This document shows, piece after piece, positions 1-64,000 of a DNA stretch of 64,000 bases. The translations under genes and the position numbers were made by a program. The notes beneath the pieces are model-generated. The model was not told where the DNA came from, did not search any database, and saw only the letters and a program-made list of their open reading frames with translations. Every line of letters starts with the position of its first letter. The stretch's first letter is position 1. Where the stretch lies: positions 35,803,097 through 35,867,096 of the forward strand of contig NC_092397.1 in assembly GCF_030028105.1 (NCBI RefSeq), written 5' to 3'. This DNA is from Mobula birostris (taxonomy: Eukaryota).

Positions 1-1710
1 ACCATTATCTCTTCAGCCACCTCTCTCAGGAATCTGAGATGTAGTCCCTGGTGACATCCACCTTAACACCTCTGAGTTTGCCTAGCACTTTTTGTTTTTT
101 TATTAACAATGGCATTTACTCCTGCTCCCTGATACTCACAAAACTCTGGTACATAGTGTTACGTACCCCGTAACTGGGTTGCCAAACCAGCAGAAATGGA
201 TCACTCAGTTGGAGTCTGGATTACTAGAACTAAGAAAGTTTTATTAAAGAAACAAGCAACACAGTAATCAAAAGGATAATAAATGCAAAAGTTCAGCACT
301 GATAAACACACATGTGCACAGAATTAAGATAACAGGATCAATCAAGCTCTATCGTTGTCTAGGGGTAAATGACCGATTTCAAAGTGACACAAAGTTCAGT
401 CCAATTTAGTTCAGTTCGCAGTAATCGTTGCCATGGCGATGGACAACGTGGGGGGAGGGAGAGAGAGAACGAGAACGACTGATCATTCAGAACGGCTTCC
501 ACTCACAGACCTGCGATATTGCTCACAAGCAGCTTTCGGGCGGGTCCTTTGTAATGTCACCTGAGGTCACCGACTGTGACCCCTCCTCCAGATGCGGTCG
601 ATCCTCTGCAGTGAACCCGGCACCCAAGCAAGGGTGGACACACACCGGGTTCCCGCTGATCGTACCTTTCCACCCTGTGCGTTTAAGGCTGATCCCCCGA
701 TCAGCCGTCCAAGAGCTTTCCACCGACTTGTGATAGGAGCACTGCTTCCAGGGTCTCGTTACCTAGGCTGTCGTGTGTGTCTTGCCTTAGCGAACCTGTC
801 CCTTTTTATCCCCCTGCTGGGGTATCGCCTGTCCATCACTTCAAACAGTTCAGGGTTCAAAGGGGGAGCCGCTCTAGACAGCTCTCTCTCTCCCGTCCCT
901 TCATTACACATCTCCAGATGCTGCTTCATTGTGTTCCTTATCTCTCCTTCCCCTGAGGACAGGTGGCAGACCAACTGCTGATGCCTCTGGTGCTAGCCCA
1001 GGCCAGCAAACATCTTAATTTATGTGTATTCTCGTCAGAATAGCTAGCATCTTCTACAGTGAAGACAGATGTGAAGTCCTCATTAAGTTCATCTTCTATT
1101 TTTTGTCCCCCAGTACTATCTTACCAGCATCATTTGCCATTGGTTCAATAACAACCCTCAACTCCCTTTTACTTGATATATAACGAAAAAAAACCTTTTT
1201 TATCCTACCTTGTAGGTACTCCTGTCAATGTGAGATCATCTTTCTCTGTGCAACACAGCTATCCTGCACCTTGTGCAATATTCCCAGAAACTTCAGCCAC
1301 CTCTGCTCTGCTGTAATCCCTGCCAGCATCAACCTCCAATCCACCTGGGCTCCAATCCACCCGGGCAAGGTCCTCTCTCATGCCTCTGTAAATCACTTTA
1401 TTCCATTGGGCTATGATATATGTGAGTAATGCTTCAGTCTCTCAAATTGCAGTATGAATTCAATCATATTATGATAACTGCCTCCTAAGGGTTCCTTCAC
1501 ATTAAGCTCCCTAATGAGATCGGGGCTATTACTCAACACGCAGTCTAAAGATAGGTTTTCACCGAGCAGGCTCAAGCAGAAGCTGCTCTAAAAAGCCATC
1601 TCATGGGCATTCAACAAATTCCCTCTCCTGTGAATCAACACCAACCTGACCTTCCCAATCCCCTTGCATATTGAAGTCTCCAATACAATTGTGTCATTAC
1701 CCTTATTATC
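1..1710 (-). mobile_element. Degenerate CR1 LINE ORF2 fragment, interrupted by a solo LTR at 157-1039
   Basis: Resembles the other CR1 copies in the window; flanks rejoin across the LTR (ggtacatag|ctagcatcttctacagtgaagac). Confidence 0.7.
157..1039 (-). mobile_element. Solo LTR (Gypsy-like), 883 bp
   Basis: Starts TGTTACG and ends CGTCAGA (degenerate inverse of TGTTACG); 4-bp TSD ATAG at 153-156 and 1040-1043; AATAAA on the minus strand near 240; homologous to 29995-30706. Confidence 0.8.
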
Positions 1711-3290
1711 AGAATAAGAATCAAGTTAGTTAACTTAGAAGCAGCAGTTCAGTGCAATACATAACACAGAAGAAGAAAAAAACTAAATTAAATATATAAT
1801 ATAATAAATAATAATAAATAAAGAAGTAAATCAATTACAGTATAGGAAAATTGATTAGATTAACATCATGCAAAAACACAGAAATAACATATATTAAAAA
1901 GTTAGGGAGTGTCCAAGGGTTCAAAGTCCATTTAGGAATCGGATAGCAGACTGGAAGCTTTTCCTAAAGCGCTGAATGTGCGCCTTCAGGCTTTTGTACC
2001 TCCTACCTGATGGGAATAGTGAGAAAAGGGAATGCCCTGGGCTCTGGAGGTTCTCAATATTGGATGCTGCCTTTCTGAGACAGCGCTCCTTGAAGATCTC
2101 CTGGGTAAATTGTAGGCAAGTACCCAAGATGGAGCCGACTCAATTTATGACCCTCTGCAACTTCTTTCCGTCCTCCACCACCACCCCTCCCCTTACCAGA
2201 CAGTGGTGCAGCCTGTCAGAATACTCTCCACGGTACATCTATAGACGCTTTTGAGTGTATTTGTTGACTTACAAAATCTTTTTAAATTCAAAATGATGTA
2301 TAGCTGCTGTCTGGCCTTCTTTATAAAGGCATTGATATGTTTTGACCAGGTTAGATCCTCAGAAATCTTGACACCCGTGAATTTGAAACTGCTTCATCTC
2401 TCCTCTTCTGATCCCTCCATGAGGATTGGTATGTGCTCGTTCGTCGTACCCTTCTGGAAGTGCACAATCAGCTCTTTCGTCTTACTGACATTCAGTGCCA
2501 GGTTGTTGCTGTGGCACCCCTCCATTAGTTGGCATATCTCATGCCTGTAGGACCTCTCATCACCACCTGAGATTCTACCAACAATGGTTATATCATTAGC
2601 AAATTTATAGATGATATTTGAGCTGTTGCTAGCCACGCAGTCAAGAGTATGGAGAGAGTAGAGCAGTGGTCTAAGCACACACCCCTGAGGTGCACCAGTG
2701 TTGATTGTCAACAAAGAGAAGAGGTTATCACCAATCCGCACAGATTGTGGCCTTCCGGTTAGGAAGCTGAGTATTCAATTGCAGAGGGAGGGACAGAGGC
2801 CCAGGTTCTGCAACTTCTCAATCAGGATTATGGGAATGATGGCATTAAATGCTGAGCAATAGTCTTGTCATCGGTGTTTGTGCTGTCCAGGTGGTGTTAA
2901 GCCGTGTGACGAGCCACTGAGATTGCATCTGCTGTTGAACACTTGTGGCGATAGGCAAATTGCAATGGGTCCAGGATCTTGCTGAGTCAGGAGTTCAGTC
3001 GTGTCATCACCAACCTCTCAAAGGATTTCATCACTGTAGATGTAAGTGCTACCAGACCATAGTCATTAAGGCAGCTCACATTATTCTTCTTAGGCACTCG
3101 TATAATTGTTGCTTTTCTGAAACGAGTGGAAGCATCTGCCCATAGCAGTGAGAGGTTGAAAATGCCCTTGAATACCCCCGCCAGTTAGTTGGTACAGGTT
3201 TTCAGTGTCTTAGAAGGTACGCCATCGGGACATTCCACCTTGCGAGAGTTCACTCTCTTTAAAGGCAGCTTAACATTGGCCTCTGAGACA
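1711..3290 (-). mobile_element. Rex1/Babar-type LINE, 5'-truncated, degenerate RT and 3' end
   Basis: ORF 2394..2741 has [20 protein letters not shown] (KFADD) and [15 protein letters not shown]; ORF 1921..2127 has HSLFSLFPSGRRY, typical of the Rex1 C-terminus. Confidence 0.85.
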
Positions 3291-4999
3291 GGGATCTACC
3301 TCCTTGCCCTCCAAGCTCCCTAACATATTTATGCATGCAGCATTGTCGCCGAGTCCAAATCTTTCCCCATTGGTAAATACTGAAGCAAAGTACTTATTAT
3401 GTATTTCACTCATATCCTGCACATCCAAGCAAATGATTCTCTTTTTATCCTTGAGGTGTCCTCCCCTCTCCCAAGTTATCTTCTTATCTTGATGTATGTA
3501 CAGGGTACTTTGGGATTCACCTTAATTCTACTTGCCATTGACTTCTCATGGCCCCTCTTGTTTTCATAAATTTCCTTTTTTAGTTCTTTTCTGGATTCTG
3601 TATAACCTTCATCTACTCCATTTGATCCTGACTTCCAAAATTTGACATACTTTTCCTTTTTCTTCTTGACTAAATTTATCACTTCTGTGGGCACCCAAGT
3701 TTCCCTTCTCTTTCCATCCCTGTCCTTCCCCCTAAGAGGAATATACCTTTCCTGTACTCTGTGCAATTGATCTTTAAACACTCTCCCCATGTCTGATAGG
3801 GATTTTCCAGAAGAAAAGTTATTTCCAATTAACCGTTCTGAGTCCCTGCATAATACCCTCGTAATTTTCCCTTCTCTGATTAAAAAATACCCCATCCTTA
3901 TCTATAACTATCTTAAAAGTGAGAGAGTTGTGGTCCCTGTCAGCTAACTGCTCACCCACTGCGGGGGCAGCCACCTGAATAGACTCATTACCCAACACTA
4001 GGTAGTAGTACAATCCCATTAGTTTGATGCTCCCTTCCTGTTCTTGAGTTCTACCCAAATGCACTCAGCGTCTGAACCCTCTACTAGATCTCTCCTGAGT
4101 GTAGCTATAATATTGTCCCCGACTGGTAGCCCAACTCACACCTCTTTTACCTCCTTCTCTATCTTTTCAAAAACTTCAAAAGCCTGGAAAATTAATCACG
4201 CATCCCTGCCCATCTCTCAACAAAGTCTCTGTAATGGCCACAACATTGTAGATCCATGTACTGATCTATGTTCTATGTTAATCACCTTTGTCCATAATAT
4301 TCCTGACATTCAAATACACACCATTGAAACAATATGTCTCATAATACCTGTTAATTTGATTTTGCCTGGCCATACTTTCACTGATATCTACCTTCGGTTC
4401 TAATCCTTCACTTACTGACCTGGGGTTCCAATTCCCAGCCCCCTGCAAAACTAGTTTAAACCCTCTGAGTAGCATTAGCAAAACTCCCAGCCAGCATATT
4501 AGTTCCCTTCCAGTTCAGGTGCAACCTGTCCCTGTTCTACAGATCAGTCCTTGCCCAGTAAAAGTTTCCATTGATCCGAGCATGAAACCCTGCCCCCTGC
4601 ACCATCTCCTCAATCAATCATTCAATTATGCTGTAATTCCGTTCCTAGCTACACTTGCCCATGGCACCGGGAGTAATCCAGAAATTACTACCTTGGAGGT
4701 CCTTCTCTTCACACCATTTCCTGTCTCTATATGCTCAGTCTGTAGAAGCTCATCCCCGTTTTTGGCAATGACATTAGCATCAATATGCACAATGAGCTCT
4801 GGCCGCTCACCCTTCCCCTTGAGAATATTCTGCAGACACCCTGATAGATCTGGACCCGAGCACCCGGGAGGCAACACAGCATCCTGGAGTCTCTGTTGTG
4901 TGCACAGTATCTCCTATTTGTACCACTAACTATCAAGTTCCCAATCACTAATGCACTGCATGACTTGACCTTTCCCTGCCACAGGGGAACCACCAGGGT
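3291..4999 (-). mobile_element. CR1 LINE fragment: ORF1 SGNH-esterase part plus ORF2 endonuclease/linker
   Basis: ALVIGNLIV..CCLPGARV, PELIVHIDAN..KVVISGLLPVP (esterase), VYLNVRNIMDK and DHNSL (APE endonuclease), RIKVNPK. Confidence 0.8.
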
Positions 5000-6180
5000 T
5001 TCTTCATCTCATTTTTAACTTTAAGAAATTTATTGAATCACGTACAGGCAAAAGTTACCAAAATTGTTCATGGACCAGTGCTGTCTGGCGAATAGTCGGT
5101 GACTGCATCGGTTTCCTTCCAGAGACCAAAGGCGAGTTGGATGGTGCATTCACTGGCCGCAATATACTGTCGTTTGTGTACATGGGAGACAGAAGGAAGT
5201 GGCGATATAAGATAGTGCAGTTACTGTGGATATGGTGAGGGCCATATCAATGACAGTTATGTCCTGCAGAGACAGAGCCCAAGTTCACAGTCAAAATGCT
5301 AAGTTCGGTCTAGGATGAGGAGCAGCGAGAGCCAGTGCCTGATTCTGGGAGCAAATCTCAGTGATTCCAGGACCAGTGCAGTTGTCAAATTGTGGCCGGT
5401 TGGGAATATTTTGCTGTAAATGTGATTACACTCACAAATTGCGGTATTGCCATTGTGTGCTGTCCTGGGTCTGGGGAGGAGCTCTGAGTGGAACTGCAAT
5501 TATACCTTATTGCAGACCGCACTGGTTTCCTTCCAGAGACCAAAGGCAAGATAGATGGTGTGATCACTGGCCACAAGATACTGATCTTTGTGTACATGGG
5601 TGACAGATGGAAAGAGGCCTCTTTTCTAATTCTATACACTCAGTATGTAGGATCTCTTCTCAGTTTTTGACAATGACATTGGTGCCAATTTGCAACAGGA
5701 CCTCTGGCTTTTCACCCTTCCTCTTGACAATATCCTACAGCCGCACCTCTACACCCTGGACCCCAGCACCAGGGAGACAACACACCATCCTTGTGTTTAT
5801 TTTGCTGTCACAGCATCAACTGTCTGTCCCCACTAAGTACTGAGTCTCCTGTCACTACCACACTGCCTGACGTTTACTTTCCCTGCCACAGGGGAACCAC
5901 CAGGATTCCTTCGTCTCACTTCGAAATTACAGAATTCATAGAATCAGGTACAGGCAAAAGTTTCCAAAAAGTGTTAGTGGACTCAGGCTGACTGTCTGAG
6001 AACCTCGCTTAAAAACTGCCACGTTCTTGACATTGAAGATCACGGAGATCAGGCCCACAGGCCAAGTGTTGCATGGTGCAAATAGAAGGTGACCACATCG
6101 GTTTCCTTCCAGAGTCCAAAGGCGAGCTGGATGGTGCAGGCATTGGGTGTAGGACACTGTTCCTTGTGTACATGGGTGAC
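4767..6180. repeat. Old tandem duplication (~0.9 kb unit) containing three copies of a ~95-bp module
   Basis: The junction tttccctgccacaggggaaccaccagg occurs at ~4971 and ~5878; the module ggtttccttccagag.ccaaaggc...tttgtgtacatggg.gaca occurs at ~5101, ~5515 and ~6092. Confidence 0.75.
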
Positions 6181-6229
6181 ATCTATATATGGAATACTGA
6201 AAAAAATAATACCCCTGTAATACATTTTA

Positions 6230-7317
6230 ACCACAGGGTATATGCAAATATGAGAGCTATAGTCAAGTGGGAAATTGTGATTGCCAAAGGCAGCTTGAGA
6301 AGGATATTCCTGATAATGATAACATTGAACCCCAAGAGACTTTGTCAATATTTTAGTTGTAAAAGAAACGTCAAGTGGGAAGCTAATTGTATTTGGAATA
6401 ACAGTGGGGTATTAAATTATGCAGAGAAGGACATAGCGGATACTCTCAACTCTTATTTTGCTAAAGTGTTCACCTGCAAAGATGTTAGCAATATGCCAGT
6501 AAGTGTAGAGAAAAATAAAGTTCCCTGAAGTGACTCTGAGATCTTAGAAAGTGAAAAGGCTGAAAGTTAATAAATCTCAGTGTCAGACAACATATATCCA
6601 AGGGTACTTAAATTAGTCTATCATTGAAAATACAAAGGCCTAACAAGAATTATTCAAAATTCTCTTAAGATTGGTAAAATCCTGAAGGTCTTGAAATGGG
6701 CTAACATTTTACTGGTATGTAAGAAGGGTGACTGCGCTGACCCTTGTAACTATGGACCAGTAAGCTTGATGTGTATTGTGTGTAAGATAAGGGAAGCATT
6801 AATAAAGAACGAGTTGTAAAATCATCTGATAAGAACAGGCATGCAGCTAGTGGGAGTATAGGATCCTTGTCAGGTTGGCTGCCAGTGACTAGTGATGATC
6901 CGCAGGGGTCGGTGTTGGGACCACTTCTTTTTATGCTGTACCTCATGATTTAGATGGTGAAATAGATGGCCTTGTTGCCAAGTCTGCAGATGATACAAAG
7001 ATTGGCGGAGGGGCAGGTAGTGTTGAGTAAGCAGGTAGGATGCAGAAGGACTTGGACAAATTAGGAGAATGGGCAGGAAAGTGGCAAATGAAATATAATG
7101 TTAGAAAATGCACGGTCATGTACTTTGGTAGTTGAAATAAATGTGCGAACTATTTTCCATACGGGGAGAAAATCCAAAAATCAGAGATGCAAAAGGACTT
7201 GGGACTACTTGTGTAGAACACCCTAAAGGTCAACTTGCAGGTTGAATTGGTGGTGAGGAAGGCAAATGCAACGTTAGCATTCATTTCAAGAGGTCGAGAA
7301 TACAAGAGCAGGGATGT
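6230..7317 (+). mobile_element. Degenerate CR1 ORF2 fragments
   Basis: NPKRLCQY, LNSYFAKVFT, gatccgcaggggtcggtgttgggacca (PQGSVLGP), gcagatgatacaaag (ADDTK), WQMKYN. Confidence 0.75.
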
Positions 7318-7393
7318 GAAACGTCCACTGTACATCTTCCTATAGATGCTGCCCGGCCTGCTGCGTTCACCAGCAACTTTGATGTGTGTTGCT
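7318..7393 (+). mobile_element. Short Penelope terminal-repeat (pLTR) fragment
   Basis: gaaacgtccactgtac...gatgctgcccggcctgctgcgttcaccagcaactttgatgtgtgttgc is the same sequence that follows the Penelope RT at 18866-18970. Confidence 0.7.
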
Positions 7394-7397
7394 CATT

Positions 7398-7790
7398 ATT
7401 TTGCCGACTGAAATATTTCTCAATTTCTTTTGACATTTGAGGTGCTCATTAAAGACTATTAGATCAGCAACATCACACACAAAATGCTGGAGGAACTTGG
7501 ATTTCCAGCATTTGCAGATTTTCCCGTGTTTATACAATCTACGCAGTTTATCTCCTGCATCCATTCATCTGCCTATTTTGAGTACTGTATTTATTCCTGT
7601 AGCTGGTTTGCCTCTTCCTTTGCAGATTGGAATATTTCTTCTCAATTTCTTTTGTCCTTTGATGAGATTTGAGATGCCCATTAAAGACTGCTACATCACA
7701 CAAGATGCTGGAGGAATCAGCAGAGTTCATTGTGTTGCCTTGGATTTCCAGCATCTGCAGATTTTCTCCTGCTTGTACATCAGCAACATG
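7398..7790. repeat. Diverged tandem duplication (~230-bp unit) containing pLTR pieces
   Basis: aatatttct..caatttctttt..cattaaagact..catcacaca..atgctggaggaa..ttggatttccagcat.tgcagatttt appears twice. Confidence 0.65.
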
Positions 7791-8029
7791 CTCATTGACC
7801 GTTTCCATCCTGATCTCTGTTTCTCTAGTGTATATTTGTCCGAATTTGTGTTTGTATGTTTTGAATTGTATTGCTTTATGAATTACATCCTTCATATACA
7901 TGAGGAGTAAAAATATTTATGTTATGTCTACATCTAAATGTGCAATGTGCAATTTATAGTAATTAATAATAAATAGAATGCACAACAGGACAGTCACTAT
8001 AACATAGAAACACAATTGTACAATTGTTC

Positions 8030-8107
8030 CGTGTGTGTTTGTGTGTGAGACAGAGAGACTGAGAGAGACTGTGAGTGTGAGAGACTGAGACTGAGTGAGT
8101 GTGTGTA
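8030..8107. repeat. GT/GAGACT microsatellite
   Basis: Seen directly. Confidence 0.85.
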
Positions 8108-8587
8108 TCACCAGGAAGAAGCTGAAGGACAGTCCAAAATGGGAAACTGCAGGGACAGAGGTAGGGATCGGTCAGTGTCGCTGGTCTCCGTTCAGAGATG
8201 AATAATTAGCCAACCAAAAGATGAAATCTGTAAATGTAGCTGCTCAGTCTCAGTCTTTGAAATTAAATCTATCGGTTGATTTCCACCAGAGGCACTGCTG
8301 AGGTAATGCCAAAGAGTTTTGATGTACTTGTCTCCAATCACTCCAATATTTACAATAGAGACAAAGGTATTGAATGGAAGTGTTTGTTCAAGCAACTGTA
8401 ACTGAGCAAGTTAGTGAGGTGTATAACCGTATCTCGGGAGACAGACCCTCTGTATAAATCAGGACTGCTTTGAATGCATCAGCTGTCTGCCGGAGCTGTG
8501 AATACAGGAGCAACAAAAATAACAGATTCGCACTAAAATGGTGTATCCAGTTATCTGGCGGATAGAAGACGTTTATTGTCGCAGTTA

Positions 8588-10042
8588 CAGTGGCATGCAA
8601 AAGTTTGGGCACCCCTGGTCAAAATTTCTGTAACTGTGAATAGTTAAGTGAGTAGATGAACTGATCTCCAAAAGTCATAAAATTAAAGGTGAAACATTCT
8701 TTTCAACATTTTAAGCAAGATTAGTGTATTATTTTTGTTTTGTACAATTTTAGAGTGAAAAACAGGAAAGGAGCACCATGCAAAAGTTTGGGCACCCCAA
8801 GAGATTTGAGCTCTCCGATAACTTTTACCAAGGTCTCAGACCTTAATTAGCTTGTTAGGGCTACGGCTAACAAGTCATTGTGAGGAAAGGCAGGTGATGC
8901 AAATTTCAAAGCTTTATAAATACCCTGACTCCTCAAACCTTGTCCCAACAATCAGCAGCCATGGGCTCCTCTAAGCAGCTGCCTAGCACTCTGAAAATTA
9001 AAATAAATGATGCCCACAAAGCAGCAGAAGGCTATGAGAAAATAGCAAAGCGTTTTCAGGTAGCCGTTTCCTCAGTTTGTAATGTAATTAAGAAATGGCA
9101 GTTAACAGGAATGGTGGAGGTCAAGTTGAGGTCTGGAAGACCAAGAAAACTTTCCGAGAGAACTGCTCGTAGGATTGCTAGAAAGGCAAATCAAAACCCC
9201 TGTTTGACTGCAAAAGACCTTCAGGAAGATTTAGCAGACTCTGGAGTGGTGGTGCACTGTTCTACTGTGCAGCGACACCTGCACAAATATGACCTTCATG
9301 GAAGAGTCATCAGGAGAAAATCTTTCCTGCGTCCTCACCACAAAGTTCAGGATCAGAAGTTTGCAAAGGAATATCTAAACAAGTCTGATGCATTTTGGAA
9401 ACAAGCCCTGATGAAGCTAAAATAGAACTTATTGGCCGCAATGAGGAAAGGTATGTTTGGAGGAAAAAGGGTGCAGAATTTCGTGAAAAGAACACCTCTC
9501 CAACTGCTAAGCACAGGGGTGGATCAATCGTGCTTTGGACTTGTGTTGCAGCCTGTGGCATGGGGAACATTTCACTGGTAGAGGGAAGAATGAATTCAAT
9601 TAAATACCAGCAAATTCTGGAAGCAAACATCACACCATCTGTAAGAAAGCTGAAGATGAAAAGAGGATGGCTTCTACGACAGGATAATGATCCTAAACAC
9701 ACCTCAAAATCCACAATTGACTACCACAAGAGGCGCAAGCTGAAGGTTTTGCCATGTCCCTGAAAGTCCCCTGACCTAAACATCATTGAAAATCTGTGGA
9801 TAGACCTGAAAAGAGCAGTGCATGCAAGACGGCCCAAGATTCTCACAGAACTAGAAGCCTTTTGCAAAGAAGAATGGGTAAAAATCCCCCAAACAAGAAT
9901 TGAAGGTCTCTCAGCTGGCTACAGAAAGTGTTTACAAACTGTGATACTTGCCAAAGGGGGTGTTACTAAGTACTGACCGTGCAGGGTGCCCAAACTTTTG
10001 CTTTGGGCCCTTTTCCTTTTTTGTTATCTTGAAACTGTGAAA
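8588..10042 (+). mobile_element. Tc1-family (IR/DR type) transposon, inactivated transposase ~8961-9976, right end truncated
   Basis: TA|CAGTG start; direct repeat atgcaaaagtttgggcacccc at ~8595 and ~8778 with its inverse at ~9985; SGRPRK, DEAK, QDNDPKH and SPDLNIIENLW motifs; frameshift near 9400 and stop at 9761-9763. Confidence 0.92.
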
Positions 10043-10530
10043 GTGGAGTTGCTGGTAGTGTTGGTTGTGTTGCGATGGGTGGAGAAAGCTAGACAAGTCA
10101 AAGTGTTGATATGCTCAGATTCATCCTCAGTTCCAGCAAGTTTAAGGTCTTTTCACTCAAACAGTCAGCAAGGTGTACTTTATGAAGCCCTTCAGTCAGT
10201 CACAAGAATTGCAAATCAGGGAGGTCAGGTAAAATTTCTATGGGTTCCAGCACATGTAGGGGTGAAGGGGAATGAGAGGGTGGATGAGTTGTCAAAGAGG
10301 GCGTTAAAGAAAGAAAATATAGAAATGCACATTTGTATCAGTAAAGCAGAGGTTAAGTGTGTAATCTGGGAAAAAAATCAACCAAATGTGGCAAGAAAGA
10401 TGGGACAGAGAGGGGAAAGGGAGGCATTTATATCAAATACAAAAGAGTGTTGCAGGTACTAGGGTAGATAGTGGATACAGAAGAGAGGAGACTGTGTGGA
10501 CTAGGTTAAGGCTGGGGCATTGTGCATTTC
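10043..10530 (+). mobile_element. I-clade/Nimb-like LINE fragment, RNase H domain
   Basis: LICSDSSS...FLWVPAHVGVKGNERVDEL and WQERWD...TRLRLGH motifs. Confidence 0.85.
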
Positions 10531-10534
10531 CCAA

Positions 10535-12219
10535 TTCACCAAGGAAAAAGACCTTGGCAATTGCAGGAATGACTTACAGCAGACTGAAACACTTGGGAAT
10601 ATATAGACATTAAGAAAGAGGATGCGCTGGAGCTTTTGAAAAGTATGAAGTTAGATAAGTCACCGGGATTGGATGAGGTATACCCTAGGCTACCGTGAGA
10701 AGCGAGGGAGGAGATTGCTGAGCCTTTTGTGATGATCCTTGCGTCATCAATAGGGACGGGAGAAGTACCGGAGGATTGGAGGGTTGCAAATGTTGTTCCC
10801 TTGTTCAAGAAAAGGAGTAGGGATAACTCGGGAAATTGTAGACAAGTGAGTCTGACTTCAGTGGTGCGCAAGCTGTTGGAGAAGGTCGTGAAAGGTACGA
10901 TTTATGAGCATTTGGAGAGACATAATCTGATTCGGGATAGCCTGCATGGCTTTGTCAAGGGAAGGTCGTGCCTTATGAGCCTGATTGAATTCTTTGAGGA
11001 TGCAATAAAACACTTTGAAGGTAGAGTAGGGAAGTGGTGTATATGGATTTCAGTAAGACATTTGAAAAGGTTCCCCGTGCAAGGCTCCTTCAGGAAGTAA
11101 GGAGGCATGGGATCCAAGGAGACCCTGCTTTGTGAGTCCACAATTGGCTTGCCAGCAGAAGACAAAGGGTGGTTGTATATGGTTCATATTCTGCATGGAG
11201 GTCGGTGACCAGTGGTGTTCTGCAGGGATCTGTTCTGGGACCCCTCTTCTTTGTGACTTTTACAAATGACCTGGATGAAGAAGTAGAAAAGTGGGTTAGT
11301 AAGTTTGCTGATGACACAAATGTTGGGGGTGCTGTAGATAGTCTGGAGGGTTGTCAGAGATTGCAGCGGGACAGCAACGGGATGCAGAACTGGGCTGAGA
11401 AGTGGCAGATGGAGTTCAACCCAGATAAGTGTGAAGTGGTTCATTTTGTTAGGTCCAATTTGAAGACAGATTATAATATAAATGGTAAGACTCTTGGCAG
11501 TGTGGAGGGTCTGAGAGATCTTGGGGTCTGTGTTGATAGGACACTCAAAGCTGCTGCGCGGGTTGACAGTGTGGCTAAGAAGGCGTGTGGTGTGTTGGCA
11601 TTCATCAACCATGGGATTGAGTTCAAGAGCCATGAGGTAATGTTACAGCTATATAAGACCTTGGTCAGACCCCAATTGGAGTACTGTGTTCAGTTCTGGT
11701 CACCTCACTACAGGAAGGACGTGGATACTCTAGAGAGAGTGCAGAAGCCATTTACAAGGGTGTTACCTGGATTGAAGAGCGTACCTTATGAGAATAGGTT
11801 GAGTGTACTTGGCCTTTTCTGCTTGGAGCGATGGAGGATGAGAGGTGACCTGATAGAGGTCTGTAAGATGATGAGGGGCATTGATCGTGTGGATAGCCAG
11901 AGGCTTTTTCCCAGGGATGAAATGGCTAACACAAGGGGTCATAGTTTTAAGGTGCTTGGAAATGGGTACCGAGGGGACATCAGGGGTAAGTTTTTCACAC
12001 AGAGTGGTGGGTGCGTGGACTGCACTGCTGGTAGTGGTGGTGGAAGCGGATATAATAGTGTCTTTTAAGATACTCTTAGATAGGTACATAGGGCCTAGAC
12101 AAATAGAGGGCTACGTGGTAGGGAAATTCGAGGCAGTCTGTAGAGTAGGTTACACGATTGGCAGAACATTGTGGGCCGAGGGCCTGTAATGTGCTGCAAA
12201 TTTCTGTGTTCTATGTTCT
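10535..12219 (+). mobile_element. CR1 LINE ORF2 (RT) and 3' UTR, 5'-truncated
   Basis: PEDWRVANVVPLFKK, HGFVKGRSCL, QGSVLGPL, KFADDT, YKTLVRPQLEYCVQFWSP; ends in ttctgtgttctatgttct. Confidence 0.92.
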
Positions 12220-13098
12220 TCTTTCATTTCCATAGATGCTGCCTGACCTGCTGAGTTCCTCCAACATTTTGTGTGCATGTTTGAGAAATGGCTGATAATA
12301 TTAGCACTGATAAACATAATGTGATGTGTTTTGGGAGTATTAAGGAGGCTGGGACATGCACCATGGATAGTCCGATCATTGGAAGTATCGAGGAAGGGAT
12401 GGATCTTGGTCTGCAAGACCAAAGAGCCTTGGAAGATGGCAGCATCGCGATAGAAAAACCATATTGAATATTGGCTTTCATTATCTGGGGCATTGAAAGC
12501 TGCTTATTCAGTTAATTAGTATGCCAAAATAGTCGTGAACATAATGATTTAGTAATTGTACAAATGGCTTTTTAGTACACAAAAATTCCTGAAAGAAATA
12601 CTAGAAAGAACGGCTAGTAAATTTAGTAACTTCACCATTAATGGCTGGGGATTGGAAATGATAATGTTCTTAGTGTATTAAAAATGGTGTCCAATGGAAT
12701 CAGTAGCCTAAAAATCTTATCCTATCGACAACCCTCATGCCCATATTTAAATTTAAAAAGAATTCTTTCTTTGGGAAGCAAGCTCTGGGAAGGTTTGTGT
12801 AGTGGCAAAACGGATCCAAAATCAAAACAAAACAATTGCTATCAGCCTGCAACTCCACGGCGTTGTTATACTTGTGTGACACGCCACTGCTCCAAAGATT
12901 CGAATTCCTCATTCTGTTCCTTAATTAGCAATTAGCAAACATACAGTTAAGCATTATTGAGCGTTATCTCAGCAATCAGCAAAGATATGACCTTCACGGT
13001 CCCAAAATAAGCACCTACAAGTAACTTATTCCCTTCGTGTTCACCAGCAACTTTGATGTGTGTTGCTTGTCAATAAGTTTCTTTCTTCACTCTCCTAG

Positions 13099-13224
13099 TG
13101 AACCTGCTGTCAATGGAATTGACATATTTCATCAGCTGTCTGCTGTTTGCAGCTATAGTTAAGGAAAGGGTTTGGGATTACTCTTTCACAGTTGCACTCA
13201 GCCATATCCTGCTGACTTCAGCAG
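13099..13224 (+). CDS. TMEM244: TMEM244-like, internal coding exon (126 bp, phase 1-1)
   Basis: ctttcttcactctcctag| ... |gtaaga; translates (V)NLLSMELTYFISCLLFAAIVKERVWDYSFTVALSHILLTSA, aligning with my recollection of human TMEM244 VLLVSTEVTYFVCGLFFVPVVEEWVWDYAISVTILHVAITST. Confidence 0.88.
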
Positions 13225-14114
13225 GTAAGAACTCCGATTTAATCATATCATGAATTGGAATATGAGAGTCATTTTATATCGGCTTTAAATACTATTGTTT
13301 TCCTCAGTATCAATTATTCTAATTGTTCTTTGTTTCACTGGTTAGTATATCCTGGGCCACTGAGGTGGGGACCAAGAAATTCTCCATCAGTTCACGTGCC
13401 TATGAAGTATATCTGCCAGGGTTTATGCAGAACCAGACAGAGGTGGCAACATGTGGCTTGGTGTAAAGGCTGTACTTCTGCATCAATGGTCTCGAGTAAT
13501 AAGTCAGAAAACATGAGAAGCTGGGGTTATTCTCCTTAAAGCAATGAAGGTTGAGAGTTGATTTGATAGAGATGTACGGGTCTGTCACTAGTCAGGTTAA
13601 GCAGATGGGGGTGGGGGACGTGTGAAGGGGGTTTCAAGGTCACGTGTAGAAGGAGATAGACGGAAAAACATTTCATGCAGAATACTTACAACTTTGAACT
13701 CATCAGCTGTCAACGTGGTAAGAAACCATTTTCAAAAAGGAACTGGATAGGCAGAAAGGAAAATAATTGCCTGGAGTTTGGGAAAGGACTACGGGCTGCT
13801 CTTCTGGGTACTGGTGGTGGGTAAATGGTTGTCCTCTACTCTGTGATTTGAATGAAAAGATGAGAACTATAAGATCAACATTTATTTACCTATTTCTGTA
13901 TTCAGTAATGCTACACATTACTGTTCTTCATGGGCCTTAATTCAGAAAAAAGGGAACCCAATGAAAAACGTAATATTTAATCTTTGTTATTGACAGCAAA
14001 ACCCCAACTTTGTTGGAAGTAGAAGTCTGCTGCGCCAAACCATCATGGCTGATGTATCATCCCTCTCAATCCCATTTATTTATTTACTCATATCTGTGTT
14101 TTTTTGTTTGTTTA

Positions 14115-14394
14115 TTTATTGATATACAGCGTGGAGTAGGCCTTTCCAGCCCTTCGAACCGCGCCACCCAGCAATCTCCCAATTTAATCCCAGTCTAATC
14201 ACAGCTCAATTTACAATGACCAGTTAATCTACTAATCGGTACAACTTTGGACTGTGGGAGAAAACCAGAGCACCCGGAGGAAACCCACGCGGTCACGGGG
14301 GGAACGTACAAACTCCTTACAGGCAGCGTCGGGAATTAAACCCAGGTTGATGTTACTGTAAAACTTTTCCTAGCCACTATGCTACCGTGCTGCC
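14115..14394 (-). mobile_element. tRNA-derived SINE (HE1/V-SINE-like), intronic
   Basis: Core ccagagcacccggaggaaacccacgcggtcacgggg..aacgtacaaactcc, with a tRNA-like head (gggaattaaaccc; ccactatgctaccgtgctgcc) on the minus strand. Confidence 0.75.
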
Positions 14395-14631
14395 GCATTC
14401 TCCTACCTTCTCCCCGTAACCTTCAACGCCCTTACTAATCAAGAACTTATCAACCTCTGCTTTAAACAGACCCAGTGACTTGGCCTCCACAGCCATCTGT
14501 GGCAGTGAATTCCAAAGATTCACCATCCTCTGGCTAAAGAAATTCCTCCTCGTTTTGCTTGTTTTAAGAATCTTATGTCAAGGCGTGAAACACTGCAAAG
14601 TCATTAAATTCGGGTTTCATTTCATTTCCAG

Positions 14632-14676
14632 TGATGGTCGAATTTCCTCTAGTATGGCAGTGGTGGTTGGCATTGG
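14632..14676 (+). CDS. TMEM244: TMEM244-like, 45-bp coding exon (phase 1-1)
   Basis: ttcatttcatttccag| ... |gtgagt; translates (V)MVEFPLVWQWWLAL(G), compare human VMLEFPLTSHWWAALG. Confidence 0.88.
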
Positions 14677-15689
14677 GTGAGTCTGAGTAGATTTTCTTCA
14701 AAAATGTTATAAAAATGCTGTGGATTCTTTATTCAATTCACCTCTGAATAGTTAAATCAGACTCTACTGGACAATGAGCACTAGATTTCTTTTTGCAGCT
14801 TAACAGAGATACAATGCTGAAATGATGTTATCATAGTTAGTCATAGAGTCAGGCCCTTTGGCCTAAATTGTCTATGCTGACCATGTCATACAGCAATCTA
14901 CTCTCATCTGCTCATGTTTGGATCACAGCTCTTTAAACCTCTCTAATCCATGTGCTTGATGGTTTTTAAATGTTCAATGGTTCAGTTTAATATCAGAGGA
15001 TGTATACAGTATACAACTTGAAATTCTTATTCTTCACAGACTTCCACCAAACAGTACTCTAGTAATTTTATATTTTGTGCTATACTGCTGCAAAAAAAAA
15101 AATAATAATTTCATGGCATATGTGAGTGGTGATAAACCTATGGGTCTCTATTGTGGACTGAGAGTGGGAAGGGAGCAGGGAGAGGAGAATCATGGTTGGG
15201 AAAGGGGAAGGGAGTAGGAAGCACCAGCGAGACATTCTGAAATGATTAATAAACCAATTGTTTGGCATCAAATGTCCTTGCCTGTTGTCTCAGGGCTGGG
15301 TGTATCTGCACCTACAGCAAACCCCCACCCCTGGCACTCCTCTGCTTCCACCTGTCCCACGGCGCTCCACGCTCACTATTCCCAACATCCTTTGCTTCTG
15401 CCAGAGTTGCAAACTCGCTCTCTGCTCCACATTGGCAAGTACAGCACCGTGCAAAAGCCTTAGCTGTGTATGTGTGCCTAAGACTTTTGCACTGTACTGT
15501 ATCTGGCAGCTCATCCCAAATACATACACACCGCCCTTTGCACTGAGAAGCTGCCCCTGATGTCCCTTTTAAATTTCTGATGCCTGATCTTCAACCTATT
15601 CCATCTTATAAAGTATTGTAAGACCATCTGTACAGTTCATAGACCATGGTGATAGTTATGAGTTTTAACGACTGTGATTCTTCTTTTAG

Positions 15690-15781
15690 GTGTCGGTTTG
15701 TTGCTGATGATTGGTGATGGACAGTTGGTTGCACATTTCGTTTGCCGGAATAACCCCAGTTACTCTTCAGTCAATGTTTGA
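15690..15781 (+). CDS. TMEM244: TMEM244-like, terminal coding exon
   Basis: gattcttcttttag| acceptor; phase-compatible (G)VGLLLMIGDGQLVAHFVCRNNPSYSSVNV*, TGA at 15779-15781; AT-rich 3' region with ATTAAA (~16402) and AATAAA (~16833). Confidence 0.8.
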
Positions 15782-16514
15782 GAGAGAATGGAGGAAACAT
15801 GGCTGCAGACATCAAGGAACTAAAGAGAGCTCTACGACTGTGTGGACTGATACCGTATCTGTATTCACTTTAGTAAAAAAAAAAGTCGCGCTTCTTCAGC
15901 GATATCATATGCTTGAAATGCAGACCCTACATTTTATCAGTGAGACGGGATATTTTGTAGCAAGAAAATTATGAAAATCGGGGAACTGAAACAAGAGATT
16001 AATTTTATAATTTCATTCCCCTGCGTTGTTCCAATGTTTAATTGTTCCCACTTTCCCTCTTGAAAAGTGATGAGTTTGGAGATAATTTTAATTTGGCCCA
16101 AACTTATGTGCAGTTGGAACGGCTTGAAAAAGTTTGGTTTCAACATGCTCTTGATAAGGATTGCTGGAACAGAATTATCTCCAGTATAAGTTGAGACCTT
16201 GTAAAATGTGCTCCAGTCAGGCCTGCTTTTGTTCAGTTTGACTGTGCCATGTTGACGTGAAAACAAACTTGTGAAACTTTTAAACAGTGAGCACGAAAAT
16301 AATTGGTTTATTCAGATTTTCTTTTTATGTGTAGTGTATTCATAGTTGTAAGGTAGAATTTAAAATACTCCCCAGAAGTGTTTACAGTATTCATGTAAAA
16401 TATTAAACTTTATTTCTATTTTGATGCAGAGTTTATAAACATTTATTTTAATAATTATAATAAACATATACATATGTACATAATTATTTCTATTTTGTAT
16501 TATTTTATTTAGCG

Positions 16515-16805
16515 ATACTGTATAGTACAGATTGGGCCCTTCCAGCCCAACAAGTTACACCACCCAGCAACTCACCTATTCAACAGTAGCCTAATCACAG
16601 AACACTTTACAATGACCAATTAACCGATGGACCGGTACGTCTTTGGGATGTGGGAGGAAACCGGAGCACCTGGAGGAAACCCACGTGGTCCCGGAGAGAA
16701 TGTACAAACTCCTTGCAGAAGGCGCTGGAATTGAACTCCCAACTCTGGAACACCCTGAACTGTGATAGCATTGTGCTAACTGCTACACCACCATGGTGCC
16801 TGCCC
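16515..16805 (-). mobile_element. tRNA-derived SINE (HE1/V-SINE-like)
   Basis: Homologous to 14115-14394 (ggaaaccggagcacctggaggaaacccacgtggtc..tgtacaaactcc). Confidence 0.75.
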
Positions 16806-16899
16806 TTCAACCCTTGTAACTTCAAATTTTAAAATAAATAAAATACTACGCATTGCCGGTTTCTATATGGTGAAATTTAATCTACAAAGTTCGCAAATA

Positions 16900-17372
16900 A
16901 GGTTGAAAGAGTACAGAAAAAAATTTACAAAGATGTTGCCAGAACTGAAAGACCTGAGTTATAAGGAAAGATTGAACAGGTGAGGACTTTATTCCTTAGA
17001 AGGTAGAAGACTGAGAGGAGATTTGATAGAGGTTTACAAAATTCTGAGGGGTATAGATAGGATAAATGTAAGCAGGCGTTTTCCACAGAGGTTGGATGGG
17101 ACTACAACTAGAGGTCATGGTTTAAGGGTGAAAGGTGAAAAGTTTAAGGGGAACATAAGGGGAAACGTCTTCACTCAGAGGGTTGTGAGTGTGTGGAATG
17201 AGCTGCCAGAGCAGGTGGTGCATGTGAGCTCGATTTCAATATTTAAGAGAAGTTTGGATAGGTACATAGGTAACAGGGGTATGCAGGGCTATGGTCCCGG
17301 TGCAGGTTGATGGGAGTAGGGAGTTCAAACAGTTCGACATGGATTAGATGGGCCAAAGGGCCTTTTCTGTGC
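16900..17372 (+). mobile_element. CR1 LINE 3' end
   Basis: LIEVYKILRGIDR..TRGHGL..FTQRVVSVWNELP; 3' UTR gggccaaagggcc. Confidence 0.88.
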
Positions 17373-17619
17373 CACTAAGACCCCTTCAATTTAAAGATTT
17401 TATTGAAATAGGCATGGATGAAATGCTTGCCTCCCATGGGTCTGCAAAATTCCCATTTACAGCATCTGGCTTACTCATTTGTCTGGAGTTTGAGATATCG
17501 TCTCAAATATAAGCAGGGTGTACAGACGGAACCGGGGAGTAGGCTAAGTATTCGGCGGAGCTGTGGTCCAGGTCAAGAACGCCAATGGTCAGGAACATGG
17601 GTAGATTACAGCTGGAGCT

Positions 17620-18975
17620 AAGGTCCAAAGTGCACCAACTGCGACTCCAGCCTTGAACTCCAGGCCGGGTCTTTATGTGCTGCTACTGTGACTCCCGTCT
17701 CCCTTTCCCCCACCGCCACTCTGCAACCCCCGTCACCCTCAGATCCCACCGTCAGCTCCTGGGCCCTCAGAGGCTCCATCTTCCTCTCACCCCAACCCTC
17801 CCCTCTCCACTGACACCCCTAGCCTCCTCCTCCCCACTCTGATCCCAGCTCTCATCCGTGCCGGGTCTTTACCATCCCCTCTGACCTTCAACTGTCTGAG
17901 GTAGAATGCTCTATCCTCAGTAAGGGCCTCACCTTTGTCCCCCTTCGCCCATACCTCAGCGAGTTGCGCGTTCGCCATGATACGGAACTCTTCTTCCGCC
18001 ATCTCCGTCTCCAAGCCTACTTCTTCAGCAAGGACTCTTCCACCCTCACTGATGACCCCTTCTCCCGTCTTCAACCCACCTCCTCTTCATGGACACCCCG
18101 CACTGGTCTTCAGACTGCTCTGGATCTCTTTATTGCTAACTGCTGACGGGACATCAACTGTCTCGACTTCACCGCACCTTGTTCCCATTCGAACCTTACT
18201 CCTTCCGAACGCTCTGCTCTCCACTCCCTCCAAACTAATCCTAACCTTACTATCAAACTCACTGATAAGGGGGGTGCTGTTGTAGTCTGGCGTACTGACC
18301 TCTACCCTGCAGAGGCACAGCGATAACTTGCGGATACCTCCTCTTATTTACCCCTCAATCGTGACTCCACTAAGGAGCACCAGGCCATTGTCTCCCACAC
18401 CATCACCGACTTTATCCGCTCAGGAGATCTCCCATCCACTGCTACCAACCTTATAGTTCCCACACCTCGCACTTCCCATTTTTACCTCCTACCCAAGATC
18501 CACAGACCTGCCTGTCCTCGCAGACCTATTGTCTCAGCTTGCTCCTGCCCCACTGAACTTGTTTCTGCATACCTCGACACGGTTTTATCCCCCCTTGTTC
18601 AATCCCTTCCTACCTATGTTTGTGACGCTTCTCACGCTCTGATACTTTTCGATGATTTTAAGTTCCCTGGCCCCCACCGCTTTATTTTCACCATGGATGT
18701 CCAGTCCCTATATACTTCTATTCCCCATCAGGAAGGTCTCAAAGCTCTCCATTTCTTTTTGGATTCCAGACCTCAGCAGTTCCCCTCTACCACCACTCTG
18801 CTCCGTCTAGCAGAATTAGTCCTTACTCTTAATAATTTCTCCTTTGGCTCCTGGCACTTCCTCCAGACTGTACCTCTTCCTACAGATGCTGCCTGGCCTG
18901 CTGTGTTCACCAGCAACTTTGATGTGTGTTGCTTGAATTTCCAGCATCTGCAGAATTCCTCGTGTTTGCGTCTCT
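17620..18975 (+). mobile_element. Penelope-like element (degenerate RT) joined to its terminal repeat
   Basis: ELFFRHLRLQAYF, DKGGAVVVW, YLLPKIH..RPIVS, MDVQSLYTSIPH, LVLTLNNFSF; RT breaks at ~18865 into the pLTR gactgtacctcttcctacagatgctgcctggcc. Confidence 0.88.
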
Positions 18976-19484
18976 AGGAAGAGGTGCAGTTGACATTTCA
19001 GGCCAAGACCCTAACAGAAGTATTTCTTTTAAAAACAGCGAGTTTGAAAATTTATGTTTTCTGCTGAGATCGCATCTGGAATATCATGCACGTGTGTGGT
19101 CTTCCTAACTGAGCAAAGATATGCTTGTGTATTGCAGCTGAGTTCAACGGGTTGTTTATTAGTGGAGCTTTGAAACGGGCACAAGGGAATGATGTTTCTC
19201 ATGTTCGACTATATACACACAGTGGCCTCTTTATTAGGTACACCTACTCATTAATGCAAATATCCTCAGCAGCCAATCAAGTGGCAGCAACTCAATACAT
19301 AATTATTACACATTATTATTGCAAATTATTGCACATTGGTAAATTATTGTGCATGTTATTATTCTGTACTTTATTATTAGTTAAGTCTGCACACTGCTAA
19401 ATGTGTCTTTAAATGTTGCTGCTGTAATGAAAGAATTCCCTACTAGGGATCAATGAAGTACTTATTATTATTATTACAATGAAA

Positions 19485-19790
19485 GCTCAACATCAGGCTC
19501 TTGAATAAAAGAGGATAACTACACTCACTTGCCCCATCATTGAAATGTTCCCACAACCAATGACCTCACCTTAAGGACTCTTTATCTCATGCTCTTGTTA
19601 TTTATTGCTATTTATTTATATCTGTATTTGCAGAGTTTGTTGTCTTCTGCACTCTAGTTGACCTTTCATTGATCCTGTTATAGTTACCATTCTATAGATT
19701 TGCTGAGTATGCCCAATGGAAAGTGAATCTCATGGTTGTATATGGTGATATGCATGTAGTTTGATAATAAAATTTACTTTGAACTTTGAA
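19485..19790 (+). mobile_element. Rex1-type LINE 3' UTR fragment
   Basis: catcaggctcttgaataaaagaggataa...gataataaaatttactttgaactttgaa resembles the 3' end at 26110-26362. Confidence 0.6.
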
Positions 19791-20877
19791 AGGAATCAAG
19801 GGATGCAAGACTTGTGAATAGATTAGAAAGAGATCAACAAATTCTGAATTACAGAGAAGGCCCACAGAGCTGAATGGCCTAACTCTTGCTTCTATTTATG
19901 TACATAATAAACCCAAAATTTATACAGAGCTTGAGTTGAGACTGTGTTGCTGCCTGCCACTCAGAAGCATCGGAGTTGGTACGTGAAAGATTGTCATGGT
20001 TATTTCACTCGCGATTTTGGTTATTTCACTTGCAATCGCAAGACTCTTTTGCAGAGTGATAGTGTAAGTTGCCGCAGGCCTGTTACACTTGTCTGGTGGT
20101 GCGATAGTAGAAGCCACGTAGCCCCGATTGTAGCGGGGACGAGTCCTCAAGCCGCGGGCTTGCCTGCAGCTGCAGGTCAGGTGAGGGACGCTGGAGGCGG
20201 TGCAACGTGGCATCCGCGCTCAGCAGGGGGCTGGCCTCTCCCGTTGGTGCTGCCCTCTCCTGTTCGAGTGGTGGAACAACAGTCTGGACTGCACGTGTCT
20301 GCACACTGCCAGGAGATTGTACCATTGATTGCAGGACAGGTCACTGAGGGTCTTGGACTACATATATGTTCTTATCCCACGTGAAGAGGCTTCTCTACTC
20401 GCTTTTTTGAATGCACTATGTTGTTCGTTCTGCACCGTGTCCCCCGAGGGACGCTGCCTCATTCGCCCTATCTATTATGGCTGAATGATAATTAAACTTG
20501 ATTTGATTTGTATCTCACTCTGCTGACAGGATAAAGCAAACAGGGAGAAAGAAAGTGACACAACTTACATGACACAAAGTAAGGCTTTCATTGTACAGAT
20601 CCAGTCAATTTCCCATTCTTACAGATATGGTAAAAAGTTTATATTTCAGACTGGATGGAATAAAGCTAAAAATAAACTATCCTTCCTGTTCTTTCTGAAA
20701 CTATCTGATTTCTAAATCTATCTAGATTATTTACAAATTAACAAAATGACATCACATGATTAGAATCTCTTTGCTTGATATAAATGATGTGGTAGCAGCT
20801 TTGAGGGCCACTTGATAGTCCTGAAATCGAACCTTAGTGCAGACTGGCACCTTCAGCTTCCCTGCTTGAATGAAGCT

Positions 20878-21012
20878 GCACAAATGGGAGATCATTTCCC
20901 GCAGCAAACCTGGCAAAATGGGAGATCATTTCCTGCAGCAAACCTGGCAAAATGGGAGATCATTTCCTGCAGCAAATCTGGCAAAGTGGGAGATCATTTC
21001 CTGGAGCAAACC
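20878..21012. repeat. 34-bp minisatellite, ~4 copies
   Basis: Unit aaatgggagatcatttcctgcagcaaacctggca; period 34 (20885, 20919, 20953, 20987). Confidence 0.92.
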
Positions 21013-21199
21013 ACAGACATCCCACCCTGCAAAAACTCATTTCAGGGAGGTATCACCACCATTTCAGGGAGGTAGCTCCCCCGCCCCCTGCAACACCATA
21101 TTCCCCCCTCCCGCCCGTCGACCTCCAACTGTGTATGTAATACTTTGTTTAGTGATTTTGTCTAATCTGTAAACCAAGTTGGGTATACTAGTGCACAGA

Positions 21200-22060
21200 G
21201 TCTTTTCATCTTCAGAAGTTTTCTGATGACTCTGCCATAGTTGGATGCATCAGCAAGGGAGATGAGGCTGAGTACAGGGCTACGGTAGGAAACTTTGTCA
21301 CATGGTGTGAGCAGAATGATCTGCAGCTTAATGTGAAAAAGACTAAGGAGCTGGTGGTAGACGTGAGGAGGGCTAATGGACCGGTGACCCCTGTTTCCAT
21401 CCAGGGGGTCAGGGCGGACATGGTGGAGGATTACAAATACCTGGGGATACGAATTGACAATAAACTGGACTGGTCAAAGAACACTGAGGCTGTCTACAAG
21501 AAGGGTCAGAGCCATCTCTATTTCCTGAGGAGACTGAGGTCCTTTAACATCTGCCGGACGACGCTGAGGATGTTCTACGAGTCTGTGGTGGCCAGTGCTA
21601 TCATGTTTGCTGTTGTGTGCTGGAGCAACAGGCTGAGGGTAGCAGACACCAACAGAATCAACAAACTCATTCGTAAGGCCAGTGATGTTGTGGGGATGGA
21701 ACTGGACTCTCTGACTGTGGTGTCTGAAAAGAAGATGCTGCCCAAGTTGCATGCCATCTTGGACAACGTCTCCCATCCACTACATAATGTACTGGTTGGG
21801 CACAGGAGTACATTCAGCCAGAGACTCATTCCACTGAGATGCAACACAGAGCGTCATAGGAAGTCATTCCTGCCTGTGGCCATCAAATTTTAGAACTCCT
21901 CCCTTGGAGGGTCAGACACCCTGAGCCAATAGGCTGGTCCTGGACTTATTTCCTGGCATAATTTACATATTACTATTTAACTATTTATTATTTATGGTGC
22001 AACTGTAACGAAAACCAATTTCTCCCAGGATCAATAAAGTATGACTATGACTATGACTAT
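21200..22060 (+). mobile_element. Rex1/Babar LINE 3' portion
   Basis: KFSDDSAIVG, LNVKKTKELVVD, YKYLGI, LYFLRRLRSF; tail tcaataaagtatgactatgactatgactat. Confidence 0.9.
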
Positions 22061-22391
22061 ATGCAGCAAATGTGACATTAAAATATGTGTTATATTATAT
22101 TTTATTATCATGTTTATTCTATTACAACTTTAAGCAAGTCTTCAGGGAGGTTGGCCTCATCACGTAGGACATCAATAGCGTTGTTCCTTAGCAGCTAACC
22201 AGCTAGTTTAAATAACGTTAGCTATGCTGTAATGACACCTGTTAAACTCACCTCAACATGTCTTTTACATTTTAACCCACCATGGGCAGTAGAAAGGTCA
22301 CTGTTGCAAAAGGTGCAGCGAGCAACACTGTCATTATTTTTGAGGTCGACTGTAAAGCCCGCCCACAGAGAAAACTGATAGGTCTACTTAG

Positions 22392-23086
22392 CAGCGGTCC
22401 CCAACATTTTTTGCACCGCAGACCGGTTCAATATTGACAATATTCTTGCGGACCGGCCGACCCGGGGGCGGGGAGCGGGGGGGCGGTGTTAATCACGACC
22501 GGAATATAGGTGATAAGTCAATAGCATCATAACATTTTAAGTAACGTTTGGATATTAAACACACAGCGCATATTTTCCCCGTGTAAACATATAAATTCAT
22601 TGCAACACACCAATATCGCTGAATCAGTGTGAGCCCTGGGCTTGTTTTCCTGCAACAAGACGGTCCCATCGAGGCGTGATGGGAGACAGCGATACTCGAA
22701 GGGGGTTCCTTATGTCCAGTCTATTCCGCAATTTAGTTTTCGTTGCATTCATTGCAGAAAACTCCGCTTCGCAGCGATATGATGTTGGAAATGGACGCAA
22801 CGTTTTCAGTGCTTTCGTGTCTATCTCAGGATAGTAAGCCTTGACTTTGATCCAGAATGCCGGCAGAGATGTTATGTCAAACATACTTTTCAGCCCGCCG
22901 TCACTTACAAGCTCGAGGAGTTGATCTTTTTCCCGCGCTGACATGGATGAGGCGTGCGTAATGACCTCGCGTGCGTTCGAGCTCAACAGTGCGTGACAGG
23001 GAGTGAGAAAAGGTGCAGCTGACTCATATCGTTTCATATCGCCAAATCATATTGTTTCCTCACGGCCCGGTAGTTGGAGACCACTC
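22392..23086 (-). mobile_element. hAT Charlie/Buster deletion derivative retaining the C-terminal dimerisation domain
   Basis: TIRs cagcggtccccaac / gttggagaccact; ORF 22624..23037 FWIKV..YPEI..PFPTSYRCEAEFS..KTKLRNRL..KQAQGSH. Confidence 0.88.
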
Positions 23087-23336
23087 TCAGCACGAAGAGA
23101 GACCAAACAGGATGCTCGCTCTCCCTCTCAAAAAAAAATCTATTTCCGGGATATTGTATATAATTCCCGGGCGTCAGGGAGCCACTATCGATATGCGGGA
23201 GACTCCCGGATCTTCCGGGAGAGGTGGGATGTCTGAAACCTGCCTCAATGACCGGAGGGTGAAGCTGGCTGGAGGCAAGGCCCTTGTGGTTTGGCTTTTG
23301 GGAGGGTCACCCATGCCAAAGTGGGACCCATAGTAA

Positions 23337-23965
23337 TGTGGAGCATAGTAATGGACACTGGATACCCCCCTAATTTTCTTATATTATGTTCATATTATTT
23401 TTAGTGCTTTGGTTTTGTTATTTGGTTCATTGACAATTTGATTAATGTTCAGTGGGTTGGTTGATGGTTACAAGGGGCAAAGCTTATCCAGGCAGTTGAG
23501 GCAGCTGAGGGGTCCCGGGGATGTGATGGAGTGGACGGAGACGGCCCGGCAGCGTGCGTGGAAAGCCGATGCGCTGTGTTCCGGTGTTTCCAGAAAGGAA
23601 AATAAAGACGCTATTTTAAACTTCTGCACGCCTGGAAGTCCCTTTTGTGTGCAACAAATATTTGGTGCCGGAACCCGGGACAATTAACGTCGCTCAGTGT
23701 GGCCACAACGAGGACACGGATCGCGTTTGATGGAGAGCGGGAGCGCGCTTCTTTGGGGGCGCGGCTGCTTCACACATAATGGATCGGGGGGAGTTGGCAG
23801 AGACCTTGTCTCAGAGCCTATGGCTTTTGGAACTGGATCAGCTCAAAGAGGTGTGTGTGGAAGCTAAGATCCCGTGTGAACACGTTACCACAAGGCGAAC
23901 GTTAATTAGACTAATTACTGAATCTAAGGACAATGTAATTAATAATGAAGAGGAGGATATTCCAC
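23337..23965 (+). mobile_element. Gypsy-like LTR retrotransposon 5' stub: LTR (23337-23656), PBS (23663-23680), truncated gag-like ORF (from 23779)
   Basis: TGT...ACA ends with AATAAA at ~23601; PBS tggtgccggaacccggga is a 17/18 match to the complement of the tRNA-Phe 3' end; ORF MDRGELAETLSQSLW..LKEVC. Confidence 0.75.
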
Positions 23966-24089
23966 TATTTGTCTTCTTTTGCACATGATTTGTCTGTCAG
24001 TCTTTGCTGTCTGTAGTTTTCATCAATTCCATTGTATTCATTTTCCTGTAGATATCAGAAAGAAAATGAATCTGAAGTAGTAACCTTTT

Positions 24090-26362
24090 GCATCAGAGGT
24101 CCCAACACACTAGGGCACTGCTACACCACGATCAGGAATGCCTGTTGTTGTTAAGTTGGATCATTTGACTGTACTCCTGCTACCTGCATACAGACAGAGA
24201 CTAAGGAACAAGGCTCCAGATATCCAGATAACCGAGGGGTGGTGTTGGGAGGCAGAGGAACGGTTACAGGATTGCCTTGAGTCAGCAGGCTGAGCCATGT
24301 TCAAGAACTCATCGAAGGACCTGAAGGACGACACCGGGGTCACTACAGACTTCAATAAAACAGCTGTGGAGGCGTGTGTCCCCACAAAATCATTCAAGGT
24401 TTTCCCAAATCAGAGGCTCTGGGTAAGCACTGAGATCTGGAACCAGCTGAGCACCAGATCAGATCCATTCAGGTCTGGAGATCAGGAATACTACAAGAGC
24501 TGCAGGTATGATCTGCGGAAAGCCATCTCTTGGGCAATGTGGAGATTCTGGAATAGAATGGAATAAAAGAGTGATGCTCAAGAGCTGTGTCAGGGTTTGA
24601 ATGCCAGAACCTCCTGCAAAGGTAAATCTCGTGACAAAGGGGACAGCAGAGCTTCGCTTCCAGACGAGCTCAATGCCTTCTATGCTCACTTTGGACAGGC
24701 AGAAGAGGAAGGAACCATCGCGCACCCCCGTGTCTCCCGATGGTCATTTGGTCTCAGTATCTGAAGATGACGTGCAGGCTGCCTTCAAGAGAGTGAATCC
24801 AAGGAAAGCATCCAGTCTGGATGGAGTTCCTGGCCGAGTACTGAAGACCTGTGCTGACCAGCTGGCTGGTGTATTCACGGATATCTTCAACCTCTCGATC
24901 TAGCAGTGTGTGGAACCCACCTACTTCAAGGAAACTTCAATCATATCGGTGCCCAACAGGAGCATGGCAACCTGTCTGAATGACTATTGCCCAGTGGCAC
25001 TTACATCCGCAGTGATGAAGTGTTTTGAGAGGCTGGTGTTGAAGCATATCAGCTCTTGTCTGAATGGTGACTTGGATCCTCTCCATTTCACCAACTGAAG
25101 CAACAGCAGATGCTGTCTCGTTGTCTCTTCACACAACTCTGGAACATCTGGACAGCAAAGGTGCAAACATCTGGATGCCCTTTATTGATTACAGATCAGC
25201 ACTTAACAATGTCATCCCCTCAAAACTGATCAGTAAACTCCCAGTCCTGGGCCTCAATACCCCCTTGTGCAATTGGATCCTGGATTTCCTCAGTTGCAAA
25301 ACCCAGTCAGTCGGATTGACAAGAAACATCTCCTCCACAGCACAGGAGTCCCACCCAGAGTGTGCTTTGCTCCCCGCATCCCCCCCCCCCCCCACACTCA
25401 CTTTACTCCGACAGTATGAATGTGTGGCCAAGTACACTTCCAACACCATTACAAGTTTACTGATGGCACAACTGTTGTGGGCTGTATCAAAGAGGGTGAT
25501 TAATCGGCATACAGGAAGGACTCTGAAAACTTCGCTGAGTTGTGTAATATCAACAACCTCTCACTCAATGTGGATGAGACCAAGGGACTGATTGTGACTT
25601 TAGGAGGGGAAACCCAGAGGTCCATGAGCCAGTAATCAAAGGACGATTAGAGGCGGAAAGGGTCGGTAACTTTGAATTTCTGTGTGTCACTCTCTGAGGA
25701 CCTGTCCTGAGCCCATCATATAAATATTATTGTGAAGAAGTCCCGACTGAACCTCTGCTTCCTCAGGGCACTCAGAGACTCAGCCGGTCATCGAAAACTT
25801 TGCCAAACTTCTATAAATGTGTGGCAGAATGTGTGCTGACTGGCTGCATTACGGCATGGTATAGGAACACCAATGCCTTTGAGTGGGAAATCCTACAAAA
25901 GGTAGCGGATTCGGCCCGGTATATCACGGGTAAAATCCTCACAACCACTGAGCACATCTACATGAAACATTGCCGTAGGAAAGCAGCGTCCATCAGCAAA
26001 GATCCTCACCACCCAGGCAATGCTCTTTTCTCACTGCTGCCATCAGGTAGAAGGTACAAGTACCTCAGGACTCGCCCCACCAGCTTCAAGAACAGTTACT
26101 ACCCCTCAATCATCAGTGTCCTGAACAAAAGGGGATAGATACACTCATGTCAGGACTGTTATATCGTTATTTCATGCTTGTTATTTATTGCTATTCATTT
26201 TTCTGCATTTACACAATTTGTTTACAGTTTATAGTTCCTCATATTTACAGTTCACGGTTACTGTTCTATAGATTTGCTAAGCATGCCCGCTGAAAAAGAA
26301 TCTCTGGCTATCTGTGGTGACACGTATGTACTGTGAGAATAAATTTTAATTTGATCTTTGAA
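24090..26362 (+). mobile_element. Rex1/Babar LINE ORF2, long degenerate copy
   Basis: [74 protein letters not shown]. Confidence 0.9.
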
Positions 26363-26683
26363 CTATATGGTGCCTTATGCGAAGTGTGATAACAACTTAC
26401 TTTGGATTAATATTTTGGCTTTGACAATATTTTTCCGTGACGTTTTTTTCCAGTGATCTAGTTCCAACATCCTTCATCCCAAATTATAAAAGATTATCCA
26501 CACAAAAATATACAAAATACAAACATGACATATTTATAAGATCGAAGAGCTAAATTATAATATGAATGTTACTGTGTATAACACACTCAATTCCAGGGAA
26601 TGGGGGAGTGGGTCAGCGTCCCAGGAAATCTCCCGCTCTCCCCATTCTGTTCACAATGGTGACAAGTTTTTCAGCTGCTCTGC

Positions 26684-26919
26684 TGATTGACAGCTCCCTC
26701 TGCCCCGCCTCCCCGGCTGCTGGTTTACTGTCACGTGACTCCATGCGATTGTTGACCCGTGGCACGCTGACGTCACAAAGCCCTACAGTCACCGTCGACG
26801 TTTCCGTGGAAACGGTCCAGTGCGGGAAGTCCGAGATGGTGGAGCCGGTCTCTGCTTGTTGGGGTTTCGGCTCCGCTGTGGGATCCGCCTCTCCTCTTCC
26901 TGCCCGCGGAACAGTGAGT
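26684..26919 (+). promoter_or_regulatory. CpG-rich promoter-like region with candidate first-exon splice donor
   Basis: TGATTGACAG 26684-26693, GC box 26703-26712, GTCACGTGAC 26730-26739, TGACGTCA 26768-26775, X-box-like GTTTCCGTGGAAAC 26800-26813, CGGGAAGT 26823-26830, donor GTGAGT 26914-26919; high CpG density. Confidence 0.7.
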
Positions 26920-27989
26920 GTCTGTCAGCGCCTCACTGCACCGGCTCTCTGCCTCAGGTACAATATTTAAAACATATTTGCACAGTCACATGGATGGGAA
27001 AGGTTGAGAGGGATACGGGCCTAATGCAGGCAGATGGACCGAGTTCAGGTCGACAACTTGGTCGGCGGGGATGAGTTGTACTGAAGGGACTGTTTCATTT
27101 CTGTATAAACTAGTGACTCTATTTTGGGAGTTAATTCCAGATGCCAGCTATTCTCTGTGTGAAATATTTACCCCTCAGATCCCCTTTAAATCTGTCTTTA
27201 AACAGTTTTGTCCGACTCTAATGAGAGGCAGTTCTTTGGCTGACAAGGCAAGTAGAACACACAATCCTGTCTGCCTGTGATGCCACATACAGGGAACTGT
27301 GTAACAATATCAGAGGCACATGCACAGGGGCTTCAGTGAGCAAGGCCCAGAGGGATATGAAACTAATGCAGGAAAGTGGGATTAGTACAGCTGTGCATGA
27401 TGGGGAACATAAATGTGATGGGCCGCAGGGTCTGTTTCTATCCTGTACAACCCTGACCACAGCAGTCCTCCACTGCAGTGGGGTTTGTCACCTTCATTCT
27501 CAGCTGTGAGCTTGTTCCACTGAACCCCTTACCCTCTGAGAAAATATTTGCACCCTCCCACTGTGACCAAGGTGTCAGACTTCTCTCCTAATATCACCCA
27601 GAATACTTCACCAAATTCCCAGACAAAAGTATTGTTACTGGTGCACAGGGAATGGCAGCATTTTGGTCACCTTTTGAGGGGGTTGGTTCAGTATGTGGCC
27701 ATTAGTACCTTTGTCCAACAAAAATCCATCGTACTGGGTTCTGAATGTTTTAGCTGAGTCCACCCTGAAGTTCTGTGTTCCAGATTCCCCCTGCACTTTC
27801 ACAGTCAGTGGTTTCTGCGTGTCTATACCGACCATTGAGAATCTGTCCCCACTAACTCAGCACTTGGTCTGTCTCCTACCCTGCCTTCGTGATTCAAATG
27901 CTCATCCAGATGGTCCTTAAATACCAGCCTGCACCACCCCCTCAGGCAGTGTGTTCCAGATTGCAGTCTCCCTCTGGGGAGAGAGGAAA

Positions 27990-30900
27990 TATAGAAAACC
28001 TACAGCACAATACAGGCCCTTCAGCCCACAAAGTTGTGCCAAACATGTAGCTACCTTTGAAATTACTATGGTTACCCATAGCCCTCTATTTTTCTAAGCT
28101 CCATGTACCTATCCAAAAGTCTCTCAAAAGACCCTATCGTATCGGCCTCTACCACCATTGCTGGCAGCCCATTCCACGCACTCACCATTCTCTGTGTAAA
28201 AAAAACTTACCCTGACATCTCCTCTGTACCTACTCCCAAGCACCTTAAACCTGTGCCCTCTTGTGGCAGCCATTTCAGCCCTGGGAAAAAGCTTCTGACT
28301 ATCTACACAGTTAATGCCTCGCATCATCTTATACACCTCTATCAGATCACCTGTCATCCCCCGTCGCTCCAAGGAGAAAAGGCCGAGTTCACTCAACCTA
28401 TTCTCATAAGGCATGCTCCCCAATCCAGGTATCATCCTTATAAATCTCCTCTGCACCCTTTATGTGGTTTCCACATCCTTCCTGTAGCGAGGCGACCAGA
28501 ACCGAGCGCAGTACTCCAAGTGGCATCTGACCAAGGTCCTATATAGCTGCAACATTACCTGTTGGCTCCTCAGTTCAATTCCAGGATTGATGAAGGCCAA
28601 TGCACCGTATGCCACCTGAACCACAGAGTCAACCTGCGTAGCTGCTTTGAGTGTCCTATGGACTCTGACCCCAAGATCCCTCTGGTCCTCAGAATGCCAA
28701 GGGTCTTACCATTAATACTATATACTCTCATCATATTTGACCTACCAAAGTGAACCACTTCACACTTATCTGGGTTGAACTCCATCTGCCACTTCTCAGC
28801 CCAGTTTTGCATCCTATCAGTGTCCCGCTGTAACCTCTGACAGCACTCCACACTATTCACAACACCCCCAACCTTTGTGTCATCAGCAAACTTACTAACC
28901 CATCCCTTCACTTCCTCATCCAGGTCATTTATAAAAATCACGAAAAGTAAGGGTCCCAGAACAGATCCCTGAGGCACACCACTGCTCACCGACCTCCATG
29001 CAGAATATGACCCGTCTACAACCACTCTTTGCCTTCTGTGGGCAAGCCAGTTCTGGATCCGCAAAACATTGTCCCCTTGGATCCCATGCCTCCTTACTTT
29101 CCCAATAAGCCTTGCATGAGGTACCTTATCAAATGCCTTGCTGAAATCCATTTGCACTACATCTACTGCTCTCCCTTCATGAATATGTTTAGTCACATCC
29201 TCAAAAAATTCAATCAGGCTCGTAAGGCACGACCTGCCCTTGACAAAGCCATGCTGACTATTCCTAATCATATTATACCTCTCCAAATGCTCATAAATCC
29301 TGCCTCTCAGGATCTTCTCCATCAGCTTACCAACCACTGAAGTAAGACTCACTGGTTAATAATTTCCTGGGCTATCTCTACTCCCTTTCTTGAATGAGGG
29401 AACAACATCCGCAATCCTCCGGAACCTCTCCTGTCCCCATTGATGATGCAAAGTTCATCGCCAGAGGCTCAGCAATCTCCTCCCTCGCCTCCCGCAGTAT
29501 CCTAGGTACATCTCATCCTGTCCCGGTGACTTATCCAACCTGATGCTTCCAAAAGCTCCAGCACATCCACTTTCTTAATATCTACATGCTCAAGCTTTTC
29601 AGTCTGCTGCAAGTCATCACTAAAATCATCAAGATCCTTTTCTGTAGTGAATATTGAAGTAAAGTATTCATTAAGTACCTCTGCTATTTCCTCTGGTTCC
29701 ATACACACTTTCCCACTGTCGCACTTGATAGGTTTTATCCTTTCAAGTCGTATCCTCTTGCTCTTCACATACTCGTAGAATGCCTTGGGGCTTTCCTTAA
29801 TCCTGCCCGCCAAGGCCTTCTCATGGCCCCTTCTGGCTCTCCTAATTTCCTTCTTAAGCTCATTCTTGTTAGCCTGACAATCTTCTAGATCTCTGACATT
29901 ACCTCACCCTCTGAACCTTTTGTAAGCTTTTCTTTTCTTCTTGTCTAGATTTACTGCAGCCTTGATTGGAACATACCTATGCAGAACTCCACACTGTTAC
30001 GTACCCCATAACTGGGTTGCCAAACCAGCAGAAATGGAACGCTTGTTGGAGTCTGTGATTACTAGGAACTATTAAATTTTTATTAAGGAAATAAGTAATA
30101 CAGTACACTAATTGCAAGGATATAAATGTAACAGGTTCGCAATGATAATACCCACATATACACAGAAATAGGGTAATAGGAATCAACCAAGCTCTATCGT
30201 AGTCTAGGGGTAAAATGATCAGTCTTAAGCAGAGTTCAGTTCAGTTTAGTGCAGTTCGAAGTAATCACTGTTGTTGTACCGTTGGAGGGAGGGAGGGAGG
30301 GAGAGAGATATATAGAGATGCAGTTGGTTTCGGGCAGATCTTTTGATATCTTCTGATCCCGCTGTGGTCACTGACTGTGGCCACTCTGTTCCGGATACGA
30401 TCGTTCTTCCGCAGTGAACCCGGCACTCAGGCAAGGGCGGACACACACCCTGAGAGCATCTGATCAATTCCCGCGAACCGGTCCTCCAAACTCCACCAAC
30501 TTGTGGGGGCACACTGCCCTTTCCAGGGTCTCGTGGCGTGTCTCGTGCCTCTTTTTATCCCCCTGTTGGGGTATCACCTGTCCATCAAACTTCAAACTAT
30601 TCAGGTTCAAAGCAAATGGTCTGTCAATATGTTTCTCCATTGTCTTCCATTATCTCTCTCATTAGCATCATCCGTCCGGTAGCTCTGCTTGGCGACACAC
30701 ATGACAACAGAAATATTCCCTGAACATTTGCCACATTTCTCCCGTACCTTTCCTTGAGAACATCAGTTCTCAATTTAAGCTTCCAAGTTCCTGCCTGATA
30801 GCCTCATAATTCCCCTTACTCCAATTAATCGCTTTTCTAACTTGTCTGTTCCTAGCTCTCTCCAATGCTATTGCAAAGAAGATAGAATTATGATCACTAT

Positions 30901-32555
30901 CTCTAAAACGCTGTCCCACTGAGAGGACTGACACCTGACCAGGTTCATTTCCCAATACCAAATCAAGTACAGTCTCTCCTCTTGTAGGCTTATCTACATA
31001 TTGTGTCAAGAAACCTTCCTGAACACACCTAACAAACTCCACCCTATCTAAACGCCAATCGATATTTGTGAAATTAAAATCTCCCACCACTACGACTCTT
31101 ATTCTTATCTGTTTCCCTATCTGCTCCTCGATATCCCTGTTACTGTTGGGTGGACTATGAAAAACACACAGTAGAGTAATTGACCCCTTACTGTTCCTAA
31201 CCTCCACCCACAGAGACTCCGTAGACAATCCCCCCATGACGTCCACCTTTTCTGCAGCCATGACACTATCTCTGATCAACAGTGCCACGCCCCCACCCCT
31301 TTGGCCTCCCTCCCTGTCCTTTCTGAAATATCTAAAACCTGGCACTTGAAGTAACCATTCCTGTCCCTGAGCCATCCAAGTCTCTGTAATGGCCACCACA
31401 CCATAGCTCCAAGTAGTGATACATGCTCTAAGCTCATCTGCTTTGTTCACAATACTCCCTGCGTTAAAATAGACACATCTCAAACCGTTGGTCTGAGCAC
31501 GTACCTTCTCTATCACTTGCCTGTCCTCCCTCACACACCGTCTCCAAGCTTTCTCTATTTGTGAGCCAACCGCCTCTTCCCCAGTCTCTTCAGTTTGGTT
31601 CCCACCTCCCAACAGTTCTAGTTTAAACTCTCCCCAATAGCAAACCTCCCCACCAAGATATTGCTCCCCGTGGGATTCAAGTGCAACTCGTCCTTTTTGT
31701 ACAGGTCACATCTGCCCCAAAAGAGGTCCCAGTGATCCAGAAATCTGAATCCCTGCCCCCTGCTTTAATCCCTCAGCCACGCATTTATCCTCCACCTCAA
31801 TTCTATTCCTATACTCACTTTCCCGTGGCACAGGCAGTAATCCCGAGATTACTACCTTTGCTCTCCTGCTTCTCAACTTCCTTCCTAACTCCCTGTAGTC
31901 CTTTTTCAGGACCTCCTCCCTTTTCCTACCTATGTCAATGGTAGCAATATGTACCACGACCTCTGGCTGTTCTCCAATCCACTGCAGGATATTTTGGACG
32001 TGATCTGAAACATCCCGGACCCTGGCATCTGGGAGGTAAACTACCATCCGTGTTTCTTTCCTGCATCCACAGAGTCGCCTAACTAAAGAGTCCCCTATCA
32101 GTACGGCCTTTCTCTTCCTTTCTCTGCCCTTCTGAGCCACAGGGCCAGACTCTGTGCCAGAGGCTCGGCTGCTGTTGCTTCCCCCAGGTAGGCTGTTCCT
32201 CCCCCCCAACACCCCCCCCCCAACAGTACTCAAACAGGAGTACTTATTGTACAGGGGGACAGCCACAGGGGTACTCTCTGGTACCTGACTCTTCCCCTTC
32301 CCTCTCCTGACTGTTAACCACTTGTCTGTCTCCTGTGGTCCCGGTTCGACCACCTGCCTATGACTCCCTTCAATCACCTCCTCGCTCTCCCTGACCAGAC
32401 GAAGGTCAACGAGCTGCAACTCCCGTTCCCTAACGCAATCCCTTGGGAGCCGCAGCTCGACACACCGGGTGCGGATATTCCCGTCCAGGAGGCTGGGAGA
32501 CTCCAGAACTTCCCACATCTGACACCGAGTACAGAACACCGGCCTCACACACATG
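27990..32555 (-). mobile_element. Near full-length CR1 LINE (ORF1 Cys-motif/esterase plus ORF2 endonuclease-RT), inactivated and interrupted by a solo LTR
   Basis: ORF1 CTRCQMWE, VLIGDSLVR, VVVHIAT.DI, VVISGLLPVP; EN YFNAGSI, AITETW, GDFN, SDH; RT ORF 28570..29352 with KFADDT; 3' tail at ~27990. Confidence 0.93.
29995..30706 (-). mobile_element. Solo LTR (same family as 157-1039), 712 bp
   Basis: Starts tgttacgtacccc.taactgggttgccaaaccagcagaaatgga, ends catgaCA; TSD ACAC (29991-29994) / ACAG (30707-30710); the CR1 rejoins across it. Confidence 0.8.
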
Positions 32556-33010
32556 CTTCCTTTGTCACATCTTTCTACCGATTTGTTACCATTCTTTACC
32601 AGCAGAGCCACGCCATCCCCATTGCCCACCTTCCTGTCCCTCTGATACGTGTAACCTTGGGCACTTAGCTCCCAACTACAAACATGCTTCAGCCGTGATT
32701 CAGTGATGGTCACAACATTAAACATGACAATCCATAACAGGGCAATAAGATTATCCACCTTATTTAGTAGACTCTGGGTATTGAGATATAACAGTTTGAG
32801 TACTGTATTTGCTACCATAATTGTTTCTGCATCCCTCATGCACTGATACTCACCCTGCTGGCTGCATTTATGTCCTATCATCTGCCTGCCCTTCCTGACT
32901 GCATGCTATCTTTGCTTTTTTACCATCTGTCCTATCTTGCATCCTTTCACGCCTGTTCCCACGCCCCTGCAAAATTAGTTTAAACCCTCCCCGACCGCTC
33001 TAACAAACCA
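32556..33010 (-). mobile_element. Second CR1 fragment (ORF1 end / endonuclease start)
   Basis: LKLLYLNTQSLLNK..VVTITES..RDRK..GVALLVK. Confidence 0.75.
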
Positions 33011-33804
33011 GCAGTATGCCCACAAGAAAACTAATCTCAGGGTTGCATATGGTGACAGAAATGTATTTTGATAATACATTTACTTTCAGCTTTGTACTTT
33101 GTAGTAGAGAGCCAGGTGTTGTACTGGTCTGTGTCCTCACTGGCCGGTGCTGTGCTCTGGCAACTCAGTGTGCTTGGTATACAGTGTCAGTGTTTCGACA
33201 GAAGTGTGTCCTTATTACACAATTGATCTTGTCCATCCTGGAGCTTGGAAGATTGACTGGCGACCAGAATGATTTTTTCAGACTATTATTGGGCAGAGAA
33301 TCATTCTGTGATCGTCGAGACTATTTGACCCGTCAAGTTAATACCAACTCCTGCTACAACATTTCCACGGTCCCATTCCCCACTCTGTTCCCACAGCTCT
33401 GCAGGTCATTTCCCCTGAAGGACCTGTCTAATTCCTCTTTGAACACTGGTTGTTCCTGCCACCACTCTGCTGAGTCCCATATTTCCCAAGGTGAAGTCAA
33501 GAATGTCCCCCTCCCTGGTGGACGACATATTGTTTCAGGAAACCTTAATGCTCCATCCAAGCCTCAGGGTGTAAGAGAATCCCAGTTACTCTGAGGAGAT
33601 ATTCACTCACCAAATCTACTCTGTTGTTTTTTACATCATCCCATAACCTGCTAACATATCTGTTTCTGTCTCTTACTGGCTATTGGGAGGCCTACAGTAT
33701 AACCCTATCATAGTGATTGCACTTTTCCTATTCCTGATTTCTACCCACATTGTCTTACTGGATGAGCCTCTGGGATGACCTTGACCTTGTGACATTCTGC
33801 ATGA

Positions 33805-34235
33805 TCAGTGTGTGTACTGGGCCAATGGCACCAACACGGGTGATGCCATCCGACTCAATAAACTGATTGGAAAGGCTGGCTCTGTTATAGGAGTCAAACT
33901 GGACACACTGGAGGCCGTGGTAGCAGAAAGGACCCTACGGAAAATCCTGGCAATTCTGGACAATGTTTCTCACCTTCTGCAGGCCACCTTGGCTGAACAG
34001 AGGAGCATCTTCTGTAACAGACCAAGACAACTCTGCTGCTCCAAGGAGCGCTGTATGAAGTCATTCTTACACTGGGCCATCAGGGTCAATAATGAGTCAA
34101 CCTATAGCTGGGGAAGTGATGACCCCCCCCCCCCACGTTAGACTGTTGGAGGTAACTTACTTTTTATTCTTTCTCTTGCTTCTCTTCTGATATTTGTAGA
34201 TGTGTGCACTTGTAATGCTGCTGAGACACTAATTT
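33805..34235 (+). mobile_element. Rex1-type LINE 3' fragment
   Basis: RLNKLIGKAGSVIG..ILDNVSH, homologous to 21333..21893. Confidence 0.8.
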
Positions 34236-34239
34236 ATCC

Positions 34240-36660
34240 ATTTGGAGTTACTTTCTGTGTTAATCCACATCCATCACTGCCAGATACTGACCTCTTACTC
34301 TTCCCATCACCTGTCCTGAAGGAGAGCCCAATGATCCATGTAACTAAAACCCTCCATCCTGCACCAGCTCGTGAGCCACACATATAACGGTACCACCTTT
34401 GTATTTCTTCCCTCGCTAGCAGGTGGCACTGGGATTTCCACCCCCCCCCCCCGACCACAGAGTTTCCACTTAACTTTTTCCCCAACTCCCTGAGCTCTCC
34501 TTGCAGGACTTTTCTCTTTTGTTCGTGCCAATATGGACCACTACCTCTGGCTGCTCACCCTGCCCTTTCAGAATGGCCTGTACTTGTACATTTCCATCCT
34601 CGACCCTGGTACCAGGGAGGTAATGCACCACTGTGCAGTCTCTCTCCTTACCACAGATACACCTGTCTGTGACCCCGGCTAAAGACTCCCCCTGTCACTG
34701 AGGCTCACTGAGAACACAGAACAGTACAGCACAGGAACAGACCCTTCTTCCCATGATGTCTGTGCTGAACATGATGTCAAATGAAACAAACCTCTTCTGC
34801 CTGCTTATAATTCATGTGCTTCAATTCTCTGAATACTCATGGGCTTGTCTAAAACCCTGTTAAATGTCATTATCATATCTGCTTCCACCACTCCCCATGG
34901 CAGCCCATACCCGGCCCTCACCACTCTCTGTACGGAATTAGAAATCTTACCTGTCCTAACGTCCACCTTTAAATTCTCACCCTGGCATTTTAAAGCTGCG
35001 CCTTCTCATATTTGATATTTCTACCCTGGCAAAATGATCCTGCCTGTTTACCTTGTCTACATCTCTCATAGTTTTATAATCTTCTGTCAGGTCTCCCCTC
35101 AGTCTCCTTCACTCCAGGGAAAACAGTCTCAGTCAGTCTGATCTTTCCTTGTAACTCAAGCCCCCAGTCCAGGTAACATTCCTGTGAATCGTTTCTGCAC
35201 CTTTCCAGCTTAATCACATCCTTCCTCTCATGTGACCAGAACTGCACAGGGTACTCCTGGTGTGGTGTCATTATTGATTTGTACAACTGTAATGTGATGT
35301 CCCAACTCCTCTCAGAGCCTTTGCTGATGAAGACAAGCATGTCGTGCTCCTTCTTCACCACCTTGTCTACCTGTCTTGGCACTTGCAGGGAATTACTTAC
35401 CTGTGCCCCAGGTTTCTCTTTCATCAACACTCCTCAGGACCCTCCATTCACTGGGTACGTCCTGACCTGCTTTAACTTCCCAAAATCCATCATTGTGCAC
35501 TTGTCTGTCACAGTAACACTTCTCTGTTTCTCTGCACCAACACCCCGTCAGTAAATGTCAATGAACCATTCACCTCTGAACCTTGGTCATATATGGTTTT
35601 ATGAACCACTCACTGCTCCCGTCTCTGTTTTGTTGTGTAGTTCAGCACCTCGACCCCTCTCTATTTCTCTCATTTACAATTTATCTCCACATAAATCATA
35701 GTCTGACTTTTGATTCCTCCTACCGTTCTACATGTCATCACACTTCACCACATTAAACTCCATTTACCAAGTATTCTACTCACCAGCTTCCCCATGTCCC
35801 ATTGAAGAGATGAAATGTCCAATCACAACATGTCCCCCACCACATTCCCTGTCATTGCCACCATGGATTCCTCACTCTCTGCCCCTCCTCCGGGTCATCA
35901 ATATCAATAATAAATCATTGACAATCCAGAACTGGTCACTGGGACACTCCACTAGTAATATCATCCCAGTCTGAAACAGACCTGTTATTCTGTCTCAGTA
36001 TGATGACCAGTCTTCAGTCAGTATTAACACACTTCCTTCCCAGTACTGAGCTCTGGTCTTGTGCACCAGCCTTACATGTGGCACCTTGGCAAATGGCTCC
36101 TGAAAATCCAAGAACACCACTTCTCCAACTTCCCCTGTAAAGTCTCAAATCTCTGGTATGTTAGTCAAACATGACTTAACATTCAACAGCCCAGGTTACA
36201 GGGTCCAAGACCAGGTTCCAGATGGACAGGGTGGTGAAGAGGCTTTTGGAACACTGGCCTTCAGTCAGGGCACCGAATATAGAAACTGGGATGAGATGTT
36301 GCAGTTGTACAACACATTGGTTTGGCCACATTTCGCAAATAGTGTTTAGTTTTTGTGACCCTGCTGTATGACAGACACCATTAAGCTGGAAAGAGTACAG
36401 GGGAGATTTACGGGGATGTTACTGGATCTCAAAGGATTTGTGGAAAGGTGTTTCGGATAATTTTCCCTGTAATGTTGGAGAATGAGTGCTGATATTGCAG
36501 AGGTGTATAAAATCATGAGAGACCTGGAAGCTGGAAATGGAAAGAGCTGCTAGGGGGAGTGGTTGAGTCAGGTACATTAAAAAGGCACTTGGACAGGTAG
36601 ATGGAAAGGAAAGGTTTTGAAGTATCTGGGCCAAATGCAGAGAAATGGGACAAGGAGGAG
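34240..36660. mobile_element. Mosaic of old CR1 fragments, both orientations
   Basis: LQLYKSI..QFW, LQLYNTLVWPH, esterase remnants and CR1 3' UTR remnants. Confidence 0.7.
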
Positions 36661-37339
36661 GATAACCTTCTTCATAATGTGGTGGTGAGGGGGTTACAGA
36701 CCACGAGCTCAGATGGGAACTTTGGTCATCGTGGAATCTGTGTGAACCTGACTGTAGACATTAAACTTTTCCAAATGATTTGTTATTTCTTGATAGATTA
36801 TCAACTCCAGTACCTGAAGTGAAGTTAACAGGACTACAGTTACCTGCTTTTTATCTTCCACCCTTCTTCAGCAATGGTTTTCAACTCCACTGGGACCTTT
36901 CTGTAACAGTGAGTTTTGACAAACTTTAATGTCTCTACTTTCTCTACAGACTTCCTGTGAAACCCTCCAGTGCAGGTCGTTGGGACCTGGTAAAGTTTGC
37001 TTTTAGTCCCATTAGTTTCTCCCTTGTGATGCCAATTGTTATACATTATGGCACAATGTTGAAATGTCACCGTTAGATATCTGTGGGATGTTTGCTGTGT
37101 CCCACTGTGAACACTAATGCAAATTACTGAGTTAACTTCTCTGCGTGTTCCTTGTTACTTTTAGCTTTTCACTGATTCCTAGAAAATCTCTGATTCTCTT
37201 GTGCACCACCAGCGCCTCTTTGTATGTTCTTTGATTTAATATTTCCTTGAATGCCTTTGACCACACCTCAGGATCTTGAGGCCACTCCTACCAATGTTGT
37301 CTTTCCCTCCCCCTTTCACCATCATTGTCCCTACATATA

Positions 37340-38835
37340 AAGTTCCTATGAAAATTTACAGCATTGAATCTCAGTGGATTGAATTTGGCTTTTTTTGAAA
37401 CCAATCAATGGAAGAAGAATCTTTTGTGTCAAAGGGAAAACAAATCTCTACAAAATGCTCTCAACTAATTACAAATCAAAAACACTAAATAATTGTCTGT
37501 TTAAGTATTCACCATCTTTAATATGACACACCAAATCATCTCTGGTGCAGCCAATTAGTTTTCGAAGTTACATGATCAGTTAAATGGAGATGACCGTGTG
37601 CAGTCAAGGTGTTTCAATTGATTGTAGTAATAGTACACCTGTAAGTGGAAGGTTGAACTGCTGGTGAGTCAGTATCCTGGGAGAAACTACACCGTGAAGA
37701 CAAATCAACACTCCGAGCTGCTCTGCAAACAGGTAATTGACAATCACAAGCCAGGAGATGGATACAAGAACATTTCCAAGTCACTGAATGCCCTTGGAGT
37801 ATAGCTAAGTCACTCATCCAGAAGTGGGAAGAATATGGCACAGCTGTAAATCTGCCAAGAGCAGGCTATCCTCAAAAACTGAGTGACCCTGCAAGAAGAG
37901 GCCAGTGGGGGAGGCCACCAGGAGACCTATGATAACTCTAGAGGAGTTACAAGCTTCAGTGGTGGGAGAGATTGTGCAAACATCAACTGTTGCCTGGGTG
38001 TTTCACCAGTCGCAGCTTTACGGGAGAGTGGCAGAGAAAAAGCCACTGTTGAAAAATGCTCTCATGAAATCTTGCCTGAAGTTTCCCAGAATTGTGGGGG
38101 ACTCTGAAGTTAGTTGGAAGAAGATTCTATGGTCTGATGAAAACAAAATTGAATTTTTTGACCATCACAAACACTAAGTTTGGAGTAAGCCAAACACCGC
38201 ACAACATCAAAAACACACCATCCCTACCGTGAAGTGTGGTGGAGGCTGCATCACCCTGCGGGTATGCTTCACTGCAGCAGGCCCTGAAAGGTAGAGGGTG
38301 AAATGAATGCAGCAAAATACAGGGAAATCCTGGAGGAAAACCAAATTCAGTCTTCAAGAGAACTGCGACTTAGGAGAAAATTAATTTTCCAGCATGACAA
38401 TGACCACAAGCATAAAACCAAAGCTGCAAAGGAATGCCTTAAAACAACAAAGTTAATGTCCTGGAGTGGCTTTGTGAGAGTTCAGACCTCAATCCAATTG
38501 AGAATTTGTGGCTGGACTTGAAAAGAAGTGTTCGCTCACTAACCCATGCATTCTGACAGAGCTTCTGCAGTTTTGTAAAGAAGAATGTGGAAAAATTGCA
38601 GTGTTCAGATGTGCAAAGCTGATAGACACCTATCGACACAGACGCAACTGTAAATACTGTCAAAGGTGCATCAACTAATTACGGATTTGAAGGAGGTAAA
38701 TACTAAGGCAATGAATTATTTTGTTTCATATTTACAATTAATTTAGATCTGTTTTCACTTTGACACCATAGTCTTTTCTGTTGATCAGTGTCAAAAAAGC
38801 CAAATTAAATCCATTGCAAAACAATAAAACCTAAT
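37340..38835 (+). mobile_element. Degenerate Tc1-family transposon with long inverted ends
   Basis: WSDENKIEFF, FQHDNDHKH, DLNPIENLW; tggattgaatttggctttttt..tgtcaaag at ~37375-37435 is inverted at ~38755-38815. Confidence 0.85.
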
Positions 38836-39039
38836 AACTTACATTTTGCCAATTCCGTGTGGAACATTGAATATAGTGGAATGTCGAAGTCCCAGTCTCT
38901 GTAACCATGTCCCTGCAATTACTGTTAGATCAAACATATTCATCAGTACACAATATGGAACAGATGGCAACCTGCCCTTCGTCTCACAATATCTGCGCCA
39001 ATCATAATAATGATCAGACTTTATTAAGTACTGTGGAGG

Positions 39040-39575
39040 TCTCACTGGAGTATTGTGAGCAGTTTTGGGCTCTTCATCTTAGGAAGGATAAGCTGAAACT
39101 CGATGGGTTTCAAAGGAGGTTCTCCAGATTGATTCCAGGATGAAACATCTTGTCATATGAAGAGTGTTTGATGGCTCTGGGCCTGTATTCACTGGAATTT
39201 TTGAACAATGAGGGGTGGCCCAATTGAAACCTATCGAATGGTGAAAGGCAGTGATAAAGTGGATGTGCAGAAGATGGGAGTGTCTAATATCAAGACACAG
39301 CCTCGGAATAGAGGAGCATCCTTGTAGAATGTGGAGATGAGGAATTTCTTTAGCCAGAGAGTGGTTCATCTGTGGAATTCATTGCCACAGGGAGCTGTTA
39401 AGCCAGGACTTTATGTATATTTAAGGCAGAGGTTGATAGATTCTTGATTGGTCAGAGTATGAAGGGATACAGGGGAAAGGCAGGAGACTGGGGCTGAAAG
39501 GAAAAATGGATCAGCCACAATGAAATGTCGGAGCAGACGACAGGCCAAATGGTTGAATTCTGCTCCTATATCTTA
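39040..39575 (+). mobile_element. CR1 3' end
   Basis: LEYCEQFWA..QRRFSRLIPG; agccagagagtggttcatctgtggaattcattgcc; tail tctgctcctatatctta. Confidence 0.8.
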
Positions 39576-39589
39576 GCCTGTGTCACTTC

Positions 39590-40985
39590 CTGAGAAACCT
39601 CAATCAATTTTGTCAAGCATGATCTGCCCACACAAAACCATGTTGATTGTCCCTAAGCAGGCCATGCCTTTCCGAATGTGCATAAATCCTGTGCCTCAGT
39701 ATCCTCCCCAGTAGCTTCTCTACCACTGAAATGAGGCTGCCTTGCCTATAGATTCCTGGATTCTTGTTATTTCCCTTCTTGATCAAAGCTGCAATATTTC
39801 TGACACTCTAGTCCTGTGGGACCTCACATGTTGTGATCGAGGACACATAGATCCTTGTCAAATCACCGGCAATCTGCTCACTTGTTTCTTTCACTGTTGT
39901 AGGATATTTGCCTTCAGGCCCTGGAGTCTTATCCATCTTATTGCTTTTCAGATGTCCCAGCACAACTTGCTCCTTAATCTCAAAATGTCTCTGCACATTC
40001 GCATGCCTCATTCTGTTTTCATTGCCATTCAATTCCTTCACTTCAGTAAATACTGACACAACGTACTCATTTAGTACCTCAGCCACTTGATCTGACTTCA
40101 ACCACATCATTCCTCCTTTAATCTTGAGTCGACATTTCTATTCTCTGGTTATCCTCGTCTTATTAATACAAATCACAAGGCCTTGGGATCATCTTTGGTC
40201 CTACATTACAAGGACAGTTTGTGGCCCCTTTTGGCCTTTCCTATCACCTGCTTTAGCATTTCCCTGCTACCTTTATATTCCAAAGGTACCCAGTCTGACT
40301 TTAGCTTCACAAACTTTCCATAACCTTTTGACTAAATTTAGGATCTCTCTGCTTGTCTAAAGATCCCTTACTTACCATCCTTCTCCTCACTCCTCACCGG
40401 AACATGCTGATCCTGAACTCAGAGTTGCTGGTCTTTAAACAACTCCCACACATCAGATGTGGACTTGTCTGACAGTGGCTGCTCCCAATCAATGTTGCCT
40501 GGTTCCTGTCTTCCTCCGTCCTGACTTGTCCTCCTGCAAATTAGTACCTTCATACAAGATCTACTTTTATTTTTACTTGTAACTAAGAAAAAAGAAACTT
40601 GTGATCACTGTTCCCAAATGTTCACTGACCCTCAACTGTCACCTGGCCTGGCTCATTCCCATCTGTTCTCACCTCTGGTTGGGCCCTGTACATAATGTTT
40701 CAAACACCTCTCAGATTCACTGAAGAAATCTGGCGCATTTAAGAATTAAGCAAGTTCCAGTTAATCTAGAGAAGATAATGTCCCCCCACTGGTTGTTGCG
40801 GGGCCAATACAAACACCCCAACAGTGTAACTGCAGATTGCCTCTGTAAATGAACCTTCCAGTTTGCTGTGACATTCCCAGTGAGGTAACCTCTGCATTTT
40901 TAACCCCCCACTCACATGTAAAACAATGAAACCCAGGAATGTTGAGCTGCCAGCCCTGTCCGTCCGATAACATAGTACTCCTAGT
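39590..40985 (-). mobile_element. Degenerate CR1 ORF2 fragments
   Basis: AEVLNEYVVSVFT, KTPGPEG, GQGWQLNIPGF. Confidence 0.75.
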
Positions 40986-41049
40986 GTTGAAATAAACTCA
41001 TTTCAGCCCATCAGTCCCACCATGTTTATTAGCCTGACATTGGCTCTCG

Positions 41050-41631
<582 letters not shown>

Positions 41632-41664
41632 AAAACTCCCACTTCCTCCCGAGCACGAAACAAA

Positions 41665-41680
41665 GGCTCTTCTAAGAGCC
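41665..41680 (+). terminator. Histone 3' stem-loop (H4)
   Basis: aaa GGCTCT TCTA AGAGCC accca. Confidence 0.95.
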
Positions 41681-42149
41681 ACCCACCGCCTCACAGACGG
41701 AGCCGTATCCACAACCTTTTAATTATTTTTATCGATACATTCAGCTGAGTTACATTTGAAACACATTAATCGGTTCGGTTTGCAATATTCCTGCGAATCT
41801 GCCTTTCCAGTCGGTGATTACTTCAGAACCTCTGAACGCGTTAAGATCGATCTTCATCCTTTTATCCGTCTCGGACAGGAATCAGTTCACTCGTTTAGAG
41901 ATGCGACTCCGTAATTATGCATTTAAATCTTAACTCAGGGGAATAGATATTAAATTTATTAAATGAAACTGAAATTGTATAATGCGTGATAAAACTAACG
42001 GTAAATAATTTTTAAAAAAGTCTTCCATCACCGTTGCTGGGTGCTTTGAAATTGGCGGGCAATTTGAAATTGATCCTGCGCCAATCACACTGTATTCTGA
42101 TCCGATGAAGTCCGACTGCCAGTAAATTCCTAGAACTCCTTCTGTACGT

Positions 42150-42334
42150 GGTGTGTGAGGGAGTTTTTCTCTCTCTCTGGAGCTCTGTGTTTCGGACAAA
42201 CCGTTGGAAATTGCCGGGTGTATTAAAGTGAAGACGGAGCTGGACGATGAGAGGCCGCTCTCGGCTCTGTCCGTCACTCTGACTCTGTCTCCTCCCCTCC
42301 CCGCCTCTGTCTCTCTGCGCGTTTCTCGGGCAGG
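42150..42334 (+). promoter_or_regulatory. Orphan duplicate of the H4 promoter (no TATA, no CDS)
   Basis: 42236-42334 is identical to 41147-41245 (99 bp), with diverged homology further upstream. Confidence 0.85.
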
Positions 42335-42579
42335 AGTGGTGGCAGAGGATTGGAGGATGGGTCATGTTATCCAGTAATTTAGGATCGAAGGAAAACCAAA
42401 CACAAGACCATTGTGCAGATGCTGATGGAGGGTCTCGGCCTGAAACGTTGGCTGTTTCCAGTTTCTCATAGATGCTGCCTGGCCTGCTGAGTTCCTCCAG
42501 CACTGCGCGTGTATCGCTGCGAGGAAAAGCCTGGGAGCTGAGTCAGGGCTGATAACGTCACTGCCCGGCTCAGCAAATT

Positions 42580-45010
42580 TATCGATGTCACTAAAGTTGG
42601 TGATATCGTGGAGTGTGAAACAATGTAACTAACATTACAACAGGACGGTGATCAATGAGGTCACTGATTTGAGGAATGACAGATAAATGTGAGATGTTCC
42701 ATTGTCATTGACGAACCAGGGCAGAACTGCCGTGGGGAATGGTCTGTCCCTGGGAGTGCTGTAAAACAGAGATATCGGGGTGTAGATATCGAATTCCTTC
42801 AGAGTGTAAACACAGGTAGGCAGGACGGTGAAGAAGCTGGTCGCCACACTCGCATTCATCGGGTAGAGTATCGGCCACTGGACTGTGACGTCACGTTACA
42901 GCTCTACCAGCCTCGGGGAAACTACTCTCGGAGCACGGAGTACAGTTATAGTTGCCCTGGGATCAGAGGGTGACATTAAACTGGAGAGGGTGCAAAAGGG
43001 ATTTAACAGGAGGCTGCATAGGCCAGGACCTTTCTCACCAGAGTGTATGTGACATTAGAAAGGTGATAAAATAATGGCAGTCATAGATATGGTCAACAGT
43101 GAATCTGTTATCTCCAGGTTTATGGAGTTGGAAGCGAGAGATTACAGATATAAAGTGAGAGAGGAAAGATTTAAATAGGACCCTGAGGAGCAGGTTTTGT
43201 ACACAGAATGTGCTGTTTACATGGAACAAACTACCCCGAGTGATGGTGTAGGTGGGCACAGTTGCAATATCTCTTGGACTGTGGAGAGGGAAGTTTCACA
43301 GGGACATGGGCCAAATGCAGGCAACTGACAATAATTTTGTTTGGCCACTTGGTCAGCATGGATGTGTTGGGCTGAAGGACCTGTTTCTGTGCTGCATAAC
43401 TCAGTAACTACGTCTGCTGCTGTGGCAGAGTGGGAGAGACAGTGTCAGTAGTGAGAAGGTTTGGGGGATGCAGACAGGAGAGTGAACGGTTGAGGATGTG
43501 GCAGATGGAACAGAATGTGGGGAAATGTGTGATCACCCATTCCCAGGAACAAACTGTAAGAGTCATTACCACACAGGGATGTTCAGAGGGACCTGGGCAT
43601 CCTTGCAAACAAATCACTTGAGTTTACATGCAGATACAACAAGTAATGAGAGTGCCTGAACTGTGCTGTACTATTCTATGTTCTATTTATATGGGAGGCA
43701 GGGTTTGAGGGTCGGCACAACATTGTGGGCCAAAGGGCCTGTACTGTGCTGTACTGTTCTATGTTCTATGTTCAAACAGTATTTTGTCCTGTGATCCATG
43801 GGGATTGTACAAGAGGGTACAGAGGTCTCACTGGGATTATATAGGGCCCTGGTGAGAGCACACCTTGAGTATCGTGTCCAGGTTTGGTCACACTTCCTCA
43901 GGAAGGATATCCCTGCAATAGAGGGAGTGCAGTGACTGTTCCCCACACTGACTGGGTTGGTTCCGGGGATGGAAGGTTGGTTATATGAGAGGAGAGTGAG
44001 TGCGCTGGGTCTGTATTCCCTGCTGTTCATGAGAAAACGAGGAAATCTGTTAGATTCTTTCAGGATATGACAGGCAATAGGCAAGGAGGATCTTTCCCCT
44101 GAATGAGAACTCCATATCTGAGGAAAATACCCTTAGAATGAGGTGTAAATCACAAACACGAGAGAATCTGCTGATGCTAGAAATCAAACGCAACACACAC
44201 AAAATGCTGGAAGAACTCAGCAGGACAGGCAGCCTCTATGAAAAAGAGTTAACAGTCGACACTTCGGGCCGAGACACTTCATCAGATCTCAGGGTGAAGA
44301 TTCTCAGCCCGAAGCATCGACTCGTTACTCTTTTCCATAGATGCTGCCTGGCCTGCTGACTTCCTCCAGCATTTTGTGTCTGTTGCTCAGAATGAGGTGA
44401 CAAGCATTCAGGATGGAAATGAGATATTTTGTTAATCAGAGAACAAAGAACTTCTGTATTCCTTATATAAGTAATGTGGAGCCTCAGTTGCTGGGTTGAG
44501 TCAAAGCTGAGATCAACAGTCTCTGGGAGAGATTTAGTCACTAAGTGAGTCCATAAGACCATAAGATACAGGAGCAGAATTCGGCCATTTTGCCTGTCGA
44601 GCCTTCTCTGGCATTTCATCATCACTGATCAATTTTTCCTCTCAGCCCCAATCTCCTGCCTTCCATTGTATCCCTTCATGCCCTGACCAATCAAGAATCT
44701 ATCAATCTCTGCCTATACCCAGTGATTTGGCCTCCACAGCTGCCTGTAGCAAAACAATTCACAGATTCACCACTCTCTGGCTGAAGAAATTCCTCCTCAT
44801 TTCCATTCTAAAAGGATGCCCCTCTATTTTGAAGCTGTGTGGTCCAGTTTTAGACACACCCATCACAGGAAAAATCCTCTCCACATCCACTCAATCAAGC
44901 CCTTTCACTATTTGATAGGTTTCAATTTGGTAACCCTTCTTTCTTCGAAGTTCCAATGAATAGAGGCCCAGAGCCGTGAAACTCTCTTCATTAGGCAAGC
45001 CATTTAATCC
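42580..45010. mobile_element. Mosaic of CR1 3' fragments
   Basis: LQLYQ, YRALVRAHLEYRVQVW, 3' tails (tgtactgttctatgttctatgttc at ~43750; cataagaccataagatacaggagcagaat at ~44552). Confidence 0.7.
44146..44385. mobile_element. Palindromic pair of Penelope pLTR segments inserted with a ~14-bp TSD
   Basis: Inverted arms of ~100 bp around ~44290; flanks cttagaatgaggtg (44132-44145) and ctcagaatgaggtg (44386-44399). Confidence 0.78.
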
Positions 45011-46269
45011 TGAGTAAAATTCTCCATTTGTGATGTCATGTCAGCACAAAAAAATCTGGATTTCAGAGATGTTTGCATTTTGGAATTATGGACCAATCTC
45101 CACAGACCTAATCACTAATTTGTACTGCAGTGAACACTGTTAATTTAACCCATGCAATCCCAGGCATACAGATGCAAAATAAAGACAATTCTAAATTGAA
45201 AGTAGGAAAGTTGAACCTTACTTGGAGGTAAAGCCTGATTACTAGGCCTCAGAACATTCTACTCCCCAAATGGTCAAAATAAAGCCAAGTAACAAGGTTT
45301 AAAATACCCACAACATGCAGAATTACATGCCTCTCATTACCTTGATCCATGGGATAAACACAAGCGGGCCTGATTAACCCTGGCTGGGTTGCCTGGGCGA
45401 GGATGTCTCATGATTAAAGACCCAAAACACCCAATGACCCCAGGTTGCATTACTGACGATGTGTCCCTTTGCAACACCCGGTTCATTAAGCCAAGTGGTG
45501 TCAGGCCACGTTAATGAAAGGAATGGGCCAGATTGAAGTGACTCCACTACACTACCCTATCCACCATAGCCCCACCTATCTCACCATACTAAACTCCACA
45601 GCATTATCTCTCCCAGCCCCGCATATACATCCACCAGCCCTACCCTCAAACCTAATCCTGAGGTTCAAGGGGGCACACACCCCCACAAACCCGATGACCA
45701 GTGTAAGGAGAAGGAAGATGCAATAAAGGCAAGTGTTGGACTTGGTTAATGAAGGCATGGGCCAGATCAAAGTGGCAGCGTTGTGTGACACTGAATCCAG
45801 AGTGACGAGATGAAGAAGCACAAGAGGGATGATTCTCCCACTGCCGGCATAATCTGTTTGTTATTTTGATTTTGTTCTGATAGTCTTCTGTCTGTTTGAA
45901 TATTTTGGTATAATTCATATTTAATTTCAGTGTTTCTTGTCAGTGTTGTGTCTCTGATGCAATGTCTGTGATGCTGCTACAAATACTTTGTTCCTTTCAC
46001 CTGTGCATAAATAAACTCGATTTAAACTTTACACTGAAATGTCCAAATCTCTCCTTCACTCTCCTGCAGCCCTATGTCATGAACTAAATGTCCTAGTGTT
46101 TAATTTTACAATATTTCATCTGATTTTATTTTCATTCGGCTTTTGAAATTTGCGTTTCCCTTTTCAATTTCAGCCCGCACCCCGGCCTGTCTCTGCCCTT
46201 CAGTACTTCCTCCCGCATCAAACGACAGCGGTAAACCCCGCCCATTGGCGCCGCTTCCCATCCCCCAGC

Positions 46270-46415
46270 GTTCCGATTGGTGATTCATTTCTCCAAACAG
46301 CCAATGGAAATGCTCAGCATTCCCATCCTCATTAACATACCGCTTTGGGCGCTGCCTATTTAATCCGCGCTCCGGACAGCTTCTGCTTATTATTGTGTTT
46401 GAAACCGACGAGGAA
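46270..46415 (+). promoter_or_regulatory. H2B promoter
   Basis: ATTGG 46276, CCAAT 46301, octamer-like ATTAACAT 46331-46338, TATTTAA 46357-46363; homologous to the promoter at 53550-53660. Confidence 0.75.
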
Positions 46416-46790
46416 ATGCCTGATCCAGCGAAACCCGCTCCCAAGAAGGGCGCCAAGAAAGCTTTGTCCAAACCAGTGAGCAAGACTGGCAAGAAGCGCA
46501 AGAGGTCGAGGAAGGAGACTTACGCCATCTACATCTACAAAGTGATGAAGCAGGTTCACCCCGACACCGGCATCTCCTCCAAGGCCATGAGCATCATGAA
46601 TTCATTCGTCAACGATATTTTCGAGCGCATCGCGGGCGAGGCTTCCCGCCTGGCCCATTACAACAAGCGGTCCACCATCAGCTCCCGGGAGATCCAGACC
46701 GCCGTGCGGCTGCTGCTGCCCGGGGAGCTGGCCAAGCACGCCGTGTCCGAAGGGACAAAGGCGGTGACCAAGTACACCAGCTCCAAGTGA
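46416..46790 (+). CDS. H2B: Histone H2B (copy 1, 124 aa)
   Basis: [15 protein letters not shown]...[14 protein letters not shown]...TKYTSSK; true ATG is at 46416, the track start is upstream. Confidence 0.98.
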
Positions 46791-46827
46791 AGACAAGTTC
46801 ACTGACAAAACAAACCGGAAAATCAAA

Positions 46828-46868
46828 GGCTCTTTTAAGAGCCACTCACGGTTTCATTAAAAGAGTTA
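46828..46868 (+). terminator. Histone stem-loop plus purine-rich downstream element (H2B copy 1)
   Basis: GGCTCT TTTA AGAGCC (46828-46843), then aaaagagtt at ~46859. Confidence 0.93.
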
Positions 46869-47449
46869 CACGATATTGAGACATGGAATTGAGGTAAATT
46901 TGGAATTTTTTGTTGAAATGCTCATTCAGAATCTTATCCCCGTTAATCAGAACTTGCTGTCCGCTGCTCAGTATAATCCCAATTTCTCTGTTAATTCCTG
47001 CCAACTGCCCAGACACGGAATCGTTACACACCCGTTTCCCCGTCGCTTCCTCTCGGTCATCAGATTTCTCTGACATGGACGCTAATGTTTCTGGTTTAAA
47101 TACCGTGGGTTCATTAAGCTTTGTCCCATTTTCGATACTTCTCTTAACCCCATTCCGACGCAAGAGCTGAACACTGTCACGGGTCGTTCAGAGTACTTGT
47201 TAAAGCTCCACTTTCTGACGGGTGACCCCTTGCTAAACTGACTTGAGTTTACACAATGACCGACCGCGAACGGCAGCTGAGGACCGGTTTTATTCCAATC
47301 GTTTATCAATTGAAAGATATCGGTGAACTAATTTCTCAGACACCATCGCAATATTAACTACACTTTGTTTAAGTGTGTCGGACTCCAGTAACGGGGGTAA
47401 AGAGCCGACAAACAAACCTGTTGTGGTTTAATTTCAGCAACAAAGGCTT

Positions 47450-47635
47450 TTTTGGCGGTGTATTGCAAATTTCAGTTTATTTCGGCGGTTGGACGGTATT
47501 TTCCGCGCTTCTACAGTCTGATTGGTGAATAAGGCAGCTCTGTGATTGGAATATTTGCTCTTTCAAATCAGAATGGGCACTGGTTCACCAATCATAAACG
47601 CCCCACTACATTCCGCACCTCCCGCCCCGCCTGCA
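47450..47635 (+). promoter_or_regulatory. Orphan H2A-type promoter (distal CCAAT boxes only, no TATA or CDS)
   Basis: tttttggcgg..ttcag..ccgcgcttct..gattggtga.taaggcag..gattgg..caccaat parallels 54645-54777 upstream of H2A. Confidence 0.7.
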
Positions 47636-47769
47636 TCAGAAGGGCGATTTTCAGAAGCCTGATTTCTAATGGTCAAAACTTCGTTTATTTCTGATTTATC
47701 AAATCTATGTGATGTTATATGTATTCAGGAAACCTGATTGTTATCGCATTTAAGTTCTTCCTTCCAGTG

Positions 47770-49050
47770 TTATATTGTAATTAAGCGTGATAGATTAGTT
47801 GGTAGAGGAGGTGGTGTTGCAAGTTTTTTTTAAAGAGAGGGAGAGGCCATAAAGTTGTGGATGTAAATGAAATGTATGAGGCATTTGAAGACATTTGATT
47901 CCACAGGTAGGGGCAATAAAGTGGTATATTATTATAACGTCGACTGTACCTCTTCCTAGAGATGCTGCCTGGCCTGCTGCGTTCACCAGCAACTTTTATG
48001 CGTGTTGCTTGAAATTCCAGCATCTGCAGATTTCCTCGTGTTTGTGTATTATTATAACCATTGTGGAAAGCTTCCGATTGATTTGTTGGAGAGTATACGT
48101 AGCTCTAGCTCACTAAGCGTTGTATGGTGTGGGGATTTTAACACATAATTAATTTACTGTGGGGTTGTTCTCAGATTGGTAATATTTTGTTTATAGAAGA
48201 GTTTCAGATATTTCATATCCTGTTAGTCTTTATGGTGGGGGAGGTACGAGATTTAATGTTCATAATAGTTCTGAAAATGCTGTAAATTTAACTTTAGTTT
48301 TGAACATTGGAGTGAGTAGTGGGATGTCATGGGAGATGAAGCATTGGGGAGTGATCGTTTCCCTATGTTTATAAGCTTGGGTTTGGATTTATATAGGGGG
48401 CATGAGGCCACTTTTAGGAGGTGGAACTCTGGTAAAGCAAATTGGGAGAAGTTTGAATGTTTTATGTGCTGAGTGTCTGTCTGGGCTGAATGGTGAGGAT
48501 GATGTGGATTTCTGCAAAGAAACGTTGTGACATTATTCATCAAATAGTGGTGGCAGAGATTCAATTTAAAAAGTGCAGTAGTGGGAGAAAAGCTGTACCG
48601 TGGTGGACGGAGGAGTGTGCAGAGGCAGTTACTGAGAGAAACGTGGCATTTCGGAAAGTTAGGAAGTATCACTCTCCGTGTAATCATATTAAGTGTAACA
48701 GGTCACAGGCCGTGGTGAGGAAAGTAATGAAGCTTGTGAAAAAGATTTACTGGAGGTCATACTGTGAAAGTATTGGAAGGACTATTAAACTTGAAGATGT
48801 TTGGGGAATGACTAAGAAAATGGGGGTGTGGGATTCATAGGGTTCCGAATATTGATTAAAGAAGGTAATACAATTGTTCCTGAAGGAGAGACGGTTGAGT
48901 CCTGGCTCGGTCATTTGCTGCAATTCATAATCAAAATAGGTGGAGAGACTAAACAATGTAGCAATAAGGTTTTACAAGAATATCTTAATGTGTTGGAAAC
49001 CAGCTGTAGCAATGATAGTATTAGTGATGTAGAGTTTCTTTGTGTGAATT
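47770..49050 (+). mobile_element. I-clade/Nimb-like LINE endonuclease/linker remnant
   Basis: RDRLVGRGGGVA, GDFNTH, LGSDRFP, VPWWTEECAEAV..YWRSYCESI. Confidence 0.7.
47939..48046 (+). mobile_element. 108-bp Penelope pLTR insertion with a 12-bp TSD
   Basis: tattattataac at 47927-47938 and 48047-48058 flanks gtcgactgtacctcttcctagagatgctgcctggcc... Confidence 0.85.
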
Positions 49051-50304
49051 TAAGAATTCTCTCTCCCCTCCCCCACCTTTTAAAATTTACTCCTCATTGT
49101 TTTTTCTCCAGTCCTGCTGAAGAATCTCGGCCCAAAACGTCAGCTGTACTTTTATCCACAGATGCTGCCTGGCCTGCAGAGTTTCTCCAGCATTTTGTGT
49201 GTGTTCCTTGGATTTCCAGCATCTGCAGATTTTCTCCTGGTTATTACTCAATGTCAACAAGCATTTTGTATGACAACTGTCATAGTTCCACTCATTTAGA
49301 AATGCAGATATGAAACTCGAGGTTCAGCAGATGCTGGGAATAAACTGTAAAGTGACACACACAAAGTACTGCGGGAACTCAGCAGGTCAGGCAGCAGCTA
49401 AACAGAGGAATAAACAGTCTAGATAGGATGAAGTGTCTTGGCCCATAATATCAACTATTTATTTGTCTGCACAGATGCTGCTGGGGGGCACTGAGTCCCT
49501 CCAGTATTTTGCAAACATAAACCTCTTTTTTCAGTCAATCAGTTTCCAAATGTTGCTGAACTTTCATTTGCAGCCTCATCCTCCTGGTCTGATTCCCTCC
49601 TTCTACTCTACATAAACTCGAGCCTCCATCACATCTGGAGCTCCAAAGCCCTCATTTGTGCTGACCCGTCTTGTTTCTGCTCCACCATTCTGCTGTCGTA
49701 CTTTAGAGGAGAGTGTTGTATTGCAACAGCCCGGCAGGGTGAGGCACAGCCCTTCGAAATCAGTGAAAATGACACAAAACAATGAACAGAGTGGGACAGG
49801 AAGATTTTAACAACACAAGACTTCAGCCTTGGTCCAGAGCTGTGAGGGATGAGGAATATTTGGGAGAAAACCACAGTAAATTAATCCTCTGCAGTTTACA
49901 GAAAGTCGTGGAGTGAATTCAAGGTAAACCTCTTCATCGCCAGACCGGTGACCAGTTACATCCTGAACATTATAGGGTGAGTTAGTGGTGAACGGCAGGG
50001 ATGGGGTTGAAAGCTCTGGTGTGCAATAGGAACACAAGCAGGTACCAGCTGGACTGAGTGGCCTCTCGACTGTTCATTATCAGTGTGACAGGGAGGAAGC
50101 ACCTGAGACACAGGATTTGAAATGGAATTGATCTATTTGTCTATGACAGATCCACAATATTAAACATCAGTGTATTTTAAGATGGTGGGATGAACCCCCT
50201 CAATGCTCAGTAACCAGGGTTCAGTCCTGGGTCTGATGAGCAGCCACAATATCTGTGGAATCTGACATTAACAGTCCCATATACAGCTTCTTATAACTTC
50301 CTCC

Positions 50305-50876
50305 CTGATGTGAAGTTGCTGGTGTTTCAGCAGGTGGGATGACTTGAGTAAATTTCTTTGCTGACTCAGGACAGAAGTGTGTCCTCTATGAATTGTAAAC
50401 TCACTGGAGCCTCACACGGTGGGTGAACTGAATGAATCTCCTCCCACACTTGGAACAGGTGTGAAGCTATACTGAGAGACAGAGACAACAGAGCCAAGTC
50501 TAGCTGCTCACCGGTGTGAACTGGCTGGTGTTGTAATAGCTTGTGACTGAATGAATCCCGTCCGCCATGGAGCAGGTGAATGGCCTCTCCCCGTGTGAAC
50601 TTGCTGGTGTATCTGCAGGTGCAGTGGCCTGGTGAATCCTTTCCAAAATGAGAGGCGGTGAACGCCAACTCACTGTTATCAACTCTATGGCCATTTATCA
50701 GGTCAGTCCATGGACAAGTCCACGTATTGGGACTCTGGTGTGCTGTCTTCTCAACCATCTCCCCCTTCATATTCAGTGATTGGTAGCATTCAAATGCTGG
50801 GGAACTGACAGACACAGCAGAAGTGACACGCTGTTGCATTTGAGATTCTCAGACAGAAATTCTTTGCCTTTTCTGC
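50305..50876 (-). pseudogene. Degenerate C2H2 zinc-finger exon
   Basis: Frameshifted HQPVHTGE, GERPFTCS and TCSKCGRRF motifs; acceptor-like aaacattttacag at 50877-50889 (minus). Confidence 0.7.
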
Positions 50877-52155
50877 CTGTAAAATGTTTGCAAAGATGAT
50901 CAACAGGTGAAAGAGAATACATCTCAGCTGAGATTATTTTGGTTTTCATGTTGATGTCTGATGTCACACTGTTACAGTGAGGCTGAACACTGTGCGGAGG
51001 AACAACACTTCTAACTGGGCATAGTACAGGCATAAGGACACAACATCAAATTCTCTGTTTTCCTCTCTGCCCATCAAGCTGTGACTTGGCTCAGTGTGTC
51101 TCTCTCCATTACTATAGCTTCACATTCTGGGTATCTCCCACAGACCTACTAAGCACACAATACAAACAGAGCTGCTTTGTGAGAGTTTCTGCTGATTGTG
51201 ACCCTGCTGGCATTCGACGGTAGTAAACTCAGAGTCAGCAATGCCATTGAACCTCAAGAGAATGTGATCAGGTTTTCTTGGTGCAGATTGATACTGCGGT
51301 ATTCTTGCAGTGTGAAGACTTTTACAAATAAAATGGCATGAGGCATTTTCTATTTCAGGAAAACCATAACTCATTTATTGTCCTCCAAATACAGAAACAT
51401 AAAGCACAGTTTAAAAAAAAACTTCACATACTTACATCATAACAGCAGTCCAGCTTCTAAAAGAGAAACACAACAGAATGTCAGTGGTCATTAATTACGC
51501 ACATTTCCAGCCATGACATTACCCTACAGCGACCCCACCCCCCACTGAATCCTCTTACTGCTCCCGCTCTGTGATCTTTAGAGCAGTTTACTTCCTTTTA
51601 GTGACACTTGCAAGATAATACAGAGAAACACATCAAGTTCTCTCGTGTATTAGTGCTCCTAAGGGTGCTGCCATTTACTGTGGAGTTTCTTCTGACATTT
51701 TACCTGTAAAACTCCTCACACTTGTCCAGATTAAAATCCATTTCCCCCATTTCTCCATCCATGATTCCAATTGATCTATATCCACTTCTGTCCATTTGAC
51801 AACCTTCCTCGCCACCCACAACTGCACCAATATTCATGTCATCAGCGATCTGATCCGCCCACGTATGTTTTAATCTGATCAAACAAAGGTCCCATCACTG
51901 ATCACTGTGGACACACTGGTTACATATCTACAGTCAAAATCATTCTCAATTCTATCAGTTCAAATGTTGCTACACGATACACACCATTCAAACCCTCCCA
52001 CACCGAGACTCGAGGAAAGTTACACATTTATCACAAGACCAGAGTTGGGTTGAATCGTCTGGGCTTGTTACTCTGGATGCTCTGCTCCAAAGTCCATTCA
52101 GATTAGTACAACGTAACCAGATACATCATCATTGAGACACTGATGTGCAGCATTG

Positions 52156-52575
52156 TGTCACAAACAGGAGAAAATCTACAGTTGCTGGAAATCCAAGCCA
52201 CACACACAAATGCTGAACAAACTCAGCGGGTCAGGCAGCATCTATAGAAAAAAAACACAGCCACTGTTTTGGGACAAAACCCTTCGGCAGGACTTAGGAG
52301 AAAATCTGAGGAGTAGATTTAAAAGGTGGGGAAGGGGAGAGAGAAAATAAGGTGAGTGTGAAACCTGTAGGGGGCTGGGAAGTTGATTAGTGAAAGAGAC
52401 AGGAGGCCATGGAAGAAAGAAAAGGGGAGAGGAGCACCAGAGGGAGATGGTGGGTGGGCAAGATGATGGGAAATGGTGAAGGGGGGGGTGTGGGAGGCAT
52501 TACCAGAAATGCGAGAGTTCGATGTTCATGCCGTCAGGTTGGAAGCCACCCATAAGGTGTTGTTCCTCCAACAAA
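52156..52575 (-). mobile_element. Penelope 3' end: endonuclease C-terminal remnant plus pLTR
   Basis: Minus strand reads LEEQHL..QPDGMNIELS.F.*, then a pyrimidine-rich UTR and the pLTR with a degenerate ctgccgaaggg..cccaaaac core. Confidence 0.75.
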
Positions 52576-52699
52576 TGTGTGGCCACATCGCATTGTGTGA
52601 TATTGTTTAAAAAGCTAAAAATAATTCAATTGTGAGGATGAATCTGAAAGAAGTTTCTACATTTACACTGCATGAGAGACTGGGAGACACAGTGCCAAG

Positions 52700-52890
52700 T
52701 ACCAACTCCCACGCTGTACCAGAGACTGACAGGTACAGAATGAACCTCACACTCTCACACTGTACCAGAGACTGACGGGTACAGAATGAACCCCACACTC
52801 TCACACTGTACCAGAGACTGACAGGTACAGAATGAACTCCACACTCTCACACTGTACCAGAGGCTGACGGGTACAGAATGAACCCTGTAC
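52700..52890. repeat. 46-bp minisatellite, ~4 copies
   Basis: Unit ctgtaccagagactgacaggtacagaatgaacctcacactctcaca at 52714, 52760, 52806 and 52852. Confidence 0.92.
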
Positions 52891-53074
52891 GTAATGTACA
52901 GACATTACGTACTTTAACAAAACCCAACAACGCTCCTCCCCACCTCAAGACAGCACCACTTTGATCAATTTACACTGCAATGGACTGTCTTGAGACTCGT
53001 TCAAATTCTCTGCAACACACATCAAAGTTGCTGATGAACGCAGCAGGCCAGGCAGCATCTCTGGGAAAGAGGTA

Positions 53075-53111
53075 CAGTCGACATTTTGGGCCGAGACCCT
53101 TCGTCAGGACT
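53075..53111 (-). ncRNA. Degenerate minimal type-I hammerhead ribozyme motif within a Penelope pLTR (53012-53116)
   Basis: Minus strand: AGTC CTGACGA A GGGT CTCG GCCC aAAAt GTC GACT; the two deviations from GAAAC are both CpG-type transitions. Confidence 0.6.
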
Positions 53112-53677
53112 AACTGCTAATTCTCTTCTCTTCTTACAATTCTGTACAGCAGTTTAGTTCTTGTGAGCACTGTATCGTGGATACTATGTGTTTATGATGC
53201 TGCTGCAGTAAATTTATCTTTCACCTGGTCCATTTGACCTTCGGTCTCCTGCTGTCCTGTTTCATTACATAAACGTTTCATATTATCAACTGTGTGTTTT
53301 CCTCATTCCATCTGCTTTTCTAGCAGATACGACGGGCCGAATGACCGAATACTGCCGCTGTAGTTGGTCCATTTTGTATTTTAGATTTCCTTCCTGCGGA
53401 ATTAACCGGCAGCGGCAACTCACCAGATCGGCGACAGGTCCCTGTCCACGGTGTTACCCAAAACGAACACTGGGTAGTGCAGAACGAGTTCTGATTGGTT
53501 GAACGAATTCCTTTAGCTATCCAATCAAATTATCTTACTGCATGAACGTTACTTCAAATAGCCATTGAGAAACCCAGGCATCCCATCCCTCATTAGCATA
53601 CACCTCTGGGCGCTGCCTATTTAATTCGTGCTCCGGGTCCGTTTTGCTTATTTGTGGTTCTGAAGCGGTCAGCTGAA

Positions 53678-54052
53678 ATGCCTGAGACAGCGAAACCCGC
53701 TCCGAAGAAGGGCGCCAAGAAAACTCTGCCCAAACCAGCCGGTAAGGCAGGGAAGAAGCGCAAGAGGCTGAGGAAGGAGAGTTACTCCATCTACATCTAC
53801 AAAGTGATGAAGCAGGTTCACCCCGATACTGGCATCTCCTCCAAGGCCATGAGCATCATGAACTCATTCGTCAACGACATCTTCGAGCGCATCGGGGGCG
53901 AGGCTTCACGCCTGGCCCATTACAACAAGCGGTCAACCATCACCTCACGGGAGATCCAGACCGCCGTGCGCCTGCTGCTGCCCGGGGAGCTGGCCAAGCA
54001 CGCCGTTTCCGAAGGGACAAAGGCGGTGACCAAGTACACCAGCTCCAAGTAA
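53678..54052 (+). CDS. H2B: Histone H2B (copy 2, 124 aa)
   Basis: [15 protein letters not shown]...TKYTSSK; promoter CCAAT 53521, ATTAGCAT 53592-53599, TATTTAA 53618-53624. Confidence 0.98.
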
Positions 54053-54083
54053 AGTTCCCCAGTGAGATGATCGAAAACACAAC

Positions 54084-54099
54084 GGCTCTTTTAAGAGCC
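54084..54099 (+). terminator. Histone stem-loop (H2B copy 2)
   Basis: GGCTCT TTTA AGAGCC. Confidence 0.95.
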
Positions 54100-54724
54100 A
54101 CTCACGATTTCACTGAGAGAGTTGTACTAGCATTTAGGCAATACATGGCGCACGTTTTATGTGTGGTGGCTTTTACAGGAGCTAAAGAGCGGTTGGAATA
54201 TCCGCTTCATCTTCCCCCTATAATCCTGGTGTTTAACATTCCTCCCACTCCCGTTGCTGTTTTAGCTGTGGGTTCAGGAGTTTATTATTTGGAGTTAGGT
54301 AACTTCTCTGAATCTCATTTTAATTCGAGGCCGGAACGACTTCACGGTTCTTTCATAGAAGTTTTTTTAAAAAAATTGCAGACTAGCCGCTGGTCACAGT
54401 TTGAGAAGAGCCGTTTGTCCATAACCTGCTAACGTTTACACAATGACCAGCACCGGGCAGAAGCTGAGTGTCAGTTTTACTCGGTTCCTTTACGAGTTGA
54501 AAGAAATTTGAGTTCCCAGACACTCCATTATCAACTACACTTACATTAAATGTGCCCGGTTTCAATAACAGGGGGAAATACGAAGACCCAGTCCTCAAAC
54601 AGATCAGCAATGATTTAATTTCAGATTAAATTTGAACAATGAGTTTTTTTTGGCGGGCTTTTTCCAATTTTCAGAGTACTTTGGGGAGGAGATGGTTACA
54701 CTCCGCGCTTCTGCCTTTACGGGC

Positions 54725-54845
54725 TCTTGATTGGTGATTAAGGCAGTTCGTCGATTGGGCCATTCCTTTTCACCAATGAAAACAAGCAGCATTAAACCAA
54801 TCACGAGCATTAGTTTGCATTCTCAAAGAAGATATAAAAATGCGA
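54725..54845 (+). promoter_or_regulatory. H2A promoter
   Basis: ATTGG 54730 and 54754, CCAAT 54773 and 54797, octamer-like GTTTGCAT 54813-54820, TATAAAA 54833-54839. Confidence 0.8.
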
Positions 54846-54894
54846 GCTGGGGCGGGTGAACATTCCCTCCCTGTCGCTGGAGCAGTTACTGTGA

Positions 54895-55287
<393 letters not shown>

Positions 55288-55317
55288 AGCGACGTAAACT
55301 GAACCTATTTACCCAAA

Positions 55318-55333
55318 GGCTCTTTTCAGAGCC
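55318..55333 (+). terminator. Histone stem-loop (H2A)
   Basis: GGCTCT TTTC AGAGCC. Confidence 0.95.
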
Positions 55334-55884
55334 ACTCACAGTGTCTGTGGAAGGGCTGAACAGCGGGTGATTACCGTTCGGAGTAACTCGGCTGTGTATC
55401 TGACACGGCCCCGATCGGAGGCATCCCTGGTAACGTTTTCTCTCCTTCCGTCGTGTTTCTTCCGCGAATTAAATCGGTAAAAGTCTGCAGAGTACGCGGT
55501 CCGCTACACCCTGCCTCATTTCCCTCTCTGCTGGCTGAATGGAGCTCTCTCCCCTTGTGGGGCGGGGAAATTAACTTTCAGAGTCAGCCCCCGGAGGGTG
55601 AATTTAATCTCCGATCATTGAACGATTCCGGTCTTCATGACCTGAAACCGCGTTGTCTGGGTTTCACATTGCGGGTTGACCCTGGACCGTCCCACTGATC
55701 GCTTCATGAGCAATTCCCACCGCCTCACAGAACAATATTGATTTGCAGCTTTACATTTATCTGCAAAAGTACATTTACCGTATGGAACTGACAGTATTTA
55801 CTGAAAATCTCGTCCGCCTGGGTCTCTGAAATATAAATGAACATTTGCAAAGACGGGGTCAGTTTGGTCAGATCTCCCGAGACG

Positions 55885-55945
55885 CGGCTCCCTCTGTGAG
55901 GCGGTGGGTCGCTCTGATACAGACTTTTGTTTGTGCCAGGAAGAA
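55885..55945 (-). pseudogene. Relic of an inverted H4 3' end (decayed stem-loop and downstream element)
   Basis: Minus strand aaacaaaagtctgtatcagagcgacccaccgcctcacagagggagccg versus H4 aaacaaaggctcttctaagagccacccaccgcctcacagacggagccg (41658-41705). Confidence 0.7.
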
Positions 55946-55969
55946 AAGGGAGGGGGTGGGTGGATCGAC

Positions 55970-58900
55970 AAGGAGGTTCAGTTCTGTCCTGTCTCTAGTA
56001 GGAACTTCTAAATACTGATTGATAAAACTGGACACACAGAATAAATTCTGCGCCACCAACCCTTTTGCAGTGCGGCGGTCCCAGTATACATGATGCAGCA
56101 ATCCCCAGGGATGTCTTCTTTAAGTACCACTGAGATGTTCTCCCTGGTCAAACACATCTCTGCATTCTCTTCTCTCCTCTCCACTCCATCGTACCTGTAG
56201 CATTTGTACTGTGAAACTGAGCTGCCGGTCCTGCCCCTCCGACAATCATTTTTCTGTTGGGGATATAATATCCCAGTCTCCTGCACGGATCCATGCCCAG
56301 GGGCCATCTGCTGTTCAGAGAACAAAGGACAGTACAGGAGTGGCCCTTTGGCCCTTCTCTACATATTCTTGTGACTGTCTAAGATTTCCTTAAATACTCC
56401 TGTGCTCTCTGTCTCTGCCACCACCCCTGGCAGTGCATTCCATGTCTCCATCAATCTGTTTTCTTCACTTTCTTCCTCTGAGCTTAAATACATGCCTTCT
56501 GTGAAAAATATTACTGGCTGTCTACACCAACTATGACCACAAAATTCCACAGGTTTCTATCAAATCTCTCCTGAGCCAACGCCACTCCAGAAGCAAAAAG
56601 TTTCAGCATGTCGAGCCTCTCCTCAGCGCACACCTCCTCCAGACATCCTGCTCCAAACCCTCCACATGCTTCCTATAATGAGGTGATCAGAACTGAACAC
56701 GATACTCTCAATGTGGCCTAACCAGCATTTTATAAACCTGTAACATCATGTCCTGGTGCTTGAACTCAATGCCTTGCCTGATGAAGGTAAACATGCCATA
56801 CACCGACTTCACCTCCCTGTCAACCTGTGCTCCCAGTTTTAGGGAACCGATGTCTCTGAACCTCGACATCCTTCTCTTTGTCAATACTGTTAATGTTCCT
56901 GCCATTAACTGTGTACACACCCTTGATGTTGGATCTCCCAAAGTGCAGCCCTAGGTATCCTTTTCACCACAACGAATGTACAGAATACAATGGGATTATC
57001 TTCAATCCTACTTGCCAGAGATTTTTCATCACTGTTTCCAGCTCTCCGAATGTTCTTGAGTTCCCCTATTTTTTTAAATATAGTCCTCAAACACCCTGTT
57101 TGATTCTAGCTTCCTAAGCCTTACTTATGCTTCTTCCTCCTCCTCGATTAAATTAACTTCCTGTCTCATCATCCAAGGTTCCTGAACCTTGCCATTCTTG
57201 ACCCTCCCTCTTACTGGAACAAACTGGCCCTGAAACACTGCACTGGTCTTTAAACAAACTCCAGGTCAGATGTGGATTTGACTCAAAATCCATCATTACA
57301 TATTGCTGTGCCTGGCATCTAACTTAGCTTCAATCTCTCCATTCAGTGACTAGTGTTCTGTTTCACATCCCCCTGTCAATCTCGTTTCAACCCTCATAGG
57401 GTGCAGCAATGAACTTCATGATCCTGACCGCCCTCCACTGAAACTGCAAACCATCCCTCTTGTAAATGTCACCCCAGCACCAGAAGAGGTTCCAATGTTC
57501 CGTAATCCTGAAACCCTGTCCCTGTATCAGCTCCTTAGCCACACATTCATTAGCTCTCACTTTCTGTTTGTATCCCTACCACCACAGGGCACTAGGAGTA
57601 AACTGGAGATTACAACATTTCAGGTTCTGCTCCATAACTTCTTCCCTAACTCTCTGTGGGACATCATCCCTTTTCTACCTGTCCATTGGTACCGATGTGA
57701 ATCACCATCTCTGGCTGAATGAACACCATCCCCCTGTTCTGTATCTGCTCCGAGATGTCCCTGACTCTCAGAGTATTTACAACTTTTAAAACCAACAAAA
57801 AGCAACAAAAAAAGTCATGAAGAGAGGGAAAAGTTGGAATACAAAGGTAAGCTAGCCACTGGTATTAAAGAGGATACCAAAAGTTTCTTCAGATATACAA
57901 AGTGTAAAAGAGAGGCAAAAGTAGATATTAGTTCATTGGAAGATGTTACTGGAGAGGTAGTAATGGGGTACAGGAAAATGGCAGACAATCTGAATAAGAA
58001 TTGTGCATCAGTCTTCACTGGGGATGATATTAGCAGTCTGCTGGAAATTCAAGAGAAACGGGGCAGAAATGAGTGATTTTGCCTTTACTAGGGAGATGGT
58101 CCTTGGGAAACTGAAAGGTCTGAAGGTAGAAAATTCCCTTGGACCAGATTATCTACACCAGTTCTATGAAAGATGTGGCTGAAGAGATTGTGGCAGTTTT
58201 AGTAATAATCTTTCCATAATCTCTGGATTCTGGTGTGGTTCCAGAGAACAGGAAAATTGCAAAGGTCATCCACTCTTAAAGAGAGAGAAGCAGAAGAAAG
58301 CAAATCATAGGCCAGCTAGTCCGATCTCAGTGGTTGGGAAGATGATGGAGTCAATTGTCAAGGATGTATTTTCGGGTACTTGGCAACACATGAAAAAATA
58401 GGCCAAAGTCAGCATGGTTTCCTTTAATCAGTCCTCACCGAAGACTTGTGTATCTGCAACACTTCTTCTCAACTCTTGTACTCAGTGACATGAATGATGA
58501 AGGCCAGCAGATCAAACCCCATCTTCACCACCGTATCTAGCTGAGACGTCACTTTCAGTGAATTACACATTCAGATGGACATTATTTATATAAATTACAA
58601 ACAACAAAGGTCCTGTCACCCAGTGGCACACCACTAGACAGACAGCTCCAGTCTGAGACACAACCCTCAACCATCAGCCTCTGCCTCCTGTCACGGAGGC
58701 AATTATGGAATCGATCAACTATCTCCCCAGATTCCAGTTTCTAGATCTAACCTTCCAGACTATAATCAAAGGCTTGGCTAATGTCCATATAAACAACATC
58801 CACAGCCCTAACCTCATCTACGCCCTTGTGAAACCCCTCAAAGGGCTGCAAGAAATTACCAGACATAATTTTCCTTGCACAAAACTGTGCTGACTGTCTT

Positions 58901-60927
58901 GAATCAAACCAAATTTTGGTGGATCCTGTTCATCAGAAACTCTTCCAACAAATTACAGACTGATGGGCCTGTAGTTTCCACTACCCTTTTTGAACAATGG
59001 CAGCGCATAAACCATCAGTCCTGAAGTCACAGGAGCAGGATTAGGCCTTTTGGCCCATTCAGTCTGTTCTGCCATTCCATCATATATCCATCTCAACCCC
59101 ATTCTCCTGCCTTCTACCCATAAACTTTGATACCCTTAATAATAATTAAAAATCTACTAACCTCTGCTTTAAAAAAAAACACTGACTGCCTTTATGGCTG
59201 CCTGTGGAAATGAAATCCATTGATTCATCACCTTCTGACTAAAGAAATTATTCATCTCTATTCTAGAGGGGCATCTTTTATTGAGGGTGTGGTTTGGTTC
59301 TAGATTCCTCCATTATTGGAAACATCCTCTCACATCAACGCTATCTAGGCCGTTCAATATTCAATGTGTTTCTATAAGATTCTCCCTCATTCTTCTAGAC
59401 TCCAGTGACTGCAGGCCCAGATTATCAAATGATTATTACATCCTAACTCTTTCAGTCCTGGGATCATTCTCATGAATTTCCACTACAGCCTCTGCAATGC
59501 CAGCACATCCTTTCTTAGAAAAGTTACCCAAGCCTGCTCATGATACTCCAAATAAGGTCTGACCAAAGCCTCAGCATTAGATCCTTGTTTTTATTTTCTA
59601 GTTCTCTTGAAATGCATGCAAGTATTACATTTGCCTTCCTCACTACCAACTCAATGTGTGCATTAACCTTTAGGGAATCGTGCACTAAGACCCTTCACAC
59701 AACTGATTTCTGTTCTCTCCCTGTTTAGAAAGAGCCTAGGCTGTTATTCCTCCTACCAGAGTACATGACCACACACTTCATTACACTATATTTCATCTGG
59801 CACTTCCTTGTCCATTCTCTAAATCTGTCAAGTGCTACTGCAGACTCCCTGCTTCCTCAACACAGCCTGCCTCTTCATATCATTCACAGTCTGGGCCTCA
59901 AAACTATCAATTCCACATTGCTCACCCTGTCCAATCATGTGCAACCTCAACTGGTGCCTGAGATGAAGCAAAATAATCTCTCCCCTGGCCACCACAGTGT
60001 ATTCTCCAGCTTCCCACAAAGTACGAGAATGTACCTGATAAAGCCCTGGAGATTTAACAACCTTAAAGAATTTTTGCAATGGTGGAATAACTGTCAGAAA
60101 TATTCATGGATAGCCTCTCCTATTTCATTTGCCTCCACACACAGATGGCCATGTTCACCTCCAAGGGGAACGATTCTGTGTCTAACTTAACTTTTCCTAT
60201 GAATATACCAAGAGAATCTCTTGGATTTTGCTCACTTTGCCTTCTGAATCATGATATCCTCCTTTTACCCTCCAAACTTTTATTAGAGATCCTATCTCTA
60301 ATAATATTCTCGAATAATTTCCCGAACATTGATCCAAGACTCACCAATCTGTAATTTGTCTCCATTGCCTGAGGAACAACATGCCCTGGAATATCAACAT
60401 TCCCTTCTCTGATCTCACTATCCTCCATGACCACATTGATGAATACTGATGAGAAGTACAGGTTTAGTCCTTTGCACACTTCAGACATAAACTCTCTCCT
60501 CTGTGCTTGTGTTGTCGTACCCTCTTCGCAGTGCCCCTTCTCACCAAAGTTATTTCTTCTTCCCGTTTCACACTTCTGATTCTCTCTCTAACTTCTCTCT
60601 TACTTGTTTCATGTTGCCAGAGGCTTTCTCCAATTTCTACTTCTGAAATATTCCTTATCCTTCATTTTCTTTCAGTCTGAATTCATAACATCTCTCACTA
60701 TGCCCCTCTGCCAGACTTTACCATCCTTGTGTTTCCTCCTCATAGAAACAGTTCTGTCTGAATTCTGACCCGATTGCTTTTAAACATCATTTACATGTTC
60801 AATGTAGACAGTTGCAATTAACTGTACCCCAAATGACCATATTACCACCAGGTCCAATCTTGTCCTTATTTACTGTTCCCAAAATGAAACTTCTATCAAT
60901 GGCCAGGCTCATTTCCCAATACAATGT
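55970..60927. mobile_element. Mosaic of old CR1 fragments, both orientations
   Basis: LQVYKMLVRPH, IKEDTKSFFRY..ASVFT, YRLVSLGSMFGKLFENIIRDRI, plus esterase and 3' UTR remnants. Confidence 0.7.
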
Positions 60928-60935
60928 TTTCTATG

Positions 60936-61580
60936 ACATTTATAGCGAGAGGATTCGAGTACAGGAGCAGGGAGGTACTACTGCAGTTGTACAAGGCCTT
61001 GGTGAGACCACACCTGGAGTATTGTGTGCAGTTTTGGTCCCCTAATCTGAGGAAAGACATCCTTGCCATAGAGGGAGTACAAAGAAGGTTCACCAGATTG
61101 ATTCCTGGGATGGCAGGACTTTCATATGAAGAAAGACTGGATGAACTGGGCTTGTACTCGTTGGAATTTAGAAGATTGAGGGGGGATCTGATTGAAACGT
61201 ATAAGATCCTAAAGGGATTGGACAGGCTAGATGCAGGAAGATTGTTCCCGATGTTGGGGAAGTCCAGAACGAGGGGCCTCAGTTTGAGGATAGAGGGGAA
61301 GCCTTTTAGGACCGAGATTAGGAAAAACTTCTTCACACAGAGAGTGGTGAATCTGTGGAATTCTCTGCCACAGGAAACAGTTGAGGCCAGTTCACTGGCT
61401 ATATTTAAGAGGGAGTTAGATATGGCCCTTGTGGCTACGGGGGTCAGGGGGTATGGAGGGAAGACTGGGGCGGGGTTCTGAGTTGGATGATCAGCCATGA
61501 TCATAATAAATGGCGGTGCAGGCTCGAAGGGCCGAATGGCCTACTCCTGCACCTATTTTCTATGTTTCTATGTTTCTATG
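60936..61580 (+). mobile_element. Young 5'-truncated CR1 insertion with (TTTCTATG)3 tail
   Basis: Uninterrupted ORF FIARGFEYRSREVLLQLYKALVRPHLEYCVQFWSP...FFTQRVVNLWNSLP; tail at 61557-61580. Confidence 0.93.
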
Positions 61581-64000
61581 GCTCCCTTCCCGGGTTAGAC
61601 TATCCACTTCTATGTTAAGTAACATCCCAGTATTCTTCTAACATATTCGGTGATATCTAAGCCCCTGACTCTAAGGGAGTCCCAGTCAACATTGGGGAAA
61701 TTAGTCACCCACTGCAACTACCCTGTTGCTTTTACATCTTTCATTACCTGCTACATTTCTGTTCCTTTATCTCCTGCCGGCATTTGGGAGGCCTGTGGTA
61801 TAACCCCATCAGTGAATGCACCTCTCTTATCCTGAGCTCTATCCACATTGTCCCACTGGATGAACCCTCCAGTGTGTCCTCTCTTAGTCCCTCACCCACA
61901 ATTCCATATAAAGTCTGATCTGCCATCAGCCTTCCTTGTATGTCAATCCCACTTCCCTGATTTTACAAACATTTATCTTCCTTCTCTTTGAATCTTTTCA
62001 GTTATCCAGCCTCCCCATTCATCTCAGTTGGGGAATTCCAGTGTTTGTTATACAGTGTTTTTTTAATCATTTGTGGCCTTGTAGAACAGTGCAGGCATGT
62101 ACTCTGGTTTCCTGCAGTCCACAGTTTTGAGTGCCACAGTTCCACACAGTCATCAGATTATATAAAAGGAGAGGGAGTTTGATGAAGTGAACCTGGGCAG
62201 TTGGCACATTTTGCATGTCACAGTTCCCGAGGAAATGTTTGATTGCCCATAATTCGGAACGTGGCAAGATCCAATAAAAAGTTATACTTAACCAGAGCGG
62301 TCATTGTATGAGTGGGCCAGAATTGGAGTGGGGAGTTCAGGTTTTGTCTCTTCTGAGAGATGTAGGCCATAGGTAGATATATTTTGATTTAATCTTTATT
62401 TCTTTTGTATTACACATTTGGAGCAGAGGGGATGCCAGACAAGATACTTGTCTTGATGGAAGGAGGCAGAGGGTGGTCATGGCAGCTTGTTATTCAGGTT
62501 GGAGGCCTCTGACCAGTGACAGTCACAGGGATCGGTGCTGGTACTGTCAATTGTCATCTACATTAACAATTTTCTGACATTGTGGTGACAGTGAGTTTGC
62601 AGATGACAGCAATGCTGGTGGTAGTGTGGACTGTGAAGATTGTGTGAGAGTACAATAGGATGGAGATTAACTGGGGAAGACGGCCAAAAAATGGCAGAAG
62701 GATATTGATGTGGACAAGTTTGAGGTGTTGCATTATGAGAAGTTCAACCAGGGAAGGATCTGCACAGTAAATTCTTGTCCCTTGGAGAGTATTACAGAAG
62801 AGGGTCCATGAAATACAGAAACATCATTCACTGAAAGAGACAACACAGGTAGTCAGGATGGTGAAGGTGGTGTTTGGCCTATTTGTCTTCATTGATCAGG
62901 GAACTGAGTAGAGAATTTGGGATGCTGTATGACAGCTGTAAAAGTCAAAGTGAGACCAGACTGTATTTTGCACAGTTCTGGTCATCCAGTTGCAGGAAAG
63001 ATGTCATGAAGCTGGCAAGTGTGGAGGGAAGTTTGATGAGAATGCTACTGACACTGGTGGACTTTAATTATCAGCAGAAGCTGGACAGACTGGGACTCTC
63101 TTTCTCTCTCCTGAGAGTGTAAGGAGCTGTCTGGTGACCGTCCAGAGGTTTACAAAATCAGTAGGTGAGCACTCTTTTTGTAGGGTAGGGAAGCCTAAAT
63201 TTACAGGGTAATGGTTTAAGATGAAGGGGAAACATTTAAAAGCTACCTTATGGGTGGGGGATGTTGCATCTTTGAATAAGGAGACCAACACTTCAGTAAT
63301 AAGAGGGGTTTTGATGAGGTCTTGTAAGTATAGGTTTTAAATAAAATGATGAATGATGATTTTGATGGGATTATACTGCCGGCCTCCCAATCGGCTCAGA
63401 TATTGTGCAGCAGACATATTAGTAAATCACACAGAGGGGTAATGGGAACAAGTTTACAGCAGTTGGGCATTTCAACTTTCCCAGATTACCTTGTGTGAAA
63501 AGTTTCAGTCTCCAGGAGAAATTTGGCAGACACAGGATCGGTTCATCCCTCAGCAGAAACAGTATTTAAAAGGGAGGATGAGGCAACCATCACTAACAAC
63601 AGAAGACAAAGGCAGCATAAAAGAACATGAGAGGGCAAAGAATATCACCAAAATTACTGGGAAGCTAAAGGATAATGAAACTTAAAACAAAAAAAACAGA
63701 ACAACTATAATAACAATATGCAGAACTCAGATGAATTATGAAAGTAACTGGCCAATAATAGAAACAAGATACAAAAAGATTTATTTTCAGATATATGAAG
63801 AGTAAAAGAGGCAAGAATGGACAAGGTTTCACTGACCTTCACTGATCAATGCCAGTGCACAAAAGTTTTATTAATGAGTTGGAGAAACTTCCCTCAACTT
63901 AACTTGGAAGGATGTCGCGGATTACAGGGTGCTCATGATCACTTAGGGAAGAGGGTCAAGTGTGGCAAATGCATTTCAATACAGATAAGTGTGAGGCGGT
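61581..64000. mobile_element. Further degenerate CR1 fragments
   Basis: IWIELR-like endonuclease remnant (minus strand); gagtttgcagatgac (FADD) and QFWSS..RKDV (plus strand). Confidence 0.65.

Follow-up and report, generated by a model that had tools for sequence, protein, structure and literature searches.

A decayed minimal hammerhead ribozyme in a Penelope-like stub of Mobula birostris, and copy ends that may record the start of the element's RNA

Overview

The 105-bp end piece at 53012-53116 of the window (the whole stretch of 64,000 nucleotides of Mobula birostris DNA analysed here) is an ordinary decayed stub of a Penelope-like element (PLE) encoding a reverse transcriptase (RT) and a GIY-YIG endonuclease (EN), and it is flanked by repeats resembling target-site duplications (TSDs). 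Judged from its sequence, the motif that it carries is a minimal type I hammerhead (min-HHR) of the kind described by Cervera & de la Peña in 2014, and the architecture of the motif was already published then. Young copies show a pile-up of 5' ends at -30 to -33, counted from the predicted cut, and not at the cut itself; because of this pattern, it is likely that the element was copied mostly from uncut RNA beginning on the first strand of stem I. A fuller reading, to which a probability of about 0.6 is given on the pattern of copy ends, is that transcription from about -32 and reverse transcription from +66 or +102 to the 5' end of the uncut RNA would together produce the short stubs and inverted pairs.

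Copies in the window

The initial annotation reported at least eight copies of the repeat in the window, none of them intact. A profile made from intact genomic copies identified 13 copies or fragments, a second profile added 49426-49511, and the short words from which the motif had been pieced together were found in place (CTGACGA on the minus strand from 53107, CTGATGA on the minus strand from 44285, and GAAACG at 7318 and 42442). No window copy passed the min-HHR descriptor, compared to 22 matches in 600 kb of randomly placed genomic stretches, and an Rfam scan of the window returned no hammerhead at E<=10, the window copies being decayed. Table 1 collects the features of the window.

Table 1. 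Features of the Penelope-like family in the window. Positions in the remarks preceded by + or - are relative to the predicted cut; pLTR is the terminal repeat of the element.
Feature	Position	Strand	Remarks
Solo short Penelope-like insertion, young subfamily	53012..53116	-	pLTR -37 to +67, without tail
8-bp TSD-like repeat	53004..53011	.	partner at 53119-53126
Decayed minimal hammerhead	53075..53112	-	stem I 5' strand 53112-53108, core from 53107
3' side of the same hammerhead	predicted cut between 53080/53079	-	stem I 3' strand 53079-53075
Inverted pair of pLTR ends, head to head, older subfamily	44150..44388	.	tail on one, none on the other
Broken Penelope RT fragment	17600..18865	+	left boundary approximate
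pLTR 3' part with tail	18866..18971	+	starts exactly at the predicted cut site; single event
Short hammerhead-region fragment	18968..19012	-	four CpG-type changes relative to the older consensus
Solo pLTR end	47936..48046	+	start -6, tail, 12-bp TSD
pLTR end	7317..7393	+	start -9, without tail
Older-subfamily copy, decayed	42415..42502	+	
Older-subfamily copy, decayed, A6C core (49113)	49057..49242	+	
Inverted pair, old, heavily decayed	49322..49511	.	
Older element 3' end	52151..52590	-	degenerate endonuclease C-terminus, 3' UTR, A6C hammerhead (52290), tail; right boundary approximate
Fragment, only downstream of the hammerhead	12224..12275	+	another at 13037-13069

The copy at 53012-53116 carries two changes, G12A (53087) and C15.2U (53083), both of which are CpG transitions. 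G12 is the general base of the hammerhead; G12A takes this individual copy outside the min-HHR core definition, and because the general base has been lost the copy is very likely catalytically dead. The initial annotation attributed the losses mostly to CpG transitions, which describes this copy well (2 of 2) and overstates the case for the window copies as a whole, where CpG transitions account for about half of the substitutions (23 of 45). Among the four CpG-type changes of the fragment at 18968-19012, one is the subfamily change U11.1 considered below.

The inverted pair at 44150-44388 is flanked by an 11-bp TSD (at 44135 and 44389) and contains two hammerheads, both decayed. Because these sit on opposite strands, a dimer formed in cis by the pair was ruled out. 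The RT fragment that ends at 18865 has 92-94% amino acid identity to intact genomic copies (179 aa searched), and its coding sequence adjoins pLTR position +1 directly (18850-18885); a similar same-strand joint was found at one further genomic locus (L330).

The window also contains features of other kinds. A replication-dependent histone cluster occupies 41000-56000, with H2B at 46420-46790 and 53681-54052, H2A at 54898-55287, H4- and H1-like open reading frames (ORFs), and four Histone3 stem-loop matches, three of them above the Rfam gathering score. A short tandem repeat with units of ~46 bp lies at 52665-52885, upstream of the copy at 53012-53116. Degenerate Tc1/mariner-like transposase frames were recognised from their translation at 8898-9763, and fragments of CR1/L2-like LINE RT and endonuclease lie at 10500-12200, 28000-32900 and 60900-61500, with an RVT_1 match at 11136-12065.

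The motif across the genome

The 31-nt core reconstructed from the window copies has 7,269 exact matches in the genome, while its reversed control has none. The commonest exact form is the core with GCCU (G10.1·U11.1), present in 27,552 copies and carried by the elements with long ORFs. In the 600 kb of randomly placed stretches, 20 of the 22 descriptor matches belonged to this Penelope family, each of 10 shuffles gave 0-1 matches, and the scan gave no sign of another hammerhead family. Profile matches numbered 100 in 600 kb, which extrapolates to roughly 670,000 copies in the 4.0-Gb genome.

The motif was tabulated in 112 young copies, drawn without regard to whether they carry it, and in 102 older ones. 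The canonical base is the majority base at every core position in both sets (C3 U4 G5 A6 N7 G8 A9, G12 A13 A14, A15.1, U16.1 and H17). The additional nucleotide between 9 and 10.1 is A in all 112 young copies, and stem III consists of the palindrome ACGU with zero loop; both features had been proposed in the initial annotation, are present in the sequence, and agree with the published min-HHR definition and alignment. The stems that it proposed describe only some of the copies. Stem I, given as CAGUC/GACUG, is the older form (CAGUC in 53 of 81 older copies), while young copies, including the one at 53012-53116, have UAGUC/GACUG (T in 91 of 104). Stem II, given as GGGU/GCCC, occurs in the 7,269 exact copies, fewer than have GCCU. 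In the older form the 10.1/11.1 pair is G-C, with C predominating at 11.1; 80 of the 112 young copies have G·U there.

Ordinary CpG decay was considered as the origin of U11.1 and rejected. G12A, the CpG partner of U11.1, occurs in only 5 of 112 young copies compared to 80 of 112 for U11.1 itself. U11.1 is a change in the master lineage, as its prevalence in the +6C subfamily and in long-ORF loci (counts given below) also shows.

The parent element

A first-look search of the genome with the window RT fragment 18327-18863 returned 35,285 candidates, and 20 loci with long ORFs were chosen from the 150 matches listed. In every one of the 20 the motif lies about 300 nt downstream of the ORF, which bears out its attribution to a Penelope terminal repeat; 3 of the 20 have a second motif at a distance of 3.7 kb, within a direct 5' repeat, and 6 have one within an inverted 5' repeat. 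The single ORF encodes RT, then a CX4CX2C linker, then the GIY-YIG EN. In three of three ORFs, Pfam matches were obtained to RVT_1, with E values of 8e-6 to 1e-3, and to GIY-YIG, with values of 8e-4 to 0.26, all of them below the curated cut-offs, and the protein motifs are visible by eye: a DKG-type motif, the linker, CxxC inside the GIY-YIG domain and two downstream His (CCHH). A PDB sequence search gave no matches. From these protein features the parent element is likely Neptune; placing it with Neptune over Nematis rests on the host group.

Several further observations concern this element. The RT fragment 18327-18863 occurs 10 times on the contig of the window, between 19.7 and 35.8 Mb, and because it recurs at 98-100% identity the region around it is taken to be segmentally duplicated. 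One ORF (L062) has an internal duplication at residues about 190-330, in its proline/serine-rich N-terminal linker. BLAST alignments break at -2716 in several elements, suggesting a region of variable length.

Where copies end

The 5' ends were sampled from the first 100 listed matches of a 20-mer downstream of the cut, of which 98 were kept; 60 were young, and the 38 older or unassigned copies were left out. Sixteen of the 60 young copies end at -33 to -29, on the 5' strand of stem I. These are also 16 of the 34 ends that fall between -100 and +20, of which none lies within 2 nt of the cut, although the interval was picked after the sample had been seen and the uniform null is crude. Counted across the genome behind an exact core, apparent breaks amount to 1,045 at -30, 2,036 at -31, 1,992 at -32 and 602 at -33, and 53 of 60 loci examined among these are true junctions. 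A TSD-like repeat of at least 8 bp was seen by eye at 16 of the 25 true junctions that do not adjoin an inverted copy of the element. The 25-mer downstream of the cut occurs 88,387 times compared to 46,405 for the 25-mer upstream of -30, a ratio that agrees with 29/56 in the sample. A literature search covering mainly openly available papers, among them work on shark Neptune elements, found no published report of such a pile-up.

At the cut site, apparent breaks across the genome are equally common at +1 and +2 (1,153 versus 1,137). A script called true junctions at 12 of 30 loci for +1 and 2 of 30 for +2 (p 0.005); on reading by eye, a point mutation close to a short 5' remnant accounts for three of the 12 and 3-4-nt microhomology with an inverted partner for five, which leaves a slight difference of 4 versus 1. 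On the 3' side, ends gather around +66 and +102. In 8 of 8 inverted pairs a long 3' end is combined with a short one, the tail lying on one side, and the pair at 44150-44388 likewise has one 3' end of each kind.

According to the main reading, transcription would start at about -32, where TTAGTCC/TCAGTCC fits the Inr consensus. RT would then start internally at +66 or +102, as in anole Poseidon, and run to the 5' end of the uncut RNA. The expected outcome would be TSD-flanked stubs of about 100-135 bp, such as the copy at 53012-53116 with its start at -37, and head-to-head pairs would arise when both target strands are primed. Once inserted, copies would decay, with CpG sites changing first.

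Several points count against this reading. Among the 21 young copies of the purely random 600 kb, only 5 have their ends at -38 to -23, about 2 of them at -33 to -29. A cap-derived G before -32 is not clearly seen, the preceding base among 100 listed junctions being G in 29, A in 24 and C in 47 (p 0.08, not significant). In addition, transcription of D. virilis Penelope starts 46 nt plus a 75-nt intron upstream, and its stem I marks the end of the intron and not the start. Four contig sets compared with the element, possibly of DNA origin, yielded neither usable ends nor splice joints.

It is possible, though doubtful, that the pile-up at -30 to -33 marks a site where RT stops or where the cDNA folds back, the cDNA 3' end pairing with its own copy of +1 to +4 or with a partner cDNA, and not the 5' end of the RNA. 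The adjacency of an inverted element copy to 28 of the 53 true junctions is in keeping with such fold-back, as are at least two joints (L315 and L328) that resemble exact stem I snap-backs. However, solo TSD-flanked copies that lack an inverted partner have their ends there too (7 of 13 at -33 to -29), and a block by structure would be expected near +5, on the 3' side of the stem, where few ends lie.

An unlikely alternative places a spliceosomal 3' splice site at -31/-30, as in D. virilis Penelope, so that the ends would reflect splicing. A heptamer resembling the branch-point consensus, a pyrimidine tract and two AGs do stand directly before stem I in young copies (-52 to -31), and the D. 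virilis intron ends at helix I. Nonetheless, the heptamer is not fixed among young copies, the junctions are not preceded by a shared exon-1 sequence, and none of the 53 was a spliced copy: same-strand element sequence flanks only 3 of them, in every case a tail piece or tandem copy.

Folding and cleavage

In the isolated motif, predicted pairing probabilities are 0.86-0.89 for helix I and 0.95-1.0 for helix II. No two-sided compensatory changes were found between the subfamily consensuses in the genome; changes in the stems are one-sided, from C-G to U·G in stem I and from G-C to G·U in stem II. Geometry and published work together imply that stem III would be completed only by pairing two ACGU palindromes, so that an intact motif would need a second one sharing the palindrome in order to cleave after GUC. 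Turner energies are -16.7 kcal/mol for the active dimer versus -25.8 kcal/mol for two monomers, so that inactive folds are favoured. Since these nearest-neighbour energies favour inactive rods, cleavage of the intact motif is probably slow and helped by protein.

Sequence upstream of the motif alters the modelled fold. Adding 18 upstream bases lowers stem II pairing from 0.77 to 0.09 with C11.1 and from 0.48 to 0.01 with U11.1; in the model, bases -50 to -33 form pairs with the core, and both stem I and stem II are lost. Shuffled upstream sequence gives the same loss in about 5% of 200 trials, which makes this a borderline control. A tentative extension of the main reading, one that we favour less than its negation, is that the transcript starts on the first strand of the hammerhead while the upstream pyrimidine tract, by pairing with the core, would switch off hammerheads in the 3' pLTR and in read-through transcripts, leaving only the ribozyme at the 5' end able to fold.

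Least likely of all is that the motif of the active lineage is no longer a ribozyme and is kept as a promoter or protein-binding sequence, U11.1 and A6C being decay. In its favour, U11.1 characterises both the +6C subfamily (47 of 49 copies) and the long-ORF loci (28 of 31), and the modelled dimer is less stable with it (-11.5 compared to -16.7 kcal/mol); A6C is present in 20 of 97 older copies and has low activity in a phage hammerhead; and cleavage is dispensable in vitro for anole Poseidon. Against it, PLE hammerheads published from coelacanth, cichlid and Xenopus also have G·U at 10.1/11.1, and the rest of the core has stayed the same in the young consensus and in most of the older clusters, in contrast to the diverging flank at +8 to +18.

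Comparison with known systems

The closest known motifs are the min-HHRs of PMC4209133. The text covered there describes hammerheads without loop 3, with an additional base at 9/10.1 and palindromic 15.2-16.2, occurring as solo and opposite-strand copies, the monomer being inactive and dimer activity low; in its alignment C-G-U-C likewise has no loop, and helix II is closed by G·U in several cases. Dimer cleavage is attributed to Lünse et al. in the relevant part of the review PMC6765202. The Mobula motif shares with the min-HHRs, as far as PMC4209133 was covered, CUGANGA plus an additional nucleotide, G10.1, GAAA-CG-UC without loop 3, a helix I of 4-5 bp, a U-rich 5' flank, the pLTR location, mostly solo or opposite-strand copies and a predicted dimer. 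It differs from those described in that text in its helix II, which has only 4 bp with a 4-nt loop, and in abundance, with tens of thousands of exact copies compared to the 4,000-9,000 given for coelacanth and Xenopus. A 5'-end pile-up is absent from the text of PMC4209133 that was covered, and shark terms are absent from the two supplement files that were searched.

For Anolis Poseidon PAc, the sections of PMC11167929 consulted report that RT starts at two internal sites, which define the tail, that unprocessed RNA is the main template, and that the hammerhead cleaves only with protein. The Mobula element resembles Poseidon PAc, as described there, in having a pair of 3' ends, spaced by about 35 nt, by which the tail is defined, in its pLTR hammerhead and, likely, in its uncut RNA template. 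It differs in its EN linker, CX4CX2C, which is of the Neptune/Nematis type, and in its first ATG, which lies ~134 nt downstream of the cut here and inside stem II in Poseidon PAc. The portion of PMC8557442 covered gives the CX2-5CxxC linker and CCHH in the EN as common to Neptune and Nematis; the element studied here shares with these EN+ PLEs the C-terminal GIY-YIG with CCHH, the linker, the DKG motif, partial tandem and inverted insertions, and a one-sided tail of 30-40 bp.

Non-LTR retrozymes, in the part of bioRxiv 10.64898/2026.07.22.740005 covered, are likewise vertebrate type I hammerheads of pLTR origin and include one chondrichthyan. They are described there as tandem repeats with a hammerhead in each unit, in contrast to the dispersed solos and inverted pairs found here. 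A direct neighbour 202 nt away at one locus (L105) proved to be two separate stubs, and no tandem units with intact hammerheads were present in the window or the loci read.

Implications

The motif is a further example of the family published in 2014. A genome with roughly 670,000 copies, by extrapolation, records the ends of past cDNAs. These copy ends favour uncut templates starting at the ribozyme over a cut-and-circularise model; they support the in vitro result from the anole, predict where exactly the RNA starts and point to a candidate off-switch. If the tentative off-switch reading is true, the ribozyme would be a protein-gated remover of a 32-nt 5' leader, not a cutter of unit-length or circular RNA, and the short copies would map the 5' end of the RNA to within a few bases.
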